Below, piece by piece: positions 1-64,000 of a stretch of DNA of 64,000 nt; positions within the stretch are counted from its first letter, which is position 1, and every line of letters begins with the position of its first letter. The translations under genes were made by a program, and so were the position numbers. Source of the stretch: Candidatus Roizmanbacteria bacterium CG_4_9_14_0_2_um_filter_35_15. GTDB lineage: Bacteria; Patescibacteriota; Microgenomatia; UBA1406; GWC2-37-13. The notes below the pieces were generated by a model. The model saw only the letters and a list, made by a program, of their open reading frames with translations. It was not told where the DNA came from and did not search any database. The stretch is from the NCBI GenBank assembly GCA_002788805.1, contig PFRZ01000009.1, positions 1,464-65,463 on the forward strand, in the 5' to 3' direction.

Positions 1-182
1 AAGGCAATCGGCAACAAAATTTTCAATCTCCTAAAAACCAATTTTTTCGAAGGAGTCAACCATAAAAAAATAAACAATATAAACAATAATCCAGTTAAAA
101 ACAAATATTTTTTTATATTGAGTATTGCTATCGTAAAAACAAGTAAAAAAATAATTTTTAAACTGGCAAAAAAAATTTTCAT
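1..182 (-). CDS. ECF transporter T (transmembrane) component, N-terminal fragment running off the window edge
   Basis: Not in the ORF track. The minus-strand ATG at 180-182 overlaps the TGA of the ATPase gene (ATGA). The translation MKIFFASLKIIFLLVFTIAILNIKKYLFLTGLLFILFIFLWLTPSKK.. is hydrophobic and open to position 1. S-A-T order is typical of dedicated ECF modules. Confidence 0.4.
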   Translation of the reverse strand, partial: MKIFFASLKIIFLLVFTIAILNIKKYLFLTGLLFILFIFLWLTPSKKLVFRRLKILLPIA

Positions 183-934
183 AGTTCGAGACGGGGAATT
201 TTTATTCCAATCTGTTCTAATTTTTTTGTTTCGGAGAGAACGGCTTTGGTTTTTCCTTTTAAAGCAATCCGACCCTGATTTAGAACAATTGTTTGATCAG
301 TATATTCATTAAGAAAGTCAGTATCATGCTCGACGACAATAATGGTTTTTCCTTGTTGATTAAGAGATTTTAATAATTTATATAAATCAACAGTACTTTG
401 ATAATCAAGCATGGCAGTTGGTTCGTCAAGGACAATATAATCTGAATCTTGGGCCAAGACGGCCGCTAGGCAAATTTTTTGTTTTTGACCGAAAGATAAA
501 GTTTGCGGATCGCGATTTTCGTAGCCAGACAGATTAATGATTTTTAATGCTTCTTTAATGCGTAAATTATGATTATTTAACTTAAGATTTTTAAGTCCAA
601 ACTCAATCTCTTCTTTGACCGTTAGATTGAAAAGCATAAAGTCAGGATTTTGGAAAATCATCCCAACAGATTTTGCAAAATAAGAAACTGGTTTTTCTTT
701 AGTATTGACGTTATCAAGATAAACATTACCTTTAAGAGTTCCTCTGATTTGATGAGGGATAAGACCATTGATTAATAGAGTTAAAGTAGTTTTACCACTG
801 CCATTAATGCCGGTGATACCACAGAAAATTCCTCTGGGAATATAAAGATTGATATTTTCTAATTGAAACAAGCCATTTTTGTGAGCAAAAGAAACATTAT
901 CAAAGATAATGCCATTTTTCATATATATTATCAA
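179..934 (-). CDS. ECF/ABC transporter ATP-binding protein (EcfA/CbiO-like)
   Basis: Walker A GINGSGKTT, ABC signature LSFGQKQK, Walker B YIVLDEPT, H-loop VEHD. Confidence 0.85.
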   Translation of the reverse strand: MIIYMKNGIIFDNVSFAHKNGLFQLENINLYIPRGIFCGITGINGSGKTTLTLLINGLIPHQIRGTLKGNVYLDNVNTKEKPVSYFAKSVGMIFQNPDFMLFNLTVKEEIEFGLKNLKLNNHNLRIKEALKIINLSGYENRDPQTLSFGQKQKICLAAVLAQDSDYIVLDEPTAMLDYQSTVDLYKLLKSLNQQGKTIIVVEHDTDFLNEYTDQTIVLNQGRIALKGKTKAVLSETKKLEQIGIKIPRLEL

Positions 935-1494
935 CGGCGGAAACGATCAAGTTTAAATTTAAAAACTAAGATCCAGGCGACGACCACATCAATAATTCCC
1001 TGAACACTATTAAAAATAACAATAATATACCAAGGGATGATTACCATGGCTTTTGCTGATGTTAGTCCGGTCCAGATAGGTATGGCATAGTAGTAATTCA
1101 AAGGAATAACAAGAAAACACCTAATAACTAAAGCGATAATAACAGGAGCGATTAAATTGTGCGGTTTTCGATAATAAGAGAATGATTTTTTTAATACTAT
1201 AATCCATAAACCTAAAATTAGCCACATTGGAAAAGTCGCCGCCCATTTCATACTTGCTCCAAGCCAGGTGTCAGGAGCAAATAAAGTGATCACTAAAGCG
1301 CCAACAAGAGAGACAAGCGCTGACATTCTAAAGCCAAATAAAAAGAAAGCTATCATCCAACTAACAGCCACGATATCTATCCACATGCCAAACTGGGGTG
1401 ACTGATAACCGATATGAATAAGCTGAACTACAGCTGAAAAAGCTGAAAGACCAGCGGCAATCGTTAGTTGTCTAACGGAAAATTTTTTACTCAT
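931..1494 (-). CDS. ECF transporter substrate-specific (S) component, substrate unknown
   Basis: 187 aa with about six hydrophobic helices. Its stop overlaps the ATPase start, and it is the first gene behind a structured leader. Confidence 0.6.
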   Translation of the reverse strand: MSKKFSVRQLTIAAGLSAFSAVVQLIHIGYQSPQFGMWIDIVAVSWMIAFFLFGFRMSALVSLVGALVITLFAPDTWLGASMKWAATFPMWLILGLWIIVLKKSFSYYRKPHNLIAPVIIALVIRCFLVIPLNYYYAIPIWTGLTSAKAMVIIPWYIIVIFNSVQGIIDVVVAWILVFKFKLDRFRR

Positions 1495-1515
1495 AAAAAA
1501 TACCCCTTTCGGGGC
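1495..1515 (-). terminator. Hairpin GCCCC-GAAA-GGGGU plus U6 directly abutting the ATG of the S-component gene (terminator and SD sequestrator)
   Basis: The minus strand reads GCCCCGAAAGGGGUAUUUUUUAUG. The 3' arm AAGGGG is the only SD-like sequence. Confidence 0.5.
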
Positions 1516-1680
1516 ATAATAAATAATATTCTTTCTTTCTTCCCGACTTTACCCCGCTGAGCGGGGTGAACGGTCGCTCCAGGAGTTTCGCCTGGTCGTG
1601 CCCGATTATTCACCGAGCTCGAAGAGTATACTTCCGATTGTGATTTTCACACTAACCCCGAAAGACTAAGTTAATTATAC
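1516..1680 (-). promoter_or_regulatory. GC-rich structured 5' leader, riboswitch-like, class unresolved (weak FMN/RFN resemblance)
   Basis: Perfect hairpins at 1552-1566 (CCCCGC/GCGGGG), 1579-1595 (CCAGG-CGAAACU-CCUGG) and 1601-1617 (CUCGG-UGAAUAA-UCGGG). A closing helix UCUUC..GAAGA is possible. The 3' segment is AAAGUCGGGAAGAAAG. Confidence 0.5.
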
Positions 1681-1694
1681 ATTAATTTTTTTTG

Positions 1695-2966
1695 TCAATA
1701 TAGTGCTTGAACTTGGTAGTTGGCTTTAGAATCAAAGACAAAGGCTTTATTAGGATAGTAGGGTAACGAGTTTATGGTTTGTTCTTTTTCGATGAGAATC
1801 TTTCCCACATAATCGGGAATATCATTATAATTTTTTCCCAAAAGATAGACGTTATTATTAGGAAAATAGTATTCGATGACAAAAAGATCAAGTTCGCTCG
1901 TCGCATATAACGAGTCATTTTTTTTAATAAGAGCTTTAATTTCATGGGCTGATTTTCTAAAATCAGCCTTCTGTCTTTTTTCTATTTGAAGTTTATTGTA
2001 ATTTAAAGTAATGACTACCAATAAAAAAATAATTAGCCAGCGGCAAATTTTTGGCAGATGTTCGATGACATGGATTATTAAAAGAATTAAACCAACAGTG
2101 GAGAAGATCAGATAACGAGGCAAAAATATTGGCTTGATAAAAGAAACAATAACAACCAATAAGGGAATTCCTATACTCCAGATAAAAAGATATTTAAATA
2201 ATTTAAATTGGCGTGGTTTCCTTTTTATAATAAGATAACCAGCGTAAAATAAAATAATCAATACTAAGGAAAGCCAACCGATTGATTTGCTGAAAAAGGT
2301 AAAAGTGCCTTCATAGCCGGTATAGATCTGACCGATAAAATTAATTAGTAACTTATAATCAAATCTCTTAATCCAAAAACTTCCGTTAACAATTCCTTTT
2401 TGAAAGAAAACCAACAAAAGCCAAGGAACAAAGCTTAGAAATGCTTTTAATTGACCTCTATTTTTATTAATAAAATAATGAGTTACTAATATTAAAATCA
2501 TAAAGTAATGAGTGTAAAGACCAAGAATAGTAGAGAAAAGGTAAAGCTTAGAGTTCTTTTTATAAAGAGAATAAAAAGATAGGGTAGCAAAAAAAGCAAA
2601 CATGAGATACATTCTTGCCTCAAAGGCATAATAGAGAAAAAGTGGATTAATAAGAAAAAACAGAAGATAAAAAAATGATTTTTTAAGACTAAATTTAAAA
2701 ATGTTAGATAAAAAAAGGTAAACCGCGTATAAGGTAGCCCAAAAGAAAATAAAAGATAGACTTCTTAAAGCTATTTCCGAGCTACCAAATATTTTTATCC
2801 AGTAATGAAGGATTAAATAATAAAGAGGCGGATTAAAGTCTTTGGCGGTGAGAATAATAATTTGAAAAATATTTTTTTTGGCAAGTAAGTAAGAAAATGC
2901 CTCGTCACGCCATAAAGATTGGACGAGAAAAGCAAGAGGAGTCTTAGTAAATAGCCAAGTGAACAT
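1695..2966 (-). CDS. Polytopic membrane glycosyltransferase, GT-C fold (GT39/ArnT/PMT_2-like)
   Basis: 423 aa with many TM helices and an N-terminal loop motif WRDEAFSY typical of GT-C enzymes. Confidence 0.55.
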   Translation of the reverse strand: MFTWLFTKTPLAFLVQSLWRDEAFSYLLAKKNIFQIIILTAKDFNPPLYYLILHYWIKIFGSSEIALRSLSFIFFWATLYAVYLFLSNIFKFSLKKSFFYLLFFLINPLFLYYAFEARMYLMFAFFATLSFYSLYKKNSKLYLFSTILGLYTHYFMILILVTHYFINKNRGQLKAFLSFVPWLLLVFFQKGIVNGSFWIKRFDYKLLINFIGQIYTGYEGTFTFFSKSIGWLSLVLIILFYAGYLIIKRKPRQFKLFKYLFIWSIGIPLLVVIVSFIKPIFLPRYLIFSTVGLILLIIHVIEHLPKICRWLIIFLLVVITLNYNKLQIEKRQKADFRKSAHEIKALIKKNDSLYATSELDLFVIEYYFPNNNVYLLGKNYNDIPDYVGKILIEKEQTINSLPYYPNKAFVFDSKANYQVQALY

Positions 2967-2971
2967 AATTT

Positions 2972-3056
2972 AGTCTATAAAGTTTATAAAGTCTTTAAAG
3001 TTTATAAAGTACTTTTCTTTATAGACTTTACGACTTTATGACTTTACGAACTCTTT
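2972..3056. repeat. Palindromic array of the 9-nt unit ATAAAGTNN (family A) between two minus-strand genes
   Basis: agtctataaagtttataaagtctttaaagtttataaagt / loop / ctttatagactttacgactttatgactttacgaac. Confidence 0.8.
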
Positions 3057-4536
3057 AGACTTTCTCCGTTACTCTATATTTTAGCTTTTTTCCCAATAAA
3101 ATTCTAGTATGAGCATCAAGGGCGGGAAGCGAGGAAAAAAAGAAAGAAACAATCGGCAAAAAATACCATTGAACAATGAGCATCGGTAGATAAAAAAGGC
3201 TGGTTTTCTGATTCACTTTACGACGGATTTGAATGTCTAAGTAAATATAAAGAATTAAAAATATTGTCGACAAGGTCAAGATTAAAGCTGAGGCTTTTGG
3301 CAGAATAAATCCAAGAACAGTTTTTTTAAAAATAGGATTGATTAAAGGAGGGACAGACGCAGAAAGAGTGAGAATAAAAAAAGACACTGGCCAGAATAAA
3401 TGGGTCTCGGCGATAAATAATAATTTTTTTAGTTTCGTTACTAAGTCAATATTTGGACTGTCAAAAATTTTTTTTAAAAAATAACCGACGTCAGATACAC
3501 CCCAAGCCCAACGTTTTTCTTGCTCATAGCGATTAATAAATGTCTTAAAAACAGTTCCAGAAAAAACCGCGTCGCTATTAACAATAGTAAAAAGAGGCAT
3601 AGTTTTAACCTGGTTGCCGAACTTAAAGAACGCCTGGAAAAAAACATGCCAGTCTTCAGGAATGATATCGACGTCCCAAAAGTTAATTGATTTTAATAGC
3701 CAAAAATTAGTTGAGTAGGTAGAGACCTGAATAAGATTTTCTTTTTGAGAAAGAAAAGCCATGCGCAAAATCGAAGAAAGAGTGGCTTGAATCCTAACAA
3801 AAAGAGGTAGTTTCCAGAAATTGTTATAAAGAAGAACTGGCGCCCAATAAAAATGATAAAGTCGATTTTTATCTCTAAGAAATTCAAAAGTGAGATAGGA
3901 GAAGTAATTCTTAGGAAGAGAACTATCAGCATCACAGATAGTTACTAAAGACAGTTTATCAGATAAGTTATTTTTCTTTAGGCACTGGTCAATGATTTTT
4001 GCGGCATAAGTTTGATTACTAGCTTTACCCGGCTCCTCATTGTCTTCAAGTGTATGATAGGTAATCAATATCTCTTTAAAGAATCTTTGGAATTTATTTT
4101 TTAAAAAAATTCCTTTTTCTCTTGCTTCTTTTTCTCTTTCCTCAAAAGCGAGAATTAAAAATATTTTCTTTTTTCTTGGATAGTTATTGTTAACTAGCGT
4201 TTTTATGGTTGACTGAAGCATATGGAGCGGTTCTTGATAGTTAGGAATAATAACGAAGTGATTAATGGCAGAAATTTTTTTATTTTTATTTATTTTTTTT
4301 TGATAATTGATTTTTTGATGATACTCTATTTCCTTAAAGGATAAAACCGCTGAGTAGGCAGTAATAATTGATTTATAAAAAAAATAAAGATCAAAGGCGA
4401 TGATAAAATAGGCGACGATTGCCGGATGAAAAGGCGAAAGCCAGAGTGGAAATGTGATTAAAATCCATGAACCAATCGGGACAACAATTTCCAGCAGTCT
4501 TTGAAAAAGTCTCGACCCAATAATCCGTTTTGTCAT
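3055..4536 (-). CDS. Membrane-embedded processive family-2 glycosyltransferase (cellulose/chitin synthase-like)
   Basis: N- and C-terminal TM segments, VIIPNYQEP, ICDADS, and the Q(Q/R)xRW-type motif EQEKRWAWG. Confidence 0.7.
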   Translation of the reverse strand: MTKRIIGSRLFQRLLEIVVPIGSWILITFPLWLSPFHPAIVAYFIIAFDLYFFYKSIITAYSAVLSFKEIEYHQKINYQKKINKNKKISAINHFVIIPNYQEPLHMLQSTIKTLVNNNYPRKKKIFLILAFEEREKEAREKGIFLKNKFQRFFKEILITYHTLEDNEEPGKASNQTYAAKIIDQCLKKNNLSDKLSLVTICDADSSLPKNYFSYLTFEFLRDKNRLYHFYWAPVLLYNNFWKLPLFVRIQATLSSILRMAFLSQKENLIQVSTYSTNFWLLKSINFWDVDIIPEDWHVFFQAFFKFGNQVKTMPLFTIVNSDAVFSGTVFKTFINRYEQEKRWAWGVSDVGYFLKKIFDSPNIDLVTKLKKLLFIAETHLFWPVSFFILTLSASVPPLINPIFKKTVLGFILPKASALILTLSTIFLILYIYLDIQIRRKVNQKTSLFYLPMLIVQWYFLPIVSFFFSSLPALDAHTRILLGKKLKYRVTEKV

Positions 4537-4576
4537 GAAGATATTATACTACAGAGTTCAATTCTTAAGTTTAAAA

Positions 4577-4593
4577 CTCACGCCGGGGGTGAG
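4577..4593 (+). repeat. GC-rich REP-like motif, copy 1 (CTCACGCCGGGGGTGAG)
   Basis: The shared core CAC(G/T)CCGGGGGTGAG(G/T)T occurs three times within 1.6 kb of AT-rich DNA. This copy contributes ..NSPPA and the stop codon of the GT2 gene. Confidence 0.7.
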
Positions 4594-5285
4594 TTACTAA
4601 ATTCTTTTTTTCCAAAAAATAAAAATAGCTTGATGAGATTAATCAATCCAATAGAAAAAATGTCAGTCATTTTTTTCCTATGATATTTAAGATCTGTACT
4701 AAGACCCCATTTCCAATGAGTATTAATGCCAGAATGAGGAAAGCACAAAACATTCTTTTTATTTTTTAACATAAATAGGTTAATCTTTGATTCCAATTCC
4801 CATCCTTTAGTTGAATTATTGAGTATAGTAAGTAAGTGATTTTTTTTGATAATTCTTTCACCAGTTGCTAAAACATCACCTCGAGTAAGCTTTACAAATA
4901 ATGGTGCTTTAATTCTTCGTAAAATTAACATATCAATGTCTGGATTTTGTTGGATAATTTTTATAGCTTCTTCAATTTCACTATGATTTAAATTACGAAG
5001 ATCAGCATCTAATAATAGAATTAGACTACCTTGAGTATATTTTAACCCTTCAAAAATAGCATTTGATTTACCAACGTTTTGTTTTAAACGAATATATTCA
5101 ATTTTTGAATAACGTTTTCTTATATTATTTGATTTGTTTTTGTCAGATGCATCATCGATACAAATCACCTCAAATATATTCTTAACTTTGATCACTTCAT
5201 CTAATACTTTATAAAGACGCTCTCCTTCATTCCAAAAAGGAATAATACAGGACACTTTATTTTTTGAATCTTTATTTCGAATCAT
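4578..5285 (-). CDS. Family-2 glycosyltransferase (DPM/DPG-synthase-like)
   Basis: VSCIIPFWNE, ICIDDASDKN, LLLDADL. The start was moved to the internal Met (MIRNKDSK), because the longer ORF begins right at the REP-like motif. Confidence 0.7.
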   Translation of the reverse strand: MIRNKDSKNKVSCIIPFWNEGERLYKVLDEVIKVKNIFEVICIDDASDKNKSNNIRKRYSKIEYIRLKQNVGKSNAIFEGLKYTQGSLILLLDADLRNLNHSEIEEAIKIIQQNPDIDMLILRRIKAPLFVKLTRGDVLATGERIIKKNHLLTILNNSTKGWELESKINLFMLKNKKNVLCFPHSGINTHWKWGLSTDLKYHRKKMTDIFSIGLINLIKLFLFFGKKEFSNSPPA

Positions 5286-5309
5286 ACATAGATTATACAA
5301 TATTAAAAA

Positions 5310-5327
5310 CCTCACCCCCGGAGTGAT
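5310..5327 (-). repeat. GC-rich REP-like motif, copy 2 (reverse complement: TCACTCCGGGGGTGAGG)
   Basis: Same core as 4577-4593 and 6144-6161, in the opposite orientation. Confidence 0.7.
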
Positions 5328-5336
5328 GGATAGGCT

Positions 5337-6014
5337 TTACCAACGATCTATATGCTTAATATGTTCTAATGATTTTTGATAATCAGCGTTATCAAATACA
5401 AATTTTTTGTAGCGAAGTTTATCGTTATTAAAAAGGCCTAATATAAAATCTGGATTGCTCAGTTTTTGAGAACTATTTGGAAAATATTCTTTAAAAGATG
5501 ACCACGGGTAGTTTTCTAATTTATCTATACTTTTAATTAATCCGTCAGAATAAGGATTGAGATGAATGTAACGAGATACATGTTTTAACTGTTCCTCGCT
5601 TTTTATTAACACGGCTTTAAATCTAGGAAGAAATATGGGTCCCTTTCTTTCGAATTTTATATTGAAATATCTCGTAAAGGAATTTAAAGTATCACCAATA
5701 AATTTACTAATACCATTTTCGCTTAATTGTTTTAAGAGAAAATGAAAATGCGTTTGCATTAAACAGTAACTTAAAATTTCTACTTTAAAATAAGCCGAAA
5801 TAAGAATTTCTTTTAAGATTAAGTTTTTGTTTATGTCTATTAGTCTTTTATAGTCAGAAAATCTTAATCGAGCTTTTAATGATCGATAATATCGAGATAT
5901 CTCCAAAAACGTGGAAGGCAAATGATTATTAGTAAATATTTGTTTTGACTCTATAGTTTTATTAAAAACATGATAATATTCTCCGTTGATAAAATTTATT
6001 CTTCTTTTCGGCAT
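5337..6014 (-). CDS. IS200-like Y1 HUH transposase, REP-associated tyrosine transposase (RAYT)-like
   Basis: HUH motif in LMQTHFHFLL, catalytic Tyr context VSRYIHLNP, downstream YPWSSF, N-terminal GEYYHVFNK. At 225 aa it is longer than an IS200 TnpA. Confidence 0.8.
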   Translation of the reverse strand: MPKRRINFINGEYYHVFNKTIESKQIFTNNHLPSTFLEISRYYRSLKARLRFSDYKRLIDINKNLILKEILISAYFKVEILSYCLMQTHFHFLLKQLSENGISKFIGDTLNSFTRYFNIKFERKGPIFLPRFKAVLIKSEEQLKHVSRYIHLNPYSDGLIKSIDKLENYPWSSFKEYFPNSSQKLSNPDFILGLFNNDKLRYKKFVFDNADYQKSLEHIKHIDRW

Positions 6015-6143
6015 ATATAGAAGTATTTTGAAGGCTTTATTTATTTTTGTCTATAGACTATATGCTACAAAATATATATTTTAGATTGTTAATACAAGAT
6101 TATTTTATCAATATACTATCATTCATACCGGGAATGAGAGAAT

Positions 6144-6161
6144 CGCACGCCGGGGGTGAGG
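6144..6161 (+). repeat. GC-rich REP-like motif, copy 3 (CGCACGCCGGGGGTGAGG)
   Basis: Same core. It lies between the helicase stop and the RAYT-like gene. Confidence 0.7.
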
Positions 6162-6167
6162 TTTGGA

Positions 6168-9101
6168 TTACTGCCAGGCTTCGCAGATGATTTTATATGG
6201 ACAGAAATCACACCAACGACCGACTTTGGGATTAAAACCATTGGTTCTTATTTGAGCGATGACTTTTTCAATATCAGCCTTAGCCGATTTTAAATCCTCG
6301 CTGGTTTTCGTGAGAGAAACTTTTTCCATTGCTTGAAGATAATAAAAAGTCAGTTTCACCTGATCAAGTTTTTTCTTATATAGACCTTTGTCAGTGGCCG
6401 CTAAAGCATAAATGGTTAGTTGCCAATCTTTTTTCAGTTTTTTTCCCTCTGGTTTTTTCCCGGTTTTATAATCGATAATTTCAATTTGATTATTTGCTAA
6501 ACGGTCAACTCGATCAATTTTTCCAGTCAGATAGATATCGTTGGTCAGTTTGATTTTAAAGAGCTTTTCCAAATCAATCGTGACAACACTTTTTTTATGG
6601 AATTTTTCTAAATAAGTTTTCAGAATTGTTTCCCCTTCTTTTTTCATTCTTATCTCATGAGATGAGGAAACATAGCCCAAAGGAATCCAGTTCTGCTGAT
6701 AAATCTCTAAAATTTCTTTAGCGCCAATATTTTTATTTTGGAGAAATTCTTGATAAAACTTTTGTAATGTTTTATGAATAGTATTACCAAAAGAAAGAGC
6801 GGCTGAAGGCGTGGTTGGCACCCGTAAAAGATACTGATATTTATATTGAAGCGGACAAAGCTGGTAACTTTGCAGTTGACTATAAGAAAAATTAGAGAGA
6901 ATAAACTTATTTTTGACGATTCTTTCCGGAACTTTTTTATAATCAAAAATTGACAGCTGTTGTTTTTCCTCTTTTTTTAAAGAGGCAACTTTTTTTATCA
7001 TTTCTTCGCCTACGGCTTCGTTGACAAAAGGAGAAAGTTTCTGTTCTCTTTTTCCTTCTCCATAAAACTTAGATGCCGTAAAGAAAGCTTTATCTTTAGC
7101 CCTAGTTATTCCTACATAAAAAAGCCGCCTTTCTTCTTCTTGGTGATAATCGCCTTCTGGCAAAATTTCTTTTATTAAAGGCTGAGGAATAGGAATTATC
7201 TCTCTTTTTTCATAGGTGGGAAAGCGGCCACGGGTTAGATTAACAAGAAAAACCAGCGGAAACTCCAGGCCTTTCGAAGAATGAACTGTTAAAAGGTTGA
7301 CAGCATTATATGAGCTAATATCGGTTTGGCTGACAATCGGCGATTCACCCAGTTCAAGACTCATATCAAGATAGTCAACTACAGCAAAAACCGAAGCATC
7401 CTCGTGTTCTGACTCATAAGCCTTCAGTTTGTTAAAAAATTTTGAGATGTTGAGAGCGATTTTTTCTTCTCGTTCGCTCTTGTAGTTAACCAGTTTGGGA
7501 AGATATTGGGAGTCTTCAAGAAAATAAAAGAGGATTTGACCGGCAGTTTCTTTTTTGATTAAAGATAGATGGCGGACAATCATCTTGAAAATTAACGATA
7601 ATTTTTTTCTTGTTTCTTGTTTGAGAAAAGGCAGATAATTTTTATAGATCGAAAAATCAGTTTGATAATAGTCCTTTTCATAAAAACTAAGATAAATTTC
7701 CATTGACTTAAAAAGAGATAGATTAGTTCTTTTACCAAAAGATAGTAAAAAACTTAGATCTTTTTCATCTAAAGAAAAGATATTCATTGCTAAAACGCGG
7801 TATAAAGAAGTCGAGTCTTCAAGATCAGCGAGAGTTTTAAGATAGGCAATTAAGTCTTTAACCTCTGGTTGTTTTAAAAGCATGCCCGGCCCCAAAAACT
7901 GATAAGGAATACCTTTTCTGGCGAAACTTCTGATAAATGGCTCGGAGTGAGCATTGGCACGGGTGAGGATAGCGAAGTCGGAAAATCGATAGAATTTAGA
8001 TAGCTTTAAAATTTCGTTAGCGACGTAGTCAGCCTCTTCTTCGACAGATTGAGATAGATAGAGAGTTATTGGTGATTGGTTACTAGTTATTAGTGACTGG
8101 TTATTGGCGATGAGCTTTTTAGAAATTCCCAGTTTGGCTTCCAGAGTGTCTGGGTCATTGTGTTTAATCAGTCGGTAGGCGGTGTCAAGAATTAGTTGAT
8201 TGGAACGATAGTTTTTTAATAGGGTAATCTGTTTGGCTTGGGAATAGTCTTTCATAAAGGTCAAAATATTGGAGACCGAGGCGCCACGGAATTTGTAGAT
8301 CGCTTGGGAATCATCTCCGACAACAGTAAGGAAAGGATTCTTTTTTGGGAGACAGAGCAGTTTGATTAGTTCGTATTGAGCAATATTAGTATCTTGAAAT
8401 TCGTCAATTAAAACATAGTGGAACTGTTGCCGGTATTTTTTTAAGAGATTGTTTCTTGTTCTAAAAAGCTTGAGTAGATAATAAATCAGATCAGAGAAAT
8501 CCATCAGTCCTTCTTTTTCTTTTAGTGTTTGATATCTGTGGTAGGCTTTTGCCAGCTCTACATTTTTTTCTAACTCGGTTTTATCTTCTTCATTTTTGAT
8601 TTTTGATTTTTGATTTTTAATATATTTATCGTATTCTTCCGGCGACACATCCTCATCTTTAATTCTTGAGAAATGCTGTAAAAGACTAGCTAAAAATTTA
8701 TTGGGATTACCTAAGGGACGGAAGTAGTTTAGATCAAAGAGAAATAAGTTCTGCCGAAGAAAGATAATTGTCTCTGCTTCGGTCATCAGACGGAAACCGG
8801 AGTTAAGGCCAATATGATGAACTTCTTGCTTAAGGACATCATTAGCAAAAGAATGAAAGGTAGAAATCCACATCTGAAAATAGCCATAGGGTATCGCTTT
8901 ATCAACTCTTTTCTCCATTTCTGATGCTGCTTTTTCTGTAAAAGTGAGAGCAAGAATTTCTTCGGGCCTAGCAAGGTTTTTTTGAATTAAGTATTTGATT
9001 TTTTCAGTAATGACAGTGGTTTTTCCCGTGCCTGCTCCGGCAACAATCAGAAGCGGTCCTTGATTATATTCCACCGCCTGTTTTTGTTCGTTATTTAACA
9101 T
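6168..9101 (-). CDS. UvrD/Rep-family helicase fused to a C-terminal RecB/Cas4-like PD-(D/E)XK nuclease with a Cys cluster
   Basis: AGAGTGKTT, VLIDEFQDTN, VGDDSQAIYKFRGA, VHSSKGLEF, YVGITRAK. The C-terminus has CPLQYKY .. IDYKTGK .. CDFCPYKIIC. Confidence 0.8.
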   Translation of the reverse strand: MLNNEQKQAVEYNQGPLLIVAGAGTGKTTVITEKIKYLIQKNLARPEEILALTFTEKAASEMEKRVDKAIPYGYFQMWISTFHSFANDVLKQEVHHIGLNSGFRLMTEAETIIFLRQNLFLFDLNYFRPLGNPNKFLASLLQHFSRIKDEDVSPEEYDKYIKNQKSKIKNEEDKTELEKNVELAKAYHRYQTLKEKEGLMDFSDLIYYLLKLFRTRNNLLKKYRQQFHYVLIDEFQDTNIAQYELIKLLCLPKKNPFLTVVGDDSQAIYKFRGASVSNILTFMKDYSQAKQITLLKNYRSNQLILDTAYRLIKHNDPDTLEAKLGISKKLIANNQSLITSNQSPITLYLSQSVEEEADYVANEILKLSKFYRFSDFAILTRANAHSEPFIRSFARKGIPYQFLGPGMLLKQPEVKDLIAYLKTLADLEDSTSLYRVLAMNIFSLDEKDLSFLLSFGKRTNLSLFKSMEIYLSFYEKDYYQTDFSIYKNYLPFLKQETRKKLSLIFKMIVRHLSLIKKETAGQILFYFLEDSQYLPKLVNYKSEREEKIALNISKFFNKLKAYESEHEDASVFAVVDYLDMSLELGESPIVSQTDISSYNAVNLLTVHSSKGLEFPLVFLVNLTRGRFPTYEKREIIPIPQPLIKEILPEGDYHQEEERRLFYVGITRAKDKAFFTASKFYGEGKREQKLSPFVNEAVGEEMIKKVASLKKEEKQQLSIFDYKKVPERIVKNKFILSNFSYSQLQSYQLCPLQYKYQYLLRVPTTPSAALSFGNTIHKTLQKFYQEFLQNKNIGAKEILEIYQQNWIPLGYVSSSHEIRMKKEGETILKTYLEKFHKKSVVTIDLEKLFKIKLTNDIYLTGKIDRVDRLANNQIEIIDYKTGKKPEGKKLKKDWQLTIYALAATDKGLYKKKLDQVKLTFYYLQAMEKVSLTKTSEDLKSAKADIEKVIAQIRTNGFNPKVGRWCDFCPYKIICEAWQ
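8065..8108. repeat. 8-nt-period array inside the helicase ORF (gttattgg tgattggt tactagtt attagtga ctggttat)
   Basis: Read directly. It encodes NNQSLITSNQSPITL on the minus strand. Confidence 0.6.
8592..8623. repeat. Tandem ATTTTTGA octamers inside the helicase ORF
   Basis: atttttgatttttgatttttgatttttaat encodes IKNQKSKIKNEE on the minus strand. Confidence 0.7.
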
Positions 9102-9150
9102 TTATGATTATTTTAACATTTTTATAAAAAATATCCTTGACAGTATCCCC

Positions 9151-9179
9151 TTGACTTTTTTGTGATTTACCGTTATTAT
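9151..9179 (+). promoter_or_regulatory. Candidate sigma70-type promoter for tuf
   Basis: TTGACT, then 17 nt, then TATTAT, about 70 nt upstream of the tuf ATG. A second TTGACA lies at 9137. AT-rich background makes chance matches likely. Confidence 0.3.
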
Positions 9180-9251
9180 AAAAATGAAATAATTTAAAAG
9201 CCTTCATAAAAATAGGCTTGCTTTATTTTATTATTAATTTTATTAACTATT

Positions 9252-10436
9252 ATGGCACAAGGTGTATTTCAGAGGAATAAACCTCATTTAAATATTGGAA
9301 CAATTGGTCATGTAGACCACGGAAAAACCACTTTAACTTCGGCGATTCATTATGTTCTTTCCAAAAAAGGTCAAGCACAGTTTTTAAAGTATGAAGATAT
9401 TGATAAAGCTCCAGAGGAAAGAGCTAGAGGCGTTACCATTAATCTTCACCACAGCGAATACGAAACCGATAAGCGTCATTACGCTCACATTGACGCTCCA
9501 GGACATGCTGACTATATTAAAAACATGATTACTGGAGCAGCCCAGATGGATGGAGCGATTTTAGTCGTTTCTGCGCCAGATGGACCGATGCCGCAAACCA
9601 GAGAGCATATTCTTTTAGCTCGTCAGGTTAATGTACCGGCCATTATTGTCTTTTTAAATAAAACTGACATGGTGGCTGATAAAGAAATTCTTGATCTGGT
9701 TGAGATGGAGGTTCGCGATCTGTTAACGAAATATAAATTTCCTGGAGACAAAATTCCGGTGATTCGCGGATCAGCTCTTAAAGCATTAGCTGATGATCCA
9801 GAAGCAATTAAGTCGATTGAAGAACTAATTGCCAAAGTTGACGAATATATTCCAGAGCCGGTCAGACCAGTTGACAAACCGTTCTTAATGCCCATTGAAG
9901 ACGTTTTCACTATTTCCGGTCGAGGAACTGTGGTTACCGGAAGAGTAGAAAGAGGAATCTGCAAGATTAACGATGAGGTGGAAATTGTGGGTATTAAAGA
10001 AACGAAAAAAACCGTCGTCACCGGAGTGGAGATGTTTAGAAAAACTCTTGATGAGGCGAGAGCAGGGGACAATGTTGGTCTACTTTTAAGAGGAGTGGAA
10101 AAAGACGATGTTTTAAGAGGTCAAGTAGTGGCCAAACCAGGCTCAATTACTCCTCATACTGAATTTGAGGCGGAGATCTATGTCTTAACTAAAGAAGAAG
10201 GTGGTCGTCATACTCCTTTTTTCAAAGGCTATCGACCACAGTTCTATATCAAAACCACCGATATTACCGGTGAAGTTCAGTTGCCGGCGGGAGTGGAAAT
10301 GGTTATGCCAGGAGACAATATTAAGATTACCGCTAAACTAATCTATCCGGTGGCAATGGAAGAGGGACTAAAGTTCGCTATTCGTGAGGGTGGCCATACG
10401 GTCGGAGCAGGAGTAGTGATTAAAATCATTAAATGA
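9252..10436 (+). CDS. tuf: Elongation factor Tu
   Basis: [28 protein letters not shown]; full-length at 394 aa. Confidence 0.97.
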
Positions 10437-10505
10437 TTCCAATCTACGAATGAATTCGAATCAACTAATATTTGTAGATTAGTATAAATTAGTAGATTAG
10501 AATCT
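10436..10505 (+). repeat. 70-nt dispersed repeat, family C, copy 1
   Basis: attccaatctacgaatgaattcgaatcaactaatatttgtagattagtataaattagtagattagaatct. Its reverse complement recurs at 27689-27758. Confidence 0.85.
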
Positions 10506-10521
10506 TAATTTGCACCTTAAT

Positions 10522-10830
10522 ATGCCGAAAGGAAGAATAAGAATTAGACTGAAGTCATATGATCACAGATTAATCGATGAAACCTGTCAAAAGATTGTTG
10601 ATACGGCAATCAGGACAGGTGCTTCAATTATTGGTCCGATTCCTCTTCCGACAAAAAAAGAGGTTTATGTTGTTAATAAAGCACCCTTTATTGATAAAAA
10701 CGCCCGCGAACATTTCGGCTTAAAAATTCATAAAAGATTAATTGATATTGTCAATCCCACTAATCAAACCATTGATTCTCTTATGCATCTTGAACTTCCC
10801 GCTGGTGTTGAGGTTGAGGTAAAGATGTAG
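10522..10830 (+). CDS. rpsJ: 30S ribosomal protein S10
   Basis: MPKGRIRIRLKSYDHRLID... The start was moved from the track's TTG to the ATG. Confidence 0.95.
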   Translation: MPKGRIRIRLKSYDHRLIDETCQKIVDTAIRTGASIIGPIPLPTKKEVYVVNKAPFIDKNAREHFGLKIHKRLIDIVNPTNQTIDSLMHLELPAGVEVEVKM

Positions 10831-10943
10831 ACTATCCTTCATTTTCATTTGACCGCCAGAAATTCATAGTATATAATTTGTAAACATGTTAATTATCCTT
10901 TGTTCGGGAACTAAGGATTAATATTTTTTCCGGATTGGAATTT

Positions 10944-10970
10944 ATAGCCCCAATCTGGGGCTATTTTTTT
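10944..10970 (+). terminator. Intrinsic-terminator-like hairpin (AUAGCCCC-AAUCU-GGGGCUAU plus U-run) abutting the rplC ATG; possible attenuator or SD sequestrator
   Basis: 8-bp perfect stem, 5-nt loop and a T-run that reaches the ATG at 10971. Confidence 0.5.
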
Positions 10971-11669
10971 ATGACAGGATTTATTTTAGGAGAAAAATCA
11001 GAACAGTCACAGACTTTTAATGATAAAGGAGAGAGAATTCCAACGACTTTTATTAAGACGACTAACTGTTATCTTCTTGATATCACTACTCCTCAAAAAA
11101 GAGGCTATTTTGCTGTTAAACTTGGATTTGGTCAGAGCAAAAACATCAAAAAACCAGTTCAAGGAGAGTTAACAAAAGCGGGGATAAAAACCCCGCTTCG
11201 TTTTTTGAAAGAAATTCGTTTGGACTTTCCTGTTACCCGAAAGAAGAGTTTAAAAGACAAGGTAAAGTTAATTGAAGAAGACGGTAAAAAAGGGCTTTCA
11301 ATAAAAGAAGTAAAAATCTTTGTTGGTGAGCCTTTAAAAACCGCCGCTCTTTTTAAAAAAGGGGATCAAATAGCTGTTTCTGGGATTTCTAAAGGAAAAG
11401 GTTTTCAAGGAGTGGTGAAGCGTCATCACTTTAAAGGTGGACCGAGAACTCATGGTCAATCTCATAGCGAGAGGGCGCCGGGATCAGTGGGAATGACAAC
11501 AACGCCGGGCCGAATCTTTAAAGGTAAAAGAATGGCTGGTCGGATGGGAGGGGAAAGAGTCACTATTAAATATTTACAAGTAGTCGAAGTAAAAGAAGAA
11601 GGATTATTAATTAAGGGATTAGTTCCTGGCTATAGGGGAGCTTTATTAGAAGTGATAGCCGAACAATAA
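10971..11669 (+). CDS. rplC: 50S ribosomal protein L3
   Basis: MTGFILGEKSEQSQTF.., FKGGPRTHGQSHSERAPGSVG. The start was set at an internal Met. Confidence 0.95.
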   Translation: MTGFILGEKSEQSQTFNDKGERIPTTFIKTTNCYLLDITTPQKRGYFAVKLGFGQSKNIKKPVQGELTKAGIKTPLRFLKEIRLDFPVTRKKSLKDKVKLIEEDGKKGLSIKEVKIFVGEPLKTAALFKKGDQIAVSGISKGKGFQGVVKRHHFKGGPRTHGQSHSERAPGSVGMTTTPGRIFKGKRMAGRMGGERVTIKYLQVVEVKEEGLLIKGLVPGYRGALLEVIAEQ

Positions 11670-11677
11670 ATCATAAA

Positions 11678-12349
11678 ATGGCTAAGGTTAAAAAAGAAAC
11701 AAGTGGTCTATCAATTCCTGTTTATGGTTTAAAAGGCGAGAAGACAGGAGAACTGAAGTTAGCAAAAGAGATTTTTAAAGTAAAAATGAACCCTAAACTT
11801 TTAGCTCAATATGTTCATGTCTATTTAACTAATCAAAGACAGGGGACAGCTTCGGCTAAGACCCGAGGAGAGGTTTCCGGTTCAACCAGGAAGATCTATC
11901 GACAAAAAGGCACTGGTCGAGCGAGACATGGTTCTATTAAAGCTCCGATTTTTGTCGGAGGAGGAATAGTCGGCGGACCAAAACCAAAAGATTATTTTTT
12001 AAAGATGAATAAAAAACAAAAAAAACAGGCATTATTTAGCGCTTTAAGTCTAAAATTGGCGGAAAAAAATATCATTGCTTTTAATAAGACCATCTTTAAT
12101 ATTGAGCCAAAAACAAAAATAATAGATAGTCTTCTTGCGAAAATCGGTTTAAATGAAAAAAAGGTGGTTTTTATTTTACCAAAGATGGAAAAAAACAACT
12201 TTATCTTAGCCGTAAGGAATATTCCTCATCTGGTTGTTACTGATGCCGTATCTTTAAACGCCTATCAAGTATTAGAGAATCATTTTTTAGTTTTTATTGA
12301 CAAGGCAGTAGAAGTTTTTTATCAACATTTTTTTAAACATGAAGATTAA
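11678..12349 (+). CDS. rplD: 50S ribosomal protein L4
   Basis: QRQGTASAKTRGEVSGSTRKIYRQKGTGRARHGS. Confidence 0.93.
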   Translation: MAKVKKETSGLSIPVYGLKGEKTGELKLAKEIFKVKMNPKLLAQYVHVYLTNQRQGTASAKTRGEVSGSTRKIYRQKGTGRARHGSIKAPIFVGGGIVGGPKPKDYFLKMNKKQKKQALFSALSLKLAEKNIIAFNKTIFNIEPKTKIIDSLLAKIGLNEKKVVFILPKMEKNNFILAVRNIPHLVVTDAVSLNAYQVLENHFLVFIDKAVEVFYQHFFKHED

Positions 12350-12626
12350 TGAAGTCTTAGTTGGTCCGGTATTAACAGAAAAGGCGACTAATTTAGCCAA
12401 GAATCAGACCTATATGTTTGAGGTTCATCTTAAAGCTTCTAAACCCCAGATAAAGACAGCGGTGGAAAAACTTTTTCCCGTTAAAGTTGCCAAGGTCCGT
12501 CTTTTTATTAGAAAAGGTAAGGTAAAAAAAGTCGGTCGGAGGATGAAAGCTAAAAAAACCTCTAGCCAGAAACTAGCCTATGTTAAGTTAAGGGAGGGAA
12601 AACTTGATCTGTTTCCTCAAACCTAA
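12339..12626 (+). CDS. rplW: 50S ribosomal protein L23
   Basis: Position, size and LTEKAT.. FEVHLKASKPQIKTAVEKLF. Confidence 0.93.
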   Translation: MKINEVLVGPVLTEKATNLAKNQTYMFEVHLKASKPQIKTAVEKLFPVKVAKVRLFIRKGKVKKVGRRMKAKKTSSQKLAYVKLREGKLDLFPQT

Positions 12627-12628
12627 AT

Positions 12629-13405
12629 ATGAATAAACAAAATTTAATAGATAAAAAAGCTAAGCTAGTCAAGAGCTTAAGATTTATTCTAAAAAATAGA
12701 GCTGGTAGAGACTCAAGTGGAACTGTATCTGTTCGTCATCGAGGCCATCGCAGTAAAAGATATTATCGAATCATTGATTTTAAAAGAGATAAAAAAGATA
12801 TTCCCGCAACCGTATTAAGAATTGAGAAAGACCCTTATCGTAACTCCCTAATCGCTTTAGTGAAATATCAAGATGGTCAGTTAAGATATGTTTTACAGTC
12901 TAATGGGCTTAAAGTTGGCGATAAAATAATCAATTCGGAAAAAGCAGAAATAAAAAACGGCAACAGTCTGCCTTTAAAAAATATTCCTATTGGCATCAGC
13001 GTTCATAATATTGAGTTATATCCTGGACAAGGTGGTCAGATGGTAAGAGCAGCTGGTGGAATGGCCACGGTTATTGCTAAAGAAGATAAATATGTTCATT
13101 TAAAATTACTCTCAGGAGAGATAAGGAAGTTTGCTGAAAACTGTTGGGCGACTGTTGGTCAAGTAGGCAATATTAATCATAAGGATGAAGTAATTGGTAA
13201 AGCCGGAAGAAAAATTAGGATGGGAATCAGACCGACAGTCCGTGGTACGGCCCAAAATCCTCGTAGTCATCCTCATGGAGGAGGAGAAGGCAGAAGTGGT
13301 GAAGGCATGCATCCGAAGACGCCGTGGGGGAAGCAAGCTCGAGGTAAAAAAACCAGGAAAAATCGTCTTTGGAGTGATTTTTTAATTATTCAAAGAAGAA
13401 AATAA
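12629..13405 (+). CDS. rplB: 50S ribosomal protein L2
   Basis: GRDSSGTVSVRHRGH, RGTAQNPRSHPHGGGEGRS. Confidence 0.96.
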   Translation: MNKQNLIDKKAKLVKSLRFILKNRAGRDSSGTVSVRHRGHRSKRYYRIIDFKRDKKDIPATVLRIEKDPYRNSLIALVKYQDGQLRYVLQSNGLKVGDKIINSEKAEIKNGNSLPLKNIPIGISVHNIELYPGQGGQMVRAAGGMATVIAKEDKYVHLKLLSGEIRKFAENCWATVGQVGNINHKDEVIGKAGRKIRMGIRPTVRGTAQNPRSHPHGGGEGRSGEGMHPKTPWGKQARGKKTRKNRLWSDFLIIQRRK

Positions 13406-13414
13406 TCAACAACT

Positions 13415-13822
13415 ATGGAATCAAAAACCTATCTAAAAAATTTAAAAATTTCACCTAAAAAATTGAGGTTTTTATTACCGGCAGTGAAAAAAATGAAACC
13501 GGCTAAATCTTTGGACTACCTGTTTTATACAAACAATAAACCAGCTAAAGTACTGTATCAAGTAATAAAGTCAGCGATATCTAACGCAAAAACTCTCTTA
13601 AAAGTCAGTGATGATATGTTAAACTTTAAGCTTTTAACAGTAGAAGAAGGACAAAAACTAAAGAGATCTCGACCAGGCGGAAGAGGCACTGCAAAACCAA
13701 TAATAAAAAGAATGAGCCATATTAAAATAGTACTTGAAGCATCAGAAATTCCAAATTCTAAGCACCAAATTACAAATAAATCCCAAATTCAAAATTCTAA
13801 ATCCAAAACAAAAAAAATTTAG
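13415..13822 (+). CDS. rplV: 50S ribosomal protein L22 with a repeat-encoded C-terminal tail
   Basis: LKISPKKLRFLLPAVKKM.. core. The last ~25 aa (SEIPNSKHQITNKSQIQNSKSKTKKI) are encoded by the repeat at 13746-13806. Confidence 0.9.
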   Translation: MESKTYLKNLKISPKKLRFLLPAVKKMKPAKSLDYLFYTNNKPAKVLYQVIKSAISNAKTLLKVSDDMLNFKLLTVEEGQKLKRSRPGGRGTAKPIIKRMSHIKIVLEASEIPNSKHQITNKSQIQNSKSKTKKI

Positions 13823-13866
13823 TATTTAGAGTTTATTTGGGATTTGGAATTTAGTATTTAGAATTT
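13746..13866. repeat. Imperfect palindrome of 8-nt-period AAAT-core units centred near the rplV stop codon
   Basis: The left arm ccaaattc taagcacc aaattaca aataaatc ccaaattc aaaattct pairs against the right arm tatttaga gtttattt gggatttg gaatttag tatttaga. Confidence 0.7.
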
Positions 13867-13875
13867 ATAAAAAAT

Positions 13876-14511
13876 ATGGGACAAAAAGTTAATCCAAATG
13901 GTCTACGACTAGGCGTGATCCGCAACTGGAATTCGCGCTGGTTCTTCTCTGATAAAAAAGCTTACCGAAAAGCTCTAGAATCTGATATTAAAATCAGAAA
14001 TTTATTAATGGATAAGTTATCCTTTGCTTCGGTTACCCAGATTGATATTGAACGGGCAATTAATAAAATCACTGTTATTATCTATTCGGTTAAGCCAGGG
14101 ATGATTATTGGTCGAGGAGGAAAAGGCCTTGAGGAGATAAAAAACCAATTGAGTAAATTTTTTAAAATAAAGAAAGCTAAAGAAATGAAGATAGATCTGA
14201 AAATAGAACCGGTTAAAAAACCATATCTTAATGCTTATTATGTTGCCCAATCAATCGCCGAAAAGTTGGTAAAAGGATTTACTCATCGGTCAGTAGTTCA
14301 TCGGACGATGACTCGAGTGATTGAAGAAGGTGCCAAAGGAATAAAAGTTCAGTTAGGAGGAAGAATAGCTGGAGCAGAAATCTCCAGGCGGGAAAAGTAT
14401 TTTCAAGGAACTATTCCTACATCTACTATAAGAGAAGATATTGATTACGCTAATTATCCGGCCTTAACAAGATCAGGATATATTGGGGTTAAGATTTGGA
14501 TATGTAAATAG
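13876..14511 (+). CDS. rpsC: 30S ribosomal protein S3
   Basis: MGQKVNPNGLRLGVIRNWNSRWF. Confidence 0.95.
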   Translation: MGQKVNPNGLRLGVIRNWNSRWFFSDKKAYRKALESDIKIRNLLMDKLSFASVTQIDIERAINKITVIIYSVKPGMIIGRGGKGLEEIKNQLSKFFKIKKAKEMKIDLKIEPVKKPYLNAYYVAQSIAEKLVKGFTHRSVVHRTMTRVIEEGAKGIKVQLGGRIAGAEISRREKYFQGTIPTSTIREDIDYANYPALTRSGYIGVKIWICK

Positions 14512-14512
14512 T

Positions 14513-14923
14513 ATGCTAGCGCCAAAGAGACAAAAATTTAGAAAACAGTTTAGAGGAACTTTCCGAAGACTAGCAGTTAAAGGTGAAAAACTTAATTCTG
14601 GTAACTATGGTTTAAAGACATTGACTACTGGTTGGATTAAGGACAAAGAAATAGAAGCCAGTCGAATAATTTTAGCGAGAGCAACCAGAAAGAGTGGCAA
14701 ATTCTGGATAAGGATTTTTCCCGATAAGCCGTTTACGAAAAAACCGCCCGAAGTGACCATGGGAGCAGGAAAAGGCGATGTCGCTTATTATGTAGCCGTC
14801 GTGGCTCCAGGAAGAATTTTATTTGAGATTGACGGTTTGCCTAAAGAAGAGAGTAAGATAGTTTTAAAGATTGTCGCTTCGAAGCTTTCTGTTAAAACCA
14901 AAGTTATTAGTAAAGAACTATGA
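14513..14923 (+). CDS. rplP: 50S ribosomal protein L16
   Basis: MLAPKRQKFRKQFRG. The start was set at an internal Met just after the rpsC stop. Confidence 0.95.
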   Translation: MLAPKRQKFRKQFRGTFRRLAVKGEKLNSGNYGLKTLTTGWIKDKEIEASRIILARATRKSGKFWIRIFPDKPFTKKPPEVTMGAGKGDVAYYVAVVAPGRILFEIDGLPKEESKIVLKIVASKLSVKTKVISKEL

Positions 14924-15135
14924 AAAAAACCACTAAAAAATATCAAGAAAAAGATATCAGTGAATTAAAAAAAGAGAGCTTAAGGCTTAGAGAAGAAATC
15001 GCCAAACTTAAATTAACCAACCAGATAAAACCGCCAAAAGACACTAATTTTTTAATAAAAAAAAGAAAAGAATTAGCCGTTTTATTAACAGTTCTCTCGG
15101 AAAAAGAGGTTTATGAAAAAAATCCTAATCGGTAA
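14920..15135 (+). CDS. rpmC: 50S ribosomal protein L29
   Basis: Position, size and LRLREEIAKLKL. Confidence 0.85.
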   Translation: MKKTTKKYQEKDISELKKESLRLREEIAKLKLTNQIKPPKDTNFLIKKRKELAVLLTVLSEKEVYEKNPNR

Positions 15136-15394
15136 AGTTGTCTCAAACAAAATGCTAAAAACAGTTGTTGTTATGGTGGAGAGAAAGTTTCGCTATCCTT
15201 TATATAAGAAAGTAATTACCAGACACAAAAAATATCAAGTACATAATGAGGATTTACAGCTAAATGTAGGCGATATAGTTAGAATTAGCGAAACGAAGCC
15301 AATATCGAAAAACAAGCATTTTATTGTTATTGAGAAGATAAATGACAAATCTCAAATAACAAATAACAAATCAAGTTCAAATGTCAAAAAATAA
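15113..15394 (+). CDS. rpsQ: 30S ribosomal protein S17 with a repeat-encoded C-terminal tail
   Basis: GKVVSNKMLKTVVVMVERKFRYPLYKK. The tail DKSQITNNKSSSNVKK is encoded by the repeat left arm. Confidence 0.9.
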   Translation: MKKILIGKVVSNKMLKTVVVMVERKFRYPLYKKVITRHKKYQVHNEDLQLNVGDIVRISETKPISKNKHFIVIEKINDKSQITNNKSSSNVKK

Positions 15395-15457
15395 ATTTTT
15401 AAACATTTGATATTAAAAATTTGTTATTGATTTGAAATTTGAAATTTGTCATTTGAA
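15340..15457. repeat. Family B palindromic 8-nt-period element centred on the rpsQ stop codon
   Basis: tcaaatgt..(TAA)..acatttga forms the inner stem. The right arm aaacatttgatattaaaaatttgttattgatttgaaatttgaaatttgtcatttgaa is nearly identical to 30205-30263. Confidence 0.8.
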
Positions 15458-15474
15458 TTTTTTTTAATTTTAAT

Positions 15475-15849
15475 ATGTTGCAAACAAGGTCGATCTTAAA
15501 TGTCGCTGATAACACCGGCGCCAAAAAAGTATCAATGATTGGTATGCCAGCCAAAGGTAATCGAAGATATGCTTATATCAGCGATGCGATCACTATTTCC
15601 GTCAAAGAGGCGATTCCTTTTGCTCAAGTCAAAAAGGGCGAGGTGCTGCCGGCGGTTGTTGTTAGAACAAAGAAAGAAAAAAAAAGAAAAGACGGCAGTT
15701 ATATACGTTTTGATGACAACGCCTGTGTTATTTTAGCCGGTAAAGGGATGAAGGATCCTAAAGGGACAAGAGTATTTGGCCCGATTGCTAAAGAAATAAA
15801 AGATAATGGTTTTGCCAAAATTGCTAGTTTAGCAGAGGAAATATATTAG
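15475..15849 (+). CDS. rplN: 50S ribosomal protein L14
   Basis: MLQTRSILNVADNTGAKK. Confidence 0.96.
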   Translation: MLQTRSILNVADNTGAKKVSMIGMPAKGNRRYAYISDAITISVKEAIPFAQVKKGEVLPAVVVRTKKEKKRKDGSYIRFDDNACVILAGKGMKDPKGTRVFGPIAKEIKDNGFAKIASLAEEIY

Positions 15850-15884
15850 TTTTTAAAGTTATAAAGTTCATAAAGTTTATAAAG
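15850..15884 (+). repeat. Family A array (ATAAAGTTN, 9-nt period) filling the rplN-rplX spacer
   Basis: tttttaaagtt ataaagttc ataaagttt ataaagaaATG. Confidence 0.85.
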
Positions 15885-15886
15885 AA

Positions 15887-16192
15887 ATGAAGATTAAAAA
15901 AGGAGATAAAGTCAAAGTTATGGCAGGGAAAGATAAAGGTAGAGAAGGGAAAGTAGAAAAAGTTTATTTAAAGAGCGATAAAGTTTTAATCGCTAATATT
16001 AATATCTATAAAAGACATGTAAAAAAAAGCGAACAGATGCCTAAAGGTGGAATAGTAGATGTGCCGAGACCATTAGCCGTTTCTAAAGTGATAGTCATCT
16101 GTTCTAAATGCGGTAAGACAACGAGAATAGGTTATAAGATAGAAAAAAGTAAAAAATATAGGGTATGTAAGAAATGTAAGAGCAAGATTTGA
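15887..16192 (+). CDS. rplX: 50S ribosomal protein L24 (with C-terminal CxxC..CxxC ribbon)
   Basis: MKIKKGDKVKVMAGKDKGREGKV (KOW); CSKCGK..CKKCKS. Confidence 0.9.
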   Translation: MKIKKGDKVKVMAGKDKGREGKVEKVYLKSDKVLIANINIYKRHVKKSEQMPKGGIVDVPRPLAVSKVIVICSKCGKTTRIGYKIEKSKKYRVCKKCKSKI

Positions 16193-16194
16193 AG

Positions 16195-16222
16195 CAATAT
16201 AACAATTTAACAATATAACAAT
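16195..16222 (+). repeat. Octamer array CAATATAA/CAATTTAA directly upstream of the rplE start
   Basis: gcaatataacaatttaacaatataacaatATG. Confidence 0.6.
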
Positions 16223-16765
16223 ATGAATTTCAAGGACTATTACAATCAGGAGGTTAAGAAGAAATTGATGACCGATGTTAAGATAGCTAATATAATAGCA
16301 GTTCCAAAAATCGTCAAAATCGTCATTAATGTCGGTGCTGGTGAAGCGGTCACTAACAAAGGAGCGATAGATAAAATTAAAGACCAGTTGGCGACGATTA
16401 CCGGTCAACGTCCGGTAGTCACCAAGGCGAGAGTTTCTATATCAGCTTTTAAAATAAGAAAAGGATTGCCTATTGGTGTTAAGGTTACTCTTCGAGGAAA
16501 AAAGATGTTTGATTTTCTTGAGAAGTTAATAAAGATTGTCATTCCCGGAGTTCGAGATTTTAAAGGTATTTCCGAAAAAAACCTTGATCAACATGGAAAT
16601 TTAAATCTTGGTTTTTCTGAACAGACGATTTTTCCCGAGATAGACTTTGACAAAATTGATAAAATAAGAGGCTTAGAGGTAACAGTTGTTACTAATGCGA
16701 GGAGTCAAGTGTATGGTAAAAAGTTATTTGAGTTATTGGGAATACCATTTAGAAAAAGTTTATAA
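16223..16765 (+). CDS. rplE: 50S ribosomal protein L5
   Basis: VPKIVKIVINVGAGEA, RGLEVTVVT. Confidence 0.95.
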   Translation: MNFKDYYNQEVKKKLMTDVKIANIIAVPKIVKIVINVGAGEAVTNKGAIDKIKDQLATITGQRPVVTKARVSISAFKIRKGLPIGVKVTLRGKKMFDFLEKLIKIVIPGVRDFKGISEKNLDQHGNLNLGFSEQTIFPEIDFDKIDKIRGLEVTVVTNARSQVYGKKLFELLGIPFRKSL

Positions 16766-16792
16766 AGTTATAAAGTTTATAAAGTCATAAAG
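16757..16792 (+). repeat. Family A array spanning the rplE stop and reaching the rpsN ATG
   Basis: aagtttataaagttataaagtttataaagtcataaagATG. Confidence 0.85.
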
Positions 16793-16978
16793 ATGGCGAA
16801 AACATCAGATGAAGTAAAATTTAAAAAAAAACAGAAGTATCAAATTAGATATCATAATCGCTGTTTTTTTTGCGGTCGATCTCGGGGTTATTTAAGGCGC
16901 TTTGGTATGTGTCGCATATGTTTTAGAGAAAAAGCGTTAAAAGGAGAAATTCCTGGAGTTAAAAAATTGACTTGGTAA
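16793..16978 (+). CDS. rpsN: 30S ribosomal protein S14, zinc-binding type Z (61 aa)
   Basis: [23 protein letters not shown]. Confidence 0.92.
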
Positions 16979-16984
16979 AAAAAT

Positions 16985-17269
16985 ATGGCAAGATCAGTAA
17001 AAAAAGGTCCTTATATCGATGAAAATTTGTTGAAAAAGGTTCTTAAACAAAAAGAAAACAAAAATAATGAGCCGATCAAAACTTGGGCGCGTAATTCGCA
17101 GATCGCTCCGGAATTTGTTGGTCATCGAATGGCTATTCATAATGGTCGAAAATTTATTGAAGTTTATATTTCCGAATCGATGGTTGGTCATCGGTTAGGC
17201 GAGTTTGCTCCTACTCGTACTTTTAGAAGTCACGGTAAGGTGACTAAAAAGGTAATGGAAGCAACTTAA
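16985..17269 (+). CDS. rpsS: 30S ribosomal protein S19 (in a non-canonical position between S14 and S8)
   Basis: [47 protein letters not shown]. Confidence 0.95.
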
Positions 17270-17273
17270 ACTT

Positions 17274-17660
17274 ATGGAAAACAGTGTTATTAACTTAATA
17301 ATTGTTATTAAAAACGGCTATTTGGCGAGAAAAGAAACGGTTGTTGTCTCTTTTTCTTGTTTTAAAGAAGCGATTGCCAAAAAATTAGTTGACTTAAAGT
17401 TTATCAAAAACTATAAAATCGATTGCAATAAAATCAAAAAAATTATTATTAATCTTAGCTATGAAAAAGGAGAGCCGGTTTTTTCCGATGTAAAAATTTA
17501 TTCGACACCAGGACGAAGAGATTATGTTTCTTATCGCGATTTGAAGCCAGTGTTAAGCGGTTATGGTCATTCGATTCTATCAACATCGCTAGGTATTCTA
17601 ACTGGCAAAGAAGCAAAGTCAAAGAAAGTTGGCGGCGAGTTATTATTTAGTATTTGGTGA
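17274..17660 (+). CDS. rpsH: 30S ribosomal protein S8
   Basis: Position; IKNGYLARKE, GHSILSTSLGILTGKEAK. Confidence 0.9.
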   Translation: MENSVINLIIVIKNGYLARKETVVVSFSCFKEAIAKKLVDLKFIKNYKIDCNKIKKIIINLSYEKGEPVFSDVKIYSTPGRRDYVSYRDLKPVLSGYGHSILSTSLGILTGKEAKSKKVGGELLFSIW

Positions 17661-17667
17661 AGTTATT

Positions 17668-18225
17668 ATGTCAAAAATTGGAACAAAAGTCATCAATTGG
17701 CCATCTCAAATTAAAATTGAGATTGAAGGAAAAAAAGTGACAATCAAAGGATCAGCTGGTGAGATGACAGTTACTCTCCCTGAATCACTTTCTATCCTAC
17801 AGAAAGAAAGCAGTCTGGTTCTCCAAAGAACCAGCGAAGAAAAAAAGATAAAATCCCTTCATGGTTTGTATCGTCAGTTGATAAATAATGCTGTTATTGG
17901 AGTAGAAAAACCATGGGAAAAACAGTTGGAGATAGTAGGAACGGGTTACAATGTTAAACTTCAAGGCGAAGATCTAGTTTTTAAAGTGGGATATATTCAT
18001 CCGGTTGTTTTCAAAAAACCAGCAGGAGTGAAATTTCAAACAGAAGGAAATAATAAAATTAAAGTTATCGGAGTAGATAAACAACTAGTCGGCCAGGTGG
18101 CTTTTCAGATAAAAATGATAAAAAAACCTGATGTTTATAAAGGCAAAGGAATTAAGTATTTGGGTGAAAAATTAAGAATTAAGCCGGGAAAAAAAGCAAA
18201 AGCCGCCGGACCGGTAACTCAATAA
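17668..18225 (+). CDS. rplF: 50S ribosomal protein L6
   Basis: MSKIGTKVINWPSQIKIEIEGKKVTIKG. The start was set at an internal Met after the rpsH stop. Confidence 0.93.
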   Translation: MSKIGTKVINWPSQIKIEIEGKKVTIKGSAGEMTVTLPESLSILQKESSLVLQRTSEEKKIKSLHGLYRQLINNAVIGVEKPWEKQLEIVGTGYNVKLQGEDLVFKVGYIHPVVFKKPAGVKFQTEGNNKIKVIGVDKQLVGQVAFQIKMIKKPDVYKGKGIKYLGEKLRIKPGKKAKAAGPVTQ

Positions 18226-18228
18226 TCT

Positions 18229-18591
18229 ATGAAAAAAATAAATTTTAACCGTCTCTTAAGAAGAAAAAGAAGAGTTAGTGCCAATATAAAAGGTACTAGT
18301 TTCAAACCACGGATTAATGTCTTTCGCTCTAACTATTATATCTATGCTCAAGCCATCGATGATGAAAAAAAAGCCACCATCGTTTCCTATTCTTCTTTGA
18401 ATTTAAAAAAAGAAAAGGATTTTCAGAAAAACAAAAAAACCGAAGAAGCAAAAAAAATTGGCATAAAATTGGCAATGATTCTAAAAAAGAAAAAGATAAC
18501 CGAGGCTGTTTTTGATCGGAGCATCTATGTTTATCAAGGACGAGTTAAAGCTTTAGCCGAGGGAATACGAGAAGGAGGGATAAAAATATGA
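18229..18591 (+). CDS. rplR: 50S ribosomal protein L18
   Basis: RINVFRSNYYIYAQAID, VFDRSIYVYQGRVKALAEGIREGG. Confidence 0.9.
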   Translation: MKKINFNRLLRRKRRVSANIKGTSFKPRINVFRSNYYIYAQAIDDEKKATIVSYSSLNLKKEKDFQKNKKTEEAKKIGIKLAMILKKKKITEAVFDRSIYVYQGRVKALAEGIREGGIKI

Positions 18592-19031
18592 TAGAGCAAC
18601 AAGAACAGAAAATTGAGGAAAAAGTACTCTTAATAAGAAGAGTATCTAAGAAAGTACCAGGAGGAAATTATATTACCTTTTCTGCTTTAGTAGCGGTGGG
18701 AGATAAAAAGGGTAAAGTAGGCGTTGGTTTAGGACGAGCATCAGAAGTGCCGCCGGCGATTCAAAAAGCGATTAGTTACGCTAAGAAACACATGATTTTT
18801 ATACCAAGAAAAGGTAAAACCCTAGTTCACGAAGTTAAGTTAAAATATAAAGCGGCGGTAATATTATTAAAACCGGCGCCTGAAGGAACTGGTTTAAAAG
18901 TCGGTAGCGTCGCTCGTGTGCTTCTTAATCTTGCCGGGATTGAGGACGCTTCTGGTAAAATTATTAAGTCAAGAAATCAAATTGTTAATACTTATGCGAT
19001 TATGGAAATATTCAAAAAAATGAAAAGATGA
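18588..19031 (+). CDS. rpsE: 30S ribosomal protein S5
   Basis: [36 protein letters not shown]. Confidence 0.93.
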
Positions 19032-19336
19032 AAAATTTTTTATCCCATTTGCCAAAAATTATTAAAAACAAAAAAAAACGTCTTGGTCGAGGACTAGGAA
19101 GCGGTAAAGGGTCAAAATCTGGACGAGGCATCACTCGACACCAAAAAGCTCGAGAAAGTATTCCTCTTCATTTTGAAGGTGGACAGGGAAGAATAGTAAA
19201 AAAATTTCCCCTTCTTCGTGGCAAAGGGAAAAATAAACCAAGAATAAATCTTAAATTAAGAAAGAAAAGATATTATGATCCCACTTCGTCCCGATTAAAT
19301 CGGGACTACGTTAGGGATCATACCAAACGAAGCTAG
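19028..19336 (+). CDS. rplO: 50S ribosomal protein L15, short form (102 aa; N-terminal extension only)
   Basis: [31 protein letters not shown] matches the L15 N-terminal region. The ORF ends ~40-45 aa short of typical L15, and secY starts 22 nt later. Confidence 0.75.
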
Positions 19337-19357
19337 GATTATTATTTAACGAAGTGG
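19276..19357 (+). other. GC-enriched multi-hairpin element covering the rplO 3' end and the secY ribosome-binding region
   Basis: GUCCCGAU-UAA-AUCGGGAC (19288-19306); UGAUCCC/GGGAUCA (19276-82/19314-20); CCACUUCGU (19281-89) is complementary to ACGAAGUGG (19349-57). Confidence 0.4.
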
Positions 19358-19358
19358 T

Positions 19359-20645
19359 ATGAAAAAAGTCATTGAAAAAATAAATTCATTGTTTAGAGAC
19401 CCTCAACTAAAAAAAAAGTTAATCTTTAGTCTGTTGATTTTTTTGTTCTTTCGGATCTTTGCTTTTTTACCGGTTCCGACGATTGATTTTATTAAGTTAA
19501 GAGCCCTTTTTTCTCAAAATCAGTTTTTATCGCTTCTAGATATTTTTTCTGGTGGTACACTAATTAACTTTTCAGTCATGGCCTTGGGACTTAATCCTTA
19601 TATCAATGCCTCGATTGTCCTACAACTTTTAACGGTAATGTTTCCTTATCTTGAACAGTTGTCAAAAGAAGGTGAGTATGGACGATTTAAAATTAATCAA
19701 TACACCAGATTTTTAACCGTTCCTTTAACGATCGTCCAAGCAATTGGGATTTTTGTTTTATTGAAGAATCAAAAGATAATTGGTAGTTTGTCACCGTTAG
19801 AGTTTTTCTCTTTTATTTTTACGATGGTAGCAGGAACTTTTATTTTAGTTTGGTTTGGAGAGTTAATTTCTGAATTCGGTTTAGGCAATGGTATTTCCCT
19901 TTTGATTTTTGCCGGTATTGTTGGCCGACTGCCAGTAGTTTTGAGTCGAACCGCAGTGACTTTTAATCAAGAGATGGTTTTTAATATTGGAATATTTTTA
20001 ATTCTTGCTGTTGTTGTGATCGCTTCAATTGTTTTTGTTAACGAAGCAACTAGAAAGATCCCCGTTTTCTATGCAAAAAGAATCAAGGGCAATAAACTTT
20101 ATCAAGGAGCAACCAACTATCTTCCTTTAAAACTTAATCAAGCGGGAGTGATTCCAATTATTTTTGCTGTTTCTTTTGTTTTGGTTCCTCAACTTTTAGG
20201 TAATTTTATCATCTATGCGAAAAATCCTGTTTTGGTTACTTTAGGGAAATTTTTAGTTAAATTTTTTGCGCCGATGGGTTTCTTTTATAACTTTTTTTAT
20301 TTTCTTTTAGTAATTGGTTTTACCTATTTTTATACAGTAGTAGTTTTTAATCCTCAAAAGATCGCTGAAGAGATTCAGAAACATGGAGGATTTATTCCTG
20401 GGATACGTCCAGGTTTAGCCACTAAGGAATATCTTGAAAAAATCTTGTATAAAATCACCAGTGTCGGAGCTGTTTTTTTAGGATTAATTGCTATCTTACC
20501 AGTATTGATTTCCAAGATAACTGGTCTGACCAATTTGGTGATTGGAGGAACAGGCATTTTGATCGTTGTTTCGGTTATTTTGGAAACCTTCAAAATGGTA
20601 GAAGCCCAGTTAGTAATGAAAAATTATGATAAATTTGTTCTTTAA
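19359..20645 (+). CDS. secY: Preprotein translocase subunit SecY
   Basis: 428 aa, 10-TM pattern, [25 protein letters not shown]. Confidence 0.95.
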
Positions 20646-20655
20646 TTTATAAACT

Positions 20656-20829
20656 ATGGCAAAAAAAGGACCCCGAGTTTTAATTGGTTTGATTTGCGAG
20701 GTTTGTCATTGGCGGAACTATACCTCGGTGAAAAATAAAATTAATAGCGGTTCGGCGATTAAGTTAAAAAAATATTGTCAAAAATGCCGGAAGCACACTA
20801 TCCATAAAGAAATTAAAAAATTGGACTGA
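20656..20829 (+). CDS. rpmG: 50S ribosomal protein L33
   Basis: Not in the ORF track. MAKKGPRVLIGLICEVCHWRNYTSVKNKINSGSAIKLKKYCQKCRKHTIHKEIKKLD, with CxxC..CxxC and RNY..KNK motifs. Confidence 0.85.
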   Translation: MAKKGPRVLIGLICEVCHWRNYTSVKNKINSGSAIKLKKYCQKCRKHTIHKEIKKLD

Positions 20830-20835
20830 CTTTAT

Positions 20836-21942
20836 ATGAAATTAGTTCTTATTGGCATTCAAGGTTCAGGTAAATCGACTCAAGGAAATCTTTTATCTAA
20901 ACAGTTAAAGATTCCCTATCTTTCTACCGGTCATATTTTTCGTGAGATTGCTAAGGAAAAAACCACTCTTGGTCGTTATATTAAGGAGACAATTAATGCC
21001 GGTATTTTAGTCCCAGACGAAAAAGTGATTGAAATCGTCAATCATTATCTTTCCCGACCCGAGTATAAAAAAGGTTATATTCTTGACGGTTTTCCTCGGA
21101 CGATAGTTCAGGTAAAAAAATTCAGAAACTCTGTTGATAAAGTTATTTATCTCGAAGTACCAGAAAAAGAAGCTATCTATCGTTTAGCTTATCGTAATAG
21201 TGAATTAAGAGAAGATGAAACTCTAGCTGCCTTAAAAAAAAGAGTTGATTCTTTTAAAAAATTTACCATTCCAGTTCTAGATTACTATCGAAAAGAAGGA
21301 AAGTTAGTAGAAGTTGATGGAACAAAAACAATTGAAGAGGTTAATAAAGAAATATTAAAATATTTAGGTAAACAAATAACCAGAAATGAACAAAAAACCA
21401 TTATTGCTATTGTTGGATTACCAGGTTCAGGCAAGACAGAGGCAGCTGATTTTTTTGCCAAAAAAAACCTTCCAGCAATCTCTTTTGGAAAGATAATAAA
21501 CGATTATATTAATAATAAAAAACTTTCTCATACGAGAGAGATTCACAAAAAAATTAGAGAAGATCTAAGAAAAAAATATGGATTAAAAGCTTTAGCTATT
21601 CTAAATCAAGATAGATTAAGAAAAGCCTTGATAAAAAATACGATTGTTGTCATTGAAGGAATGCGTTCTTGGGAAGAGTACTTGTATTTAAAAAAAGAAT
21701 TTCCTCATATTCGTTTGTTTATTCTCGGTCTGTATACTGACAAAGTAATTCGTTATCAACGGTTATCTCAAAGAAAAAACAGGCCAAAACTTTATGGAGA
21801 AGAAAGAGATATTGATGAGTTGGTAGGAATCAACATGGGTCCAACCATCGCTTTTGCTGACTATGTTATTAAAAATAATTATTCTCTTAAAGACTTTTAT
21901 GACAAGTTAGAGTTGGCTTATAGAAGCATCTTTTATTCATAA
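20836..21942 (+). CDS. adk: Adenylate kinase (short-lid) fused to a second P-loop small-kinase domain
   Basis: Domain 1: GIQGSGKSTQG, ILDGFPRT. Domain 2, from ~aa 188: IVGLPGSGKTEAADFF .. VVIEGMRSWEEY .. ERDIDEL. Confidence 0.85.
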   Translation: MKLVLIGIQGSGKSTQGNLLSKQLKIPYLSTGHIFREIAKEKTTLGRYIKETINAGILVPDEKVIEIVNHYLSRPEYKKGYILDGFPRTIVQVKKFRNSVDKVIYLEVPEKEAIYRLAYRNSELREDETLAALKKRVDSFKKFTIPVLDYYRKEGKLVEVDGTKTIEEVNKEILKYLGKQITRNEQKTIIAIVGLPGSGKTEAADFFAKKNLPAISFGKIINDYINNKKLSHTREIHKKIREDLRKKYGLKALAILNQDRLRKALIKNTIVVIEGMRSWEEYLYLKKEFPHIRLFILGLYTDKVIRYQRLSQRKNRPKLYGEERDIDELVGINMGPTIAFADYVIKNNYSLKDFYDKLELAYRSIFYS

Positions 21943-22689
21943 ATGATTCATTTAAAATCAAAAGAAGAAATCAGACTAATGATTGAAGGAGGAAAAAAGT
22001 TAAGAAAGGTAGTTTCTAATTTACTGCCGATTGTTAGACCAGGGACAACGACTGAACTAATAGATAAAAAAGCTGAAGAGTTAATTATCAAAGAAGGCGG
22101 TCAACCTTCTTTTAAGAAAGTAGAAGGTTATTTTTGGACAACCTGTTTGCCAGTCAATGAACAAATCGTCCATACCCCTCCTTCAGGAAGAGTTCTCAAA
22201 GACGGCGATCTTTTAACAGTTGACATAGGCATGTATTTTCAGGGATATCATACAGATTTTGCTACCACCCTAATGGTTGGTGAAGAAAAAGATCAAAGAC
22301 TGAAAAAATTTTTAGAAACAGGTCAAATAGCTTTAAGAAAAGCAATTTTACAGGCAAAGACGGGCAAGAGGATAACAGATATTTCTCAGGCAATTCAACA
22401 AGAGATTGAGGATAATGGATATAGGGTAATAAAAGAATTGACTGGACATGGAATTGGAAAAGATTTACATGAGGATCCGAACATCTTTGGTTTTTTTCGA
22501 GGATCTAAGGATAAAACCGTGTTGATTAAACCAGGTTTAACGGTGGCGATTGAAGTCATCTATTCTCAAACCAGTGAAGAGATTGAATACGAGGATGAAT
22601 GGTCAATAAAGACGAAAGACGATAGTTTATCCGCTTGTTTTGAACATACCATAGCTGTTACTGAAAATGAAACTATTGTTTTAACCTAA
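21943..22689 (+). CDS. map: Methionine aminopeptidase type I
   Basis: VDIGMYFQGYHTDFATT, GHGIGKDLHE, IEVIY, EHTIAV. Confidence 0.93.
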   Translation: MIHLKSKEEIRLMIEGGKKLRKVVSNLLPIVRPGTTTELIDKKAEELIIKEGGQPSFKKVEGYFWTTCLPVNEQIVHTPPSGRVLKDGDLLTVDIGMYFQGYHTDFATTLMVGEEKDQRLKKFLETGQIALRKAILQAKTGKRITDISQAIQQEIEDNGYRVIKELTGHGIGKDLHEDPNIFGFFRGSKDKTVLIKPGLTVAIEVIYSQTSEEIEYEDEWSIKTKDDSLSACFEHTIAVTENETIVLT

Positions 22690-22733
22690 ATAGAGCACAT
22701 TTTTATCAACTTTTATGATAAAATTTAGAGTTT

Positions 22734-22949
22734 ATGAAAGATAATGTCTTAGTGGTTGAGGGAGAGGTAATTGAAAATCTTCCCAACACTCTATTTCGGG
22801 TGAAGCTCTCTAATTCCGAAAAAATAATTTTATGTTATTTATCAGGAAAGATGAGGAAAAATTATATAAAAATTCTTCCTGGAGATCGGGTAAGAGCAGA
22901 GGTAACTGCCTATGACCTGAATCGAGGAAGAATTGTTTATCGTCTATGA
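22734..22949 (+). CDS. infA: Translation initiation factor IF-1
   Basis: [18 protein letters not shown].., [24 protein letters not shown]. Confidence 0.95.
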
Positions 22950-23059
22950 AAGTTAATTCATCAATAAAAAAAATTTGTCCTAAATGTAAAATGGTAAAAA
23001 GAAAAGGAAAATTATATGTAGTCTGTCAGAATGTTAAACATAAGCAAAGGCAAGGATGA
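22946..23059 (+). CDS. rpmJ: 50S ribosomal protein L36
   Basis: Not in the ORF track. [37 protein letters not shown]; ATGA overlap with infA. Confidence 0.9.
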
Positions 23060-23080
23060 AATAAATTAATAGACTAAATT

Positions 23081-23512
23081 ATGGCGAGATTATTAGGAAT
23101 GACATTGCCGGATGACAAAAGAATTGAGTATGCTTTGACTCTCTTATACGGGATTGGCTGGAAAAATGTCAAAGATATTTTAAAAACAGCCAATATTAGT
23201 CCAAATAAAAAAGTTAAAGAGGTTAAAGAAGAAGAATTTAAAAAAATCACTGAAATAATCGAAAAAAACTATCAAGTCGAAGGAGATCTAAGAGAGGCAG
23301 TAACAAGTAATATAAAGAGGTTAAAAGAAATCGGTAGCTATCGAGGATTAAGACATGTAAGAAATTTACCAGTTCGCGGTCAAAGGACGAGATCTAATGC
23401 ACGGACAAAAAGAGGCAAAAGAAAGACAGTGGGTGCCTTAAAGAAAAAAGTCTGGGCAAAGATGGAGCAACAAAAAACCGCCGCGCCGGTTAAAACAGAA
23501 ACTAATGGTTAA
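23081..23512 (+). CDS. rpsM: 30S ribosomal protein S13
   Basis: MARLLGMTLPDDKRIEYALTLLYGIG, GSYRGLRH. Confidence 0.95.
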   Translation: MARLLGMTLPDDKRIEYALTLLYGIGWKNVKDILKTANISPNKKVKEVKEEEFKKITEIIEKNYQVEGDLREAVTSNIKRLKEIGSYRGLRHVRNLPVRGQRTRSNARTKRGKRKTVGALKKKVWAKMEQQKTAAPVKTETNG

Positions 23513-23879
23513 TAAAACAGCTCAAAGACAAGTAGAAAAAGGACGAATTTATATCACTGCCACTTTCAACAATACCTTAGTGACAGTGACTGATGAAAAA
23601 GGTAACCCACTGGTTTTTGGCGGTTGCGGTATGTATGGTTTTTCTGGCACGAGAAAGTCTACTCCTTACGCGGCCACCGTCACCTGTGAAGCTACTTTGA
23701 AAAAAGCTCAAGAACAATTTGGACTGTTGGCGGCCGATGTTTTTATCAAAGGGATTGGTCCTGGTCGAGAAGCAGCTTTACGGGTAATCAAGGGATTACA
23801 GATGGAAATTAACCGCATTATTGACATTACTCCGGTTCCTCATAATGGAGTGAGACCACCAAAAGTGAGGAGGGTTTAA
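23505..23879 (+). CDS. rpsK: 30S ribosomal protein S11
   Basis: GRIYITATFNNTLVTVTDEKGN, TPVPHNGVRPPKVRRV. Confidence 0.95.
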   Translation: MVNKTAQRQVEKGRIYITATFNNTLVTVTDEKGNPLVFGGCGMYGFSGTRKSTPYAATVTCEATLKKAQEQFGLLAADVFIKGIGPGREAALRVIKGLQMEINRIIDITPVPHNGVRPPKVRRV

Positions 23880-23885
23880 CATTAT

Positions 23886-24506
23886 ATGAGATACACTGGC
23901 CCAAGAAACAAAATTTCTAGAAGAGAAGGCGTCGATCTAGGGTTAAAAACGATTGGTTCTAAATCGCATGCGCGACTATTAAAAAAACTTAATATTCCGC
24001 CGGGCGAGCACGGGGGAAGAGGAAAAAGAAAAATTTCCGAGAGAGGAGTACAACTTCGAGAAAAACAAAAACTAAGATTCATTTTTGGCCTAACCGAAAA
24101 ACAACTAAAAAAATACTTTAAAATAGCCAGTCAAAAAAAAGGAAACACTGCCTTGTATCTTTCCCAGTTTTTAGAACAAAGATTGGATAATCTTGTCTAT
24201 CGGTTAGGTTTTTCGCCAACTCGTTTATCAGCCAGACAGTTAGTTTCACACGGCCACATTAAGGTTAATAATAAAAGAATAACGATCCCTTCATACCAGG
24301 TAAAAGTTGCTGAAGAAATTGGTTTTCTTTCTAATAAGTCGTTGAAAATTCCCTATATTGAAAAATCACTGGCCAATAAAGATTTCATTTTACCGTTATG
24401 GTTGGAAAAAAAAGGTGCTTTTGGTAAATTAATTAGTATTCCAACTAGCGAAGAAATTAGCAAGCAGATAAATTTGAGATTAGTCATTGAGTATTATTCT
24501 CGATAA
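23886..24506 (+). CDS. rpsD: 30S ribosomal protein S4
   Basis: MRYTGPRNKISRREG, LDNLVYRLGF..ARQLVSHGHI. Confidence 0.95.
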   Translation: MRYTGPRNKISRREGVDLGLKTIGSKSHARLLKKLNIPPGEHGGRGKRKISERGVQLREKQKLRFIFGLTEKQLKKYFKIASQKKGNTALYLSQFLEQRLDNLVYRLGFSPTRLSARQLVSHGHIKVNNKRITIPSYQVKVAEEIGFLSNKSLKIPYIEKSLANKDFILPLWLEKKGAFGKLISIPTSEEISKQINLRLVIEYYSR

Positions 24507-24531
24507 TTAATAGTTTTTATTTTTATTTCAT

Positions 24532-25455
24532 ATGCTTAATCCTAGTTTTTACACCAAAAAAACCGAGGAAGGTAATTATGGCAAATTTGTTTTAGAGCCA
24601 CTTCCTTTAGGTTTTGGTCACAGTCTTGGTCACGCCTTAAGAAGAACAATTCTCTCTTCATTAAAGGGATCAGCCATTACTAATATTAAGATTGATGGCG
24701 CTTCTCACCTTTTTAGCACTCTCCCTGGGATTAAAGAATCGGTTTTAGATATCGTTTTGAATTTAAAACAGTTACGATTCGATGTCAAAGAAGGAGGCCC
24801 TTACAAGTTAAAATTAGATTTAAAGGGAGAGAGAAAAGTCTATGGAAAGGAAGTTGAGGGTGAGATCAAGCCGGTTAATAAAGATCTTTATCTAGCAGAA
24901 ATTACTGAGGCAAAAGCCAGATTGAATGTCGAAGCCTTGGTAGAGGTCGGAGTGGGTTATTCGTCAGTTGAAGAAAGAGAAAAAAAAGAATATGGTTTTA
25001 TCCCAGTTGACGCTTTTTTTTCACCGATAAAAAAAATCAATATGAAGATTGAGGAAACGCGCGTGGGAAGAAAAGCTAATTATGACAAGTTAATCATTGA
25101 AATCTGGACTGACGGAACAATCACACCTTCCCAAGCGTTAAAAGAGGCTTCAAGACTTCTCTCTGACTATTTTGTTTATATTCTATCAGGTAAGGACACT
25201 CCCCAAGTTAAAGTGGAGTTAACACCAGAAGAAGAGAAACAAGGATTAATTGACAAAAAACTGTATGAAGTAATTATTGATGAGTTAAATCTTCCCTCGC
25301 GAGTAATAAATGCTTTACTTCGAGAAAAGATAGAGACGGTAGCTGATTTAGTCAAAGCAGGAAAAGAAAGATTGGTCCAGATGAAAGGGGTCGGCAAAAA
25401 ATCTATTCAACTGATAGATGAAGAATTAAAAAAAATGGGAGTAACAGTTGACTGA
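24532..25455 (+). CDS. rpoA: DNA-directed RNA polymerase alpha subunit
   Basis: GKFVLEPLPLGFGHSLGHALRRTILSSL; C-terminal LNLPSRVINAL. Confidence 0.93.
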   Translation: MLNPSFYTKKTEEGNYGKFVLEPLPLGFGHSLGHALRRTILSSLKGSAITNIKIDGASHLFSTLPGIKESVLDIVLNLKQLRFDVKEGGPYKLKLDLKGERKVYGKEVEGEIKPVNKDLYLAEITEAKARLNVEALVEVGVGYSSVEEREKKEYGFIPVDAFFSPIKKINMKIEETRVGRKANYDKLIIEIWTDGTITPSQALKEASRLLSDYFVYILSGKDTPQVKVELTPEEEKQGLIDKKLYEVIIDELNLPSRVINALLREKIETVADLVKAGKERLVQMKGVGKKSIQLIDEELKKMGVTVD

Positions 25456-25466
25456 ATATTTTTAAT

Positions 25467-25886
25467 ATGAGACATGGTTATTCAAAAATAAAGTTCAAAA
25501 ATGGCCAAGATGCCAATCAGATGTTATTAAGAAAGTTAGCAACTAATTTTTTAATGGTGGGAAAATTAAAAACAACCCTGAAAAAAACCAAGGTATTAAA
25601 GACATTATTAGAAAAGTTAATAGAAAAGATGAAGGTGAAGAATGAAGCCAACAAAAACTATCTCTTAAAAGCTCTTGGCGACAGGAAATTAGTCGAGAGA
25701 AGTTTTTCTGATTTTGGGGCGAGTTTTGTCAAGATTAACGGTGGATATGTAAAGATCATTAAAACTGGCGTAAGAAATTCTGACGGATGCGAGACGGCTT
25801 TAATCCAATGGGCTTATCCAATTATTAATAAAGAAGTTGCTATTAAAGATCAATCGTCAGTTAAGAAAAAAATAAATAAAATATGA
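25467..25886 (+). CDS. rplQ: 50S ribosomal protein L17
   Basis: MRHGYSKIKF.., position after rpoA, GGYVKIIK. Confidence 0.85.
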   Translation: MRHGYSKIKFKNGQDANQMLLRKLATNFLMVGKLKTTLKKTKVLKTLLEKLIEKMKVKNEANKNYLLKALGDRKLVERSFSDFGASFVKINGGYVKIIKTGVRNSDGCETALIQWAYPIINKEVAIKDQSSVKKKINKI

Positions 25887-26317
25887 CAGGATTAACTTTA
25901 TCAACAAAACCGATAAGAGAAAGAAATATTAAGAGACAGTGGCACTTAATTGATGTTTCAGGAAAGATTTTAGGAAGAATTACGCCGCAGATTGCCAGAT
26001 TATTACAAGGTAAACATAAATCTAATTATTCTTCTTCTCTTGATGTGGGGGATTATGTCGTTGTTGTTAATGCCGGCAAGGTGATTGTTTCTGGAAAGAA
26101 GAAGAAAACAAAGATTTACACCTATTATTCTGGTTATCCTGGTGGATTAAGAAAAGAGTATTTTAGTAAGTTGATTGAACAAAATCCAGGGAAGATTGTT
26201 AAGAATGCTGTCTCGGGCATGTTGCCGAAAAATAAATTAAGAGATATGAGATTAAAACGATTATATATTTTTGCTGATGATAATCATCCTTATAAAGAAA
26301 AGTTTATAAAGTTATAA
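25883..26317 (+). CDS. rplM: 50S ribosomal protein L13
   Basis: RQWHLIDVSGKILGRI, YYSGYPGGL, VSGMLPKNKL. Confidence 0.93.
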   Translation: MTGLTLSTKPIRERNIKRQWHLIDVSGKILGRITPQIARLLQGKHKSNYSSSLDVGDYVVVVNAGKVIVSGKKKKTKIYTYYSGYPGGLRKEYFSKLIEQNPGKIVKNAVSGMLPKNKLRDMRLKRLYIFADDNHPYKEKFIKL

Positions 26318-26338
26318 AGTTCATAAAGTTCATAAAGT
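26290..26338 (+). repeat. Family A array spanning the rplM 3' end and stop and reaching the rpsI ATG
   Basis: ttataaagaaaagtttataaagttataaagttcataaagttcataaagtATG. Confidence 0.85.
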
Positions 26339-26794
26339 ATGGCGAAAAAAGAAAAAAATTTAAAGTATTATGAGGCGGTCGGCCGAAGAAAAAAAGCCGT
26401 CGCCCGAATAAGATTATACCTTGTTGGTAAAGATAAGATCGCTTCTGTCAATAACCACAAAATAAAAGCGGGCGAGATATTAATTAATAATCATCCTTTA
26501 GAAAAAATAATCAATACCACCTACGAAAGAACATTTTTTTTATCACCTTTAGTTTTGACTAATAATACAGAGAGATTTGCTATTTCCATTCTTGTTCAAG
26601 GTGGCGGTTATCAGGGTCAACTAGAGGCAATGGTCCATGGTTTAGCTAGAGCGCTTGAGTTAGTTGATAAAGAAACCTATCGATCAATCTTAAAAAAACA
26701 AGGCCTATTAACAAGAGACGCGAGAAAAAGAGAAAGAAGAAAGGTGGGAACGGGAGGCAAAGCAAGAAGAAAAAAACAGTCACCAAAGAGATAA
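26339..26794 (+). CDS. rpsI: 30S ribosomal protein S9
   Basis: GRRKKAVARIRL, GGGYQGQLEA, LTRDARKRERRKVG..KARRKKQSPKR. Confidence 0.93.
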   Translation: MAKKEKNLKYYEAVGRRKKAVARIRLYLVGKDKIASVNNHKIKAGEILINNHPLEKIINTTYERTFFLSPLVLTNNTERFAISILVQGGGYQGQLEAMVHGLARALELVDKETYRSILKKQGLLTRDARKRERRKVGTGGKARRKKQSPKR

Positions 26795-26812
26795 TTAATC
26801 ATATGTTTATCT

Positions 26813-27697
26813 ATGAAATTTTTGTCAATTATTATTGTTTCTTTCAACACGAGGCTAATCACTTTAAAATGCCTTCGTCATCTAAAAAATAACTTTAAAA
26901 AATATCCACTAGATTATGAAATCATTATAGTTGACAATGGTTCTATTGATGGGAGCATCCAGATGCTTAAGGAAGAACAAAAAAATTGGACAAATCTACA
27001 ACTAATTCTTTCCAAAAAAAACCTCGGTTATGGTAAAGCCAATAATCTTGGTGTTCAGAAAAGCAAAGGACAGTATGTCTTATACTTAAATTCTGACGCA
27101 ATCATAAACGATATCGATTTCCGCGATTTAGTCAATATTTTTGAAGCCCAGCCACAGATAGGCGCTCTGACAGTAAAAGTAGTCCTTAAAAATGGAGAAA
27201 TTGATCCAGCCTCTCATCGGGGTTTTCCGACTTTATGGTGGTCTTTTTGCTATTTTATTGGTTTAGAGAAGTTATTTTATCGAACTTTTCTATTAAACAA
27301 ACTTTTTGGGGGTTACCATTTAACTAATAGAAATCTTTCAACTGTCCACGAGATTGATGCCGGAACCGGTGCTTTTTTTCTGACGAAAAAAGAGATTATT
27401 GACCGCATTGGTGGTTTTGACAAGGATTATTTTGCCTATGGAGAAGATATCGAAATGGCTTATCGGATAAAAGAACTCGGCTATAAAATCCTTTATTATC
27501 CGCTTTGGCAGGTGCTACATCTTAAATACTCCTCTGGCTTAAAGAAAAATGATAAAAAAACCAGAGAGATGACAAGATTTCATTTTTACCAGGCAATGAA
27601 GATTTTTTATACTAAACACTACGCTAAAAAAAATTTTTGGTTGGTTAATCAATTAGTTTATCTGGCGATTGATTTAAAAAGTAATTTAAGATTCTAA
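26813..27697 (+). CDS. Family-2 glycosyltransferase
   Basis: LSIIIVSFNT, IIVDNGSIDGS, YLNSDA, GAFFL..., EDIEMAYR. Confidence 0.8.
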   Translation: MKFLSIIIVSFNTRLITLKCLRHLKNNFKKYPLDYEIIIVDNGSIDGSIQMLKEEQKNWTNLQLILSKKNLGYGKANNLGVQKSKGQYVLYLNSDAIINDIDFRDLVNIFEAQPQIGALTVKVVLKNGEIDPASHRGFPTLWWSFCYFIGLEKLFYRTFLLNKLFGGYHLTNRNLSTVHEIDAGTGAFFLTKKEIIDRIGGFDKDYFAYGEDIEMAYRIKELGYKILYYPLWQVLHLKYSSGLKKNDKKTREMTRFHFYQAMKIFYTKHYAKKNFWLVNQLVYLAIDLKSNLRF

Positions 27698-27758
27698 TCT
27701 ACTAATTTATGCTAATCAACGAATATTGGTTGATTAGAATTCATTCGTAGATTGGTAT
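27689..27758 (-). repeat. 70-nt dispersed repeat, family C, copy 2 (inverted relative to 10436-10505)
   Basis: The reverse complement aligns to copy 1 with about 6 mismatches by hand alignment. It supplies the last residues and the stop codon of the GT2 gene. Confidence 0.85.
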
Positions 27759-27774
27759 TATTTATTGGTTATTT

Positions 27775-28869
27775 ATGAAAAAAATCGGCATTGATGCAAG
27801 GCTTTATTCACAAACAGGAGTAGGGACATATCTTCAAAATCTGTTATTTTTTCTTGATAAAAAAAATCCTAAAGATAAGATTTATTATATTTATCTTCGA
27901 GAAAAAGATGCTTCTAATCTTAGATTTAAGAGCAAAAATCTTATTAAAAGAATAGCTGATTACCAATGGCATAGTTTTTCGGAACAGATAAGCTTTTATC
28001 GTTTGCTGATTAAAGATAATCTAGATCTGATGCACTTCACTTATTTTAGCTATCCGGTTTTATATCGAAGAAAATTTATTATTACTATTCATGATCTAAC
28101 ACCTTTGCTTTTTAAAACCGGCAAAGCATCAACAAAAAATCCATTAATCTACAAATTGAAATATTTATTCTTTAAAAAAGTGTTGTCGTCACAGATAAAA
28201 AATTCTTCAGCCATTATTACTCCTTCAAAAAGTATTAAGAAACAGATAGTTAAATATTATGGAGGAAAATATCAAAAAAAAATCTTCCCGATTTATGAGG
28301 GAGTTAATCACCAGTTATTTAGAGCAAAAGAAAATCAAGAGTTAAAAAAGAAATTTAGCAAACTTTTTTTCATCTATGTAGGTAATTTTTATCCGCATAA
28401 AAATGTCGAAAGATTAATTAAATCGTTCTCCAAGATCGGAGAAGATATTCAGTTAATCCTTCTTGGTCCAAATGACTATTTTCAATCAAAGATTGTACAG
28501 TTGATTAATCAACTGTACATGAAAGACAAAGTTGTCTTCTATAATAATCCTACTTACGCTGATTTAATCTTTTTTTATAGAAATACGCAAGCATTAATTC
28601 ATCCGTCAATGTCAGAAGGGTTTGGTCTGCCTTTGATTGAGGCGGCTTATTTCAACTGTTCGGTTATTGCCTCTGATATTCCTGTTTTCAAAGAAATTTT
28701 AGGCAATAGCTATTTGTCATTTGATCCTTATTCAGTTGATGACATAACAAAAAAGATAGAGTATTTTCTTGAGAAAAAACCAAAATACGATTATAAAGAC
28801 ATTGTTAATAAATACTCTTTCGAGAAAATGGCTAAAGAAACTTTAAAAATTTATGACAAGTTTTTATGA
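27775..28869 (+). CDS. Family-4 (GT-B) glycosyltransferase
   Basis: IHPSMSEGFGLPLIEAAYFNCSVIASD (E-x7-E region). Confidence 0.8.
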   Translation: MKKIGIDARLYSQTGVGTYLQNLLFFLDKKNPKDKIYYIYLREKDASNLRFKSKNLIKRIADYQWHSFSEQISFYRLLIKDNLDLMHFTYFSYPVLYRRKFIITIHDLTPLLFKTGKASTKNPLIYKLKYLFFKKVLSSQIKNSSAIITPSKSIKKQIVKYYGGKYQKKIFPIYEGVNHQLFRAKENQELKKKFSKLFFIYVGNFYPHKNVERLIKSFSKIGEDIQLILLGPNDYFQSKIVQLINQLYMKDKVVFYNNPTYADLIFFYRNTQALIHPSMSEGFGLPLIEAAYFNCSVIASDIPVFKEILGNSYLSFDPYSVDDITKKIEYFLEKKPKYDYKDIVNKYSFEKMAKETLKIYDKFL

Positions 28870-29024
28870 GTAACGATCAAAAACAACTATTAAAATATTT
28901 AGCCCTCGGTGGATTATTAGTATTTATATTTCTTCTTGTTAATTTACAATTCTTAATGGCGATTATCGTTTTAATCGTCGTCCTCGTCTCTTGGATTTTA
29001 TCTAGAAAAGGTGAACAAGTATAA
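28866..29024 (+). CDS. Possible small membrane protein (52 aa)
   Basis: Not in the ORF track. ATGA overlap with the upstream GT4 gene; MSNDQKQLLKYLALGGLLVFIFLLVNLQFLMAIIVLIVVLVSWILSRKGEQV. No homology recognised. Confidence 0.3.
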   Translation: MSNDQKQLLKYLALGGLLVFIFLLVNLQFLMAIIVLIVVLVSWILSRKGEQV

Positions 29025-29032
29025 TAGTTATC

Positions 29033-30193
29033 ATGTTTAAAAAGAAAAAGATTGCCATTGTTTATGACTGGATTGATAAATGGGGCGGGGTAGAGAGGGT
29101 ATTGTTGACTCTTCATGAGATGTTTCCAGAGGCGACTTTTTATACTTCCTATTTTGATTCTGAGAAAGCATCATGGGCCAGAGATTTAAGAATAGAAACT
29201 TCATTTATTCAACGTCTTCCCAAGATAATAAGAGGACGAAGAATTGTCTCCCTCCCTCTTTATCCATATGCTTTTGAGTCTTTTAATTTTAATAAATTTG
29301 ATTTGGTGATTTCGGTTACCTCATCATTTGCGAAGTCAATAATTACTCAACCGAGAACCAAACATATCTGTTATCTTCTAACGCCGACAAGATATCTTTG
29401 GAGTCATCAAAAGGACTACTTTAAAAAGAATATTGTCAATAGTTATTATTTGGAAAAATTAAAGGATTGGGATTTTATTACCGCTCAAAGGCCGGATAAG
29501 ATAATTTCGATTTCGGAAACAGTTAAAAATCGTTGTAATAAATACTATCATCGAAAAAGTGAAGTCATTTATCCGCCGTTTGATATTGAATACTGGAAGA
29601 AAATCTCAAATCTCAAATCTCAAATGTCAAATCTAAATCTTAAATCTAAAAACTATTTTTTGATAGTTTCAAGACTAGAGCCATATAAGAAAATAGATTT
29701 AGCAGTTAAAGTTTTTAATAGGTTAAAAGATAATCTAATTATTGTGGGAGAAGGAAGCGAAGAAAATAATTTAAGAAGAATTTCAGGAAAAAATATTATC
29801 TTTCTTTCAAAATTAACCGATCAGGATTTGGCGTTGTTATATTCGAACGCTGAAGCCCTAATCATGCCTCAAGAAGAAGATTTTGGATTAGTGTCACTTG
29901 AGGCGCAGTTTTTCGGCTGTCCGATGATTTCTTACAAAAAGGGAGGAGCGTTAGAAACTGTAACAGAGGGAAAGACGGGAATTTTTTTTAAGGAGCAATC
30001 AGAAATATCATTGGGGCGGGCGGTTGAAAAATTTAACAGGATTAAGTACAATTTGAAGATAAGTACGGTAAAATTTGGGTTAAAGAATTTAGAGAGATTT
30101 GATAGAGTATTTTTTGAAAAAAAGTTTATTAGTAGTATTGAAAATGTCAAATCACAAATGACAAATAACAAATCAATTTCAAATATCAAATGA
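29033..30193 (+). CDS. Family-4 (GT-B) glycosyltransferase carrying an internal and a C-terminal repeat-encoded segment
   Basis: IMPQEEDFGLVSLEAQFFGCPMISY. Repeat-derived KISNLKSQMSNLNLKSK and tail VKSQMTNNKSISNIK. Confidence 0.8.
   Translation: MFKKKKIAIVYDWIDKWGGVERVLLTLHEMFPEATFYTSYFDSEKASWARDLRIETSFIQRLPKIIRGRRIVSLPLYPYAFESFNFNKFDLVISVTSSFAKSIITQPRTKHICYLLTPTRYLWSHQKDYFKKNIVNSYYLEKLKDWDFITAQRPDKIISISETVKNRCNKYYHRKSEVIYPPFDIEYWKKISNLKSQMSNLNLKSKNYFLIVSRLEPYKKIDLAVKVFNRLKDNLIIVGEGSEENNLRRISGKNIIFLSKLTDQDLALLYSNAEALIMPQEEDFGLVSLEAQFFGCPMISYKKGGALETVTEGKTGIFFKEQSEISLGRAVEKFNRIKYNLKISTVKFGLKNLERFDRVFFEKKFISSIENVKSQMTNNKSISNIK
29601..29650 (+). repeat. Six tandem AAATCTCA-type octamers in-frame inside the GT4 ORF
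   Basis: aaatctca aatctcaa atctcaaa tgtcaaat ctaaatct taaatcta. Confidence 0.8.
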
Positions 30194-30263
30194 ATAAATG
30201 TTTTAAACATTTGATGTTTATCATTTGTTATTGATTTGAAATTTGAGCTTTGTCATTTGAAAT
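30140..30263. repeat. Family B palindromic 8-nt-period element centred on the GT4 stop codon
   Basis: The left arm is translated. The right arm aaacatttgatgtttatcatttgttattgatttgaaatttgagctttgtcatttgaa matches 15402-15457. Confidence 0.8.
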
Positions 30264-30269
30264 TATTCT

Positions 30270-31355
30270 ATGAAAGCCATAATTTTTGCCGGTGGAACAG
30301 GAACTAGACTTTGGCCTTTGTCCAGAAAAAAATCACCAAAACAATTTGAAAAACTAATCGGTAATAAATCTACATTGCAATTAGCAGTTGAGAGACTTTT
30401 ACCAGACATTAAACACCAAGATATTTATATCTCGTCAAACTATCTTTATAAAGATATTATTAGAGAGCAACTTCCTCAAATTCCTAAAGAAAATTTGATC
30501 CTTGAACCAGAAAAAAAAGATGTTGCTCCGGCAATTGCTTTATCACTAGGAATTATAGGCAAACAATATCCAAATGAACCAATTGCTATCCTTTGGAGCG
30601 ATCATCTAGTTAAAGAAGTTAGCGTTTTTAGAAAAATATTAAAAGTAGCCTCCGAGGAGATTAAAAAAAATCCAAACAAAATTATTTTTATCAGCCATAA
30701 ACCAAGATTTCCTAGTGTTAATTTAGGCTATATTCACTTCGGTAAGAAATTAAGAGTAATTAACGGTGTTTCTTTTTATGAATTCAAAAATATTAAATAT
30801 CGTCCCGATGAAAAAACCGCTAAAAATTTCTTTAATTCCGAAGAATATGCTTGGAATTTAGGCTACTTTGTTACTACACCAAATTTTATCAGACAAACTT
30901 TTAAAAAATCAGCTCGCGAGATATACGATAATACCGAAAACATTTTATCTCATTATGGCAAGAAAAGTTTTTACGGAGTTTTAAAAGCAAATTATGGGAA
31001 AGTTAAAAGTATTAGTTTTGATAATGCTATTTTGGAAAAATTAGCAAAACAAAAAGCAATAATTGTAGTTGAAGACATTGGTTGGAGTGATGTTGGTAGT
31101 TGGGAAGCTTTAAAAGAAGCCTTAGAATCTCATAGTTATGAAAATGTTATTCGGGGAAAAGTTTATTTAGAGCATGTTAGAGATAGTTTAGTTTATAACT
31201 ATGAAGATGGTAAGTTGATAGTCGGAGTTGATCTTGACGAGAATATCATTATTAACACCTCCGATGTTATTCTCATTGCTAAAAAAAGCTCGATGCCAAA
31301 AGTAAAGAACCTAGTTGAAAGTTTTAGTGGGACTAAACACGAAAGACATACATGA
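30270..31355 (+). CDS. Mannose-1-phosphate guanylyltransferase-like nucleotidyltransferase
   Basis: MKAIIFAGGTGTRLWPLSRKKSPKQF; 361 aa with no cupin/PMI domain. Confidence 0.8.
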   Translation: MKAIIFAGGTGTRLWPLSRKKSPKQFEKLIGNKSTLQLAVERLLPDIKHQDIYISSNYLYKDIIREQLPQIPKENLILEPEKKDVAPAIALSLGIIGKQYPNEPIAILWSDHLVKEVSVFRKILKVASEEIKKNPNKIIFISHKPRFPSVNLGYIHFGKKLRVINGVSFYEFKNIKYRPDEKTAKNFFNSEEYAWNLGYFVTTPNFIRQTFKKSAREIYDNTENILSHYGKKSFYGVLKANYGKVKSISFDNAILEKLAKQKAIIVVEDIGWSDVGSWEALKEALESHSYENVIRGKVYLEHVRDSLVYNYEDGKLIVGVDLDENIIINTSDVILIAKKSSMPKVKNLVESFSGTKHERHT

Positions 31356-32002
31356 AAGGAAAGAATTATCAAAATGGTTTGAAAAGAATTATTGACATTT
31401 TTAGCAGCTTAATTCTTCTTATTATTTTTAGCCTCATATCATTACTGACTGCCTTAGTCATCAAGATAGATTCTCCAGGACCAATATTCGCTGATGTTCC
31501 AGAAAGAATTGGTGAAAAAGGAAAAAAATTCAAAATGTACAAGTTTCGCTCGATGATTATTAACGCCCACTATCTTCTAAGAACTGACCCGAGGTTTAAG
31601 AAGCTTTTTAATGAATATAAAAGAAGCAGTTATAAATTGAAAAAAGACCCAAGAATTACCTGCGTTGGAAAATTTATTCGCCGTCATTCTATAGATGAGA
31701 TTCCTCAATTTATTAATGTTTTCAAGGGAGAAATGAGTCTTGTTGGTCCAAGAGCTTATTATCCTGATGAGTTAGATAATCAGTTAAAAGAATATTCTCA
31801 CACAAAAAAATTAGTGACGAAAGTGCTTTCGGTCAAGCCCGGTATCACTGGACTTTGGCAGGTTTCTGGTCGGTCGGAGGTGAACTTTGACAAAAGGATT
31901 GCAATTGATGCCGATTATATAGATAATATATCTTTATGGAATGATTTAAAAATTATTTTTAAGACGCCGTTAGTGATGATCAGTGGGAAAGGAGCCAGTT
32001 AA
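31352..32002 (+). CDS. Polyprenyl-phosphate sugar phosphotransferase (bacterial sugar transferase family)
   Basis: YKFRSM, DEIPQFINVFKGEMSLVGPR, KPGITGLWQVSGRS. Confidence 0.85.
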   Translation: MKGKNYQNGLKRIIDIFSSLILLIIFSLISLLTALVIKIDSPGPIFADVPERIGEKGKKFKMYKFRSMIINAHYLLRTDPRFKKLFNEYKRSSYKLKKDPRITCVGKFIRRHSIDEIPQFINVFKGEMSLVGPRAYYPDELDNQLKEYSHTKKLVTKVLSVKPGITGLWQVSGRSEVNFDKRIAIDADYIDNISLWNDLKIIFKTPLVMISGKGAS

Positions 32003-32003
32003 A

Positions 32004-33815
32004 ATGAACAAAAAACAATCAAATTTAATCTTATTAGGTGTATCATTAGCAGCCTTAATTTATTTTTTTATTATTAGTCCGATTGTTAATATAAAATCAA
32101 AAGCTAATGTGCTATTGGCGTCGGCTAAGGAGTTAAAACAGGTTTTTGCCAAAAATGATATTAGTCTTTTGAAGACAAAACTAGGAGACTTTTCTAAGCA
32201 ATACGCAGATTTTGAAAAATCCGCTAAATCGATCTACTGGGCTTCTTTTATTCCTTATGTTTCTGATTTTAAAAACGGAGTTGAAGCGGGTAGCTATATG
32301 GTTAAAGCAGGAGTGGATACAGTGAATGCTATAGAGCCATATGCAGATCTAATCGGTTTTAAAAAAGGGGAATCTTCTTTTGTTGAAAAATCAGCCGAAG
32401 ATAGATTGCAGATGGCTGTTTTGACATTAGATAAATTAGTGCAAAAAATTGATCCAATTACAACAGATATTGATATGGCTAATTCAAAAATCGCCAAAAT
32501 AAACCCCAATCGTTACCCAAAAAAGCTGGGGAAGATGATAATCAGGGACAATATTATCAATATCAAAGAACAGTTTGAAGGAACGGCTTCTTTATTTGTC
32601 AATGCGAAGCCGCTCATTAAGAAATTACCAGAAATCTTAGGGTCAGATGAAGAAAAAACTTACCTGATTCTTTACCAAAACGACAAAGAAAGAAGGGCTA
32701 CCGGAGGTTTCCTGACTTTTTACGCGGTGTTCAAGATAAAAAACGACAAAATGACGATAGATCAATCTAATGACACTTATTCTTTAGATGAGACGATTGC
32801 CAACCATCCCAAAGCACCCCGGGAAATCCTTACTTATCACAAGGACGTTAGCGTATTTAACATTCGTGACAGCAACCTGTCACCTGACTTTGTTGAGTCG
32901 GTCAAACTGTTTGAAAGTCTTTACCAAAAAAGCGGTGCCAGAGTAAAATACGACGGCATCATCGCCATGGATTCAAAAATTTTAGTTGATATGTTGACGA
33001 TTTTTGGCGATACCCAGGTTGGCGGAGTTAATTTTTCCGCCAAAGAAGATAAAAGGTGTGACTGTCCAGAAGCGATTTATACCCTGTTTGACATCGTCGA
33101 TCGACCGGTGGGCTATTTTAAGGAAAACAGAAAAGGAATCTTAGGAGATTTAATGTATGCTCTTTTTTATAAAGCCATTGGCTATTCGCCTTCTAAATAT
33201 TGGGGGACATTAATGCAAACAATGTACAAAAATTTGGAAGAAAAACACATTCTTCTGTATTTTGTCGATCCAGAACTACAAAAATCAGTGGAGCAAATTA
33301 ACTTTGCTGGCAGGATAAATGATTATCAAGGCGACTACCTTCATATTAATTCTGTTAATTTCGCTGGAGCCAAGGCTAATCTATTTGTCTCTGAAGAAGT
33401 TAACTCGGTAACCAAAGGAAAAAGTCGGGAAGTGACGGTTAATTTCCGAAATCCATATCCTCACTCTGATTGTAATCTAGAACGGGGAGGATTATGCCTC
33501 AATGCCACTTTGCGAAACTGGATTAGAATTTATGTTCCCAGAGATTCAACCTTAGAAAGTTTTCAAGGTTCGCAGAAGAAGGTCCAGACTTATGACAAAT
33601 TGGGTAAAACCATTTTTGAAGGCTACCTTGAAGTACCTACTCAAGGCAAAGCAACGGTTATTGTTAAGTATACTTTACCTTCAGGGCTATCTACCGACTC
33701 AATGATGATTCAAAAACAACCAGGAGTCGAAAACCAAAAATGGTTGATTGAGGTAAATGGAAAAAAATTTTTTGATGGCATTTTGGAAACGGATAAAGAG
33801 ATAAAGGTAAAATAA
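32004..33815 (+). CDS. DUF4012 domain membrane-anchored protein
   Basis: N-terminal TM helix; YLILYQNDKERRATGGFLTFYAVFKI. The ATG start is preceded by AAGGAG; the track's GTG start was rejected. Confidence 0.7.
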   Translation: MNKKQSNLILLGVSLAALIYFFIISPIVNIKSKANVLLASAKELKQVFAKNDISLLKTKLGDFSKQYADFEKSAKSIYWASFIPYVSDFKNGVEAGSYMVKAGVDTVNAIEPYADLIGFKKGESSFVEKSAEDRLQMAVLTLDKLVQKIDPITTDIDMANSKIAKINPNRYPKKLGKMIIRDNIINIKEQFEGTASLFVNAKPLIKKLPEILGSDEEKTYLILYQNDKERRATGGFLTFYAVFKIKNDKMTIDQSNDTYSLDETIANHPKAPREILTYHKDVSVFNIRDSNLSPDFVESVKLFESLYQKSGARVKYDGIIAMDSKILVDMLTIFGDTQVGGVNFSAKEDKRCDCPEAIYTLFDIVDRPVGYFKENRKGILGDLMYALFYKAIGYSPSKYWGTLMQTMYKNLEEKHILLYFVDPELQKSVEQINFAGRINDYQGDYLHINSVNFAGAKANLFVSEEVNSVTKGKSREVTVNFRNPYPHSDCNLERGGLCLNATLRNWIRIYVPRDSTLESFQGSQKKVQTYDKLGKTIFEGYLEVPTQGKATVIVKYTLPSGLSTDSMMIQKQPGVENQKWLIEVNGKKFFDGILETDKEIKVK

Positions 33816-33845
33816 TTAAAATATTTTTGTTCCTTATTGCTCAAT

Positions 33846-35183
33846 ATGATCGAAGGAGAAACTGTAAATATAGGTAATAGTAAACAGATGATATTAGCTA
33901 GAATGAGTTACCTTAGGTATGCACAGGTTAACGATCGTAGTAAATCTACACCAGTTATTAGTTTAACGACACAGTTTGAAGATTTAAGGCGAGAAATAAC
34001 CCCCTTAGTTAACAGGCCATTTCTAGGAATCAGTTATGATTCTACTATTCCAGAACCTGAATATTCTTCAGAATATCTCTCTTTGGTGCAAAATTTGTCC
34101 TATTTGTTTTCGAGAGAAGATGGACGACCCGCTTTAATTACTAATTTAAATCAAATAAGAAGTTCTTTACCTCCAGAAACACTATTATCTGTACTTTTAC
34201 CAGACGGAGGTATTAGAATAGTTAAAATCGCTGACATTAAACATGATTCACTGGTTTACTTAAATCGCGACGATGAGACTGTGAGACAATTGCTCGGCGA
34301 TAAAGTAAATGAATGCTTATTGCCAACAGATATTAGTGCTATTAAGTTACCTACATATATTAGGTTTGATAGAGAACAGCCATTAAGAGAAGGAGCCAAT
34401 AATTATATTGTTAAAGCCACAATAACTGAAGAAAACGAATTACACATCCCAGTTGGAACGAGCGTTGCACTAAAAATTCCTCGCCACACTGGAAATAGTC
34501 TACAAAATAAAATGAATCAGGACGAAGTAGATGTATTAAAACAATTAGAAGCAAATAGTGGTTATCAATGGCTACCAAAAGATCTCTCTCGTCCTGTTAA
34601 AGCTTATGGTTCAGTCAATTTACAAGACCTATATATTGGAATACTTGAATGGTTAGATGGAAAATCAGTGCTTGATTTAGTTCTGGAACAAGCAAAAAAA
34701 AGCTTTAATATTAAAAAAACTTTAAATTTAGCAATTAGAGTTTTAGGTTCTTATAAACCTCTTATTTTTACTAGATACCATGGTGATCTAACAGATTCAA
34801 CAAATTCATTAGGGATAAATTGGGGAAATGTTTTAGCGATTCCCATTGGTGATAGTTATGGAATCAGATTAGTTGATTTTTCAAACTCAGATAATGTTAC
34901 GGAAAATATTAGGACCCGAGAACATGTAGAAGAAGATATTATTAGCTTAGCCACAATAGCCCATTCATTGATTAGAGCAGAGGGAACAGATATTAATATA
35001 GCCCCAGCTTTAGTAGATTTTTTAAGAATGAAAATGATAGACGATAAAGAACCAATCATGGAATTAGCTTCTAGAATTGACAAGGTTGTTGGGCAAAATG
35101 CGCCTTTTCCAGAGAGGTATCAAAACGCTATAGGGCTTGTACATCTTGCTAACGGATACTTACAAAGAGAGGATATTAATTGA
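33846..35183 (+). CDS. Acidic orphan protein with a C-terminal protein-kinase-like/APH-like motif set
   Basis: VALKIPRH (VAIK-like), YHGDLTDSTN..N (HGDxxxxN-like), LVDFSNS (DFG-like). No family recognised for the N-terminal ~190 aa. Confidence 0.45.
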   Translation: MIEGETVNIGNSKQMILARMSYLRYAQVNDRSKSTPVISLTTQFEDLRREITPLVNRPFLGISYDSTIPEPEYSSEYLSLVQNLSYLFSREDGRPALITNLNQIRSSLPPETLLSVLLPDGGIRIVKIADIKHDSLVYLNRDDETVRQLLGDKVNECLLPTDISAIKLPTYIRFDREQPLREGANNYIVKATITEENELHIPVGTSVALKIPRHTGNSLQNKMNQDEVDVLKQLEANSGYQWLPKDLSRPVKAYGSVNLQDLYIGILEWLDGKSVLDLVLEQAKKSFNIKKTLNLAIRVLGSYKPLIFTRYHGDLTDSTNSLGINWGNVLAIPIGDSYGIRLVDFSNSDNVTENIRTREHVEEDIISLATIAHSLIRAEGTDINIAPALVDFLRMKMIDDKEPIMELASRIDKVVGQNAPFPERYQNAIGLVHLANGYLQREDIN

Positions 35184-35241
35184 GTCTTTTTTTGTCAGTT
35201 TGAGCATAGCGAAGAACTTCATGATAGCGTAAAATATATAA

Positions 35242-35766
35242 ATGCCAAGAACATTTAAAACAGAAGCCTTAGTTTTAAGAAAGAAAAACCTTTTAAACAG
35301 AGACGTTTTGGTCAGCCTGTTTTCGGAAAGGAACGGAAAAGTCATCGTTATTGCCAAAGGAGTGAAAAAGTTGACCAGCCGTCGTTCACCTCATCTTCAA
35401 ACTGGCAACTTAATCAATGTTCAACTGCATAAAAAAAACGACCGGATTTATCTAGAAGAGAGTAATCTTATCTCTGGGTTTACCGAACTAAAAAAAGACC
35501 AAGAAAAGATTAATATTCTCTATCAATTCTTTTTTGTTTTGGAGAAGTTACTGCCAGAGCTCCAGAAAGAAGAAGCGGTCTACAATCTGACCAAGTCGTT
35601 TTTGGTCAAGCTGTCAAAATTAGAAGACAAAAAAAGCATTCTGACAGTTTATTTTAACAAACTTCTGAGGCTTTTAGGTTATACGAAAAAAGATCACGAC
35701 TTTATTGAGCTTCGATTAATTATCTCCGAATTAATTAATGAAAAATTACCCTGGTTTAGTATATAA
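35242..35766 (+). CDS. recO: DNA repair protein RecO, short form without Cys/zinc motif
   Basis: TEALVLRKKNLLNRDVLVSLFSERNGKVIVIAKGVKK (OB-fold N-terminus); 174 aa. Confidence 0.7.
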   Translation: MPRTFKTEALVLRKKNLLNRDVLVSLFSERNGKVIVIAKGVKKLTSRRSPHLQTGNLINVQLHKKNDRIYLEESNLISGFTELKKDQEKINILYQFFFVLEKLLPELQKEEAVYNLTKSFLVKLSKLEDKKSILTVYFNKLLRLLGYTKKDHDFIELRLIISELINEKLPWFSI

Positions 35767-35773
35767 TGAACTA

Positions 35774-35886
35774 TGAGTCCTCGGACGCGTCTTTTCGCTT
35801 ATGCATCAAGCTAGTAGGCTTTGTCTCAGATTATATAGTTGGCAGCAACGCGTGACATAAGCTTAAATCCGCATCCTTCGGACTCA
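35774..35886 (+). ncRNA. Candidate structured RNA or cis-regulatory leader upstream of glyQS, class unknown
   Basis: ~47% GC by hand count against an AT-rich background. UGAGUCC (35774-80) pairs with GGACUCA (35880-86). ACGCGU (35785-90) pairs with ACGCGU (35848-53). GCUUAUG (35797-803) pairs with CAUAAGC (35856-62). Confidence 0.3.
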
Positions 35887-35893
35887 ATCATAT

Positions 35894-37240
35894 ATGGAAA
35901 AAATAGTTGCTTTAGCTAAAAGACGAGGTTTTATCTATCAAGGAAGTGAAATATATGAAGGAATTACTGGTTTCTGGGATTATGGTCCTTTAGGAGTCGA
36001 ATTCAAGAACAATTTAAAGCGGGAATGGTGGAAGTATATGGTTTATGATAGAGAAAATATCGTTGGTATTGATGCAGCAATAATTATGAATCCTAAGGTT
36101 TGGGAAGCGTCAGGTCATTTGAAGGCCTTTACAGATCCGTTAGTTGAATGTAAGAAGTGTAATAAACGTTTCAGAAAAGATAAATTTGATGAGTATTGGG
36201 AAGATTTTTACAAGAAGGTAGGAAGAGGTGGGGTGAAAGCATTAAGTAAACAATATGAAGATATTTATTATTGTATTGATAGAAAAAATCCTCATAAAGA
36301 AGAAGATTTAACTCAGGAAAAAAAGTTTAATTTAATGACAGAAGTATTCCTCGGCGTTACCGAACCAAAACAGAAGACTTATCTTCGTGGAGAGATAACG
36401 CAAGGTGTATTCGTAAATTTTAAAAACATTGTTGATTCTTCAAGGGTAAAAATCCCTTTTGGAATAGCACAAATTGGTAAAGCTTTTCGTAATGAAATCA
36501 CTCCTGGAAATTTTACTTATCGATCTCGTGAGTTTGAACAAATGGAACTTGAGTTTTTTATCAAGCCAAATGAAAAAGAAGGTGAAAAATGGTTCTCATT
36601 TTGGAAAGAAGAAAGAATGAAATGGTATAAATTATTAGGTATAAAGTCAGAGAATCTAAGATTTAGAAATCATGAACAAGACGAAAGAGCCCACTATGCC
36701 CGTTTTGCTACAGATATTGAGTATAAATCTCCTTTTGGTTGGAGTGAGTTTGAAGGAATACATCATCGAGGCGATTTCGATCTAACAAATCATAATTTAA
36801 AATATAAGGATCCCGAAATAGAAGAAGAATATACACCTTGGGTTATTGAAACCTCTGGAGGAGTCGATAGAGCAATGTTATTTTTCTTGGTTGATGCATA
36901 TCACGAGGAAGAAAAACGAATAGTTTTAAAACTTCATCCAAAATTAGCGCCAGTTAAAGTAGCGGTTTTTCCATTGGTTCGAAATAAGAAAGATATAGTT
37001 TCCAAAGCAAAATCAGTTTACAAAATGTTAAAAGCTCATTTTGTTACGGCCTTTGATGACAGAGGTAATATCGGAAAAAGATACCTGGCCCAGGACGAAA
37101 TCGGGACGCCTTTTTGTGTTACTATTGATTATGAGACGTTAGGCAAGCAAACGGTAACAATTAGAGATAGAGATACGATGAAGCAGGAGAGAGTGAACAT
37201 TGATAAATTAGAAGATTATATTAAGGAAAAATTGACCTAA
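35894..37240 (+). CDS. glyQS: Glycine--tRNA ligase (alpha2 dimeric type)
   Basis: RRGFIYQGSEIYEGITGFWDYGPLG, FRNEITPGNFTYRSREFEQMELEFF, GGVDRA. Confidence 0.93.
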   Translation: MEKIVALAKRRGFIYQGSEIYEGITGFWDYGPLGVEFKNNLKREWWKYMVYDRENIVGIDAAIIMNPKVWEASGHLKAFTDPLVECKKCNKRFRKDKFDEYWEDFYKKVGRGGVKALSKQYEDIYYCIDRKNPHKEEDLTQEKKFNLMTEVFLGVTEPKQKTYLRGEITQGVFVNFKNIVDSSRVKIPFGIAQIGKAFRNEITPGNFTYRSREFEQMELEFFIKPNEKEGEKWFSFWKEERMKWYKLLGIKSENLRFRNHEQDERAHYARFATDIEYKSPFGWSEFEGIHHRGDFDLTNHNLKYKDPEIEEEYTPWVIETSGGVDRAMLFFLVDAYHEEEKRIVLKLHPKLAPVKVAVFPLVRNKKDIVSKAKSVYKMLKAHFVTAFDDRGNIGKRYLAQDEIGTPFCVTIDYETLGKQTVTIRDRDTMKQERVNIDKLEDYIKEKLT

Positions 37241-37260
37241 TTAGAAATTCTAATCTAAAT

Positions 37261-37716
37261 ATGAAAATCAATAAGAATGTTCTGATTATTGGTGCGGTCT
37301 TGTTAGTTTTATTAGCTATTGGTTATTGGTTATTGGGAAGAAAAAATATTCCCAAAAATAATCAAGAAACAATTTCTCCAACCGAAATTGTCCTTCCAAC
37401 GATAGACAGTTCGGTCAAGGTCGATTTACAGTCGGTTTCTGGTGGTAAAGACGTGACATTATCGATCAACAATATTCCTTCTGGAACTGACTCGGTTGAC
37501 TATGAACTTTCTTATCAGACCGCTCAACAAGGTATCCAAGGAGTAATCGGGACAATTGACGTTTCCAATCAAAGCGATTACGAGAAAAAAATTACTTTAG
37601 GAACCTGTTCATCAGGTACCTGTGTCTATCATCAGGTAGTGGGAAAGATAAAATTGACTCTTAAATTTACTGGAGATTATGGAGAAAAGTTATTTGAGAA
37701 AGAATACGAACTATAA
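37261..37716 (+). CDS. Hypothetical secreted or membrane-anchored protein
   Basis: N-terminal signal/TM helix (VLIIGAVLLVLLAIGYWLL). No recognisable family. Confidence 0.55.
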   Translation: MKINKNVLIIGAVLLVLLAIGYWLLGRKNIPKNNQETISPTEIVLPTIDSSVKVDLQSVSGGKDVTLSINNIPSGTDSVDYELSYQTAQQGIQGVIGTIDVSNQSDYEKKITLGTCSSGTCVYHQVVGKIKLTLKFTGDYGEKLFEKEYEL

Positions 37717-37750
37717 ATTTTTGATATTTAATATTTAATCTTTAATATTT
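37717..37750 (+). repeat. Family D 8-nt-period repeat (tttttgatatttaatatttaatctttaatattt)
   Basis: A near-identical inverted copy lies at 60227-60260. Confidence 0.7.
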
Positions 37751-37774
37751 ACAAAGGGGGTGCGTTAGCATACT

Positions 37775-38026
37775 ATGCCAATCATCAAATCAGCTAAAAA
37801 AAAACTAAGACAGGATAAAAAAAGAAGCAAACAAAACTTCTTATACATTAAAGCTTATAAAGAGACTTTAAGGATAATTAAAAAAGGAGGAAAAGGCATT
37901 AAAGAATTAGTCAGTCGGTTTTATTCTCAAGTCGATAAAGCGGCTAAGGTTAAAGTCATTCATAAGAATAAAGCAAAGAGATTAAAATCTGAAGTCAGTA
38001 AATTGATTAATAAAAATAAAAAATGA
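37775..38026 (+). CDS. rpsT: 30S ribosomal protein S20
   Basis: MPIIKSAKKKLRQDKKRSKQN; AAAGGGGG SD-like sequence upstream. Confidence 0.9.
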   Translation: MPIIKSAKKKLRQDKKRSKQNFLYIKAYKETLRIIKKGGKGIKELVSRFYSQVDKAAKVKVIHKNKAKRLKSEVSKLINKNKK

Positions 38027-38553
38027 AGTATAGAATTAATCTTCTTCCTCAAAAAGAAACTCCTTTAACGGAGAAAATCGTTTATTTTGCCTTGAACTAT
38101 CTAAGATATATCATCGTGATTACTCAATTAGTGGTAATCGCGGTCTTTTTCTATCGTTTTCAAATCGATCAAAAAATAATTGATCTCAAAGAATCGGTTG
38201 ATCAAAAAAAAGAGATTCTTCAGATTGTTTTACCATTATTGAATCAAGCAAGTAATATCGATAAAAAAACCATGGCGGTTAAAGATATCTTTATTAAACA
38301 ACAAACCTTTCAAGAAATGTTAAAATATTTATTATCGATCTTTCCTAGCGCAATTAACCTAACTGATTTTGAAGCGAGCGTCGATAGTCTAAAGTTAACA
38401 GGAGTTTCAACTGACTCTCACCAACTTCAGTCTTTTTATTTTCTTTTAAAAAAAGACAATAAGTTTGATAATGTTAATCTTGATAGTATTAAAAAAATTG
38501 AAAATGGTTATAGTTTCAAAATAAATCTCAATGGATTTAACAAAGATAAATAA
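38023..38553 (+). CDS. PilN-like type IV pilus assembly protein
   Basis: N-terminal YRINLLPQKE motif followed by one TM helix. Confidence 0.6.
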   Translation: MKYRINLLPQKETPLTEKIVYFALNYLRYIIVITQLVVIAVFFYRFQIDQKIIDLKESVDQKKEILQIVLPLLNQASNIDKKTMAVKDIFIKQQTFQEMLKYLLSIFPSAINLTDFEASVDSLKLTGVSTDSHQLQSFYFLLKKDNKFDNVNLDSIKKIENGYSFKINLNGFNKDK

Positions 38554-39100
38554 AACAATTTTTTCCAAGAAGACCAAGGACTATACTTTTATTATTTTAT
38601 TTTTGTTGATATTCTCTATTTTTATTTTTTTTGCTGTTAAGCCATCGTTAACAACCGCTGTTTCTTTAAAAAAAGAAGAGTTCGATTTACAAAGGGTTGA
38701 CTTACTCTATGAAAAGAAGATTACCAATATCAGTTTAATTCAATCTCAAATCGAAGAAAATCGCGATAACCTGCCTCTTTTGGATGAAGCAATGTCTCAT
38801 TACCCTGAAGTTAATAAAATAGTCGAAGATGTAAAAAGGATTGCTGACAAAAACAATCTTTTTATTAAAAACGCCAACATCACTGATGTTAATTTATTCA
38901 AAAAAGAGGAAAAACTTGATAAGGTTCAATTGATGTTAGAGGGAAGAGCCTCTTTTAATGACACAGTCAATTTTATTACTGATATTTTTAATCAAAGGAG
39001 AATAAAGACAGTTGATAAATTAACCATAAGTCATGACAAAGAAGCGACCGGAGACGCTAATCTTAAAGTAGTATTAATTATTAACGGTTATTATTTATGA
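38531..39100 (+). CDS. PilO-like membrane protein
   Basis: Single N-terminal TM helix, coiled-coil, then an alpha/beta domain; position after the PilN-like gene. Confidence 0.45.
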   Translation: MDLTKINKTIFSKKTKDYTFIILFLLIFSIFIFFAVKPSLTTAVSLKKEEFDLQRVDLLYEKKITNISLIQSQIEENRDNLPLLDEAMSHYPEVNKIVEDVKRIADKNNLFIKNANITDVNLFKKEEKLDKVQLMLEGRASFNDTVNFITDIFNQRRIKTVDKLTISHDKEATGDANLKVVLIINGYYL

Positions 39101-39282
39101 ATAAAAAAGAATTACTTTTACTGTCAATTGGGATTTTTTTAACAGCTTTATCATGGCTAGTGGCTGATATTTATCATGCCGCCTCTGAAGATAAGATCAA
39201 AGCAAAGATAGAAATACCAATAATAAAAAATTATCAGATTGATAAAAATATTTTAGACAGTTTACAGTTAAAAAATTACTAA
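39097..39282 (+). CDS. Small single-pass membrane protein
   Basis: LLLLSIGIFLTALSWLVADIY; translationally coupled to its neighbours. Confidence 0.45.
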   Translation: MNKKELLLLSIGIFLTALSWLVADIYHAASEDKIKAKIEIPIIKNYQIDKNILDSLQLKNY

Positions 39283-39283
39283 G

Positions 39284-40549
39284 ATGGTCTATTCTCAACT
39301 TTATTTTAAAGAAAAAAATAAGATATCAACCTTGGTGTGGATATTCTTGGTTTTATTGATAGGCATTTTCTTTACAGGATTATTGACTAAGACGGTCACA
39401 CCTCGCTATTCCCGTGCTTCGCAAAATGCGATGACTAGGTTTGAAATTGTTAACTTAACTTCTACTCAAGCAACTATTTATTGGCAGACCGCTAATAAGG
39501 TAAAGAGTTTTCTTTTTTATGGCGAAGAATCAAATAATCAAAAAATGGTACTTGATGAAAGAGATGTTAACACTATAGAAAAAAGTAGTTATTATAATCA
39601 TTTCACTATTTTGAAAGAATTAAAACCAGGAAAAAAATATTTTTTCAAGCCGGTAATAGAAAAACAAATTGTTACTAAACCTGACGGAAGCGACTATACT
39701 TTTAAAACTCCAGTTGATAATAAGATAGAAAATCCTCTAGCCATTGTTTCAGGAGTTGTCCAACAACAAAATCTGCAATCGGCCGAAGGAGCAATAGTTA
39801 TCTTAAGCGTCAAAGACTGTTTTCCTTTATTTACTTTATCTAAATCGAAAGGTGATTGGTTGATTCCTTTAACTAATTTTTATGATAGGAACAGTCTGGA
39901 ACAAAAAACTTTGACTGTTAACGAAACAGTAAAGATAGAAATTATCAACGAAGACAGTAAAAAAATCAATATCGATGGTACATTAAAAACTATTTCACCC
40001 CTACCGCAGACAGTTATTCTTGGCAATGATTATAAATTTTTAGGGGAAGAAAAAGTCTTAGGTATAACCACTGATAACTCCAATCAAAAAAATAAAATAG
40101 CAATTATTTATCCAGACGAAGAAGGAAAAGTTATTTCAGGAAGAGTACCTCTTATCAAAGGAACGGCTTTTCCTAAAAAGGAAATAGATTTAACCATTAA
40201 ATCAAAAAAAACTTTGACGGCAAAGATTTTTGCCTCATCTGACGGCAGTTGGAGTTATGTGCCTCTAGAAGACTTAGAGATTGGTCAGCAGATACTGATT
40301 ATTAAAACTACTGACGACAGTAATAATGAGGTGACTTTGCAAAGAAAATTTATCATTACTGGCAATCAAGCAATTGAAGGAAAAGTCTTAGGAGTGGCGA
40401 GCGGCGAACCGACATTAATTGTTTCTTATCCAACGCTGACGACTATTCCGACGAGCACTCCTCCTATTTCAGGTGGGACTGTTTTTTCTTTCATGGTGAT
40501 AAGTTTTTCCTTAATAATAACTGGATTAGGAATTCTTCTTGCTTTTTAA
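39284..40549 (+). CDS. Surface protein with an FN3-like N-terminal module and a C-terminal PPISGG + hydrophobic anchor
   Basis: RFEIVNLTSTQATIYWQTANKVKSFLFYG (FN3/PAP-N-like). The C-terminus is TSTPPISGGTVFSFMVISFSLIITGLGILLAF. Confidence 0.5.
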   Translation: MVYSQLYFKEKNKISTLVWIFLVLLIGIFFTGLLTKTVTPRYSRASQNAMTRFEIVNLTSTQATIYWQTANKVKSFLFYGEESNNQKMVLDERDVNTIEKSSYYNHFTILKELKPGKKYFFKPVIEKQIVTKPDGSDYTFKTPVDNKIENPLAIVSGVVQQQNLQSAEGAIVILSVKDCFPLFTLSKSKGDWLIPLTNFYDRNSLEQKTLTVNETVKIEIINEDSKKINIDGTLKTISPLPQTVILGNDYKFLGEEKVLGITTDNSNQKNKIAIIYPDEEGKVISGRVPLIKGTAFPKKEIDLTIKSKKTLTAKIFASSDGSWSYVPLEDLEIGQQILIIKTTDDSNNEVTLQRKFIITGNQAIEGKVLGVASGEPTLIVSYPTLTTIPTSTPPISGGTVFSFMVISFSLIITGLGILLAF

Positions 40550-40574
40550 AACAATTATTCTATACAATTAAATT

Positions 40575-41216
40575 ATGAACTTATTCTCAATCTTAAGTTA
40601 TCTCAATAAATTAAGTCTTTTAGCTTTTATCGTCACCTTAGTCGCCTTAGGTTACCAACTTTATCTTCTTAAAAAAGAAAACAAAGTAAAAAAAAGCGAT
40701 CCTCTTATTCCAAAATTTAGAGAAGAAATCACAACAGAAATACCCAACTACACAAAACTTAATCCTGCTTTATTAACCTCTAATAAAAACAACAAAAATA
40801 AGTGGCTTTATCTCGCGATATTTTTTTCCTTTTTTCTCGTTCTTGTTATTTTTTTACTAATAATAAAAAAGTCAGAGCAAAAGCCAACCGCCAACCCGAG
40901 TCAGTTAGTGAAATATATTACCTCAATTGGTATCAAAGTCTATAATAATAATTGGATTGAATTAAAAGATAGTGAAATTAAGAAATTAAGACCAGGAAAC
41001 AGAATCGTTATCGGTATCGAAACCATCAAAGATAACAATATTGATAAGGCGCGGATAAGAGTTAATAGTAATCGCTGGGTTGATAAAGATGTGACCGATA
41101 AGCTTAATCAGGCAAAAAATGTTTTCTATCGAGAATACATTATTGCCAGTGATGATTCAGCTTTAAAAATTGAGGCGGAGTTACATTCAGTAACCGATAA
41201 CTGGTTAAGTCAATAA
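40575..41216 (+). CDS. Hypothetical two-TM membrane protein
   Basis: Two hydrophobic helices; no recognisable family. Confidence 0.5.
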   Translation: MNLFSILSYLNKLSLLAFIVTLVALGYQLYLLKKENKVKKSDPLIPKFREEITTEIPNYTKLNPALLTSNKNNKNKWLYLAIFFSFFLVLVIFLLIIKKSEQKPTANPSQLVKYITSIGIKVYNNNWIELKDSEIKKLRPGNRIVIGIETIKDNNIDKARIRVNSNRWVDKDVTDKLNQAKNVFYREYIIASDDSALKIEAELHSVTDNWLSQ

Positions 41217-41219
41217 TCT

Positions 41220-41696
41220 ATGAATAAAAAAATTTTCTTTATCGTCGGCATCTTAATAATGGGGCTAATAATTATTTATTTATTTGTTAAAATAACTTCT
41301 CGTCAAAATGAGAGTCCAGAAGTTTCGGTTAAAGTCAAACCACAAAGCAAAACTTATTCTAAATATATTACTCTTAATACAAGTGAACAGGCGGCTCCTT
41401 CTTTAACTCCAAGAGTGTCTCCAACTTCAACTCGACTTCCTACATTAATCTCAACTACCATAACCAATACTCTACCAACCTCAATTTTAACCAAATCTCC
41501 AACTCCAACTGAGATTATTGTTACTCATGTAACTAACACTCCAGAGGCGACCGATACTTCTTCTTTAGCTTTGAAACAAACACCGTCTCCCACATCTACT
41601 AAAACTAGTCAGCTACCGATTTCTGGAGTAGTGGAGTGGAGTTTGGCCTTTTTTACGATATCTTTCTTACTGATTATTGCTGCTTTTGTTTTTTAA
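41220..41696 (+). CDS. Thr/Ser/Pro-rich surface protein with a C-terminal LPISG + hydrophobic anchor
   Basis: Signal/TM helix at the N-terminus, a TSP-rich linker, and the C-terminus SQLPISGVVEWSLAFFTISFLLIIAAFVF. Confidence 0.55.
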   Translation: MNKKIFFIVGILIMGLIIIYLFVKITSRQNESPEVSVKVKPQSKTYSKYITLNTSEQAAPSLTPRVSPTSTRLPTLISTTITNTLPTSILTKSPTPTEIIVTHVTNTPEATDTSSLALKQTPSPTSTKTSQLPISGVVEWSLAFFTISFLLIIAAFVF

Positions 41697-42758
41697 CTGG
41701 TCGCAGTTTTCTTTATTTTCTAAAACACAACCAATATATCGATGGATTAAAGAGAAATTTTTGTCGGTGGGAATAAGAACCCAAAGGCCGTCATATTCTG
41801 GAGAATTGACTTCAGGATTAGTGAAAAAATCTTGATCGAGAACAATTTTTTCTTGTTTTATTTTTCCTTTAAAGACAATGTTTTTTAAAATAATGGCGAT
41901 TTGTTGATTGGTGATATCACGTTTTACCAAGGGATTAATCAGTTGATAAAGCTGTCGGTAGGTTTTTAGACTGAGTTTTTTAACCGAAGCAAAGAGTTTA
42001 TTTTTTACCGTCTCAATCACTTTTTGTTGCCGAGCTTCTCGAGCGAAGTCGGTTCCTTCTTTGCCTTCAGCGTTTCTTGATCTAACGAATTTAAGAGCGG
42101 TTTCGCCGTTCATTTTATTTAGTCCTTTGGTGAAAGTAATAGTCTCATAGCGACAGGCGTAGGTTTTATCTCCAGCACAGTCATCGTTCTCACGGCCGGC
42201 GATGGGAAATTTTTTATCAGTAAAAGAGTTGTCAATATTGATTTCCACTCCGCCAAGAAAATCAATCAGTTCTTTGAATTTATCAAAGTCAATTACTACG
42301 GCGTATTGAATTGGAAGACCGATAATAGCGGAAACCTCAGCTTTAGCTAAGATAAAACCGCCGCCATTTTTTTTCGCTTCACCATAAGCGTAAGCAGAAT
42401 TAATCTTATCTTTTAAAGTATCGCTCCAAATGTCTCGAGGAATGGAAATAGTTGTTGATTGATTAGTTTTAAGATCATAGTTGATAACGACGATTGAGTC
42501 AGATAAATTCGGTCCTTCATGTTGACCGCCGGCGACTCCTAACAAGAGAATATTCACTTGATTATCGTAGCTTTTTAAAGAGTTTCTTGATAAGAGAGTC
42601 TTGACTATTGATACCTTGAGAGTTTTATTAATAAAAAGAAAATAAGGACGAATAATAAAAATAGAGATCAATAAAATAAAGGAACAAGCAATAATAATTT
42701 TCAATTTAAAATTTTCAATTTTCATTGAATTTTCAATTTTAAAAGACTTAATTTTCAA
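41667..42758 (-). CDS. LytR-CpsA-Psr (LCP) family protein; true start possibly at 42725
   Basis: ILLLGVAGGQHEGPNLSDSIVVINYD, FVRSRN. The first ~20 codons lie in an octamer array. Confidence 0.85.
   Translation of the reverse strand: MKIKSFKIENSMKIENFKLKIIIACSFILLISIFIIRPYFLFINKTLKVSIVKTLLSRNSLKSYDNQVNILLLGVAGGQHEGPNLSDSIVVINYDLKTNQSTTISIPRDIWSDTLKDKINSAYAYGEAKKNGGGFILAKAEVSAIIGLPIQYAVVIDFDKFKELIDFLGGVEINIDNSFTDKKFPIAGRENDDCAGDKTYACRYETITFTKGLNKMNGETALKFVRSRNAEGKEGTDFAREARQQKVIETVKNKLFASVKKLSLKTYRQLYQLINPLVKRDITNQQIAIILKNIVFKGKIKQEKIVLDQDFFTNPEVNSPEYDGLWVLIPTDKNFSLIHRYIGCVLENKENCDQLKNKSSNNQ
42697..42758. repeat. AATTTTCA octamer array overlapping the annotated 5' end of the LCP gene
   Basis: aattttcaatttaaaattttcaattttcattgaattttcaattttaaaagacttaattttcaa. 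Confidence 0.7.
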
Positions 42759-42773
42759 ATATAATTATACTTT

Positions 42774-44525
42774 ATGTCAGTTGATATTTTTACCCATTTA
42801 AATCCTCAACAAAAAGAAGCAGTGCTTTATTATAAAGGCAGTTCAATTATTCTAGCTGGCGCCGGAAGTGGGAAAACAAGAGTTTTAATCGCTAAAGTAA
42901 TTAACTTAATACAGAATCTTTATATCAATCCAAAATCAATCTTGATGATTACTTTTACCAATAAAGCGGCTGGCGAGATGAAAGAAAGAATCGGACTGAG
43001 ATATTGTTTAGGTTATATTGGCACCTTTCACTCATTTTGCGCCAGAGTGCTTCGCGTCGACGGCTTGTTTGTCGGCCTGAAGAAAAATTTTCTCATCTAT
43101 GACGAAGAAGATCAAATAGCCTTGATTAAGGCAGTCCTAAAAAAAGTCCAGTTGAACAAGAAGTATACGCCGTCTTATTTTTTGAATCGAATTTCGGCAG
43201 CGAAAAATCAATTGATTGGTCCGGAAAAATATCTGGAAGTTTTTTCCGACTATGCTTCAGCTGATACAGCGACCATCTATCAGGGCTATCAAAAAGAACT
43301 CAAAGAAAACAATGCTTTGGATTTTGACGATTTGATAAATGTAACGATAAGACTGTTTACAAAAAATAAACAAATATTAGACAAATACCAAGAAAAATAT
43401 CGTTATATCTTAGTCGACGAATTCCAAGATACGAACTACGTTCAGTATTTTTTGACCAAACTTCTCGGACAAAAATATAAAAACGTTACTGTAGTTGGCG
43501 ATTTCTCCCAGAGCATCTATTCGTGGCGAGGAGCGGAAATAAGAAATCTGGAAAAGTTTAAGAGCGATTTTCCCAAAACTAAAATATTTTACTTGGAGAA
43601 AAATTATCGATCTAGCCAGACTATTCTTGATTTTGCCTATCAAGTGATTTCTAAAAACCAGACCCACCCAATTCTTTCTCTCTATACTGACAAAAAAGGC
43701 GGAGAGGAAGTGATTTTTTATGAAGCGGCGACCGAGGAAGACGAAGGAATTTACGTAGCCAATTCAATTAGCGATTTGAAGGATAAATACCGTTTGGACG
43801 AAATGGCTATTCTTTATCGGACTAATGCTCAGTCGCGGGCGATCGAGGAAGTTTTTTTACACTTTGGCATTCCTTATGTTCTAATCGGCGGGACAAGATT
43901 TTATGAAAGAAAAGAAATCAAGGACGTTTTGAGTTATTTGCGGTTATTGATTAACCCGGTTGACAAACTGTCAAAAGAAAGGACTATTAAACTAGGTAAA
44001 ACTAGGTGGGAGAAGTTTAAAAAATACTATGAAGAAAATAAGGATTCGGTTGTCAAAAAAAACACCGATAAAATCATTGAAGAAATTTTTCAGGCAACCG
44101 ATTATCTGAAGATATATGATCCAGAAGTCGAGGAGGACTATTCACGCTTGGAAAACATCAAGGAGTTAAAGTCGGTCGCAATTGCTTTTCCGTCTCTCGG
44201 CGAGTTTTTAGAGCAGGTGGCGCTGGTTGAGTCCGAATATTTTGAAGGAGAGAAGAATTCCAAGAATAAAAACGGCATCAGACTAATGACTTTACATCAA
44301 GCTAAGGGACTGGAGTTTCCAATCGTCTTTGTTGTTGGTGTCGAAGAGGGGATTTTACCTCACTCAAGGTCGATGGACGATCTCTATTCTTTAGAGGAGG
44401 AGAGACGGCTTTTTTATGTTGGGATAACAAGAGCCAAGGAAAGACTTTATATCACCTATACGCGCCAGCGTTTCATCTTCGGAACTCGCAACTACTCAGC
44501 CAAGTCGAGGTTCTTGGAAGAATAA
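42774..44525 (+). CDS. pcrA: UvrD/PcrA-family DNA helicase (short, 583 aa)
   Basis: AGAGSGKTR, ILVDEFQDTN, VGDFSQSIYSWRGA, LHQAKGLEF, YVGITRAK. Confidence 0.85.
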   Translation: MSVDIFTHLNPQQKEAVLYYKGSSIILAGAGSGKTRVLIAKVINLIQNLYINPKSILMITFTNKAAGEMKERIGLRYCLGYIGTFHSFCARVLRVDGLFVGLKKNFLIYDEEDQIALIKAVLKKVQLNKKYTPSYFLNRISAAKNQLIGPEKYLEVFSDYASADTATIYQGYQKELKENNALDFDDLINVTIRLFTKNKQILDKYQEKYRYILVDEFQDTNYVQYFLTKLLGQKYKNVTVVGDFSQSIYSWRGAEIRNLEKFKSDFPKTKIFYLEKNYRSSQTILDFAYQVISKNQTHPILSLYTDKKGGEEVIFYEAATEEDEGIYVANSISDLKDKYRLDEMAILYRTNAQSRAIEEVFLHFGIPYVLIGGTRFYERKEIKDVLSYLRLLINPVDKLSKERTIKLGKTRWEKFKKYYEENKDSVVKKNTDKIIEEIFQATDYLKIYDPEVEEDYSRLENIKELKSVAIAFPSLGEFLEQVALVESEYFEGEKNSKNKNGIRLMTLHQAKGLEFPIVFVVGVEEGILPHSRSMDDLYSLEEERRLFYVGITRAKERLYITYTRQRFIFGTRNYSAKSRFLEE

Positions 44526-44548
44526 ATTTGATATACTATATTTAATTT

Positions 44549-45145
44549 ATGTTCAAAGATAGGACGGGAAAAATATTGACTTTAGAAGAATTCTTTAGCA
44601 AAGTTATTAATCGTGTGAAAAATATCTTCTTAGAGTTTGGAGTATTCTTGCTTCATTTAGTTGGTTATATTCCTAGTCATTGTTTCCGTCGTTTTTGCTA
44701 TCGATTGGCGAGAATTAAAATTGGTAAAGGATCGACAATTCATACTAAGACCAGATTTTATAACCCGAGAAATATTATTATTGGTGAAGATACCATTGTT
44801 GGTGAAGGAGCAGTGTTAGACGGAAGAGCTAGATTAATAATTGGCAGTCACGTCGATATTGCCAGTGAGGTAATGATCTATAATTCTCAGCACGACATTG
44901 AAAACGAAAATTTTACCGCTGTTGATAAACCAGTTGTCATCGAAGACTATGTTTTCATTGGACCACGGGCAATTATTCTTCCGGGGGTAACTATTGGTAA
45001 GGGAGCGATTGTGGCTGCCGGAGCCGTTGTCACCAAAGACGTTCCTCCTTATGCCATTGTTGGTGGTGTTCCAGCTAAAATTATCGGTGAAAGAAAAAAT
45101 AAAAATCTTCATTATAAGCTTGGGAGGGCGAGATGGTTTAGGTAG
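44549..45145 (+). CDS. Hexapeptide-repeat (LbH) O-acetyltransferase
   Basis: [13 protein letters not shown].., [31 protein letters not shown]. Confidence 0.75.
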
Positions 45146-45163
45146 ACTTAATCTCTTGAAATT

Positions 45164-46579
45164 CTAGTCAGCTGTACCGACTAGGTAGACGGCTTGCCAG
45201 GGTTTGTAAGAAGAATAATATTTTTCGTCAATAATCAGTTGATCATCTTTATAAACCTTATAGTTAAACGAGGCTTTGCCTCCCCAAGCAGGAAAATCTA
45301 TCTGCTTTGTTACACCTCTTTTTAAAGTCGGATCATCCTGATAAATAGCTGGAGGAGGAGAGGAGACATCCCACAATAAAACATTAGATATTTCTGAACG
45401 GCGGTTATCTTTTTTTCCATAAAGTTTAAAAAATAACAGATTGTTGTCTTTATCCACTTCAGTTTGGATAAGAATATAATTCCCAGTATCATTTTTTATT
45501 TTTAGATCAACTGAAGGAGCAAAGACAGTGGCGTCAAAACCAGGCTGTGAGTCATTTTCATAGTAAGAAACGCGGTAAGCATGGGCGTGGCGTTCGACAA
45601 TCGGCAGTCCAGCATTCAAAGCGGCTCGAAAGAGAGTGGTTGATACTTGGCAGACGCCTCCGCCGTCGCCCAGAACAGTTTTTCCCTCTTTGATAATATA
45701 GGCTGGCTGATAGCCAGTCAAAGAAGAGATATCGCCAACGGTCTCATTAAAGGAAAAGATTCGCTTGGGAGGGATGAGGACACCGTTAAATTTGGAACTG
45801 GCGAGAATAATGTTGTCAACTCTTGTCGCGATAGAATGAGAAAAGTTTGATTTACCGACAGCAAGCTCTTCTTCAATGCCAAAACTATTTATCTGAGAAA
45901 GGGTGATCTCTGGCTGGATAATGGTTGAGGTGAGAACAATGATTTTATCGGTTGATTGTTTTTTAAACTGTTGGATTGTTTTATCAAAATTGCTTAGGAG
46001 TTCCTCTGAGTTGATTTTTAGCCCAGGTTTTTCTTTATGAAAACTGATAACCTTTCCGCTCTCAAATTTAAAAAGAGCGTTTTTTGCCGGTTGATTGTAT
46101 TTCTCTTCAGCCGAGTTTATCAAGTCTTTGACCACGCTTTTATCGTATTCGATTTCGCTATCAAAATAGTATTTCTGCCAGCCAAGTAGCGAATTTATTA
46201 TCTGTAGATAAGCAGAGAGTTTATTAGAGCTTCTGCCAATGAGATAGGCTCTGACAGAGGCTGTTTCCCCATCATATTTTAGATTAAGAGTTTCAGCGGA
46301 AAAGGTGGCGATCGCTTCTTGATTAAAAAGAATGGTAATATTTTTATTTTTTAAACTGAGAGTTTTTTTGGAAAAATCGTTGATGATTTCGGCTTTAGTT
46401 TTGTTTCCCGCTTCAGTCTTATCAATATAGACACCGCTAAAAATTTTATTATTAAAAGACTGTTCATAGTTATTGATGAAATGAACAATGAATAAGAGAA
46501 AGAAGACGGAAATAGCACCTAAGCTAAAAAACAGATAGTTGAATATAATTCTAAATTTCTTTCGTTTTTTTGCTATCAT
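45164..46579 (-). CDS. VanW domain protein
   Basis: GDGGGVCQVSTTLFRAALNAGLPIVERHAHAYRVSYY; N-terminal TM helix. Confidence 0.8.
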   Translation of the reverse strand: MIAKKRKKFRIIFNYLFFSLGAISVFFLLFIVHFINNYEQSFNNKIFSGVYIDKTEAGNKTKAEIINDFSKKTLSLKNKNITILFNQEAIATFSAETLNLKYDGETASVRAYLIGRSSNKLSAYLQIINSLLGWQKYYFDSEIEYDKSVVKDLINSAEEKYNQPAKNALFKFESGKVISFHKEKPGLKINSEELLSNFDKTIQQFKKQSTDKIIVLTSTIIQPEITLSQINSFGIEEELAVGKSNFSHSIATRVDNIILASSKFNGVLIPPKRIFSFNETVGDISSLTGYQPAYIIKEGKTVLGDGGGVCQVSTTLFRAALNAGLPIVERHAHAYRVSYYENDSQPGFDATVFAPSVDLKIKNDTGNYILIQTEVDKDNNLLFFKLYGKKDNRRSEISNVLLWDVSSPPPAIYQDDPTLKRGVTKQIDFPAWGGKASFNYKVYKDDQLIIDEKYYSSYKPWQAVYLVGTAD

Positions 46580-46585
46580 TGTCTT

Positions 46586-47986
46586 ATGGATGATAATAAT
46601 GAAAATTTAAAGGAAAATCAATATCCGCTTGAAGTAGAAGAAGTACCAGAAGAGGTAACGGCGGTTGACAATCTTCCTCCGCCAGTTTATCAAGAAAACA
46701 AAGGTCAGTACTTAATGATCGGCGTTGGCGCGGTGATCTTTTTGGTAATTCTTATTTTGATAATAAAAGCGATTTTTGGCGGGAAAGGAGTAAAAAAAGA
46801 GGTAAGTTTGACTTATTGGGGTTTATGGGAAGATAAAGAAGTCGTTCAGCCTTTAATTAATCTTTATCAACAAAAAAATCCCAATATTAAAATCGACTAT
46901 CAAAAGATGAATTCGGTAAGCTATCGAGAAAAGCTGGTCGTCCGGGGTAAGGCCGGCCAAGGACCAGATATCTTCCGTTTTCATAACACTTGGCTGCCAG
47001 AGATAAAAGAGGTGGTGGCGCCACTACCCCAGTCAATTATGGCCAATAGCGAGTTTGAAAAAACCTTCTATCCTGTCCAGCAAAAAGATTTAAAGGTTGG
47101 CAATTATTATTATGGTTTACCGCTTGAGATTGATGGTTTAGTTTTGGTTTATAATGAAAATCTTTTTAAAAAAGCCGGCATTGCTGCCGTCCCGACCACC
47201 TGGGATGATATCACCGATATGGTGCCAAAGTTGACCGTCAAAGATAAAACAGGACAGTTAATCACCTCAGGGATTGCCCTTGGTACCTCTTCAAACATAG
47301 AGCACTTTTCTGATATTTTTGGTCTATTACTGATTCAAAATGGTGGATCAATCACGAGATTAAATTCTGAAGAAGCGGCTGGCGCTCTTGAAATCTACCG
47401 CAAATTTTCTGAAGAGCCCCAAGTCTATTGGTCAGACGCAATGCCTAATTCCTTAACCGCTTTTATTCAAGAAAAAGTGGCGATGATTATTGTTCCTTCC
47501 TGGGAGATTGTAACTATTAGATCGGCTAATCCTGATTTAAATTTAAAAGTTTTGCCAGTGCCGGCGGTGCCTGGTGGTTCTTCTTCATCAATCGCCAATT
47601 ATTGGGTTGAAGGAGTTTCCCGCTTTAGTAAAAACCAGATTGAGGCCTGGAAATTTCTAAGATTTTTAATAGAAAAAGAAAATCTCACCAAACTCTATGA
47701 GATGGAGACAAAGTTTCGTCCATATGGTGAACCATATTCTCGCGTAGATTTAGCTTCTCTTTTAGTTCAAGACTCCTATATTGGTGCTGTGATCAAACAG
47801 GCTAACAATTATATTTCTCTACCACTTATCTCAAGGACGTATGATAATGGTTTGAATGATGAGATAATTAAATATATTGAAAATGCAGTTAACAGCACGA
47901 TTCAAGGTATTTCTTATAGCGAAGCATTAAAGACCGCCAGCCAAGGATTAGATCAAGTATTTACTAAATATAATATTGGTCAATAA
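46586..47986 (+). CDS. Membrane-anchored extracellular solute-binding protein (ABC family 1-like)
   Basis: TM anchor; LTYWGLWEDKE, GPDIFRFHNTWL, YGLPLEIDGLVLVYN. Confidence 0.6.
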   Translation: MDDNNENLKENQYPLEVEEVPEEVTAVDNLPPPVYQENKGQYLMIGVGAVIFLVILILIIKAIFGGKGVKKEVSLTYWGLWEDKEVVQPLINLYQQKNPNIKIDYQKMNSVSYREKLVVRGKAGQGPDIFRFHNTWLPEIKEVVAPLPQSIMANSEFEKTFYPVQQKDLKVGNYYYGLPLEIDGLVLVYNENLFKKAGIAAVPTTWDDITDMVPKLTVKDKTGQLITSGIALGTSSNIEHFSDIFGLLLIQNGGSITRLNSEEAAGALEIYRKFSEEPQVYWSDAMPNSLTAFIQEKVAMIIVPSWEIVTIRSANPDLNLKVLPVPAVPGGSSSSIANYWVEGVSRFSKNQIEAWKFLRFLIEKENLTKLYEMETKFRPYGEPYSRVDLASLLVQDSYIGAVIKQANNYISLPLISRTYDNGLNDEIIKYIENAVNSTIQGISYSEALKTASQGLDQVFTKYNIGQ

Positions 47987-47991
47987 AAACT

Positions 47992-49923
47992 ATGTTTTCT
48001 TTTTTAAAAACTAAAAAAGACAGTCAGGAAAAATATTTAGGACTATTTCTTAAAGAGGAAGAAGGAATTTTAATGGTGATGCAAAAGGTTAATTCAGAGA
48101 TGGTGATGATTGAAAAAGAGAGATTTAATTATTCCAATGGTTGGGAAAATCTTAGTGAAGACATCGATGATCTTCTCTTTCGTCTGGAAAAGAAAATAGG
48201 CAGTCAGATATCAAAAACGATTTTTTTTGTTTATTCTCATCTTGTTGATGAGAAAATTGGTGATATAAAAAAACTCTATTTACAGAAAATTAAAGAGTTT
48301 TCAAAAAATCTTGAACTCGAACCAATAGGTTATATTGAATGTTATGAAGCTGTTTTAGCCTATTTAGAAAAAAAAGAAGAGGTGCCTTTAACCGCTTTGA
48401 TTTTAGAATTAGACACGACTGAATTTACACTTTTTATTTATAAAGGAGGAAAACTTTCCCATAAAAAAAACATTAGTAGAACTGATAATCTCATCGATGA
48501 TTTAACAAAAGAATTAGAAGAATATAAGGGAAGACAGATGTTGCCGGCGAGAATAATTCTCTATAACTCAAAAGATCTTGATCAAGAAGCGACAAAAATT
48601 ATTTCTCATCGTTGGGGAGAAGAGTATTTTGTCCAAATACCTCGCATTAATATTATTAAAGAAGAAGAGATTAATGTTGCTTTGATTAAGATATTTAATG
48701 AGCAGATAGGTGGTAAGACGGTTCAGGAGAATCAAAAAGTAATGGGGTTTGTTATTAATGAGGATGTCGAAGAAAAAAAAACAGTAGCTAAAAATCATTT
48801 ATTATTAGCAAAACAGTTAATAGGAAAGATACCAAAAATAAAGTATTGGACACCGATTATCGGAGCTTTTATGATTATTTTTAGTCTTTTTTTAAACGAA
48901 TATTTTTTCCATCAGGCTGATCTTTTAATCTACCTTCCTTTCTATACGGTAAAGAAAGAGTTAATTTTGGACATTCCTTTTAAGATAGCTACTGAGACAG
49001 CCCAGTTTTCCGAAACAATTGCGACCACTGGTCAAAAGGATATCGGTGATGCGGCTAAAGGCGAGGTAACAGTTCATAACTTTGATGACAAAGAAAAAGC
49101 TTTTAACAAAGGAACAGTTTTAACAACAAATAATATTCAGTTTATTTTAGATTCAGATGTTAAAGTAGCTTCGTCCACCATTGCTGCCGACGGTTCTGCT
49201 AAACTGCCAGGCAAAAGCAAGGCGGCGATCACCGCTTTAAATATTGGTCCTCAAGGCAATCTAGCTAAAGATCAGAGGTTTAAAATTGACGACTTATCTT
49301 CCTCAACTTTTTTTGCGATTAATGAAGCGGCGTTAACCGGAGGATCAAAAAAAGAAGTAAGGACGGTAGCGAAAAAAGACTATGACCAATTAACTAATTT
49401 AGTTTTGGAAAAAGCAAAAAAACAAGAACAAAAACAGTCCGAATTAAAGTCATTTGAAGCAGTCAGTGACTTTTCTCAGGTTAAACTTGATCAACCTTCG
49501 TTTTCCAAAGAACTAGGTGAAGAAGGAGATAAACTTAGCTTAAAAACCAATGTGTTAACGACTTTTTACGCCTATGCTAAAAATAGCATCTTAGCCGGTA
49601 TTAGCAAAGAATTAACGCCGGAAGTTAAAAACGGTTTTAATCTAGAGAAACAAGGAATAAGTTATAATAATAAAAAAGTGATTATTAAAGATAATCGTTT
49701 CGAAATAACCACCTCGGTAAAGGCAAAGATAACAAAACAGATTAAAAAAGAAGAAATTGTTAAATTAGTCTTAGGAAGAAACAAAAACAACCTTTCAGAA
49801 CTTCTTAAAGAAAAATTTAATATTGAAGGTTATGACCTAAAAATTAGAGAGCCGCTGCCAATGATCAAAGATTATCTGCCAGTTTTTAATAAAAATATCT
49901 TTATTAAATTATCCAGTCTTTAA
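47992..49923 (+). CDS. Hypothetical bitopic protein: cytoplasmic FtsA/PilM-like half-domain, one TM helix, large extracellular beta-rich domain
   Basis: LILELDTTEFTLFIYKGGKL resembles an actin-fold phosphate loop. TM helix WTPIIGAFMIIFSLFL. The assignment is weak. Confidence 0.35.
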   Translation: MFSFLKTKKDSQEKYLGLFLKEEEGILMVMQKVNSEMVMIEKERFNYSNGWENLSEDIDDLLFRLEKKIGSQISKTIFFVYSHLVDEKIGDIKKLYLQKIKEFSKNLELEPIGYIECYEAVLAYLEKKEEVPLTALILELDTTEFTLFIYKGGKLSHKKNISRTDNLIDDLTKELEEYKGRQMLPARIILYNSKDLDQEATKIISHRWGEEYFVQIPRINIIKEEEINVALIKIFNEQIGGKTVQENQKVMGFVINEDVEEKKTVAKNHLLLAKQLIGKIPKIKYWTPIIGAFMIIFSLFLNEYFFHQADLLIYLPFYTVKKELILDIPFKIATETAQFSETIATTGQKDIGDAAKGEVTVHNFDDKEKAFNKGTVLTTNNIQFILDSDVKVASSTIAADGSAKLPGKSKAAITALNIGPQGNLAKDQRFKIDDLSSSTFFAINEAALTGGSKKEVRTVAKKDYDQLTNLVLEKAKKQEQKQSELKSFEAVSDFSQVKLDQPSFSKELGEEGDKLSLKTNVLTTFYAYAKNSILAGISKELTPEVKNGFNLEKQGISYNNKKVIIKDNRFEITTSVKAKITKQIKKEEIVKLVLGRNKNNLSELLKEKFNIEGYDLKIREPLPMIKDYLPVFNKNIFIKLSSL

Positions 49924-50661
49924 ATGGCTCTTTATACTTATAAAAAGAAAGATAATTCACCAAGAAAAAAAGCAATTAACTATTTTTCTTATCTAGCATT
50001 AGTTGTTGGCAGCTTTCTTTTATTTTGGTCTTTTTATCCGATTATTTCTTCTGAGTTATATTCTCATTTATTTCTGAAAAAAAATTTTCAAACACCAATT
50101 ACAGATAATGAAGATGCTTCCGCTTTAAATCAAGCCAACTCTATCTTAGGAATATTTAACATCTTTTCAAATAATCTAAGAGACTATACCCAGGCCAGTC
50201 TTTGGTTTCCTTCCAGACCGCAAACGAATTCTTTTTCTAATGTTAATGTTAAAGAATATTTCCTTTCCATCCCAAAATTAAATATTAGTGATGCCAAAGT
50301 AGTGGTAGGTGGCGAAGATTTAACTAAGAGTCTCATTCATTATCTACCGCAGTCTTTACCTGGCGAGTATGGTAATGTCGTCATCTTTGGTCATTCAACC
50401 TTGCGTCAATTGTATAATGTCAAAGACTATAAAACTATTTTTACCTATCTATCTTCCTTGGAGAAAGGTGACACCATTATTATCAAACTAGGAGATATCA
50501 AATATTATTATGAAGTTTTTTCCATATTAATTGTTAAACCGAGCGATGTCTCGGTCCTAGAACAAAAGAAAGATGCGTCTTACTTGACTTTAGTTACCTG
50601 CGAACCACCAGGCACTTGGTGGGAAAGATTAGTGATTAAGGCTAAATTGAAATTGCTTTAA
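49924..50661 (+). CDS. Sortase family transpeptidase
   Basis: VVIFGHS (His), LTLVTCEP (Cys), WERLVIKA (Arg); N-terminal TM helix. Confidence 0.8.
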   Translation: MALYTYKKKDNSPRKKAINYFSYLALVVGSFLLFWSFYPIISSELYSHLFLKKNFQTPITDNEDASALNQANSILGIFNIFSNNLRDYTQASLWFPSRPQTNSFSNVNVKEYFLSIPKLNISDAKVVVGGEDLTKSLIHYLPQSLPGEYGNVVIFGHSTLRQLYNVKDYKTIFTYLSSLEKGDTIIIKLGDIKYYYEVFSILIVKPSDVSVLEQKKDASYLTLVTCEPPGTWWERLVIKAKLKLL

Positions 50662-50688
50662 CCTATAATATTTGGTAAAATTAACTTC

Positions 50689-52803
50689 ATGATCTTTAAA
50701 TCACTATATTATTTAGTCAACTTTTTCATCACTATTGGTGAAGTAACTCAACGCCTCATCATCTTTCCTTTTCAAATACTAACGAGAGCTTTAACTATTC
50801 TGATCAGGCGCTTAAAAGCTATCAAGGTTAGACTGCCGCTGCCAGAGATATCGCTTCGGGTTAAGTATTTTATTACCGGCAGTCTGGTTACTTTAATCAT
50901 TGTTTTTGCTAATAATTCGTATCTTTTTATTAAGTCGCTGCCCTCACCTTCTAACATTGGAAAAACCAACTATCCTTTGTCGACTCATATCTATGACCGC
51001 AATGGCAAACTTTTATACGAAATTTATCATGAGCAAAATCGGACTCCGGTGAGTCTAAAAAAACTGCCAAATTATGTGGCGCAGACGACCATCGCCATTG
51101 AAGATAAAGATTTTTATCGTCATAATGGTATTGCTTTGTTTTCCGGCATTTTCCGGGCGATCAAAGAAATGATGATCCATAAAAACCTTCAAGGAGGATC
51201 AACGATTACTCAACAACTGGTCAAAGCAGCTTTACTAACTCCAGAAAGGACTTGGGAGCGAAAGATAAAAGAAATTATTTTAGCTTTATGGACAGAAAGA
51301 ATTTACACTAAAGATCAAATATTGGAGATGTATCTCAATCAAGTTCCCTATGGCGGATCAGCTTATGGAATTGAAGAGGCAGGTAAAACTTATTTTGGTA
51401 AATCAGCCAAAGATCTGACGCTCGAGCAAGCGGCTTTATTGGCGGGTTTACCTCAAGCTCCATCTCTTTATTCTCCTTATATTAATCCTAAAGCGGCTTT
51501 GGAGAGGCGAAATGAAGTACTGGAGGCGATGTATAAACAGGGATACATTAAAGAAAGCTTAAATCTCAAATCTCAAATCTCAAATCTGGAAGTAATACCA
51601 CCGAAAACAGCAATTAGGGCGCCGCACTTTGTTTTTTATACTAAATCGCAGCTGGAATCATATTTCGGCATTTCGAAGGTAGAAGAAGGCGGGTTAAAAG
51701 TCTATACGACTTTGGATTTAGATATCCAAGAACAAGCAGAACAGATCTTAAGGGAAAAACTTGATAAGATAAATTATTTAAATGTAACCAACGGAGCCAT
51801 CCTCGTCACTCGTCCATCAACCGGAGAGATTTTAGCCATGGTTGGTTCAAAAGATTACTTTGAACAGCCATATGGCGCTTTTAACGTGACGACTGCCCAA
51901 AGACAGCCTGGATCTTCAATAAAACCAATCATGTATTCTTTGGCATTACAAAAAGGTTTTACAGCGGCGACTATTCTTGATGATTCACCGGTGGTCTTTA
52001 AGATACCCGGTGCTTCACCTTATCAGCCAGTCAATTACGATGGCAAATATCACGGAAAAATTCCTTTAAGATATGCTTTAGGCAATTCTTACAATATTCC
52101 GGCTGTACGTACTTTAGAAAAAGTCGGTGTTTCTGACTTTATCGACTACGCCAGTAAAATGGGAATCAGCACTTGGCAAGATAAGTCAAGATACGGACTG
52201 TCTTTAACTTTGGGTGGTGGTGAGGTAACGATGATTGATATGGCAGAAGCTTTTGGCGTCTTAGCTAATAATGGTTATAAATTACCAGAGAGTTACTTTA
52301 CGAAGATCGAAAATAGCAATGGTCAGATTATAAGAGAATACAAGCCATTTAAAATCAAAGAGATTGACAGCGGTATCTCCTATATTATTTCCGACATTTT
52401 ATCGGATAACTTTGCCAGGCAGTGGGCTTTTGGACCCTCTTCTTCTTTGGAAATCCCTGGTTATAAAGTTGCCGTCAAGACGGGAACGACTAATGATAAA
52501 AGAGACAACTGGACCATCGGCTATACACCGGATTTTTTAGTGGTAGTTTGGGTGGGAAATAATGACAATACAGCAATGAATCCTTATCTTACTTCAGGAA
52601 TAACGGGTGCTTCACCAATTTGGAATCGGGTAATGAGTTATCTTTTGAATAATTACTCAAACGGAAGTAAATGGTATGCAAAACCTGATAGTGTCGTAGA
52701 AAAGACTTGTTATTTTGGAAGACGAGAATACTTTATTAAAGGAACAGAAACTAAAGATAGATGTAGTCAGGAAGCGTTGGCGACACCGACGCCGAAACCA
52801 TAA
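50689..52803 (+). CDS. Bifunctional class A penicillin-binding protein (GT51 transglycosylase + transpeptidase)
   Basis: EDKDFYRHNGI, GGSTITQQLVK, RKIKE; SSIKP (SxxK), SYN, KTGTT. Confidence 0.9.
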   Translation: MIFKSLYYLVNFFITIGEVTQRLIIFPFQILTRALTILIRRLKAIKVRLPLPEISLRVKYFITGSLVTLIIVFANNSYLFIKSLPSPSNIGKTNYPLSTHIYDRNGKLLYEIYHEQNRTPVSLKKLPNYVAQTTIAIEDKDFYRHNGIALFSGIFRAIKEMMIHKNLQGGSTITQQLVKAALLTPERTWERKIKEIILALWTERIYTKDQILEMYLNQVPYGGSAYGIEEAGKTYFGKSAKDLTLEQAALLAGLPQAPSLYSPYINPKAALERRNEVLEAMYKQGYIKESLNLKSQISNLEVIPPKTAIRAPHFVFYTKSQLESYFGISKVEEGGLKVYTTLDLDIQEQAEQILREKLDKINYLNVTNGAILVTRPSTGEILAMVGSKDYFEQPYGAFNVTTAQRQPGSSIKPIMYSLALQKGFTAATILDDSPVVFKIPGASPYQPVNYDGKYHGKIPLRYALGNSYNIPAVRTLEKVGVSDFIDYASKMGISTWQDKSRYGLSLTLGGGEVTMIDMAEAFGVLANNGYKLPESYFTKIENSNGQIIREYKPFKIKEIDSGISYIISDILSDNFARQWAFGPSSSLEIPGYKVAVKTGTTNDKRDNWTIGYTPDFLVVVWVGNNDNTAMNPYLTSGITGASPIWNRVMSYLLNNYSNGSKWYAKPDSVVEKTCYFGRREYFIKGTETKDRCSQEALATPTPKP
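51559..51588 (+). repeat. Tandem AAATCTCA octamers in-frame in the PBP inter-domain linker
   Basis: ttaaatctcaaatctcaaatctcaaatctg encodes LNLKSQISNL. Confidence 0.8.
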
Positions 52804-52805
52804 TT

Positions 52806-52844
52806 AGTTTATAAAGTTCATAAAGTCTATAAAGTTTATAAAGT
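52806..52844. repeat. Family A array between the convergent PBP and serS genes, providing the serS stop codon
   Basis: agtttataaagttcataaagtctataaagtttataaagtag. Confidence 0.85.
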
Positions 52845-54104
52845 AGTTATTTCGTTTTTTATCTTATCAAATCCCACTAATTCTTGAAGGATTTTCGGAA
52901 TCAAAATACTGCCGTCTTTTTGCTGATAATTTTCCAGCAGGGCAATTAAGATGCGGGGTGAGGCAAGGGCGGTATTATTCAAAGAAAAACAATATTCAGT
53001 TGAGCCGTCTTTCTTCCGATATTTAATTTTCAGTCTTCTGGTTTGAAAGTCACCCATAATTGAATTAGACATAGTTTCTCCATAAGCCTGACGTGACGGC
53101 ATCCAGGTTTCTGTGTCGTATTTTTTCATCTGGGGTTCGCCCATATCTCCGGTACACATTATCATTACTCGGTAGGGAAGACCTAAATCTTGTAAAATCT
53201 CTTCGCAGTTTGCTTGCAGTTCTTCGTGAAGTTTTTTAGCTTCTTCAATATTATTTTTAGCGATAATTACCTGTTCAACCTTCCAAAATTCATGAAGCCG
53301 GTATAGACCTTTAGTATCTTTTCCATAAGCGCCTGCTTCTTTTCTGAAACAAGGAGAAAAAGCGACGAACTTTTTCGGCAGATCTTTTTCATTCAAAATT
53401 TCTCCGGAATAATATGAAGTAACTGGTTGTTCAGCTGTACCTGCCAAATAAGCGTCCTCATCATTTAATTTATAAGTATCTTGTTCGCCCCAGGGAAACT
53501 GACCGCAGCCAAAAAGAGACAAGCTTTTTATGACTGCTGGAGCAATAATTGGAAGATAATCTTTCTTAATAAGCTTGTTAAAGACATAAAAAAATAAGGC
53601 AAAGTGAAGAATCGCTGCTTCATTTTTCAAAAAATAACCTCTAAAGCCGGAAATTTTGGCGCCTCGTTCTAAGTCAATAAGATCAAGAGCTTGTCCTAAT
53701 TCGATATGAGATTTAGGTTTGAAATCGAACCGAGGAATCTTACCCCATTTTCTGATTTCTTTATTTCCAGTAGCATCTTTACTGATTGGAACTTCTGGTA
53801 ATGGGACATTTGGGACAAATGAGACTAATGAATCTAATTGGGTTTGAATTTTAGTCAGATCGTCTTCGATTTTTTTAAGTTCTTCTTTAATTTGTCTGCC
53901 TCTAACAGAACCTTCGCCGGAGTGGGGTTTACCTTGTTTAGCAAGTTTATTTCTTTCTTCACGGAGGACTTGAGCTTGTTGGATTAGTTTTCGTCTTTGA
54001 TCATCAAGAGAAAGTATTTTGTCCAAATCAACCTGGCGGCCTTTGTTTTTAGCCGCTTGTAAAACTTTTTCTTTGTTATTTCGAATAAAATCGAGAGATA
54101 GCAT
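52836..54104 (-). CDS. serS: Serine--tRNA ligase
   Basis: N-terminal coiled-coil, GFRGYFLKNE, LAGTAEQP, SPCFRKEAG, NNTALASPR. Confidence 0.95.
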   Translation of the reverse strand: MLSLDFIRNNKEKVLQAAKNKGRQVDLDKILSLDDQRRKLIQQAQVLREERNKLAKQGKPHSGEGSVRGRQIKEELKKIEDDLTKIQTQLDSLVSFVPNVPLPEVPISKDATGNKEIRKWGKIPRFDFKPKSHIELGQALDLIDLERGAKISGFRGYFLKNEAAILHFALFFYVFNKLIKKDYLPIIAPAVIKSLSLFGCGQFPWGEQDTYKLNDEDAYLAGTAEQPVTSYYSGEILNEKDLPKKFVAFSPCFRKEAGAYGKDTKGLYRLHEFWKVEQVIIAKNNIEEAKKLHEELQANCEEILQDLGLPYRVMIMCTGDMGEPQMKKYDTETWMPSRQAYGETMSNSIMGDFQTRRLKIKYRKKDGSTEYCFSLNNTALASPRILIALLENYQQKDGSILIPKILQELVGFDKIKNEITTL

Positions 54105-54114
54105 AGTTAAAATA

Positions 54115-54750
54115 TCATATCAAATCTTTAATTCTTTTTGTTAACCTTTTCAACGCCTTTAATCTATGATTAACCTGCTGGTGTTCTTCTTCAGTTAGTT
54201 CTTCATAATATTTATTAAATTTATCAACTATAAATAAACCCCGGAAAGGGTAACCATTGGTCGGGCGGCCAGTAGGTTTTTCAGCGATGTGTCCTTTGAT
54301 TTTTTCCTGTTCAAAGATAGTTTGGTCACCCTGAGGGTGTCCAGAAGGTAAATAAAACGTGACACAGGTTTCCAAATAGGCGATTCTTTTTGAGCCCGTA
54401 CAACCGCGTAGGTTGGATAGAGTATAGTTTATTAACTCTTCATCGCTGGCTTCATATCCAGGCCAACGCCGTGATTTAACTCCTGGAGCGTTATCTAAAT
54501 AGGGGATTATTAGTCCTCCGTCGTCGGCGATAGTTGGTAGGCTGGTTAGACGTCCATAAAACTTGGTTTTTATTTCGGAATTTTCTTGGAAAGTTTTTCC
54601 GGTTTCTTCTGGCTCTTTCTCCACTCCAACGTCGTTTAAGTTAAGTAGTTTTACTCCGAATCCCTCTAATTCTTTTAACCCAATCATTATTTCTTCTAAT
54701 TTAGATTGATTAGTAGTGGCAATTAAAATTTTTCTCATTGATTTTTTCAT
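54115..54750 (-). CDS. rdgB: Non-canonical purine NTP pyrophosphatase (RdgB/HAM1 family)
   Basis: ILIATTNQSKLEE, ETGKTFQENS, ADDGGL, FRGLF. Confidence 0.85.
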   Translation of the reverse strand: MKKSMRKILIATTNQSKLEEIMIGLKELEGFGVKLLNLNDVGVEKEPEETGKTFQENSEIKTKFYGRLTSLPTIADDGGLIIPYLDNAPGVKSRRWPGYEASDEELINYTLSNLRGCTGSKRIAYLETCVTFYLPSGHPQGDQTIFEQEKIKGHIAEKPTGRPTNGYPFRGLFIVDKFNKYYEELTEEEHQQVNHRLKALKRLTKRIKDLI

Positions 54751-54771
54751 AAATTTGTAATAATATTATAT

Positions 54772-55917
54772 ATGTTTTCTTCAAGAAATGGTTTCACTGG
54801 TATTACTTTTGACGACGTTCTTCTTCTGCCTGGGTATACTGATTTTGAGAGAAAGGAAATTGATCTACAGACTAATTTGACAAGGAAAATTAAATTACGA
54901 ATTCCTCTAGTTTCTTCTCCAATGGATACGGTGACTGAATCAAAGTTGGCAATAAGCTTGGCCAGCTTAGGCGGTGCCGGGGTAATTCATCGCAATCTAA
55001 CTATTAATGATCAAGCAAAAGAGGTCTTGAAAGTGAAAAGAAAGAATTTATTAGTGGGAGCGGCTATTGGCGTAAATCAAAGCCATGAAGAAAGATTGAA
55101 GGCTTTAGTTAAAGCCCAGGTTGATTTTATTGTTATCGACTCGGCTCATGGTTTTACCAAAAAGATTATTGAAACGGTGAGAAATATTAAAAAAACCTAT
55201 CCTCATCTTCAGCTCATCGCTGGTAATGTAGCCACTTATGAAGGAGCTCTAGCTTTGATTAAAGCTGGGGTTGATGGTTTAAGAGTCGGCATGGGGCCAG
55301 GTGCCATCTGTATGACGAGGATTGTCTCTGGTATGGGAGTACCTCAGATTTCTGCTATAAAAGAAACCGCCAAAGCAGGGATTAAATATAAAGTTCCAGT
55401 GATTGCCGATGGCGGCATCAAATATTCCGGAGACATAGTCAAAGCTTTAGCCGCTGGTGCTGATAGTGTGATGACAGGAAGCTTTTTTGCTTCAACGATT
55501 GAGTCGCCGGGAAAGGTCATCAAACTTAAAAGAGAACAAGTACCGAGTCGTTTCTTAAGCATTTTAAAAACAAAGCAAAATATATATATTTTTAAAGAAT
55601 ATCGAGGAATGGGTTCGGTGGGAGCGATGAAAAAAGGCGCGGAAATTAAATCCGAGGGTGAGTTTCATGGAAAAAATTATCAAGATAGAGTATTAGTGGC
55701 GGAAGGAGTGGAAGGATATGTGCCAATTAAAGGAACAGTTAAGAGTGTTGTTGATCAAGTTTTAGGCGGGATTAAATCAGGCATGTATTATGTGGGTGCG
55801 AAAAATATTAAACAACTACATCAAAAAGGCCGTTTTATTCCTATTACTCAAGCATCTTTAATAGAAAGCCATCCTCATAGCATTTTGATCAGTAACGCGG
55901 GCAGTAATTACAGCTAA
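54772..55917 (+). CDS. guaB: IMP dehydrogenase family protein lacking the CBS subdomain
   Basis: [48 protein letters not shown]; 381 aa. Confidence 0.8.
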
Positions 55918-58226
55918 ACGATTCCCGCCAGTTCAACCTTTCCTCCGCAGTATTTAGTAATAATTTCAATTGATTCTTTTAAAGTTTTTTCTACTTGTTT
56001 TCTGGTTATCTCATAAATTCCATCAATGTTAATTAAAATATTTTTCGTTTCTTCAGTGACGGCAGTCCTCTGGGCGTCACGGTAGTTGAAATAAATATTG
56101 TATCCTCCGACTTGATCAAAGTAGGCGAGATCATTCGATTTATATTTAGTTGGTTCTTTATCTCCTAAGAGTAAAATTTCTTCATCATGTTTTGGAAATC
56201 TTAAAACAGTCGGGAATTGGATTTGATCAAGGTCAAAGGCACCCGAGGAAATATGATGTTTCATGACAATTAAATTATAGGCGTCAACACAGGTATTAAT
56301 TTCATAAAGACCTTTCTTAAGGGCAATCCTTCTTAAAAGTGCTTCGGGTGACGGTCTTTTAGAATGCCAGTCAAGACCCATTTCTTTGTATATTTTTCGA
56401 TAACTCTGAATTTCCGGATAACTTCCGATCATCTCATTAGTTAAGTTTTCTTGAGACTTAACAAATTCCTGAATTTCTTTCGCCAAACCAAGATCGTTTT
56501 TCTTTATTATTACTCCTTTTATAACCGCAATACCGATATTAAGCGAAGGATATTTTTCCAGCATTGATTTATCAATAGAAAAGATTTCCGGATTATTAAG
56601 AATCGGGAAGAGGTGAACAGTTTTTTCTTCTTTTGTTTTTTCGCTTTTATTAATAAGGCCAACTACTTTTTCCACCCCTAATTGTTTGATCAAATCCCCG
56701 GCTTTTGGCCCGTAAGGTTTTCCTGTCAAAGCATTATAGAAAGCATGAAACGCTTCTTTGGGTTTTACGTTGGTTTCTTTGATGGCATCGAAAATAAGTT
56801 GTTGAATTTGCTGTTTATCTTCGGTTTTTAATCTGTATAAATTATCAGCAAGTTTTTTAAGAAATTCTTTTTGCTTTGGAGACAATAGCAGCTTTGGTGC
56901 GGCCGCACCAGAGTTGTTATTCTGTTTTTTTCCAGCGTATTTTTCAAGATATATTCTTGCATATTTTATTCTTTCTTCAACAAGATTTTTTTCCTCTAAG
57001 GATAGGGAACTCCTCTTTTGGTTTTTAAAAAAATCTGAAACGTTTTTCTTATTCTCTAACAGATTAACCATCGTTCGGAAGCGAGGTAGGAATATTCGCG
57101 ACTTCGGGAGCGGTTTAACTTCAGATAACTCAATTATTCGGGCAAAGTCAAGCGTGACTTCTCCGGCTTTTCCTTTAGGCAACTTATTCTCAATTTTTAA
57201 AAAATAAGAGTTCATCAGTCTGTCATAGTCATCAAAGAGATTGAGGATAGTATCGCCATATGGATTAAAGTCAAGATGAGTTGAGATAGGAGTTCTAACT
57301 TGCATAAAACGGAAGACATCTGGTGGTAGGATAGAGGAAACTTCTTTAGCCGAGGAGCCGATTCCTTTAGAAGAAGACATTTTTCGTCCGCCAATGGTAA
57401 ACCATTCATAACCACCCATAGCATCAGGAGGTTCAATTTTAAGAATTTCTTTACAGAAATGAACGGCCATATCGTAAGATCCTCCGGAAGACATATGGTC
57501 TTTTCCTGATGATTCAATGGTAACGCCGATGACTTTCCAATGGGCCGGCCAGTCAAGCTTCCAAGGCAGTTTGCCGTTTTCCCTTGTTGGCTCTATCTTT
57601 CCTTCGTGACCGCAACCGCGAGCCCAGTCAACCATTTGCGGTTCACAGCGGTAATATACATATTTACCATCCCATTTGTAAGAATTGGTTGTGCCGATTT
57701 TTCCGCATTTTTCACATATCGGATTATAGGGAAACCAATTCGGGGGGCGTTCTTTTTTAACCACTCTTTTATAAGCGTCCCGAACAATATCGACCTTATC
57801 AAGAAACAATTTAATTATCTCATTCATTTTTCCGGACCGGTGAAGTTCTGATGACCAAATAATTTGCGGGTGGCAGTTGATGGAATTGAAAACTCCAATA
57901 AATTCTTTTGCGTAATAATCAGCAAAAGATTTAAATCCTAGCTTAGGCGAGGGGATTTTGTACAATGGCTGGCCCATATATTTGCCCCATTTATTTTTAT
58001 CTAAATAAGCAGGCATTCCATCCATCGGATCCATGTCATTAAAAACATAGGAGAATTTTGCCTTAACGCCGATTTCTTTGAGAGCTTTGTAGATTAAATC
58101 GTGGACGATGACACCCCGGAGAGAGCCAACGTGAATCCTTCCCGAAGGCGTCTTCATATCATCGACCCACTCAAGAGAAAAATGACGTTCTTTAAGTCTT
58201 TTTGCTTCGCGGTCTGCCCAGATCAT
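55914..58226 (-). CDS. lysS: Class I lysine--tRNA ligase fused to a C-terminal B3/B4 (PheRS-beta-like, COG3382-type) domain
   Basis: PSGRIHVGSLRG (HIGH), RKMSSSKG (KMSKS), CEKCGK zinc knuckle. The C-terminal ~230 aa has SPEALLRRIALKKGLYEINTCVDAYNLI .. GAFDLD. Confidence 0.85.
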   Translation of the reverse strand: MIWADREAKRLKERHFSLEWVDDMKTPSGRIHVGSLRGVIVHDLIYKALKEIGVKAKFSYVFNDMDPMDGMPAYLDKNKWGKYMGQPLYKIPSPKLGFKSFADYYAKEFIGVFNSINCHPQIIWSSELHRSGKMNEIIKLFLDKVDIVRDAYKRVVKKERPPNWFPYNPICEKCGKIGTTNSYKWDGKYVYYRCEPQMVDWARGCGHEGKIEPTRENGKLPWKLDWPAHWKVIGVTIESSGKDHMSSGGSYDMAVHFCKEILKIEPPDAMGGYEWFTIGGRKMSSSKGIGSSAKEVSSILPPDVFRFMQVRTPISTHLDFNPYGDTILNLFDDYDRLMNSYFLKIENKLPKGKAGEVTLDFARIIELSEVKPLPKSRIFLPRFRTMVNLLENKKNVSDFFKNQKRSSLSLEEKNLVEERIKYARIYLEKYAGKKQNNNSGAAAPKLLLSPKQKEFLKKLADNLYRLKTEDKQQIQQLIFDAIKETNVKPKEAFHAFYNALTGKPYGPKAGDLIKQLGVEKVVGLINKSEKTKEEKTVHLFPILNNPEIFSIDKSMLEKYPSLNIGIAVIKGVIIKKNDLGLAKEIQEFVKSQENLTNEMIGSYPEIQSYRKIYKEMGLDWHSKRPSPEALLRRIALKKGLYEINTCVDAYNLIVMKHHISSGAFDLDQIQFPTVLRFPKHDEEILLLGDKEPTKYKSNDLAYFDQVGGYNIYFNYRDAQRTAVTEETKNILINIDGIYEITRKQVEKTLKESIEIITKYCGGKVELAGIV

Positions 58227-58260
58227 AAGATTAGTGAATGGTTAATTATTTAATTCTAAT

Positions 58261-59553
58261 TTATTTTTTTCGTCGTTGATGACGAACAAGATTTTTCGGT
58301 ACAATATTAATTGTATTTGAGTCTGACAATAATTCACTAACACCTATTATATTTTTCTGGTCATTAGGGTCAATGTACTTTTCAATATTTGCCGGTGGTT
58401 CATAGGTATAGTTTGACGGTTCAGTGTAATTGCAGATGAGTCCTTCATAATTTCTTAATACCCATTTACTATGACCCTGGGACAAGACATAGTTCGGCAT
58501 TAATGGTATTTTTCCACCACCACCGATTCCGTCAATACAAAAGACAGGAACGGCAAAACCACTGGTATGGCCCCGAAGATATTCGATAATTTCGATTCCC
58601 TCGGAGACTCGAGTGCGAAAATGTTCAATTCCTTGGCTAAGGTCGCATTGATAGATGTAATAAGGTCGAACGCGGTTAGCAACTAGTAGCTTAACCAGAT
58701 TTTTCATCACTAACGGATGATTATTGACTCTTCGTAGTAAAACAGACTGGTTACCTAAAGGAATCCCGGCATCAGCTAATAGATTACAAGCTTTGGCTGA
58801 TAGATCAGTTATCTCTTTTGGATGATTAAAATGAGTATTAATCCACAAAGGATGATATTTTTTCAACATCTGACAAAGATCATCGGTAATTCGCATCGGG
58901 CAGGTAACTGGTACTCTTGTGCCGATTCTTATTATTTCTACATGCTTAATTTCACGGAAAAGTTTGATGATTTTTTCCAAGTAATCGGTTGGTAAAGTCA
59001 AAGGATCGCCGCCGGAGATAAGAATGTCGCGGACGGTTTTAGTTTTTTTTACATACTCGGCCGCTTTTAAAATTTTTAGCCAAGGAGTTGGTAGATCAGT
59101 TTCGCCGGCGTGTCTTCGTCTGGTGCAGTGGCGGCAGTACATGGCACATTGGTAAGTAACATAGATAATTAATCTGTCTGGATAGCGATGAGTTAAAACT
59201 CCTTCGAGTCCTTTTACTGGGCAATCTTCTTCTTCATGAAGAGGGTCGGAAAAATCGCTTTTGGAAATATTGGTTTCTGAAATAGTCGGTACAGCCTGTA
59301 ATTTGATTGGGCAAAATTTATCATTGATATCAATTTGCGAAAGGTAATAAGGAGTAATCGCCATTCGTAAGATCTTTAATGATCTTTGAATAGTTTTAGT
59401 CTCTTTATCAGTCAGATATAGAATTTTTTGTAAAATTTTAGGTTCAGTAACACGATTTTTAATTTGCCATCGATAGTCTAACCAATCCTTATCGAAAACC
59501 TTTTTCCAATAACTGTTTTTTTTTGCTTTTTGAAAAAAACGAAATTTATCCAT
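58261..59553 (-). CDS. kamA: Lysine 2,3-aminomutase (KamA family radical SAM/PLP enzyme)
   Basis: CAMYCRHCTRRR (CxxxCxxC), ILISGGDPL, RIGTR. The start was set at MDKFRFF to avoid overlap with the upstream gene. Confidence 0.85.
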   Translation of the reverse strand: MDKFRFFQKAKKNSYWKKVFDKDWLDYRWQIKNRVTEPKILQKILYLTDKETKTIQRSLKILRMAITPYYLSQIDINDKFCPIKLQAVPTISETNISKSDFSDPLHEEEDCPVKGLEGVLTHRYPDRLIIYVTYQCAMYCRHCTRRRHAGETDLPTPWLKILKAAEYVKKTKTVRDILISGGDPLTLPTDYLEKIIKLFREIKHVEIIRIGTRVPVTCPMRITDDLCQMLKKYHPLWINTHFNHPKEITDLSAKACNLLADAGIPLGNQSVLLRRVNNHPLVMKNLVKLLVANRVRPYYIYQCDLSQGIEHFRTRVSEGIEIIEYLRGHTSGFAVPVFCIDGIGGGGKIPLMPNYVLSQGHSKWVLRNYEGLICNYTEPSNYTYEPPANIEKYIDPNDQKNIIGVSELLSDSNTINIVPKNLVRHQRRKK

Positions 59554-59563
59554 AGATAATAAA

Positions 59564-60220
59564 TTATAAACAAATAATAGAATTATTATCAGCAGTATCA
59601 AATATATATTCTCCGATCGGCTCGGAAGAAATTAAAGACAAACTGCTTACTTTAAAATATCTTATTTTATAGTATTCTGGATGTTTTGTGAAAAAAGAAA
59701 AAGTATAGATATTTTTTCCATCGGATAAACCAATATTAAGAGCCTGAATTTCTTTAGAATTCTTTTTAAGAATGTCTCCCACTTTTTCTAAAGCTTCACT
59801 TGGTTTTTTTGATCGGAGATTTTTTTTAAGTAAAAACCAGATTTTTTCTGCTCCAATTTTTCCCGGAATAGAAAGGGAAACTTTTTTCAAAAGTCCGTTA
59901 AAAACAAATATATAATCATTACTAAGATAGGGTTGATTAAACTGGATATTATTTTTATGATGGGGAAAAGAAGCGCTTCGAACATGAATGGAAAATAAAT
60001 TTGTTTTTGGAAAGTTTTGAAAAGTACTTCTGTCTTGCCAAATAGGCTTTATTGATCGATAGAGTTTCCATGAACTATTCTCATACCAGGAAAATCCCCA
60101 GCCATCCCCTTGCCAGTCGCCATCATAAGTTTTGTTTTTTTGTGCCATGATAGAAAATTGTTCAAGAATCGTTTTTGGTTTGATTGGATTTTCTGATTTT
60201 GCTAAAAGAAATCTACACAT
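59564..60220 (-). CDS. Class II (Ntn) glutamine amidotransferase-fold protein, EgtC/YafJ-like gamma-glutamyl amidohydrolase candidate
   Basis: N-terminal MCR (Cys2 nucleophile), GDGWG, IHVRSAS, VFNG, SSEP. Confidence 0.75.
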   Translation of the reverse strand: MCRFLLAKSENPIKPKTILEQFSIMAQKNKTYDGDWQGDGWGFSWYENSSWKLYRSIKPIWQDRSTFQNFPKTNLFSIHVRSASFPHHKNNIQFNQPYLSNDYIFVFNGLLKKVSLSIPGKIGAEKIWFLLKKNLRSKKPSEALEKVGDILKKNSKEIQALNIGLSDGKNIYTFSFFTKHPEYYKIRYFKVSSLSLISSEPIGEYIFDTADNNSIICL

Positions 60221-60226
60221 AAAAAG

Positions 60227-60260
60227 AAATATTAAATATTAAAAATCAAATATCAAAAAT
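60227..60260 (-). repeat. Family D repeat, inverted copy, overlapping the lysJ/argD stop codon
   Basis: aaatattaaatattaaaaatcaaatatcaaaaat is approximately the reverse complement of 37717-37750. Confidence 0.7.

Positions 60261-64000: not shown

What the first reader, a model, noticed from the sequence alone, without database searches (positions are those of the whole stretch)
5310..6161. RAYT-like Y1 transposase with flanking inverted REP-like motifs in a CPR-like genome
ORF 5337-6014 has the HUH motif (THFHF), the YIHLNP tyrosine context and the YPWSS motif. These are characteristic of REP-associated tyrosine transposases rather than short IS200 TnpA.

It is flanked by the 15-18 nt GC-rich motif CAC(G/T)CCGGGGGTGAGGTT in inverted orientation, with a third copy 0.7 kb away. 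Three copies of such a GC-rich word in AT-rich DNA are very unlikely by chance.

The RAYT-REP association is mostly characterised in Proteobacteria. A domesticated RAYT with its own REP family in a reduced genome would be notable.
Basis: partly seen in the sequence, partly recalled or inferred. Interest (0 to 1): 0.65.

Follow-up and report, generated by a model that had tools for sequence, protein, structure and literature searches.

The report
Mobile RAYT-like nuclease module in Roizmanbacteria
The gene and its three GC-rich repeats are real, but they form a small, laterally moving RAYT-like nuclease module of an already described kind (a "TIRtron") carrying a passenger gene, not a domesticated transposase with a genome-wide REP family.

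Summary
ORF 5337-6014 (- strand, 225 aa) is a HUH/Y1 protein. The motif CAC[G/T]CCGGGGGTGAG occurs three times, at 4579-4596, 5308-5325 and 6146-6163; shuffles expect none.

The protein is RAYT-like rather than IS200-like: its motifs are YIHLNP and WSS, and its best solved-structure match by sequence and fold is E. coli TnpA_REP (4ER8). The gene sits between perfect 15-bp inverted repeats.

No REP family was found. All copies lie within 1.6 kb, the other 62 kb hold none, and there is no GTAG foot. The repeats contain GGGGTGAG, matching the GGGGWSAS consensus of published "TIRtrons" (TIRYT; TnpA_Y1 subclass 2.1; RAYT Group 1).

Six of seven relatives carry lineage-specific inverted hairpins at the same positions. 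The 1.62-kb block (repeat, Y1, repeat, GT2 glycosyltransferase, repeat) is an insertion between a helicase stop codon and a glycosyltransferase promoter. The nearest relative has an empty site. A more distant lineage carries the block at 80-93% DNA identity against 53-75% in the flanks.

Verdict: a new member of a known kind, in a candidate-phyla-radiation (CPR) bacterium. It is laterally mobile and single-copy in the window.

The parts
4550..6167 (-). The whole inserted module, about 1,618 bp: repeat 1, Y1 gene, repeat 2, GT2 passenger gene, repeat 3. It lies between the helicase stop codon and the -10 box of the downstream glycosyltransferase.
   Evidence: Sliding-window DNA identity to locus L147 is 80-93% inside the block and 53-75% outside. 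The edges were mapped by alignment to L147 and to the empty site in L151. Empty sites are seen in L151 and L149.
6146..6163 (+). Repeat copy 1 (C). Its outer edge is 4 nt downstream of the helicase stop codon, about 130-150 nt upstream of the Y1 start. On the gene-sense strand it reads AACCTCAC-CCCCGGC-GTGcGatt.
   Evidence: It is conserved at the same place in the syntenic relatives L147, L010 and L145. In the window it folds weakly as a hairpin (z = +0.7 to +1.6).
6124..6136 (-). Degenerate fourth copy of the motif (CATTCCCGGTATG), in tandem with copy 1.
   Evidence: 3 mismatches to the core. The equivalent in L147 is CACTCCCAGTGTGAG.
6049..6080 (-). Conserved promoter- or operator-like block upstream of Y1 (TTTTGTAGCATATAGTCTATAGAC). 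It contains the perfect palindrome GTCTATAGAC at 6049-6058.
   Evidence: It stands out as a footprint in the alignment of four syntenic loci. A different conserved block, TTATAATCCRTTGA, occupies the same place in the other lineages. Its function is inferred.
5337..6014 (-). The Y1/HUH nuclease gene, 225 aa. The HUH histidines are H89 and H91; the catalytic tyrosine is Y149 in RYIHLNP; the tail carries WSS at 171-173.
   Evidence: The catalytic residues are invariant in 34 family members. dN/dS is about 0.15 against L147.
5308..5325 (-). Repeat copy 2 (B), inverted relative to copies 1 and 3. It lies 12 nt after the Y1 stop and is followed by a T run.
   Evidence: It is flagged as terminator-like. 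The equivalent copy in L010 forms a 10-bp-stem hairpin (z = -4.1).
4578..5285 (-). Passenger gene, a family-2 glycosyltransferase of 235 aa starting at the ATG at 5285. Its last six codons and its stop (SNSPPA*) are encoded by repeat copy 3.
   Evidence: Pfam Glycos_transf_2, E=2.3e-22. Relatives carry an epimerase (L010) or an ICMT-like gene (L145) in this slot.
4579..4596 (+). Repeat copy 3 (A), in the same orientation as copy 1. It shares CTCACCCCCGGCGTG 15/15 with copy 1 and has the best hairpin in the window (7-bp stem).
   Evidence: and 48 (z = -1.9 to -2.9). It is conserved just upstream of the PF13632 glycosyltransferase in L147, L010 and L145.
6168..9101 (-). Left flank and insertion target: a UvrD-type helicase with a C-terminal PD-(D/E)XK nuclease domain, 977 aa. 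It is not part of the module.
   Evidence: In L145 its last 24-28 nt are repeated at the far end of the module.
3055..4536 (-). Right flank: a PF13632 glycosyltransferase of 493 aa, with its -10 box (TATAAT) at 4543-4548. It is not part of the module.
   Evidence: It directly follows the helicase in L149 and L151.

Best explanation
This is a compact module of about 1.6 kb built around a RAYT-like HUH/Y1 single-strand DNA nuclease. It is the type published as a "TIRtron" (a TIR-associated tyrosine transposase, TIRYT, roughly TnpA_Y1 subclass 2.1 or RAYT Group 1).

The nuclease gene lies between short GC-rich inverted repeats that carry the GGGGWSAS signature. In most relatives these repeats fold into small hairpins. 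A third copy closes off a passenger glycosyltransferase gene.

Shown here:
- The repeats travel with the gene and differ from lineage to lineage.
- The protein keeps its catalytic residues and is under purifying selection.
- The whole block is an insertion at the 3' end of a helicase gene, is missing from the closest relatives, and has a more recent common ancestry between two lineages than their flanking genomes do.

Inferred:
- The enzyme binds the repeats as single-stranded hairpins.
- It cuts and rejoins DNA next to them through a 5'-phosphotyrosine link (H89/H91/Y149), as E. coli TnpA_REP and IS608 TnpA do.
- This moves the block, rarely, into a preferred site.

It is unresolved whether the working ends are the inverted pair around the gene or the direct outer pair that coincides with the block's edges. 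The repeats are not a dispersed REP family in the sequence available.
For: Protein:
- Pfam Y1_Tnp hit.
- Motifs THFH, YIHLNP and WSS, and the 225-aa length, fit the subclass 2.1 row of Table 1 in PMC6006769.
- The best PDB match by profile and by fold is TnpA_REP 4ER8. The AlphaFold2 model has pLDDT 92.
- H89, H91 and Y149 are invariant in 34 homologs. dN/dS is about 0.15.

Repeats:
- A 15/15 inverted repeat containing GGGGTGAG, which fits the TIRYT consensus GGGGWSAS (PMC3733652; PMC6006769).
- Six of the seven relative loci, like the window, have GC-containing inverted repeats at -100 to -150 and +12 to +48 of the gene, with lineage-specific sequence. Only 2 of 185 control segments do.
- The motif is present (3 or more copies) in all 4 loci with Y1 at this site. 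It is absent (0 copies at up to 2 mismatches) from all 4 syntenic loci without Y1.

Mobility:
- Empty sites in L151 (helicase 83% and GT 84% identical to the window) and in L149.
- Block identity to L147 is 80-93%, against 53-75% in the flanks, with sharp edges.
- dS is 0.68-0.72 for block genes and at least 1.8 for flank genes.
- L146 and L148 carry the gene in different slots of one conserved neighbourhood.

Not a REP family: there are no further copies in 62 kb, even relaxed.
Against: - The whole genome could not be scanned, so a low-copy dispersed family is not excluded.
- The two flanking copies in the window fold poorly as hairpins.
- No C-terminal HTH domain was detected by Pfam, although such a domain is described for subclass 2.1.
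- Subclass membership rests on motifs and length, not on a phylogeny with reference sequences.
- In L145 all three copies are direct rather than inverted.
- In L145 a 24/28-nt direct repeat of the helicase 3' end brackets the block. Known Y1 peel-and-paste transposition does not produce such a repeat.
- The helicase-GT junction also holds unrelated genes without repeats in L150 and L152. The site is therefore a general hot spot, and the block could have moved by host recombination.
Confidence: 0.7

Rival explanations
1. One reading: a canonical RAYT-REP system. A domesticated, vertically inherited RAYT whose flanking repeats belong to a genome-wide REP/REPIN family that it maintains.
For: - The protein's nearest solved relative is TnpA_REP.
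- The flanking copies are inverted, with extra copies nearby including a tandem degenerate one, which recalls a REPtron cluster.
- In the L010 and L145 comparisons the Y1 identity tracks that of neighbouring genes.
- One relative (L146) has a near-perfect extra copy 5.6 kb away.
Against: - No copies in the other 62 kb of the window, and none elsewhere in the 10-20 kb loci of relatives apart from the one in L146, which encodes a conserved MurD motif.
- No GT[AG]G foot.
- Below the NCBIfam RAYT cutoff.
- The 19-mer was found in no Roizmanbacteria genome among GTDB representatives. This is weak evidence, because the source genome may be absent or masked.
- The block is absent from the nearest relative and was laterally acquired.
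Confidence: 0.08
2. An IS200/IS605-type insertion sequence in which the two outer, directly oriented hairpins (copies 1 and 3) are the left and right ends, and the GT2 gene takes the place of tnpB as cargo.
For: - Copies 1 and 3 are direct, share 15/15 nt, and co-vary within each genome (window loop CCCCGGC in both; L010 loop CCCCGAG in both).
- They coincide with the edges of the laterally transferred block.
- The fold is that of Y1 transposases.
Against: - The protein has Y---NP rather than the Y---Q of subclass 1.1, and is 225 aa rather than about 150.
- There is no tnpB.
- It is single-copy in the window.
- In four other lineages only the inverted pair exists.
- L145 shows a 24/28-nt flanking duplication, which IS200/IS605 elements do not make.
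Confidence: 0.15
3. The repeats are ordinary transcription terminators or regulatory sites. The block was shuffled by host recombination at a hot spot of a variable polysaccharide gene cluster, and the Y1 protein plays no part.
For: - Each copy sits just after a stop codon. Copies 2 and 3 are followed by T runs, and copy 2 is flagged terminator-like.
- The same junction holds unrelated genes in L150 and L152.
- The passenger gene differs between relatives.
Against: - The repeats occur only where Y1 occurs (4 of 4 loci against 0 of 4).
- They change sequence in step with Y1 lineage in unrelated genomic contexts.
- The upstream copy lies upstream of the Y1 promoter, not at that gene's end.
- Many relatives' copies lack T runs.
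- The catalytic residues are invariant and the gene is under purifying selection.
- Flank identity of about 65% is too low for easy homologous exchange, and the block edges are sharp.
Confidence: 0.07

Closest known systems
TIRtron / TIRYT (TIR-associated tyrosine transposase), Di Nocera et al. 2013, PMC3733652
   Same: - A RAYT-like Y1 gene flanked at fixed distances by inverted repeats rather than GTAG REPs.
- The repeats contain GGGGWSAS (here GGGGTGAG) and are partly self-complementary.
- Few or no dispersed copies, and occasional dimers or clusters.
   Different: - Found in a CPR (Roizmanbacteria) genome.
- The repeats are short (15-18 bp).
- A third copy encloses a passenger gene.
- Lateral transfer of the whole block, and empty sites, are shown here.
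TnpA_Y1 subclass 2.1 (Quentin et al. 2018, PMC6006769), equated there with RAYT Group 1 (Bertels et al. 2017, PMC5581495)
   Same: - Motifs (N/T)H[FY]H, Y[IV]HLNP and the SS tail.
- Length about 225-238 aa.
- No canonical REP.
- Group 1 is described as one of the two most IS-like RAYT groups.
   Different: - No Bac_DnaA_C, HTH_23 or HTH_28 domain detectable in the tail.
- T replaces N before the HUH in this protein.
- FL stands where W[EQ] or FQ is expected.
- Placement by phylogeny was not done.
E. coli TnpA_REP (RAYT, PDB 4ER8) and its REPtron
   Same: - The best sequence and fold match.
- HUH plus a single tyrosine.
- The gene is bracketed by inverted copies of its presumed substrate.
   Different: - Only 17% identity.
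- No GTAG guide.
- The repeats are not dispersed in the available sequence.
- The gene is not stably resident: it is absent in the nearest relative.
IS200/IS605 family (IS608, ISDra2)
   Same: - The Y1 fold.
- Hairpins near the ends of a mobile unit, with the outer copies in direct orientation.
- A preferred insertion site.
   Different: - A different Y motif and protein length.
- No tnpB.
- Single copy.
- An internal inverted copy.
- A long flanking duplication in one relative.

Membership tests
TnpA_Y1 class 2 (RAYT-like HUH/Y1 nucleases) | An HUH motif and a single catalytic Tyr in a Y---NP motif | tested here: met
   THFH at residues 88-91 and RYIHLNP at 148-154. H89, H91, Y149 and N153 are invariant or nearly so in 34 homologs. 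The definition is from PMC6006769.
TnpA_Y1 class 2 (RAYT-like HUH/Y1 nucleases) | The Y1 transposase fold, closer to TnpA_REP than to IS200-type TnpA | tested here: met
   The AlphaFold2 model has pLDDT 92. Foldseek gives 4ER8 at E=4.5e-8 and TMt 0.70, against about 1e-4 for IS608 and ISDra2. The profile search gives 4ER8 at E=2e-4.
TIRtron / TIRYT; TnpA_Y1 subclass 2.1 | The gene is flanked by terminal inverted repeats carrying GGGGWSAS | tested here: met
   A 15/15 inverted repeat, AAACCTCACCCCCGG / CCGGGGGTGAGGTTT, contains GGGGTGAG. Some relatives' repeats (L013, L143, L146) fit only loosely.
TIRtron / TIRYT; TnpA_Y1 subclass 2.1 | Subclass motifs NH[YF]H, Y[IV]HLNP and the SS tail; median length 238 aa | tested here: met
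   THFH (N in many family members), YIHLNP, WSS, 225 aa, compared with Table 1 of PMC6006769.
TIRtron / TIRYT; TnpA_Y1 subclass 2.1 | A C-terminal HTH-like domain (Bac_DnaA_C, HTH_23 or HTH_28) | tested here: inconclusive
   Pfam finds only Y1_Tnp at E<=0.01. The model shows three C-terminal helices at 188-223, which were not compared on their own.
TIRtron / TIRYT; TnpA_Y1 subclass 2.1 | Clusters with reference subclass 2.1 or Group 1 sequences | not tested
Canonical RAYT with REP/REPIN family (REPtron) | The flanking repeat is a REP: a 5' GT[AG]G at the foot of a hairpin | tested here: not met
   The 5' flanks read AAACCTCAC or TAACTCAC with no GT[AG]G. Two of the three window copies fold no better than shuffles.
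Canonical RAYT with REP/REPIN family (REPtron) | The repeat is dispersed in many intergenic copies across the genome | tested here: not met
   All copies lie within 4579-6163. None is in the other 62 kb at up to 3 mismatches of 18, or up to 2 of the 13-nt core outside coding sequence.
Canonical RAYT with REP/REPIN family (REPtron) | NCBIfam equivalog NF047646 (REP-associated tyrosine transposase) | tested here: not met
   48.5 bits against a cutoff of 80, matching only residues 76-172.
Canonical RAYT with REP/REPIN family (REPtron) | Single-copy, vertically inherited (domesticated) | tested here: not met
   It is single-copy in the window. However, it is absent from the nearest relative L151, and the block's dS of 0.7 against at least 1.8 in the flanks indicates lateral transfer.
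IS200/IS605 insertion sequences | A short TnpA (about 150 aa) with a Y---Q motif | tested here: not met
   225 aa with YIHLNP.
IS200/IS605 insertion sequences | High copy number, often with tnpB | tested here: not met
   tblastn finds one copy in 64 kb. No OrfB/TnpB family appears in any gene table.
IS200/IS605 insertion sequences | Subterminal hairpins in the same orientation at both ends, with no target duplication | tested here: inconclusive
   The outer copies 1 and 3 are direct and mark the block edges. But the pair conserved across the family is inverted, and L145 has a 24/28-nt flanking repeat.

The most novel reading that the evidence does not exclude
The repeats may act as boundaries of exchangeable single-gene cassettes next to the Y1 gene. 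The slot between copy 2 and copy 3 holds a GT2 glycosyltransferase (window, L147), an epimerase (L010) or an ICMT-like methyltransferase (L145), while the Y1 gene and all three repeats stay in place. In that case a HUH nuclease would drive hairpin-bounded cassette exchange in a cell-envelope locus of a CPR bacterium. This would be an integron-like logic run by a different enzyme class. The block would integrate site-specifically at the helicase 3' end, which would explain the 24/28-nt att-like repeat in L145.
Probability: 0.12. Interest if true: 0.75.

Novelty: new member of a known kind. Interest (0 to 1): 0.4.

Why it matters
- **Taxonomic reach.** TIRtron-type Y1 modules are extended to the candidate phyla radiation. 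They form a large family there: 1,939 protein clusters matched in one search, and the named ones are Roizmanbacteria.
- **A clean natural case.** Filled and empty sites, sharp block edges, and repeats that co-vary with the enzyme show that such a module moves as a unit and can carry a passenger gene.
- **An open question made testable.** What RAYT Group 1 / TIRYT proteins do is unknown. This compact system has three defined candidate substrates and would suit biochemical tests.
- **Limits.** It is not evidence for REP-type genome structuring in reduced genomes.

Tried and rejected
1. **Metagenome scan** for CACKCCGGGGGTGAGKT. None had GC below 0.45 and the median GC was 0.66. It did not even return the known locus, so it is uninformative.
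2. **Genome-collection scan** for the 19-mer CACKCCGGGGGTGAGGTTT. It gave 6 hits, all in unrelated taxa. The source genome may be absent or masked, so this is only weak evidence against other exact copies. As a result, the copy count of CAACCYCTGGAGTTG in the complete relative CP066689.1 could not be obtained.
3. **Relaxed core search in the window**. The extra hits at 2-3 mismatches lie inside ORFs or in a GC-rich stretch near 1575, and were rejected as copies.
4. **Terminator reading**. Only copy 2 is flagged, and relatives lack T runs.
5. **Rfam**. No known RNA family was found.
6. **Target duplications**. A systematic search in eight loci found a convincing one only in L145, plus a degenerate remnant in L010. 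The apparent promoter duplication in L146 was dismissed as general promoter similarity.
7. **The extra copy in L146** at 4239-4257 lies in murD and encodes the conserved LHLKGVHN motif. It was not accepted as evidence of dispersal.
8. **Canonical guide tetranucleotide.** None is conserved next to the repeats.
Full report
**Observation**

ORF 5337-6014 on the - strand encodes 225 aa containing MQTHFHFLL, SRYIHLNPY and NYPWSS.

It matches Pfam Y1_Tnp at 30.9 bits, above the cutoff of 23. It matches the NCBIfam RAYT equivalog NF047646 at only 48.5 bits, below the cutoff of 80.

The motif CACGCCGGGGGTGAGGTT, allowing up to 3 mismatches, occurs three times in 64 kb, where shuffles expect none:
- 4579-4596 (+).
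- 5308-5325 (-).
- 6146-6163 (+).

All four local genes are on the - strand, in this order:
- A UvrD/PD-(D/E)XK helicase (6168-9101).
- The Y1 gene.
- A GT2 glycosyltransferase (4578-5285).
- A PF13632 glycosyltransferase (3055-4536).

Each repeat copy sits just after a stop codon. The two copies around Y1 form a perfect 15/15 inverted repeat, 5307-5321 against 6150-6164. The third copy is direct relative to the upstream one and shares 15/15 nt with it. A degenerate fourth copy lies at 6124-6136.

**The organism**

The exact protein occurs on 70 contigs from many samples, always in this context. Across nine assemblies the 1.67-kb region differs by 0-2 SNPs. Named relatives of this protein and of the helicase are Candidatus Roizmanbacteria. 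GC content is about 34%.

**The protein**

- Thirty-four homologs at 47-82% identity keep H89, H91, R148, Y149, H151 and S173 invariant, and the N-terminal YHxFN nearly so.
- A profile of them finds E. coli TnpA_REP (4ER8) at E=2e-4. ISDra2 TnpA follows at 0.04-0.08, over the HUH region only.
- The AlphaFold2 model (pLDDT 92) matches 4ER8 best (E=4.5e-8, TMt 0.70). IS608 and ISDra2 follow near 1e-4.

**The repeats across the family**

I fetched seven further loci holding homologs. In six of the seven the gene is flanked, as in the window (seven of eight loci in all), by inverted copies of a short, lineage-specific, usually hairpin-forming sequence. The upstream copy lies 100-150 nt before the start and the downstream copy 12-48 nt after the stop:

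| Locus | Flanking repeat |
|---|---|
| Window, L147 | CTCAC-CCCCGGN-GTG |
| L010 | CTCAC-CCCCGAG-GTG |
| L013 | CAACCYCTGGAGTTG |
| L143 | CCAACCACGAGGGTTGG |
| L146 | TTTACACCTTTAAGGTGTAAA |
| L148 | AACTCCSGGAGTT |

L145 is the exception: it has three direct copies.

Among 185 random 678-bp segments from the same sequences, only 2 have a comparable GC-containing inverted repeat in their flanks.

Hairpin strength varies. Relatives fold well (z = -4 to -6.7). The window's two flanking copies do not (z about 0 to +1.6), while copy 3 does (z = -1.9 to -2.9). In the window the outer arms are preserved and the inner arms have decayed. The pair therefore behaves as terminal inverted repeats more than as hairpins.

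**Is it a REP family?**

Nothing supports that.
- Every copy lies within 1.6 kb.
- Relaxed searches of the other 62 kb give only coding-region or chance-level hits.
- There is no GT[AG]G foot.
- Relatives' loci of 10-20 kb hold no further copies. The one exception is inside murD of L146, where it encodes the conserved LHLKGVHN motif.

The two collection scans did not help. Whole-genome copy number therefore remains unmeasured.

**Literature match**

Quentin et al. 2018 (PMC6006769) describe TnpA_Y1 subclass 2.1 as follows:
- Median length 238 aa.
- Motifs NH[YF]H and Y[IV]HLNP, and an SS tail.
- No REPs.

They equate this subclass with the TIRYTs of Di Nocera et al. 2013 (PMC3733652). TIRYTs are RAYT-like genes flanked at fixed distances by inverted repeats sharing GGGGWSAS. 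They occur mostly in genomes without repeat families.

The window's repeat contains GGGGTGAG, and the protein's motifs and length fit. Bertels et al. 2017 (PMC5581495) describe the corresponding Group 1 as one of the two most IS-like RAYT groups, with low flanking 16-mer abundance.

I found no paper on these elements in CPR.

**The block is an insertion and is laterally mobile**

I looked up helicase orthologs. The junction between helicase and glycosyltransferase in each syntenic locus is as follows:

| Locus | Identity to window | Between helicase and GT |
|---|---|---|
| L151 | helicase 83%, GT 84% (nearest relative seen) | nothing: stop codon runs straight into the GT promoter |
| L149 | helicase 70%, GT 74% | nothing (21-nt gap) |
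| L150 | helicase 65.5%, GT 71% | an unrelated EamA gene |
| L152 | helicase 67.5%, GT 64% | an unrelated small HTH gene |

None of these four has Y1 or the motif.

By contrast, L147 has flanks only 62-70% identical in protein and 53-75% in DNA. Yet it carries the block at 80-93% DNA identity. The edges are sharp, at the helicase stop codon and at the GT start.

Synonymous divergence tells the same story:
- Block genes (Y1 and GT2), window against L147: dS 0.68-0.72.
- Flank genes, window against L147: dS from 1.8 to saturation.
- Flank genes, window against L151: dS 0.8-1.2.

Y1 has dN/dS of about 0.15. The module at window 4550-6167 therefore has its own, more recent history and is kept functional.

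In L146 and L148 the gene occupies different slots of one conserved neighbourhood. L148 shows an empty FtsW-L21 junction.

**Open points**

- The gene between copies 2 and 3 differs between lineages: GT2 (window, L147), an epimerase on the opposite strand (L010), and an ICMT-like gene (L145). The repeats stay in place throughout.
- Copies 1 and 3 co-vary within genomes.
- In L145 a 24/28-nt direct repeat of the helicase 3' end brackets the whole block. L010 keeps a degenerate remnant. The window and L147 keep none.
- Known Y1 transposition makes no such duplication. Integration may therefore work differently, or the block may carry a copy of its target.

These points allow a more novel cassette-exchange reading, which I rate at about 12%.

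**Mechanism**

The chemistry is inferred. A HUH/Y1 enzyme would bind its cognate repeats in single-stranded form, then cleave and rejoin through a phosphotyrosine, as shown for TnpA_REP and IS608 TnpA.

What is shown here is the following:
- The repeats associate and co-vary with the gene.
- Selection acts on the protein.
- The unit is mobile.

**Verdict**

This is a TIRtron-type RAYT-like module: a new member of a known kind, in a CPR genome, with a passenger gene and clear evidence of lateral movement.

Noticed in passing
L145:775-802 and L145:2237-2264; remnant at about L010:11565-11585: A 24/28-nt direct repeat of the helicase 3' end (ATCTGYGAAGCCTGGCAGTAA...) brackets the whole Y1-plus-passenger block in L145. 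L010 has a degenerate remnant; the window and L147 have none. It looks like an att site or a long target duplication, which is unexpected for a Y1 element.
   Followed up: partly
window 4578-5285; L010:10718-11452; L145:1629-2237: The slot between repeat copies 2 and 3 holds a different gene in each lineage: a GT2 glycosyltransferase, an epimerase on the opposite strand, and an ICMT-like methyltransferase. The Y1 gene and the repeats stay in place.
   Followed up: partly
L146:4239-4257: An 18/19 copy of that lineage's Y1-flanking hairpin (GTACACCTTTAAGGTGTAA) lies inside murD. There it encodes the conserved Mur-ligase motif LHLKGVHN. Whether this is coincidence, the source of the repeat, or a target is unexplained.
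   Followed up: partly
window 10424-10520 and 27674-27770: A 97-nt AT-rich intergenic sequence is repeated in inverted orientation at 86% identity. One copy lies immediately upstream of the S10 ribosomal-protein gene. The other lies between two + strand ORFs (26813-27697 and 27775-28869).
   Followed up: partly
window 2970-3014, 15845-15907, 16757-16793, 26301-26356, 52795-52848: Short tandem arrays of a 9-mer (AGTTTATAAAG / GTTCATAAAG) recur at five places; at least the first (2970-3014) is intergenic. They may be a promoter-associated or factor-binding repeat.
   Followed up: no
window 13746-13871, 15340-15466, 29601-29661, 30142-30270, 51561-51590, 60227-60262, 37708-37751: A family of AT-rich repeats of about 60-70 nt, built from CAAAT-type heptamers, occurs in direct and inverted copies at 72-91% identity.
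   Followed up: no
window 6049-6080; L013, L143, L146 and L148, 40-60 nt upstream of the Y1 start: There are two alternative conserved blocks upstream of Y1. The window group has TTTTGTAGCATATAGTCTATAGAC, with a 10-bp perfect palindrome. The other lineages have TTATAATCCRTTGA. These may be a promoter plus operator, which would suggest regulated expression.
   Followed up: partly
window 1-64000: No tRNA, tmRNA or Rfam family reaches threshold anywhere in the 64 kb. A GC-rich stretch lying outside any ORF of 100 aa or more sits near 1540-1620.
   Followed up: no
L147:3-1777: In L147 the helicase next to the module is split into two ORFs (457 aa and 85 aa). It may be a frameshift or a pseudogene next to the insertion.
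   Followed up: no

Follow-up and report, generated by a model that had tools for sequence, protein, structure and literature searches.

Two unrelated genes in a contig of Candidatus Roizmanbacteria bacterium CG_4_9_14_0_2_um_filter_35_15, rpsQ (encoding ribosomal protein S17) and a gene for a GT4 glycosyltransferase, end inside what looks like the same palindrome of short tandem repeats. This raises the question of whether the palindrome is a regulatory RNA, a selected protein tail or a repeat that has been copied from locus to locus. The window, i.e., the whole stretch of 64,000 nt that was analyzed, comes from a CPR/Microgenomates lineage sampled in the Crystal Geyser "CG" metagenomes and has a GC content of 34% and tightly packed genes that lie mostly on the plus strand. 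A Shine-Dalgarno-like motif was found in only 6 of its 74 genes, and a scan of the window for tRNA and tmRNA genes returned none. As the same 6-kb stretch is present in at least seven independent assemblies, at 99.9% identity and without indels, the feature is not an assembly artefact. The GT4 protein of the window is 100% identical to one of Roizmanbacteria bacterium CG22_combo_CG10-13_8_21_14_all, and its S17 protein matches CG_4_10_14_0_8_um_filter_35_28.

Three palindromes of this kind were located in the window, at the ends of three genes:

E1, 15340..15457, plus strand: imperfect palindrome of about 118 nt at the S17 stop codon (nhmmer E = 3e-26).
E2, 30142..30266, plus strand: imperfect palindrome of about 125 nt at the GT4 stop codon (nhmmer E = 1e-33).
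E3, 13746..13871, plus strand: distant member made of AAATTCN/AAATCCN units, at the stop codon of ribosomal protein L22 (nhmmer E = 2.6e-6).

Six or seven CAAATNN heptamers make up each arm of the element, and their order is conserved among six copies; a short A/T loop separates the arms, and the whole element measures about 118–126 nt. Its two ends (AATRTCAAAT... and ...ATTTGAAATTAT) are inverted copies of each other, which is trivial in an element that is palindromic throughout. In E1, the first arm (15340-15391) is S17 residues 78–93 in frame (DKSQITNNKSSSNVKK), the stop codon TAA (15392-15394) lies in the loop, and the second arm (about 15403-15457) is followed by a T8 run and then by the start of rplN at 15475. 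The first arm of E2 makes up the last ~15 amino acids of GT4 (VKSQMTNNKSISNIK), the stop codon TGA (30191-30193) lies 10 nt 5' of the palindrome centre, and the ATG of the NTP-transferase gene (30270) is found 3 nt past the end of the second arm. The first arm of E3 forms the C-terminal tail of L22; its stop codon TAG (13820-13822) is placed just past the loop, and the second arm extends to 13867, ahead of the rpsC start at 13876. A first-pass annotation, made from the letters of the window, had described palindromes with an almost identical right arm at the rpsQ and GT4 stop codons, and a homologous pair was confirmed there; E1 and E2 are 88.3% identical over 120 nt with two 1-nt gaps, while their flanks (S17/L14 and GT4/NTP-transferase) are unrelated. 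Its reading of the left arm as an in-frame tail rich in K, S, N, Q, and I agrees with the predicted translations of S17, GT4, and L22.

The repeat unit had been given as 8 nt, which had to be corrected. TRF assigned a period of 7 to all the arrays named in the annotation except the one at 16195, and AAAT at 8-nt spacing was not enriched (1 observed, 0.3 expected). Against shuffled sequences, a check set beforehand, the arrays as such were enriched: three or more AAAT at 7-nt spacing occurred 9 times, compared to 0.5 times expected (maximum 3 in 50 shuffles), and the pattern (CAAATNN)3CAAAT with up to two mismatches 11 times, compared to 0.01 expected. The super-period is therefore not the claimed 24 nt or 8 amino acids, as a 7-nt unit gives 21 nt or 7 amino acids, and arrays of this unit keep the reading frame only in steps of three units. 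A window-wide autocorrelation (the annotation had proposed a genome-wide one) made codon periodicity alone visible, because the arrays account for too little of the window. The arrays that had been listed as related turned out to be a mixed set; those at 13746 (E3) and 29601, and weakly the one at 51559, are members of the family, the others being generic heptamer arrays and one 8-mer array:

16195-16224: true 8-mer array (CAATATAA), a different repeat.
29601..29651, plus strand: solo in-frame (AAATCTC)n array in the inter-domain linker of GT4 (ISNLKSQMSNLNLKSK; TRF; nhmmer E = 1.6e-3).
51561..51587, plus strand: solo in-frame (AAATCTC)x3.9 array in a gene for a 704-aa transglycosylase/transpeptidase (TRF; Pfam; weak nhmmer E = 0.08).
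8592..8618, minus strand: solo in-frame array, AAAAATC x4 on the coding strand, in a gene for a 977-aa UvrD/PD-(D/E)XK helicase-nuclease (TRF).
37716..37751, plus strand: intergenic T-rich AATATTT x5 array between a gene stop (37716) and rpsT (37775) (TRF).
60227..60261, minus strand: intergenic AAATATT x5 array between two minus-strand genes (TRF).
42696..42757, no strand assigned: heptamer-type array of AATTTTC units in the divergent spacer between a LytR-family gene and a UvrD gene (TRF).

The array at 37716-37751 is a 91% inverted copy of that at 60227-60261, and both point the same way with respect to transcription. Arrays of heptamers are characteristic of the lineage; at orthologous sites, each species has a unit of its own. 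In the linker of GT4 this is (AAATCTC)n for the window and (AAAGTCA)n for the relative L134; among the Roizmanbacteria homologues the linker is hypervariable, with peptides of the heptamer-array type, and 96 distinct homologue sequences show a 7-aa period (peak of 0.22 at lag 7, dip to 0.06 at lag 8). Similarly, the array in a loop of the helicase-nuclease is built from AAAAATC (x4) in the window, whereas L133 has AAGATCA (x4) at this place and L132 has units of the AAATACG type. Such replacement of the unit at a constant site from species to species is indirect support for slippage; between the seven assemblies of the population, neither variation in unit number nor any indel was observed. 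Heptanucleotide simple sequence repeats (SSRs) are over-represented in bacteria, and polymerase slippage has been proposed as their cause (PMC4679880, PMC4692102).

JGI metagenome contigs were scanned with the 22-nt core common to E1 and E2, which yielded five real copies and three chance matches. Searching these loci with a profile of six copies (alignment A4) gave more copies:

L142a (= L143), L142 238-361: fills the ~131-nt spacer between the divergent genes rsmI and dedA; 98.4% identical to E2 over 124 nt.
L142b, L142 5944-6050: after a 957-aa UvrA-like gene, with the next ATG at 6053; second arm E1-like.
L140, 2010-2135: in the spacer between glyA and a divergently oriented gene for a small membrane protein, extending to the ATG of the latter; in another member of Roizmanbacteria; 94% identical to E2.
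L151, 4133-4255: at the GT4/NTP-transferase junction, the same as for E2; in Roizmanbacteria with a GT4 that is 66% identical.
L141, 5057-5178: between rpsK and rpsD, 70 nt past the S11 stop codon.
L144 (6.5-kb contig), 596-705, 4013-4134, and 4878-5016: at least three palindromic copies.
L144, 3254-3336: solo arm adjoining tRNA-Ile.

The UvrA-like reading frame enters L142b by six codons and stops within the third heptamer. This fourth, E1-like copy lies 5.6 kb from L142a on the same contig, which belongs to the species of the window, since its DedA exactly matches proteins from the same CG MAGs; at least four copies with 76–98% identity are thus found within one species. Pairwise identity was 85–98% within the core formed by E1, E2, L142a, and L140, and 70–78% to L142b, L151, L141, and L144a. 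To L144b and E3 it was 61–69% (61–66% in the global comparison of E3 with the other members), which is near the shuffle ceiling of 63%, and the membership of these two therefore rests mainly on their profile E-values (1.6e-9 and 2.6e-6, respectively). With arrays enriched in the window and arms recovered at other loci and in other genomes, the annotation was right in proposing a real family of periodic-array palindromes. Copies were also seen in two low-GC contigs besides those of Roizmanbacteria.

Extending the source genome by 9 kb past each end of the window (18 kb) revealed no further copy. The exact 22-nt core had five matches in 185,579 species genomes, each a chance match within a coding sequence from an unrelated phylum; apparently the source species is not among the representative genomes. 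Copy number looks modest, and this counts against a selfish repeat. Generic CAAATNN arrays were common in viral contigs among the matches listed. Searching viral contigs with the family core and with the left-arm consensus gave no family member, and there is therefore no sign of a phage vector.

The orthologous junctions of related genomes were compared for the presence of the element, as the annotation had suggested. The S17/L14 spacer measures 1–5 nt in L132, L147, L148, and L149; in L133 it measures 43 nt and holds an unrelated 9-mer array. In L134, the closest relative with respect to GT4 (76% identity), the GT4 stop codon overlaps the ATG of the NTP-transferase gene by 4 nt, as ATGA. The S17 protein is 93 aa long in the window and 75–82 aa long in 113 of the 120 closest homologues (76–80 aa in most relatives), the 16-aa tail being lineage-specific, and of the 79 GT4 homologues that could be scored, 49 terminate at the canonical length. 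Both junctions, S17/L14 and GT4/NTP-transferase, are empty in relatives, and E1 and E2 are therefore insertions relative to these. The elements E2 and L151 share the same junction, following ...ATTGAA, and yet the site is empty in the closest relative, so that either a hot spot or a loss is required, a point against a neutral dispersed repeat.

Taken with these comparisons, E1, E2, and, more distantly, E3 are probably copies of a small non-coding dispersed repeat of the MITE/REPIN/RPE-like kind, made of heptamer arrays, in a lineage in which 7-nt arrays often occupy permissive protein sites. Such an element would spread by a copy-and-insert process. Copies surviving between the tightly spaced genes abut or replace the upstream stop codon and end 0–17 nt before the next start. 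Insertion at or just before a stop codon provides the protein with a few to ~17 low-complexity residues and a new stop, and these tails would be tolerated by-products. Arrays of 7 nt probably form and turn over readily in this lineage by replication slippage, and the likeness of the two arms would be maintained by template switching inside the quasi-palindrome. In a polycistronic mRNA, the AU-rich hairpin may incidentally affect processing, decay, or read-through. The data are explained without any function.

A single pair, L142a and E2 with their 98.4% identity, suggests that the element was active recently. Counting against a mobile repeat, insertion polymorphism was absent among the seven independent assemblies of the population, which are 99.9% identical. 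A search of the window and the adjoining 18 kb for a transposase linked to the element, or for a parent IS sharing its ends, gave nothing, and inspection of nine copies by eye, with boundaries uncertain by a few nt, revealed no target-site duplication or shared target motif. The left flanks differ between copies (TTGA, AGAT, TATT, AAGA, ACAA, TATAA, TTGAC); the ATTGA found to the left of E1, E2, and L151 is due to Ile-Glu codons of the host genes.

The palindromes had been described as centred on stop codons. This applies to E1, E2, and E3, in which the stop codon lies in or near the loop; it does not apply to L142a and L140, which are untranslated, to L141, which begins only after the S11 stop codon, or to L142b with its early stop. 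Of the three frames of the first arm, a single one is open in the E1/E2 subfamily, N-[IV]-K-S-Q-[MI]-T-N-N-K-S-x-S-N-[IV]-K, and it ends at TAA or TGA in the loop (nt 49–53). The other two frames meet a stop within 1–8 codons, and a first arm that is stop-free in all frames was thereby ruled out for this subfamily; in the T-rich second arm, every frame is interrupted by stops. L142a and L140, although untranslated and placed between divergent genes, contain the same open frame and the same loop stop. Because the element is palindromic, either orientation brings an A-rich arm first. The stop in the middle of the element is therefore largely a by-product of composition and genome compaction, not a general property. 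Genes in this genome overlap or are separated by spacers of 0–40 nt, and an element between genes thus necessarily touches stop and start codons. The second arm ends 0–17 nt from the next start in E1, E2, E3, L142a, L142b, L140, and L144b.

The analogy to Rickettsia palindromic elements (RPEs), drawn already in the annotation, is apt. Like RPEs, the element is a palindromic repeat of ~100–150 nt in a reduced genome, with one frame that encodes a conserved peptide and with tolerated fusions to unrelated host genes (PMC10969869). ORFs of MITEs are often fused in frame to those of their hosts, and RPEs are the extreme case (PMC10969869). Here the frame of the element is fused to S17, GT4, L22, and the UvrA-like gene. 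All these fusions are terminal, in that the element extends the C-terminus and itself provides the stop codon, whereas RPEs are internal and read through in frame. Furthermore, about half of the copies described here are purely intergenic or untranslated, the host belongs to another phylum (Ca. Roizmanbacteria), and the arms are arrays of 7-nt units, a comparison made by description alone.

With REPINs the element shares a hairpin-forming inverted doublet of ~100 nt, an intergenic position, and the absence of a target-site duplication. REP units are 20–40 nt long and have a conserved GTAG or CGTC end (PMC3733652). None of the copies carries a GTAG or CGTC tag at either end, and their arms are not GC-rich REPs of 20–40 nt. 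A gene for a RAYT-like Y1 transposase is present at 5337-6014 (Pfam Y1_Tnp, 30.9 bits, cut-off 23); its protein scored 48.5 bits with NCBIfam REP_Tyr_transpos, which is below the cut-off of 80, and its best PDB match was 4ER8 (E = 0.18). The gene is missing at this locus in L132 and L133. Its flanks carry a different palindrome, rich in GC (CTCACCCCCGGCGTG), and not heptamer elements, so that the gene was set aside as the mobiliser of the element and a link between the two is a lead only.

Likeness to MITEs (Correia/CREE, ERIC, Nezha, BOX/RUP) lies in the small size, the AT-richness, and the non-coding, multi-copy, hairpin-forming nature of the element, as well as in its location in transcribed intergenic regions; MITEs can also fuse to ORFs or alter expression (PMC10969869, PMC3184786). 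However, target-site duplications were not seen in the nine copies inspected by eye, no parent IS with matching ends was found, and short tandem units in palindromic arrangement make up the whole element, whereas a MITE is a unique sequence bounded by TIRs. Heptanucleotide SSRs such as the cyanobacterial STRR, GGGAATC of Xanthomonas, and TAACTGA of Beggiatoaceae are alike in having a 7-nt unit, in being over-represented, and in occurring near start and stop codons. In such repeats one orientation can be translated and the other has stops in all frames, and inverted stem-loop arrays occur occasionally (PMC4679880, PMC4692102). SSRs, however, repeat one heptamer in varying copy number, while here a CAAAT core with variable NN is arranged in fixed order, a block of ~120 nt has been copied to new loci, and no length polymorphism was detected among the seven assemblies. 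PATEs derived from IS200/IS605 have a conserved target of 4–5 nt immediately 5' and a subterminal hairpin at each end; in the present element the left flanks differ and one long hairpin is formed.

The element is thus similar in behavior to MITEs, REPINs, and RPEs but departs from the specific features of each (no target-site duplication seen, no GTAG tag, no cognate RAYT flanks, terminal fusions). The annotation had not recognized it as a described family, and no description was found in Rfam or in the literature searched; in particular, the literature on CPR, Patescibacteria, or Roizmanbacteria contained no repeat of this kind.

Could the palindromes instead be functional RNA elements, i.e., terminators or attenuators, hairpins for RNase processing or stabilization, or leaders for translational control, with dispersal reflecting recruitment of a useful module? 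We consider this unlikely. In its favor, all copies fold far better than shuffled sequences. Compared to 200 dinucleotide shuffles, z was -4.7 for E1 and -2.6 for E2 on the plus strand and -6.9 and -5.2, respectively, on the minus strand; for E3, z was -3.7, and each of the three folded better than all 200 shuffles. The element forms a single long hairpin, not two end hairpins, and in the consensus fold 5-bp CAAAT/ATTTG helices follow one another like the rungs of a ladder, with the variable NN between them mostly unpaired. The proximity of the second arm to the next start in seven copies and the exceptional conservation of the first arm of E3 (see below) would also be in line with an RNA element. 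So would the position of E1 at the S17/L14 junction, followed by T8; in E. coli this junction forms the S10/spc operon boundary. The scarcity of Shine-Dalgarno sites in the window points the same way, as TAACTGA heptamer repeats have been proposed to regulate translation in genomes with little Shine-Dalgarno use (PMC4679880).

Several results nevertheless argue against an RNA element. The site of E1 was empty in all five relatives examined and that of E2 in the closest relative. Of the L22 element, the window has the whole second arm and L133 (where it is truncated) and L147 have part of it, whereas L148 and L149 lack it. Covariation is essentially lacking: a compensatory change was found in 2 of 37 pairs, the covariation term being positive, and the NN positions are unpaired. 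In all three copies of the window the antisense RNA folds 6–8 kcal/mol better than the sense RNA. The stems are A/U-rich, as opposed to those of an intrinsic terminator, the T8 tail is present only at E1, and no U-tract follows E2 or E3. Promoter and terminator scans gave counts equal to those of shuffles, with no site at any element, and Rfam returned nothing at gathering thresholds and, at permissive thresholds, chance sub-threshold hairpin matches alone. The hairpin data therefore give no support to a selected RNA structure, while the hairpin may still have a modulatory effect.

Even less probable, in our view, is that the K/S/N/Q-rich tails and linkers are themselves the selected product, for instance because they contact rRNA or act as flexible linkers, with the palindrome in the DNA being incidental. 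This would fit best with L22. K-rich C-terminal tails of L22, 4–67 aa in length, are nearly universal in Roizmanbacteria, and the tail of the window is kept in a second species, with 26 of 30 amino acids and 94–96% of the DNA sequence of the first arm of E3 identical between the window and L133, compared to ~66% for L22 overall. In a 10-kb alignment with L133 this arm, at 94%, is exceeded in conservation by only one other 50-nt stretch (median 68%, 99th percentile 88%). Tails related to that of the window were found in a subclade (P0248, P0274, P0290), and the tail stays where the second arm has been lost (L148, L149). On the other hand, the S17 tail is confined to the species of the window, 113 of 120 homologues having no extension, and the frame of the "tail" is also present in copies that are not translated. 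L22 tails overall show no 7-aa periodicity, so that most of them are not derived from arrays, and the second arm and the intergenic copies are left unaccounted for. The conservation of the E3 arm could be due to selection on the tail, to selection on the sequence itself, or to recent exchange. A neutral selfish element should not be conserved to this degree, and the result therefore counts against the reading as a selfish repeat.

As a more speculative option, to which we likewise give little credence, the CAAAT/AUUUG cores placed every 7 nt in both arms might serve as a recognition array for a lineage-specific factor that binds single-stranded nucleic acid. The elements, together with the related 7- and 9-nt arrays immediately upstream of starts in a genome nearly devoid of Shine-Dalgarno sites, might then constitute a CPR-specific layer of post-transcriptional control, with the near-invariant arm of the L22 tail reflecting this constraint. 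If so, such a layer would continually create tails and linkers on essential proteins, including ribosomal proteins, as a side effect.

Finally, it is extremely improbable that nothing has moved and that local slippage arrays with a local inverted duplication at each locus came to resemble one another by simple-sequence convergence; species-specific heptamers at orthologous sites, generic CAAATNN arrays being common even among the viral matches listed, and slippage at 7-nt units as an established proposal (PMC4679880) would agree with it, but it is contradicted for the E1/E2 subfamily by an identity of 85–98% over ~120 nt at unrelated loci, including the irregular non-heptamer segments and the loop, at a shuffle ceiling of 63%, and by the conserved unit order across six copies, and could hold only for E3 and the solo arrays.

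Understood as a dispersed repeat, the family bears on a group of organisms, the Candidate Phyla Radiation, in which small selfish repeats have received little attention and whose genomes are regarded as streamlined, with little mobile DNA. A genome of the ~1-Mb class tolerates several palindromic repeat families within its few intergenic bases, even in ribosomal-protein operons, and one of these families rewrites the C-termini of S17, L22, and a glycosyltransferase. It would thus offer a concrete case for movement without an obvious transposase, for in-frame 7-nt slippage arrays in essential genes, and for the origin of low-complexity tails. Elements of this kind will shift the calling of stop codons and inflate the number of "novel C-terminal extensions" in CPR protein catalogues. 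The window contains further small palindromic repeats between its genes, and the genome evidently tolerates such elements.

The first arm of E3, the distant heptamer-family member spanning the L22 stop codon (13746-13871), is read as the C-terminal tail of L22. Between the window (13752-13801) and L133 (8648-8696), a locus of a related Roizmanbacteria species, this arm is 94-96% identical, and the L22 genes are about 66% identical; among the 50-nt stretches within 10 kb of ribosomal-protein operon it ranks second in conservation. Arrays of heptamers also occur in-frame in a loop (about aa 161-178) of a UvrD/PD-(D/E)XK helicase-nuclease in three species, with a unit differing in each:

Arrays in the helicase-nuclease loop
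Window, 8592-8618
L133, 2747-2776
L132 (a second related species), 3570-3600

The position of the array is thereby conserved, and its unit turns over.

A GC-rich, hairpin-like insert, different from the heptamer arrays, was observed in other Roizmanbacteria at the same permissive sites, the linker of the glycosyltransferase GT4 and the L22 tail. Carriers include the proteins P0015, P0064, P0265, P0275, P0312, P0340 and others (DNA at about 620-700 of locus L152), and translation of the insert repeatedly yields peptides like SPLRSSSFAGQ, FAKASxDKQ and KPAFVKTSAGK. This insert may represent a second in-frame repeat family.

The first-pass annotation had assigned an 8-nt period to a whole series of arrays; among those listed, the period was confirmed for 16195-16224 only and did not hold for any other. 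This true 8-nt array (CAATATAA / ATAACAAT, 3.8-4.1 units) lies immediately 5' of rplE, and another copy is present in the same genome 7.6 kb past the window end (L137, 1629-1661). A second repeat family, with a unit of 9 nt (TATAAAGTN), was also found:

Arrays of the 9-nt unit
Window, 2972-3063
Window, 15848-15884
Window, 16755-16792
Window, 26299-26338
Window, 52806-52844
L132, 17926-18012
L133, 10226-10266

AAAG spaced at 9 nt was observed 5 times versus 0.1 expected, and start codons follow immediately 3' of most copies. At window 2972-3063 and L132 17926-18012 inverted 9-mer arrays form palindromes of about 90 nt, with fold z values of -4.9 and -5.6.

Gene leaders in the window are A/T-rich, many of the 74 genes overlap or are separated by gaps of 1-40 nt, and a Shine-Dalgarno-like motif precedes the start codon in only six of them. 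The S19 gene (16985-17269) is located between S14 and S8, not between L2 and L22, so that L22 directly follows L2; S19 is displaced in every Roizmanbacteria locus covering that part of the operon (window, L132, L133 and the further loci L001-L004).

A transposase gene and a GC-rich palindrome were found together:

Transposase gene and flanking palindromes
5337-6014, minus strand, IS200-like Y1 transposase gene (225 aa)
4577-4593, 5311-5327 and 6144-6160, copies of CTCACCCCCGGCGTG

The top NCBIfam model for the product is the REP-associated tyrosine transposase, with a score under the model cut-off. CTCACCCCCGGCGTG has 8 matches versus 0.57 expected, and the gene is missing from the corresponding locus in two relatives. 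In this CPR genome, the transposase and its flanking palindromes resemble a RAYT/REP-like system.

Two further palindromes were noted:

Other palindromic repeats
Window, 10424-10520 and 27674-27770, dispersed imperfect palindrome (about 95 nt) without heptamer structure, core AATCTACGAATGAATTC...TTAGTAGATTAGAATC
L141, 11479-11570, near-perfect palindrome (about 110 nt, -46 kcal/mol)

The two window copies, 86% identical and in opposite orientations, occupy the tuf/rpsJ spacer and a site 3' of a GT2 gene. The metagenome contig L141 holds both a heptamer-family member and the near-perfect palindrome, whose short A-rich units (ATACAAG / ATCAAAC) are unlike those of the heptamer family.

What the first reader, a model, noticed from the sequence alone, without database searches (positions are those of the whole stretch)
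55914..56620. Class I LysRS fused to a B3/B4 (PheRS-beta editing-like, COG3382-type) domain
After a complete class I LysRS core (HIGH = HVGS, KMSKS = KMSSS, zinc knuckle, anticodon-binding helices), ~230 extra residues follow.

They carry the hallmark segment RPSPEALLRRIALKKGLYEINTCVDAYNLI..GAFDLD of stand-alone B3/4-domain proteins. That fold is the one used by PheRS-beta for editing and tRNA binding.

I am not aware of this fusion being described. It could provide trans/cis editing, for example against ornithine or beta-lysine made by the adjacent genes, or it could provide extra tRNA affinity.
Basis: partly seen in the sequence, partly recalled or inferred. Interest (0 to 1): 0.6.

Follow-up and report, generated by a model that had tools for sequence, protein, structure and literature searches.

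The report
Lysyl-tRNA synthetase with tethered CtdA-like deacylase
The only lysine-charging enzyme of this tiny uncultured (Roizmanbacteria, CPR) bacterium carries a complete, strongly conserved copy of a tRNA "proofreading" module of the CtdA type. Lysyl-tRNA synthetases are not known to have such a module, and no paper I could find describes this fusion.

Summary
Window 55914-58226 (- strand) is one uninterrupted 770-aa gene. It comprises a complete class I LysRS (residues 1-527), a variable ~20-residue linker and a 223-residue B3/4 module.

- **Not an artefact:** hundreds of independent assemblies, including a closed genome, carry the same architecture.
- **What the module is:** it is CtdA-type, not PheRS-type. 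A family profile hits the canavanyl-tRNA(Arg) deacylase CtdA at E 1e-38, against 1e-14 for PheRS-beta. The AlphaFold model (pLDDT 96) superposes on CtdA at TM 0.8 over its full length.
- **Pocket:** the CtdA residues essential for activity are kept (N651, G662). The specificity positions differ (E118→F664, C166→N710, Q173→D717, I189→N733) and are 96-100% conserved in 122 fusions.
- **Conservation:** the module is more conserved than the synthetase core.
- **Other fusions:** the same module type is fused to the unrelated class II LysRS. Characterised CtdA groups with modules fused to ArgRS.
- **Best reading (about 0.6):** a tethered post-transfer editing deacylase for mischarged tRNA-Lys. The substrate is unknown.
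the adjacent aminomutase is lineage-specific. A LysW/aminoadipate lysine operon upstream recurs in two families.

The parts
55914..58226 (-). lysS-B3/4 gene: 770-aa class I lysyl-tRNA synthetase with a C-terminal CtdA-like B3/4 module (stop codon at 55914-55916).
   Evidence: It is a single ORF. Pfam finds PF01921, PF19269 and PF03483. NCBIfam TIGR00467 scores above its cut-off. It is the only LysRS found in the 91%-complete genome.
57186..58223 (-). Class I LysRS catalytic (Rossmann) domain, residues 2-347. It holds HIGH (H32-S35), KMSSS (K282-S286) and the zinc knuckle (C171, C174, C194, C205).
   Evidence: PF01921 matches at E 8e-85. H32, G34, K282, S284 and S286 are invariant, and C171, C174, C194 and C205 are at least 90% conserved, in 35 fused homologues.
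56646..57179 (-). Helical anticodon-binding / C-terminal part of the LysRS core, residues ~350-527.
   Evidence: PF19269 Anticodon_2 matches residues 446-522. TIGR00467 covers residues 1-526. The full-length model is helical here.
56586..56645 (-). Variable linker, residues ~528-547.
   Evidence: Median pairwise identity is 22% here, against 66% for the core and 70% for the module, in 122 fusions. pLDDT is below 50 at residues 530-535, and pTM is only 0.59 for the whole chain.
55917..56585 (-). CtdA-like B3/4 module, residues 548-770. The Pfam B3_4 match covers residues 609-759, nt 55950-56402.
   Evidence: PF03483 scores 81 bits. A family profile hits CtdA 9f7e and 9mkl at E 1e-38. The AF2 model has pLDDT 96.3. 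Foldseek gives TM 0.79-0.82 to CtdA over 233 columns.
56028..56276 (-). Predicted aminoacyl pocket codons:
- N651 (56274-56276)
- G662 (56241-56243)
- F664 (56235-56237)
- N710 (56097-56099)
- D717 (56076-56078)
- N733 (56028-56030)

These are the equivalents of S. enterica CtdA N105, G116, E118, C166, Q173 and I189.
   Evidence: The mapping comes from an alignment with the CtdA sequences printed. Conservation in 122 fusions is 96-100%. The roles of the CtdA residues are taken from PMC12449066.
58261..59601 (-). Lysine 2,3-aminomutase (KamA/AblA type), immediately upstream of lysS and co-directional with it.
   Evidence: TIGR03820 scores 548 bits against a cut-off of 525, with LAM_C and Radical_SAM domains. 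It is absent from the other genomes that carry the fusion.
59564..60220 (-). GATase_4 / EgtC-like Ntn-hydrolase, a conserved member of the upstream operon.
   Evidence: PF13230 matches at E 2e-9. Orthologues at 40-41% identity occupy the same operon position in G120, G084 and G150.
60253..64000 (-). lysJ (60253-61416), lysZ (61426-62226), lysY/argC (62232-63272) and lysX (63269 to past the window end at 64117). lysW follows on the contig just outside the window.
   Evidence: NCBIfam scores: [LysW]-aminoadipate kinase 299 bits against a cut-off of 223, LysX_arch 312 against 276, argC 392 against 234, and an ArgD/LysJ-family transaminase. LysW ends in ...EDWGE and matches PF21344 at 47 bits against a cut-off of 27.

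Best explanation
**What it is.** The gene encodes the cell's lysyl-tRNA synthetase (class I) with a complete CtdA-family aminoacyl-tRNA deacylase tethered to its C-terminus by a short, variable linker.

**Proposed mechanism (inferred).**
1. The synthetase core charges tRNA-Lys.
2. When a near-cognate amino acid is attached instead of lysine, the 3' end of the tRNA enters the pocket of the tethered B3/4 module. This may happen while the tRNA is still held by the enzyme, or directly after release.
3. The module hydrolyses the ester bond and spares Lys-tRNA-Lys.

**What is shown and what is inferred.**
- *Pocket.* It keeps the CtdA residues needed for hydrolysis (Asn651 = N105, Gly662 = G116). 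The side-chain-reading positions are different, near-invariant residues (Phe664, Asn710, Asp717, Asn733). The target is therefore not canavanine.
- *Target class (inferred).* It is probably a cationic lysine look-alike. Candidates are Arg, which E. coli LysRS is known to mischarge and cannot clear, lysine antimetabolites such as thialysine, ornithine and beta-lysine.
- *Shown:* architecture, family membership, fold, pocket conservation, and recurrence of the module on both LysRS classes.
- *Inferred:* hydrolytic activity, action on tRNA-Lys, and the identity of the substrate.
For: 1. The synthetase half is intact and is the only LysRS in the genome. The class II-type hits elsewhere are an EpmA-like protein, an AspRS fragment and HisRS. 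A tRNA-Lys(CUU) gene is present.
2. The module belongs to the CtdA family. The family profile hits CtdA at E 1.3e-38 and PheRS-beta at 2.4e-14. The model has pLDDT 96.3 and matches CtdA 9mkl/9f7e at TM 0.79-0.82 over the full length, against about 0.6 for PheRS-beta. CtdA is an experimentally proven aminoacyl-tRNA deacylase (PMC10018355, PMC12449066).
3. N105A and G116H/W inactivate CtdA. Their equivalents are kept in 122/122 and 120/122 fusions. The four specificity positions are 96-98% conserved but differ from CtdA.
4. Purifying selection is strong. Median identity is 70.4% for the module, 65.6% for the core and 22% for the linker, and the module is the more conserved part in 79% of 7381 pairs.
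5. The partner tracks the clade.
   - In the domain tree, C-terminal fusions to class I and to the unrelated class II LysRS interleave in one clade. An example is P0129 (class II) with P0130 (class I) at 98% support.
   - Both characterised CtdAs fall across a 99% branch with all twelve B3/4-ArgRS fusions, which keep the CtdA-type E118 and mostly C166 (8 of 12).
6. A split form exists. A class II LysRS-HD gene is followed 6 nt later by a separate B3/4 gene.
7. Known LysRS lacks post-transfer editing and leaves Arg-, Thr- and Met-tRNA-Lys uncleared (PMC5370406). There is therefore an unfilled need.
Against: - No activity has been measured for any member of this clade.
- CtdA-2-type proteins are uncharacterised and may have another function.
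- The module hangs off the anticodon-binding end of the enzyme, far from the catalytic site. The full-length model gives no confident inter-domain geometry (pTM 0.59), so a classical CCA-flip between two fixed sites is not supported.
- Only 9 of the 36 class I LysRS genes in the class sample are fused. Fused and unfused cores are interspersed in the tree, so the module is dispensable in close relatives.
- No active-site difference separates fused from unfused cores, so there is no sign that the fused enzymes are sloppier.
- A few LysRS fusions lie on the CtdA/ArgRS side of the tree with CtdA-like pockets. The partner-clade rule is therefore not absolute.
Confidence: 0.6

Rival explanations
1. 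The module is a tRNA-binding or tRNA-handling appendage with no hydrolytic role. It would raise affinity for tRNA-Lys, as appended domains do in other synthetases.
For: - The B3/4 fold contacts tRNA in PheRS.
- The module sits next to the anticodon-binding domain.
- CPR enzymes often carry odd appendages.
- The module is dispensable in close relatives.
Against: - The near-invariant residues are the pocket residues, including the Asn and Gly that CtdA needs for catalysis, not a surface patch.
- Some class II fusions carry a separate PF01588 tRNA_bind domain as well as the B3/4 module, so tRNA binding is supplied independently there.
- The closest characterised relative is an enzyme.
Confidence: 0.15
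2. The module is an active deacylase, but for a tRNA other than tRNA-Lys (for example canavanyl-tRNA-Arg, like CtdA). On this reading it is fused to LysRS only for co-expression.
For: The only characterised family members act on tRNA-Arg (PMC10018355, PMC12449066). A few LysRS fusions have CtdA-like pockets.
Against: - The window's pocket differs from CtdA at all four specificity positions, including C166 and Q173, which set CtdA's specificity.
- Modules fused to ArgRS keep the CtdA-type pocket and group with CtdA. The window type groups with modules fused to both LysRS classes.
- Recruitment by two non-homologous LysRS types points to the lysine system.
Confidence: 0.08
3. The module is tied to the neighbouring lysine metabolism. 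It would remove an endogenous by-product of the adjacent genes from tRNA-Lys: beta-lysine from the aminomutase, or ornithine from the LysW pathway.
For: - lysS-B3/4 is the last gene of a co-directional lysW-X-Y-Z-J operon in the window and in G120, G084 and G150. That is 4 of 10 fusion genomes against 10 of 151 overall (hypergeometric p = 0.0017, not corrected for phylogeny).
- The window adds a lysine 2,3-aminomutase directly upstream.
- An EpmA-like gene elsewhere in the genome shows that beta-lysine is probably used in this cell.
Against: - Six of 10 fusion genomes have no LysX, and nine of 10 have no KamA-family gene.
- The closest relatives (L006, L007, L008) have other upstream genes.
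- The four positive genomes represent only two families.
- E. coli LysRS edits ornithine at its catalytic site and forms no Orn-tRNA-Lys (PMC5370406).
Confidence: 0.12
4. The fusion is an assembly or gene-calling artefact (a missed stop or frameshift).
For: None was found. Reads could not be inspected.
Against: The frame is continuous. The same architecture occurs in hundreds of independent assemblies, including a closed chromosome.
Confidence: 0.01

Closest known systems
CtdA, canavanyl-tRNA(Arg) deacylase (free-standing B3/4 protein; PDB 9f7e, 9mkl; PMC10018355, PMC12449066, bioRxiv 10.1101/2024.11.30.626143)
   Same: - Same family by profile (E 1e-38).
- Same full-length fold, including the CtdA-specific helical insert (TM 0.8 over 233 of 234 columns).
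- The essential Asn105 and Gly116 equivalents are kept.
   Different: - It is fused to a synthetase instead of free-standing.
- Sequence identity is 16-17%.
- The specificity positions differ: E118→F, C166→N, Q173→D, I189→N.
- It lies across a 99%-supported branch from CtdA in the domain tree.
- The partner system is lysine, not arginine.
PheRS beta-subunit B3/B4 editing domain (Tyr/m-Tyr-tRNA-Phe hydrolysis)
   Same: It has the same Pfam family (PF03483) and the same basic fold. It is likewise an editing module built into a synthetase. The Asn (E. coli N254) and Phe (F267) equivalents are shared.
   Different: - It is much more distant (profile E 1e-14, TM about 0.6).
- H265, A312, G318 and E334 are not conserved.
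- It lacks the PheRS-specific helices and has the CtdA insert instead.
- It is a terminal tethered domain, not one embedded in a multi-domain subunit.
Editing by known LysRS (class II, E. coli): pre-transfer cyclisation of homocysteine, homoserine and ornithine at the catalytic site
   Same: It has the same biological purpose: keeping non-lysine amino acids out of Lys codons.
   Different: Known LysRS editing is tRNA-independent, occurs in the synthetic site and has no dedicated domain. Mischarged Arg-, Thr- and Met-tRNA-Lys are not deacylated (PMC5370406). Here a separate hydrolase-type module is appended.
Editing folds that occur both free and fused (AlaX/AlaRS, ProXp-YbaK/ProRS INS, ThrRS N2 and its free homologues)
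   Same: The evolutionary pattern is the same: one deacylase fold is found free-standing, as an adjacent gene and as a synthetase domain.
   Different: In those families the fused form belongs to the synthetase whose errors it corrects and was known first. Here the fold's classical host is PheRS, while the fusions are to LysRS (both classes) and ArgRS.
B3/4-ArgRS fusions found here (e.g. P0167, P0186, P0188)
   Same: They follow the same principle: a CtdA-family module joined to the synthetase of a basic amino acid.
   Different: The module is N-terminal and has a CtdA-type pocket (E118 in all twelve, C166 in 8 of 12). It groups with characterised CtdA.

Membership tests
Class I lysyl-tRNA synthetase (PF01921 / TIGR00467) | Whole-protein score above the curated cut-offs. 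| tested here: met
   PF01921 scores 285 bits against 27. TIGR00467 scores 355 bits against 147.6 over residues 1-526.
Class I lysyl-tRNA synthetase (PF01921 / TIGR00467) | HIGH and KMSKS class I signature motifs are intact. | tested here: met
   The motifs are HVGS at 32-35 and KMSSS at 282-286. H32, G34, K282, S284 and S286 are invariant in 35 homologues.
Class I lysyl-tRNA synthetase (PF01921 / TIGR00467) | It acts as the cell's LysRS, with no other LysRS present. | tested here: met
   There is one PF01921 gene. The PF00152 hits are an EpmA-like protein, an AspRS fragment and HisRS. Caveat: the genome is 91% complete.
Class I lysyl-tRNA synthetase (PF01921 / TIGR00467) | Lysylation of tRNA-Lys. 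| not testable with these tools
   This needs an aminoacylation assay.
Pfam B3_4 (PF03483) | Score above the gathering threshold. | tested here: met
   The score is 81 bits against 29.3, with profile positions 2-172 of 174 matched.
CtdA family (free-standing B3/4 deacylases, COG3382 type) | Sequence-profile membership that is closer to CtdA than to PheRS-beta. | tested here: met
   E is 1.3e-38 (9f7e) and 6.6e-38 (9mkl), against 2.4e-14 for the best PheRS-beta.
CtdA family (free-standing B3/4 deacylases, COG3382 type) | Full CtdA fold, including its helical insert. | tested here: met
   Foldseek gives TM 0.79-0.82 over 232-233 aligned columns of 234. The model has pLDDT 96.3.
CtdA family (free-standing B3/4 deacylases, COG3382 type) | Residues essential for activity (N105, G116). 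| tested here: met
   N651 is kept in 122/122 fusions and G662 in 120/122. The mutational data are in PMC12449066.
CtdA family (free-standing B3/4 deacylases, COG3382 type) | Stand-alone protein of about 230 aa. | tested here: not met
   It is fused to the C-terminus of LysRS.
Canavanyl-tRNA(Arg) deacylase proper (CtdA-1) | Canavanine-specificity residues E118, C166, Q173 (or E) and I189. | tested here: not met
   The window has F664, N710, D717 and N733. It lies across a 99% branch from both CtdA structures.
Canavanyl-tRNA(Arg) deacylase proper (CtdA-1) | Hydrolysis of an aminoacyl-tRNA ester. | not testable with these tools
   This needs a deacylation assay.
PheRS-beta editing domain | Tyr-editing pocket residues (E. 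coli R244, N254, Y255, H265, F267, A312, G318, E334). | tested here: not met
   Of the six aligned pocket positions, only the N254 and F267 equivalents are shared. H265→G, A312→N, G318→D and E334→N (residue list).

The most novel reading that the evidence does not exclude
This would be the first dedicated post-transfer editing domain of a lysyl-tRNA synthetase.

A distinct branch of the CtdA deacylase family (pocket N-G-F-N-D-N) would be specialised for tRNA-Lys. It has been captured repeatedly by both non-homologous LysRS classes, while the sister branch is captured by ArgRS.

Lysine, and in cis arginine, would then join the amino acids whose decoding is proofread by a hydrolytic module.

In the window's lineage the fused gene closes a LysW/aminoadipate lysine operon. 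The edited amino acid might therefore be a by-product of the cell's own lysine metabolism.
Probability: 0.5. Interest if true: 0.8.

Novelty: new variant of a known kind. Interest (0 to 1): 0.7.

Why it matters
Reviews describe LysRS editing as pre-transfer only, at the catalytic site, with no deacylation of mischarged Arg-, Thr- or Met-tRNA-Lys (PMC5370406); I found no report of a separate LysRS editing domain. A conserved hydrolase-type module on LysRS of both classes, with a sister module on ArgRS, would matter in three ways:

- It would extend post-transfer proofreading to the basic amino acids.
- It would give the uncharacterised branch of the CtdA family a function.
- It would show that genome-reduced CPR bacteria invest in fidelity against a specific, still unknown lysine analogue.

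The idea is directly testable with standard aminoacylation and deacylation assays. The module could also serve as a genomic marker for lysine-analogue metabolism, in the way other tRNA deacylases have been used (PMC13149037).

Tried and rejected
- **Read support for the junction.** I relied on conservation instead.
- **Beta-lysine as the general target.** A KamA-family gene is present in 18 of 151 class genomes, but in only 1 of the 10 with a window-type module (p = 0.73). Rejected as a general explanation.
- **Are fused LysRS cores sloppier?** I compared 15 fused with 20 unfused class I cores. No clean discriminating column emerged. The best were R30 next to HIGH (15/15 against 6/20) and W80 (12/15 against 3/20), both weak.
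- **A riboswitch or T-box controlling the operon.** No Rfam family reaches its gathering score anywhere in the window, and there are no tRNA genes in it.
- **Genomic context of the free-standing relatives nearest the LysRS clade.** P0159 lies on an 872-bp contig and is uninformative. P0152 gave the split LysRS-HD | B3/4 arrangement.
- **Inter-domain geometry.** No distance argument could be made.
- **Literature.** Five searches and term searches ("fused", "fusion", "LysRS", "lysyl") in the main text of three CtdA papers and the deacylase-mining paper found no mention of a LysRS or ArgRS fusion. The string "B3/B4" cannot be searched with the tool, so a mention elsewhere is not excluded.
- **Direct sequence search of the module against the PDB.** It gave only marginal hits (E 0.01-0.5). 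A family profile was needed.


Full report
**1. What is in the sequence**

Window 55914-58226 (- strand) is one open frame of 770 codons.
- Residues 1-527 are a complete class I lysyl-tRNA synthetase. Pfam tRNA-synt_1f covers residues 2-347 (E 8e-85) and Anticodon_2 covers 446-522. NCBIfam lysS_arch scores 355 bits against a cut-off of 148.
- The HIGH motif (H32-V-G-S), KMSKS motif (K282-M-S-S-S) and four zinc-knuckle cysteines are present. They are invariant or nearly so in homologues.
- After a ~20-residue linker come 223 residues that match Pfam B3_4 (PF03483) at 81 bits, against a gathering score of 29.

**2. It is not an artefact, and it is the cell's working LysRS**

- A search with the C-terminal part, restricted by design to long proteins, returned 740 hits. 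The best 120 are almost all 760-790 aa, carry both Pfam domains, are 66-88% identical in the module, and are mostly labelled Candidatus Roizmanbacteria or Patescibacteria.
- One lies on a closed 1.10-Mb chromosome and others on contigs of 0.5-1.1 Mb.
- The window's genome (0.74 Mb, 59 contigs, 91% complete) has a single PF01921 gene and no class II LysRS. The three PF00152 hits are an EpmA/GenX-like protein, an AspRS fragment and HisRS. A tRNA-Lys(CUU) gene is present.

**3. What the extra module is**

- A direct sequence search against PDB chains was marginal.
- A profile of the window's module plus 52 free-standing relatives hit the canavanyl-tRNA(Arg) deacylase CtdA at E 1.3e-38 (9f7e) and 6.6e-38 (9mkl). 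The best PheRS-beta chain scored 2.4e-14.
- An AlphaFold2 model of residues 537-770 has mean pLDDT 96.3. Foldseek ranks the CtdA structures first, with TM 0.79-0.82 over 232-233 of 234 columns. PheRS-beta B3/4 domains follow at TM about 0.6.
- CtdA is the free-standing B3/4 protein shown in 2023-2025 to hydrolyse canavanyl-tRNA(Arg) (PMC10018355; PMC12449066).
- The module is therefore a full CtdA-type unit, including CtdA's own helical insert. It is not a copy of the PheRS editing domain.

**4. The pocket**

I aligned the CtdA sequences printed with 122 family members. S. enterica CtdA positions map onto the window as follows:

| CtdA | N105 | G116 | E118 | C166 | Q173 | I189 |
|---|---|---|---|---|---|---|
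| Window | N651 | G662 | F664 | N710 | D717 | N733 |

- In CtdA, N105A and G116H/W abolish activity, C166 tunes canavanine against arginine, and Q173G inactivates.
- In 122 full-length class I fusions the six positions are N 122, G 120, F 119, N 117, D 120 and N 118.
- The catalytic scaffold is thus kept, and a different, fixed set of side-chain-reading residues replaces CtdA's.

**5. Selection**

Across 7381 pairs of fusions, median identity is 70.4% in the module, 65.6% in the synthetase core and 22% in the linker. The module is the more conserved half in 79% of pairs. Against family f38 the window shows 62-68% identity in the module but only 44-47% in the core. This is not a decaying appendage.

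**6. The wider pattern**

An exhaustive search of 1.84 billion representatives found 1907 relatives of the module. The best 150 show these architectures:
- class I LysRS-B3/4;
- class II LysRS-B3/4, some with extra HD, DUF2000 or tRNA_bind domains;
- B3/4-class II LysRS;
- B3/4-class I LysRS;
- B3/4-ArgRS (twelve);
- tandem B3/4 forms;
- about 70 free-standing proteins.

The class II partners are bona fide LysRS, with TIGR00499 scores of 448-555 bits against a cut-off of 428.

In a maximum-likelihood tree of 122 modules, a 99% branch separates two sides.
- One side holds a clade in which C-terminal fusions to class I and class II LysRS interleave. An example is P0129 with P0130 at 98%.
- The other side holds all ArgRS fusions, most free-standing proteins and both characterised CtdAs. 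The nearest neighbours of the CtdAs are ArgRS fusions.
- ArgRS-fused modules keep the CtdA-type E118 (all twelve) and mostly C166 (8 of 12).
- A few LysRS fusions with CtdA-like pockets lie on the CtdA side, so the rule is strong but not absolute.

A split version also exists. A class II LysRS-HD gene is followed 6 nt later by a separate B3/4 gene.

Two non-homologous LysRS types have recruited the same module type. That is hard to explain unless the module works on the lysine system.

**7. Distribution in the class**

- In 151 genomes sampled from the window's class, 36 have a class I LysRS and 9 of those are fused. A tenth genome (G008) has a window-type module in a 739-aa frame without PF01921.
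- In the tree of LysRS cores, fused and unfused enzymes are interspersed, and well-supported branches force at least five changes. In the window's own family, two unfused enzymes branch below six fused ones.
- The module is therefore gained or lost often, and close relatives can live without it.

**8.

Upstream and co-directional in the window lie the following genes. lysW is on the contig just past the window end.
- lysW (…EDWGE; PF21344);
- lysX (LysX_arch, 312 bits against 276);
- lysY/argC;
- lysZ ([LysW]-aminoadipate kinase, 299 bits against 223);
- lysJ;
- a GATase_4/EgtC-like hydrolase;
- a lysine 2,3-aminomutase (AblA model, 548 bits against 525);
- then lysS-B3/4.

Comparison with other genomes:
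- The same lysW-X-Y-Z-J-GATase_4 … lysS-B3/4 arrangement, without the aminomutase and with a homocitrate-synthase-like gene, occurs in three genomes of another family.
- LysX above its cut-off is found in 10 of 151 genomes and in 4 of the 10 with the module (p = 0.0017, uncorrected for phylogeny; two families).
- KamA-family genes occur in 18 of 151 genomes but in only the window's genome among those ten.
- The closest relatives carry other genes upstream. These are an ArgE/DapE-family M20 deacylase, overlapping lysS by 4 nt in L008, and weak AblB-like paralogues. L007 has GreA there instead.

The beta-lysine idea therefore fails as a general explanation. A link to the cell's own lysine-family metabolism is suggestive but partial.

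**9. Mechanism and rivals**

*Best reading (about 0.6).* This is a tethered post-transfer editing deacylase for tRNA-Lys, and its substrate is unknown.
- E. coli LysRS mischarges tRNA-Lys with Arg, Thr, Met and others and cannot deacylate them. It disposes of ornithine, homocysteine and homoserine before transfer (PMC5370406). The unprotected errors are thus post-transfer ones.
- The full-length model gives confident domains but no confident mutual arrangement (pLDDT 90, pTM 0.59, linker pLDDT below 50).
- I therefore infer a flexible "tethered trans-editing" mode, not a fixed two-site shuttle.

*Rivals.*
- A non-catalytic tRNA-binding appendage (0.15).
- A deacylase for another tRNA (0.08).
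- Editing specifically of a by-product of the neighbouring operon (0.12). This is a sub-case of the main reading.
- An artefact (0.01).

**10. Novelty**

- The main texts of the three CtdA papers contain no instance of "fused", "fusion", "LysRS" or "lysyl", so they do not mention synthetase fusions. In the 2026 deacylase-guided mining paper the same term search found nothing on synthetase fusions, and its mining section is about the AlaX family.
- No search returned a paper on a LysRS with an editing domain.
- The proteins are in public databases, named only "lysine--tRNA ligase".
- Earlier notes of this scan on other genomes reach the same reading. They are not independent evidence, but I re-derived their main claims here.
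- I classify the finding as a new variant of a known kind: a known deacylase family and a known principle (cis-editing), on a synthetase not known to have it.

**11. What this window adds**

- The operon context: the LysW/aminoadipate lysine genes end in lysS-B3/4, conserved in two families.
- A negative co-occurrence test for the aminomutase.
- Placement of the characterised CtdAs with the ArgRS fusions.
- The finding that fused and unfused LysRS cores show no active-site difference.

Noticed in passing
window 58261-64000 (-) and the contig just beyond (lysX ends at 64117; lysW at about 64.1-64.3 kb): A LysW-carrier, alpha-aminoadipate-type lysine biosynthesis operon (lysW-X-Y-Z-J) sits in a 0.74-Mb CPR genome, a group usually thought to lack amino-acid biosynthesis. 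No homocitrate-synthase-like gene was found in this genome, although relatives G120, G084 and G150 have one inside the operon. The window's pathway may therefore start from imported aminoadipate or glutamate.
   Followed up: partly
window 59564-60220 (-): A 218-aa GATase_4/EgtC-like Ntn-hydrolase is a conserved member of the LysW operon (40-41% identical orthologues in the same position in three genomes of another family). G084 has no M20 peptidase anywhere. This protein is therefore a candidate non-orthologous replacement for LysK, the [LysW]-gamma-lysine hydrolase.
   Followed up: partly
window 58261-59601 (-); genome contig C26:10514-11494: A lysine 2,3-aminomutase of the AblA/KamA type (not the EpmB type) is inserted between the operon and lysS. 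An EpmA/GenX-like gene scores just under its cut-off (268 against 287 bits) elsewhere in the genome. The pair may carry out EF-P beta-lysylation with a KamA-type mutase. No AblB acetyltransferase was seen next to the mutase.
   Followed up: partly
L006:5759-8985 and L008:6847-9004 (closest relatives): Directly upstream of lysS-B3/4 these genomes carry an ArgE/DapE-family M20 deacylase and one or two paralogous 325-365-aa proteins. The deacylase overlaps lysS by 4 nt in L008. The L006 325-aa paralogue has weak similarity to beta-lysine N-acetyltransferase AblB (39 bits, far below the cut-off); the other two gave no family hit. This is a second, different lysine-family neighbourhood.
   Followed up: partly
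proteins P0167, P0175, P0186, P0188, P0192, P0207, P0215, P0227, P0267, P0269: Arginyl-tRNA synthetases carry an N-terminal CtdA-type B3/4 module (two tandem modules in P0175). They keep the canavanine-type residues and group with characterised CtdA, so they look like cis-editing ArgRS. I found no description of these either.
   Followed up: partly
proteins P0134, P0137, P0151; P0002; locus L036: - Class II LysRS-B3/4 fusions carry further C-terminal HD or DUF2000 domains, or an internal tRNA_bind domain.
- One Roizmanbacteria class I LysRS (P0002, 1077 aa) has two tandem B3/4 modules.
- In L036 the B3/4 protein is a separate gene 6 nt after a class II LysRS-HD gene.
   Followed up: partly
window 50689-55917: The downstream neighbourhood (IMP dehydrogenase, Ham1-like NTP pyrophosphatase, SerRS, class A penicillin-binding protein) is largely syntenic with the relatives' lysS loci: L007 and L008 have Ham1, SerRS and the PBP, and L006 has IMPDH, Ham1 and SerRS. 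The upstream side varies.
   Followed up: yes
genome contig C26:2164-6187: Two OTCase-family genes flank an M20 peptidase gene a few kb from the EpmA-like gene. This may be an ornithine/arginine-related cluster. I did not analyse it.
   Followed up: no
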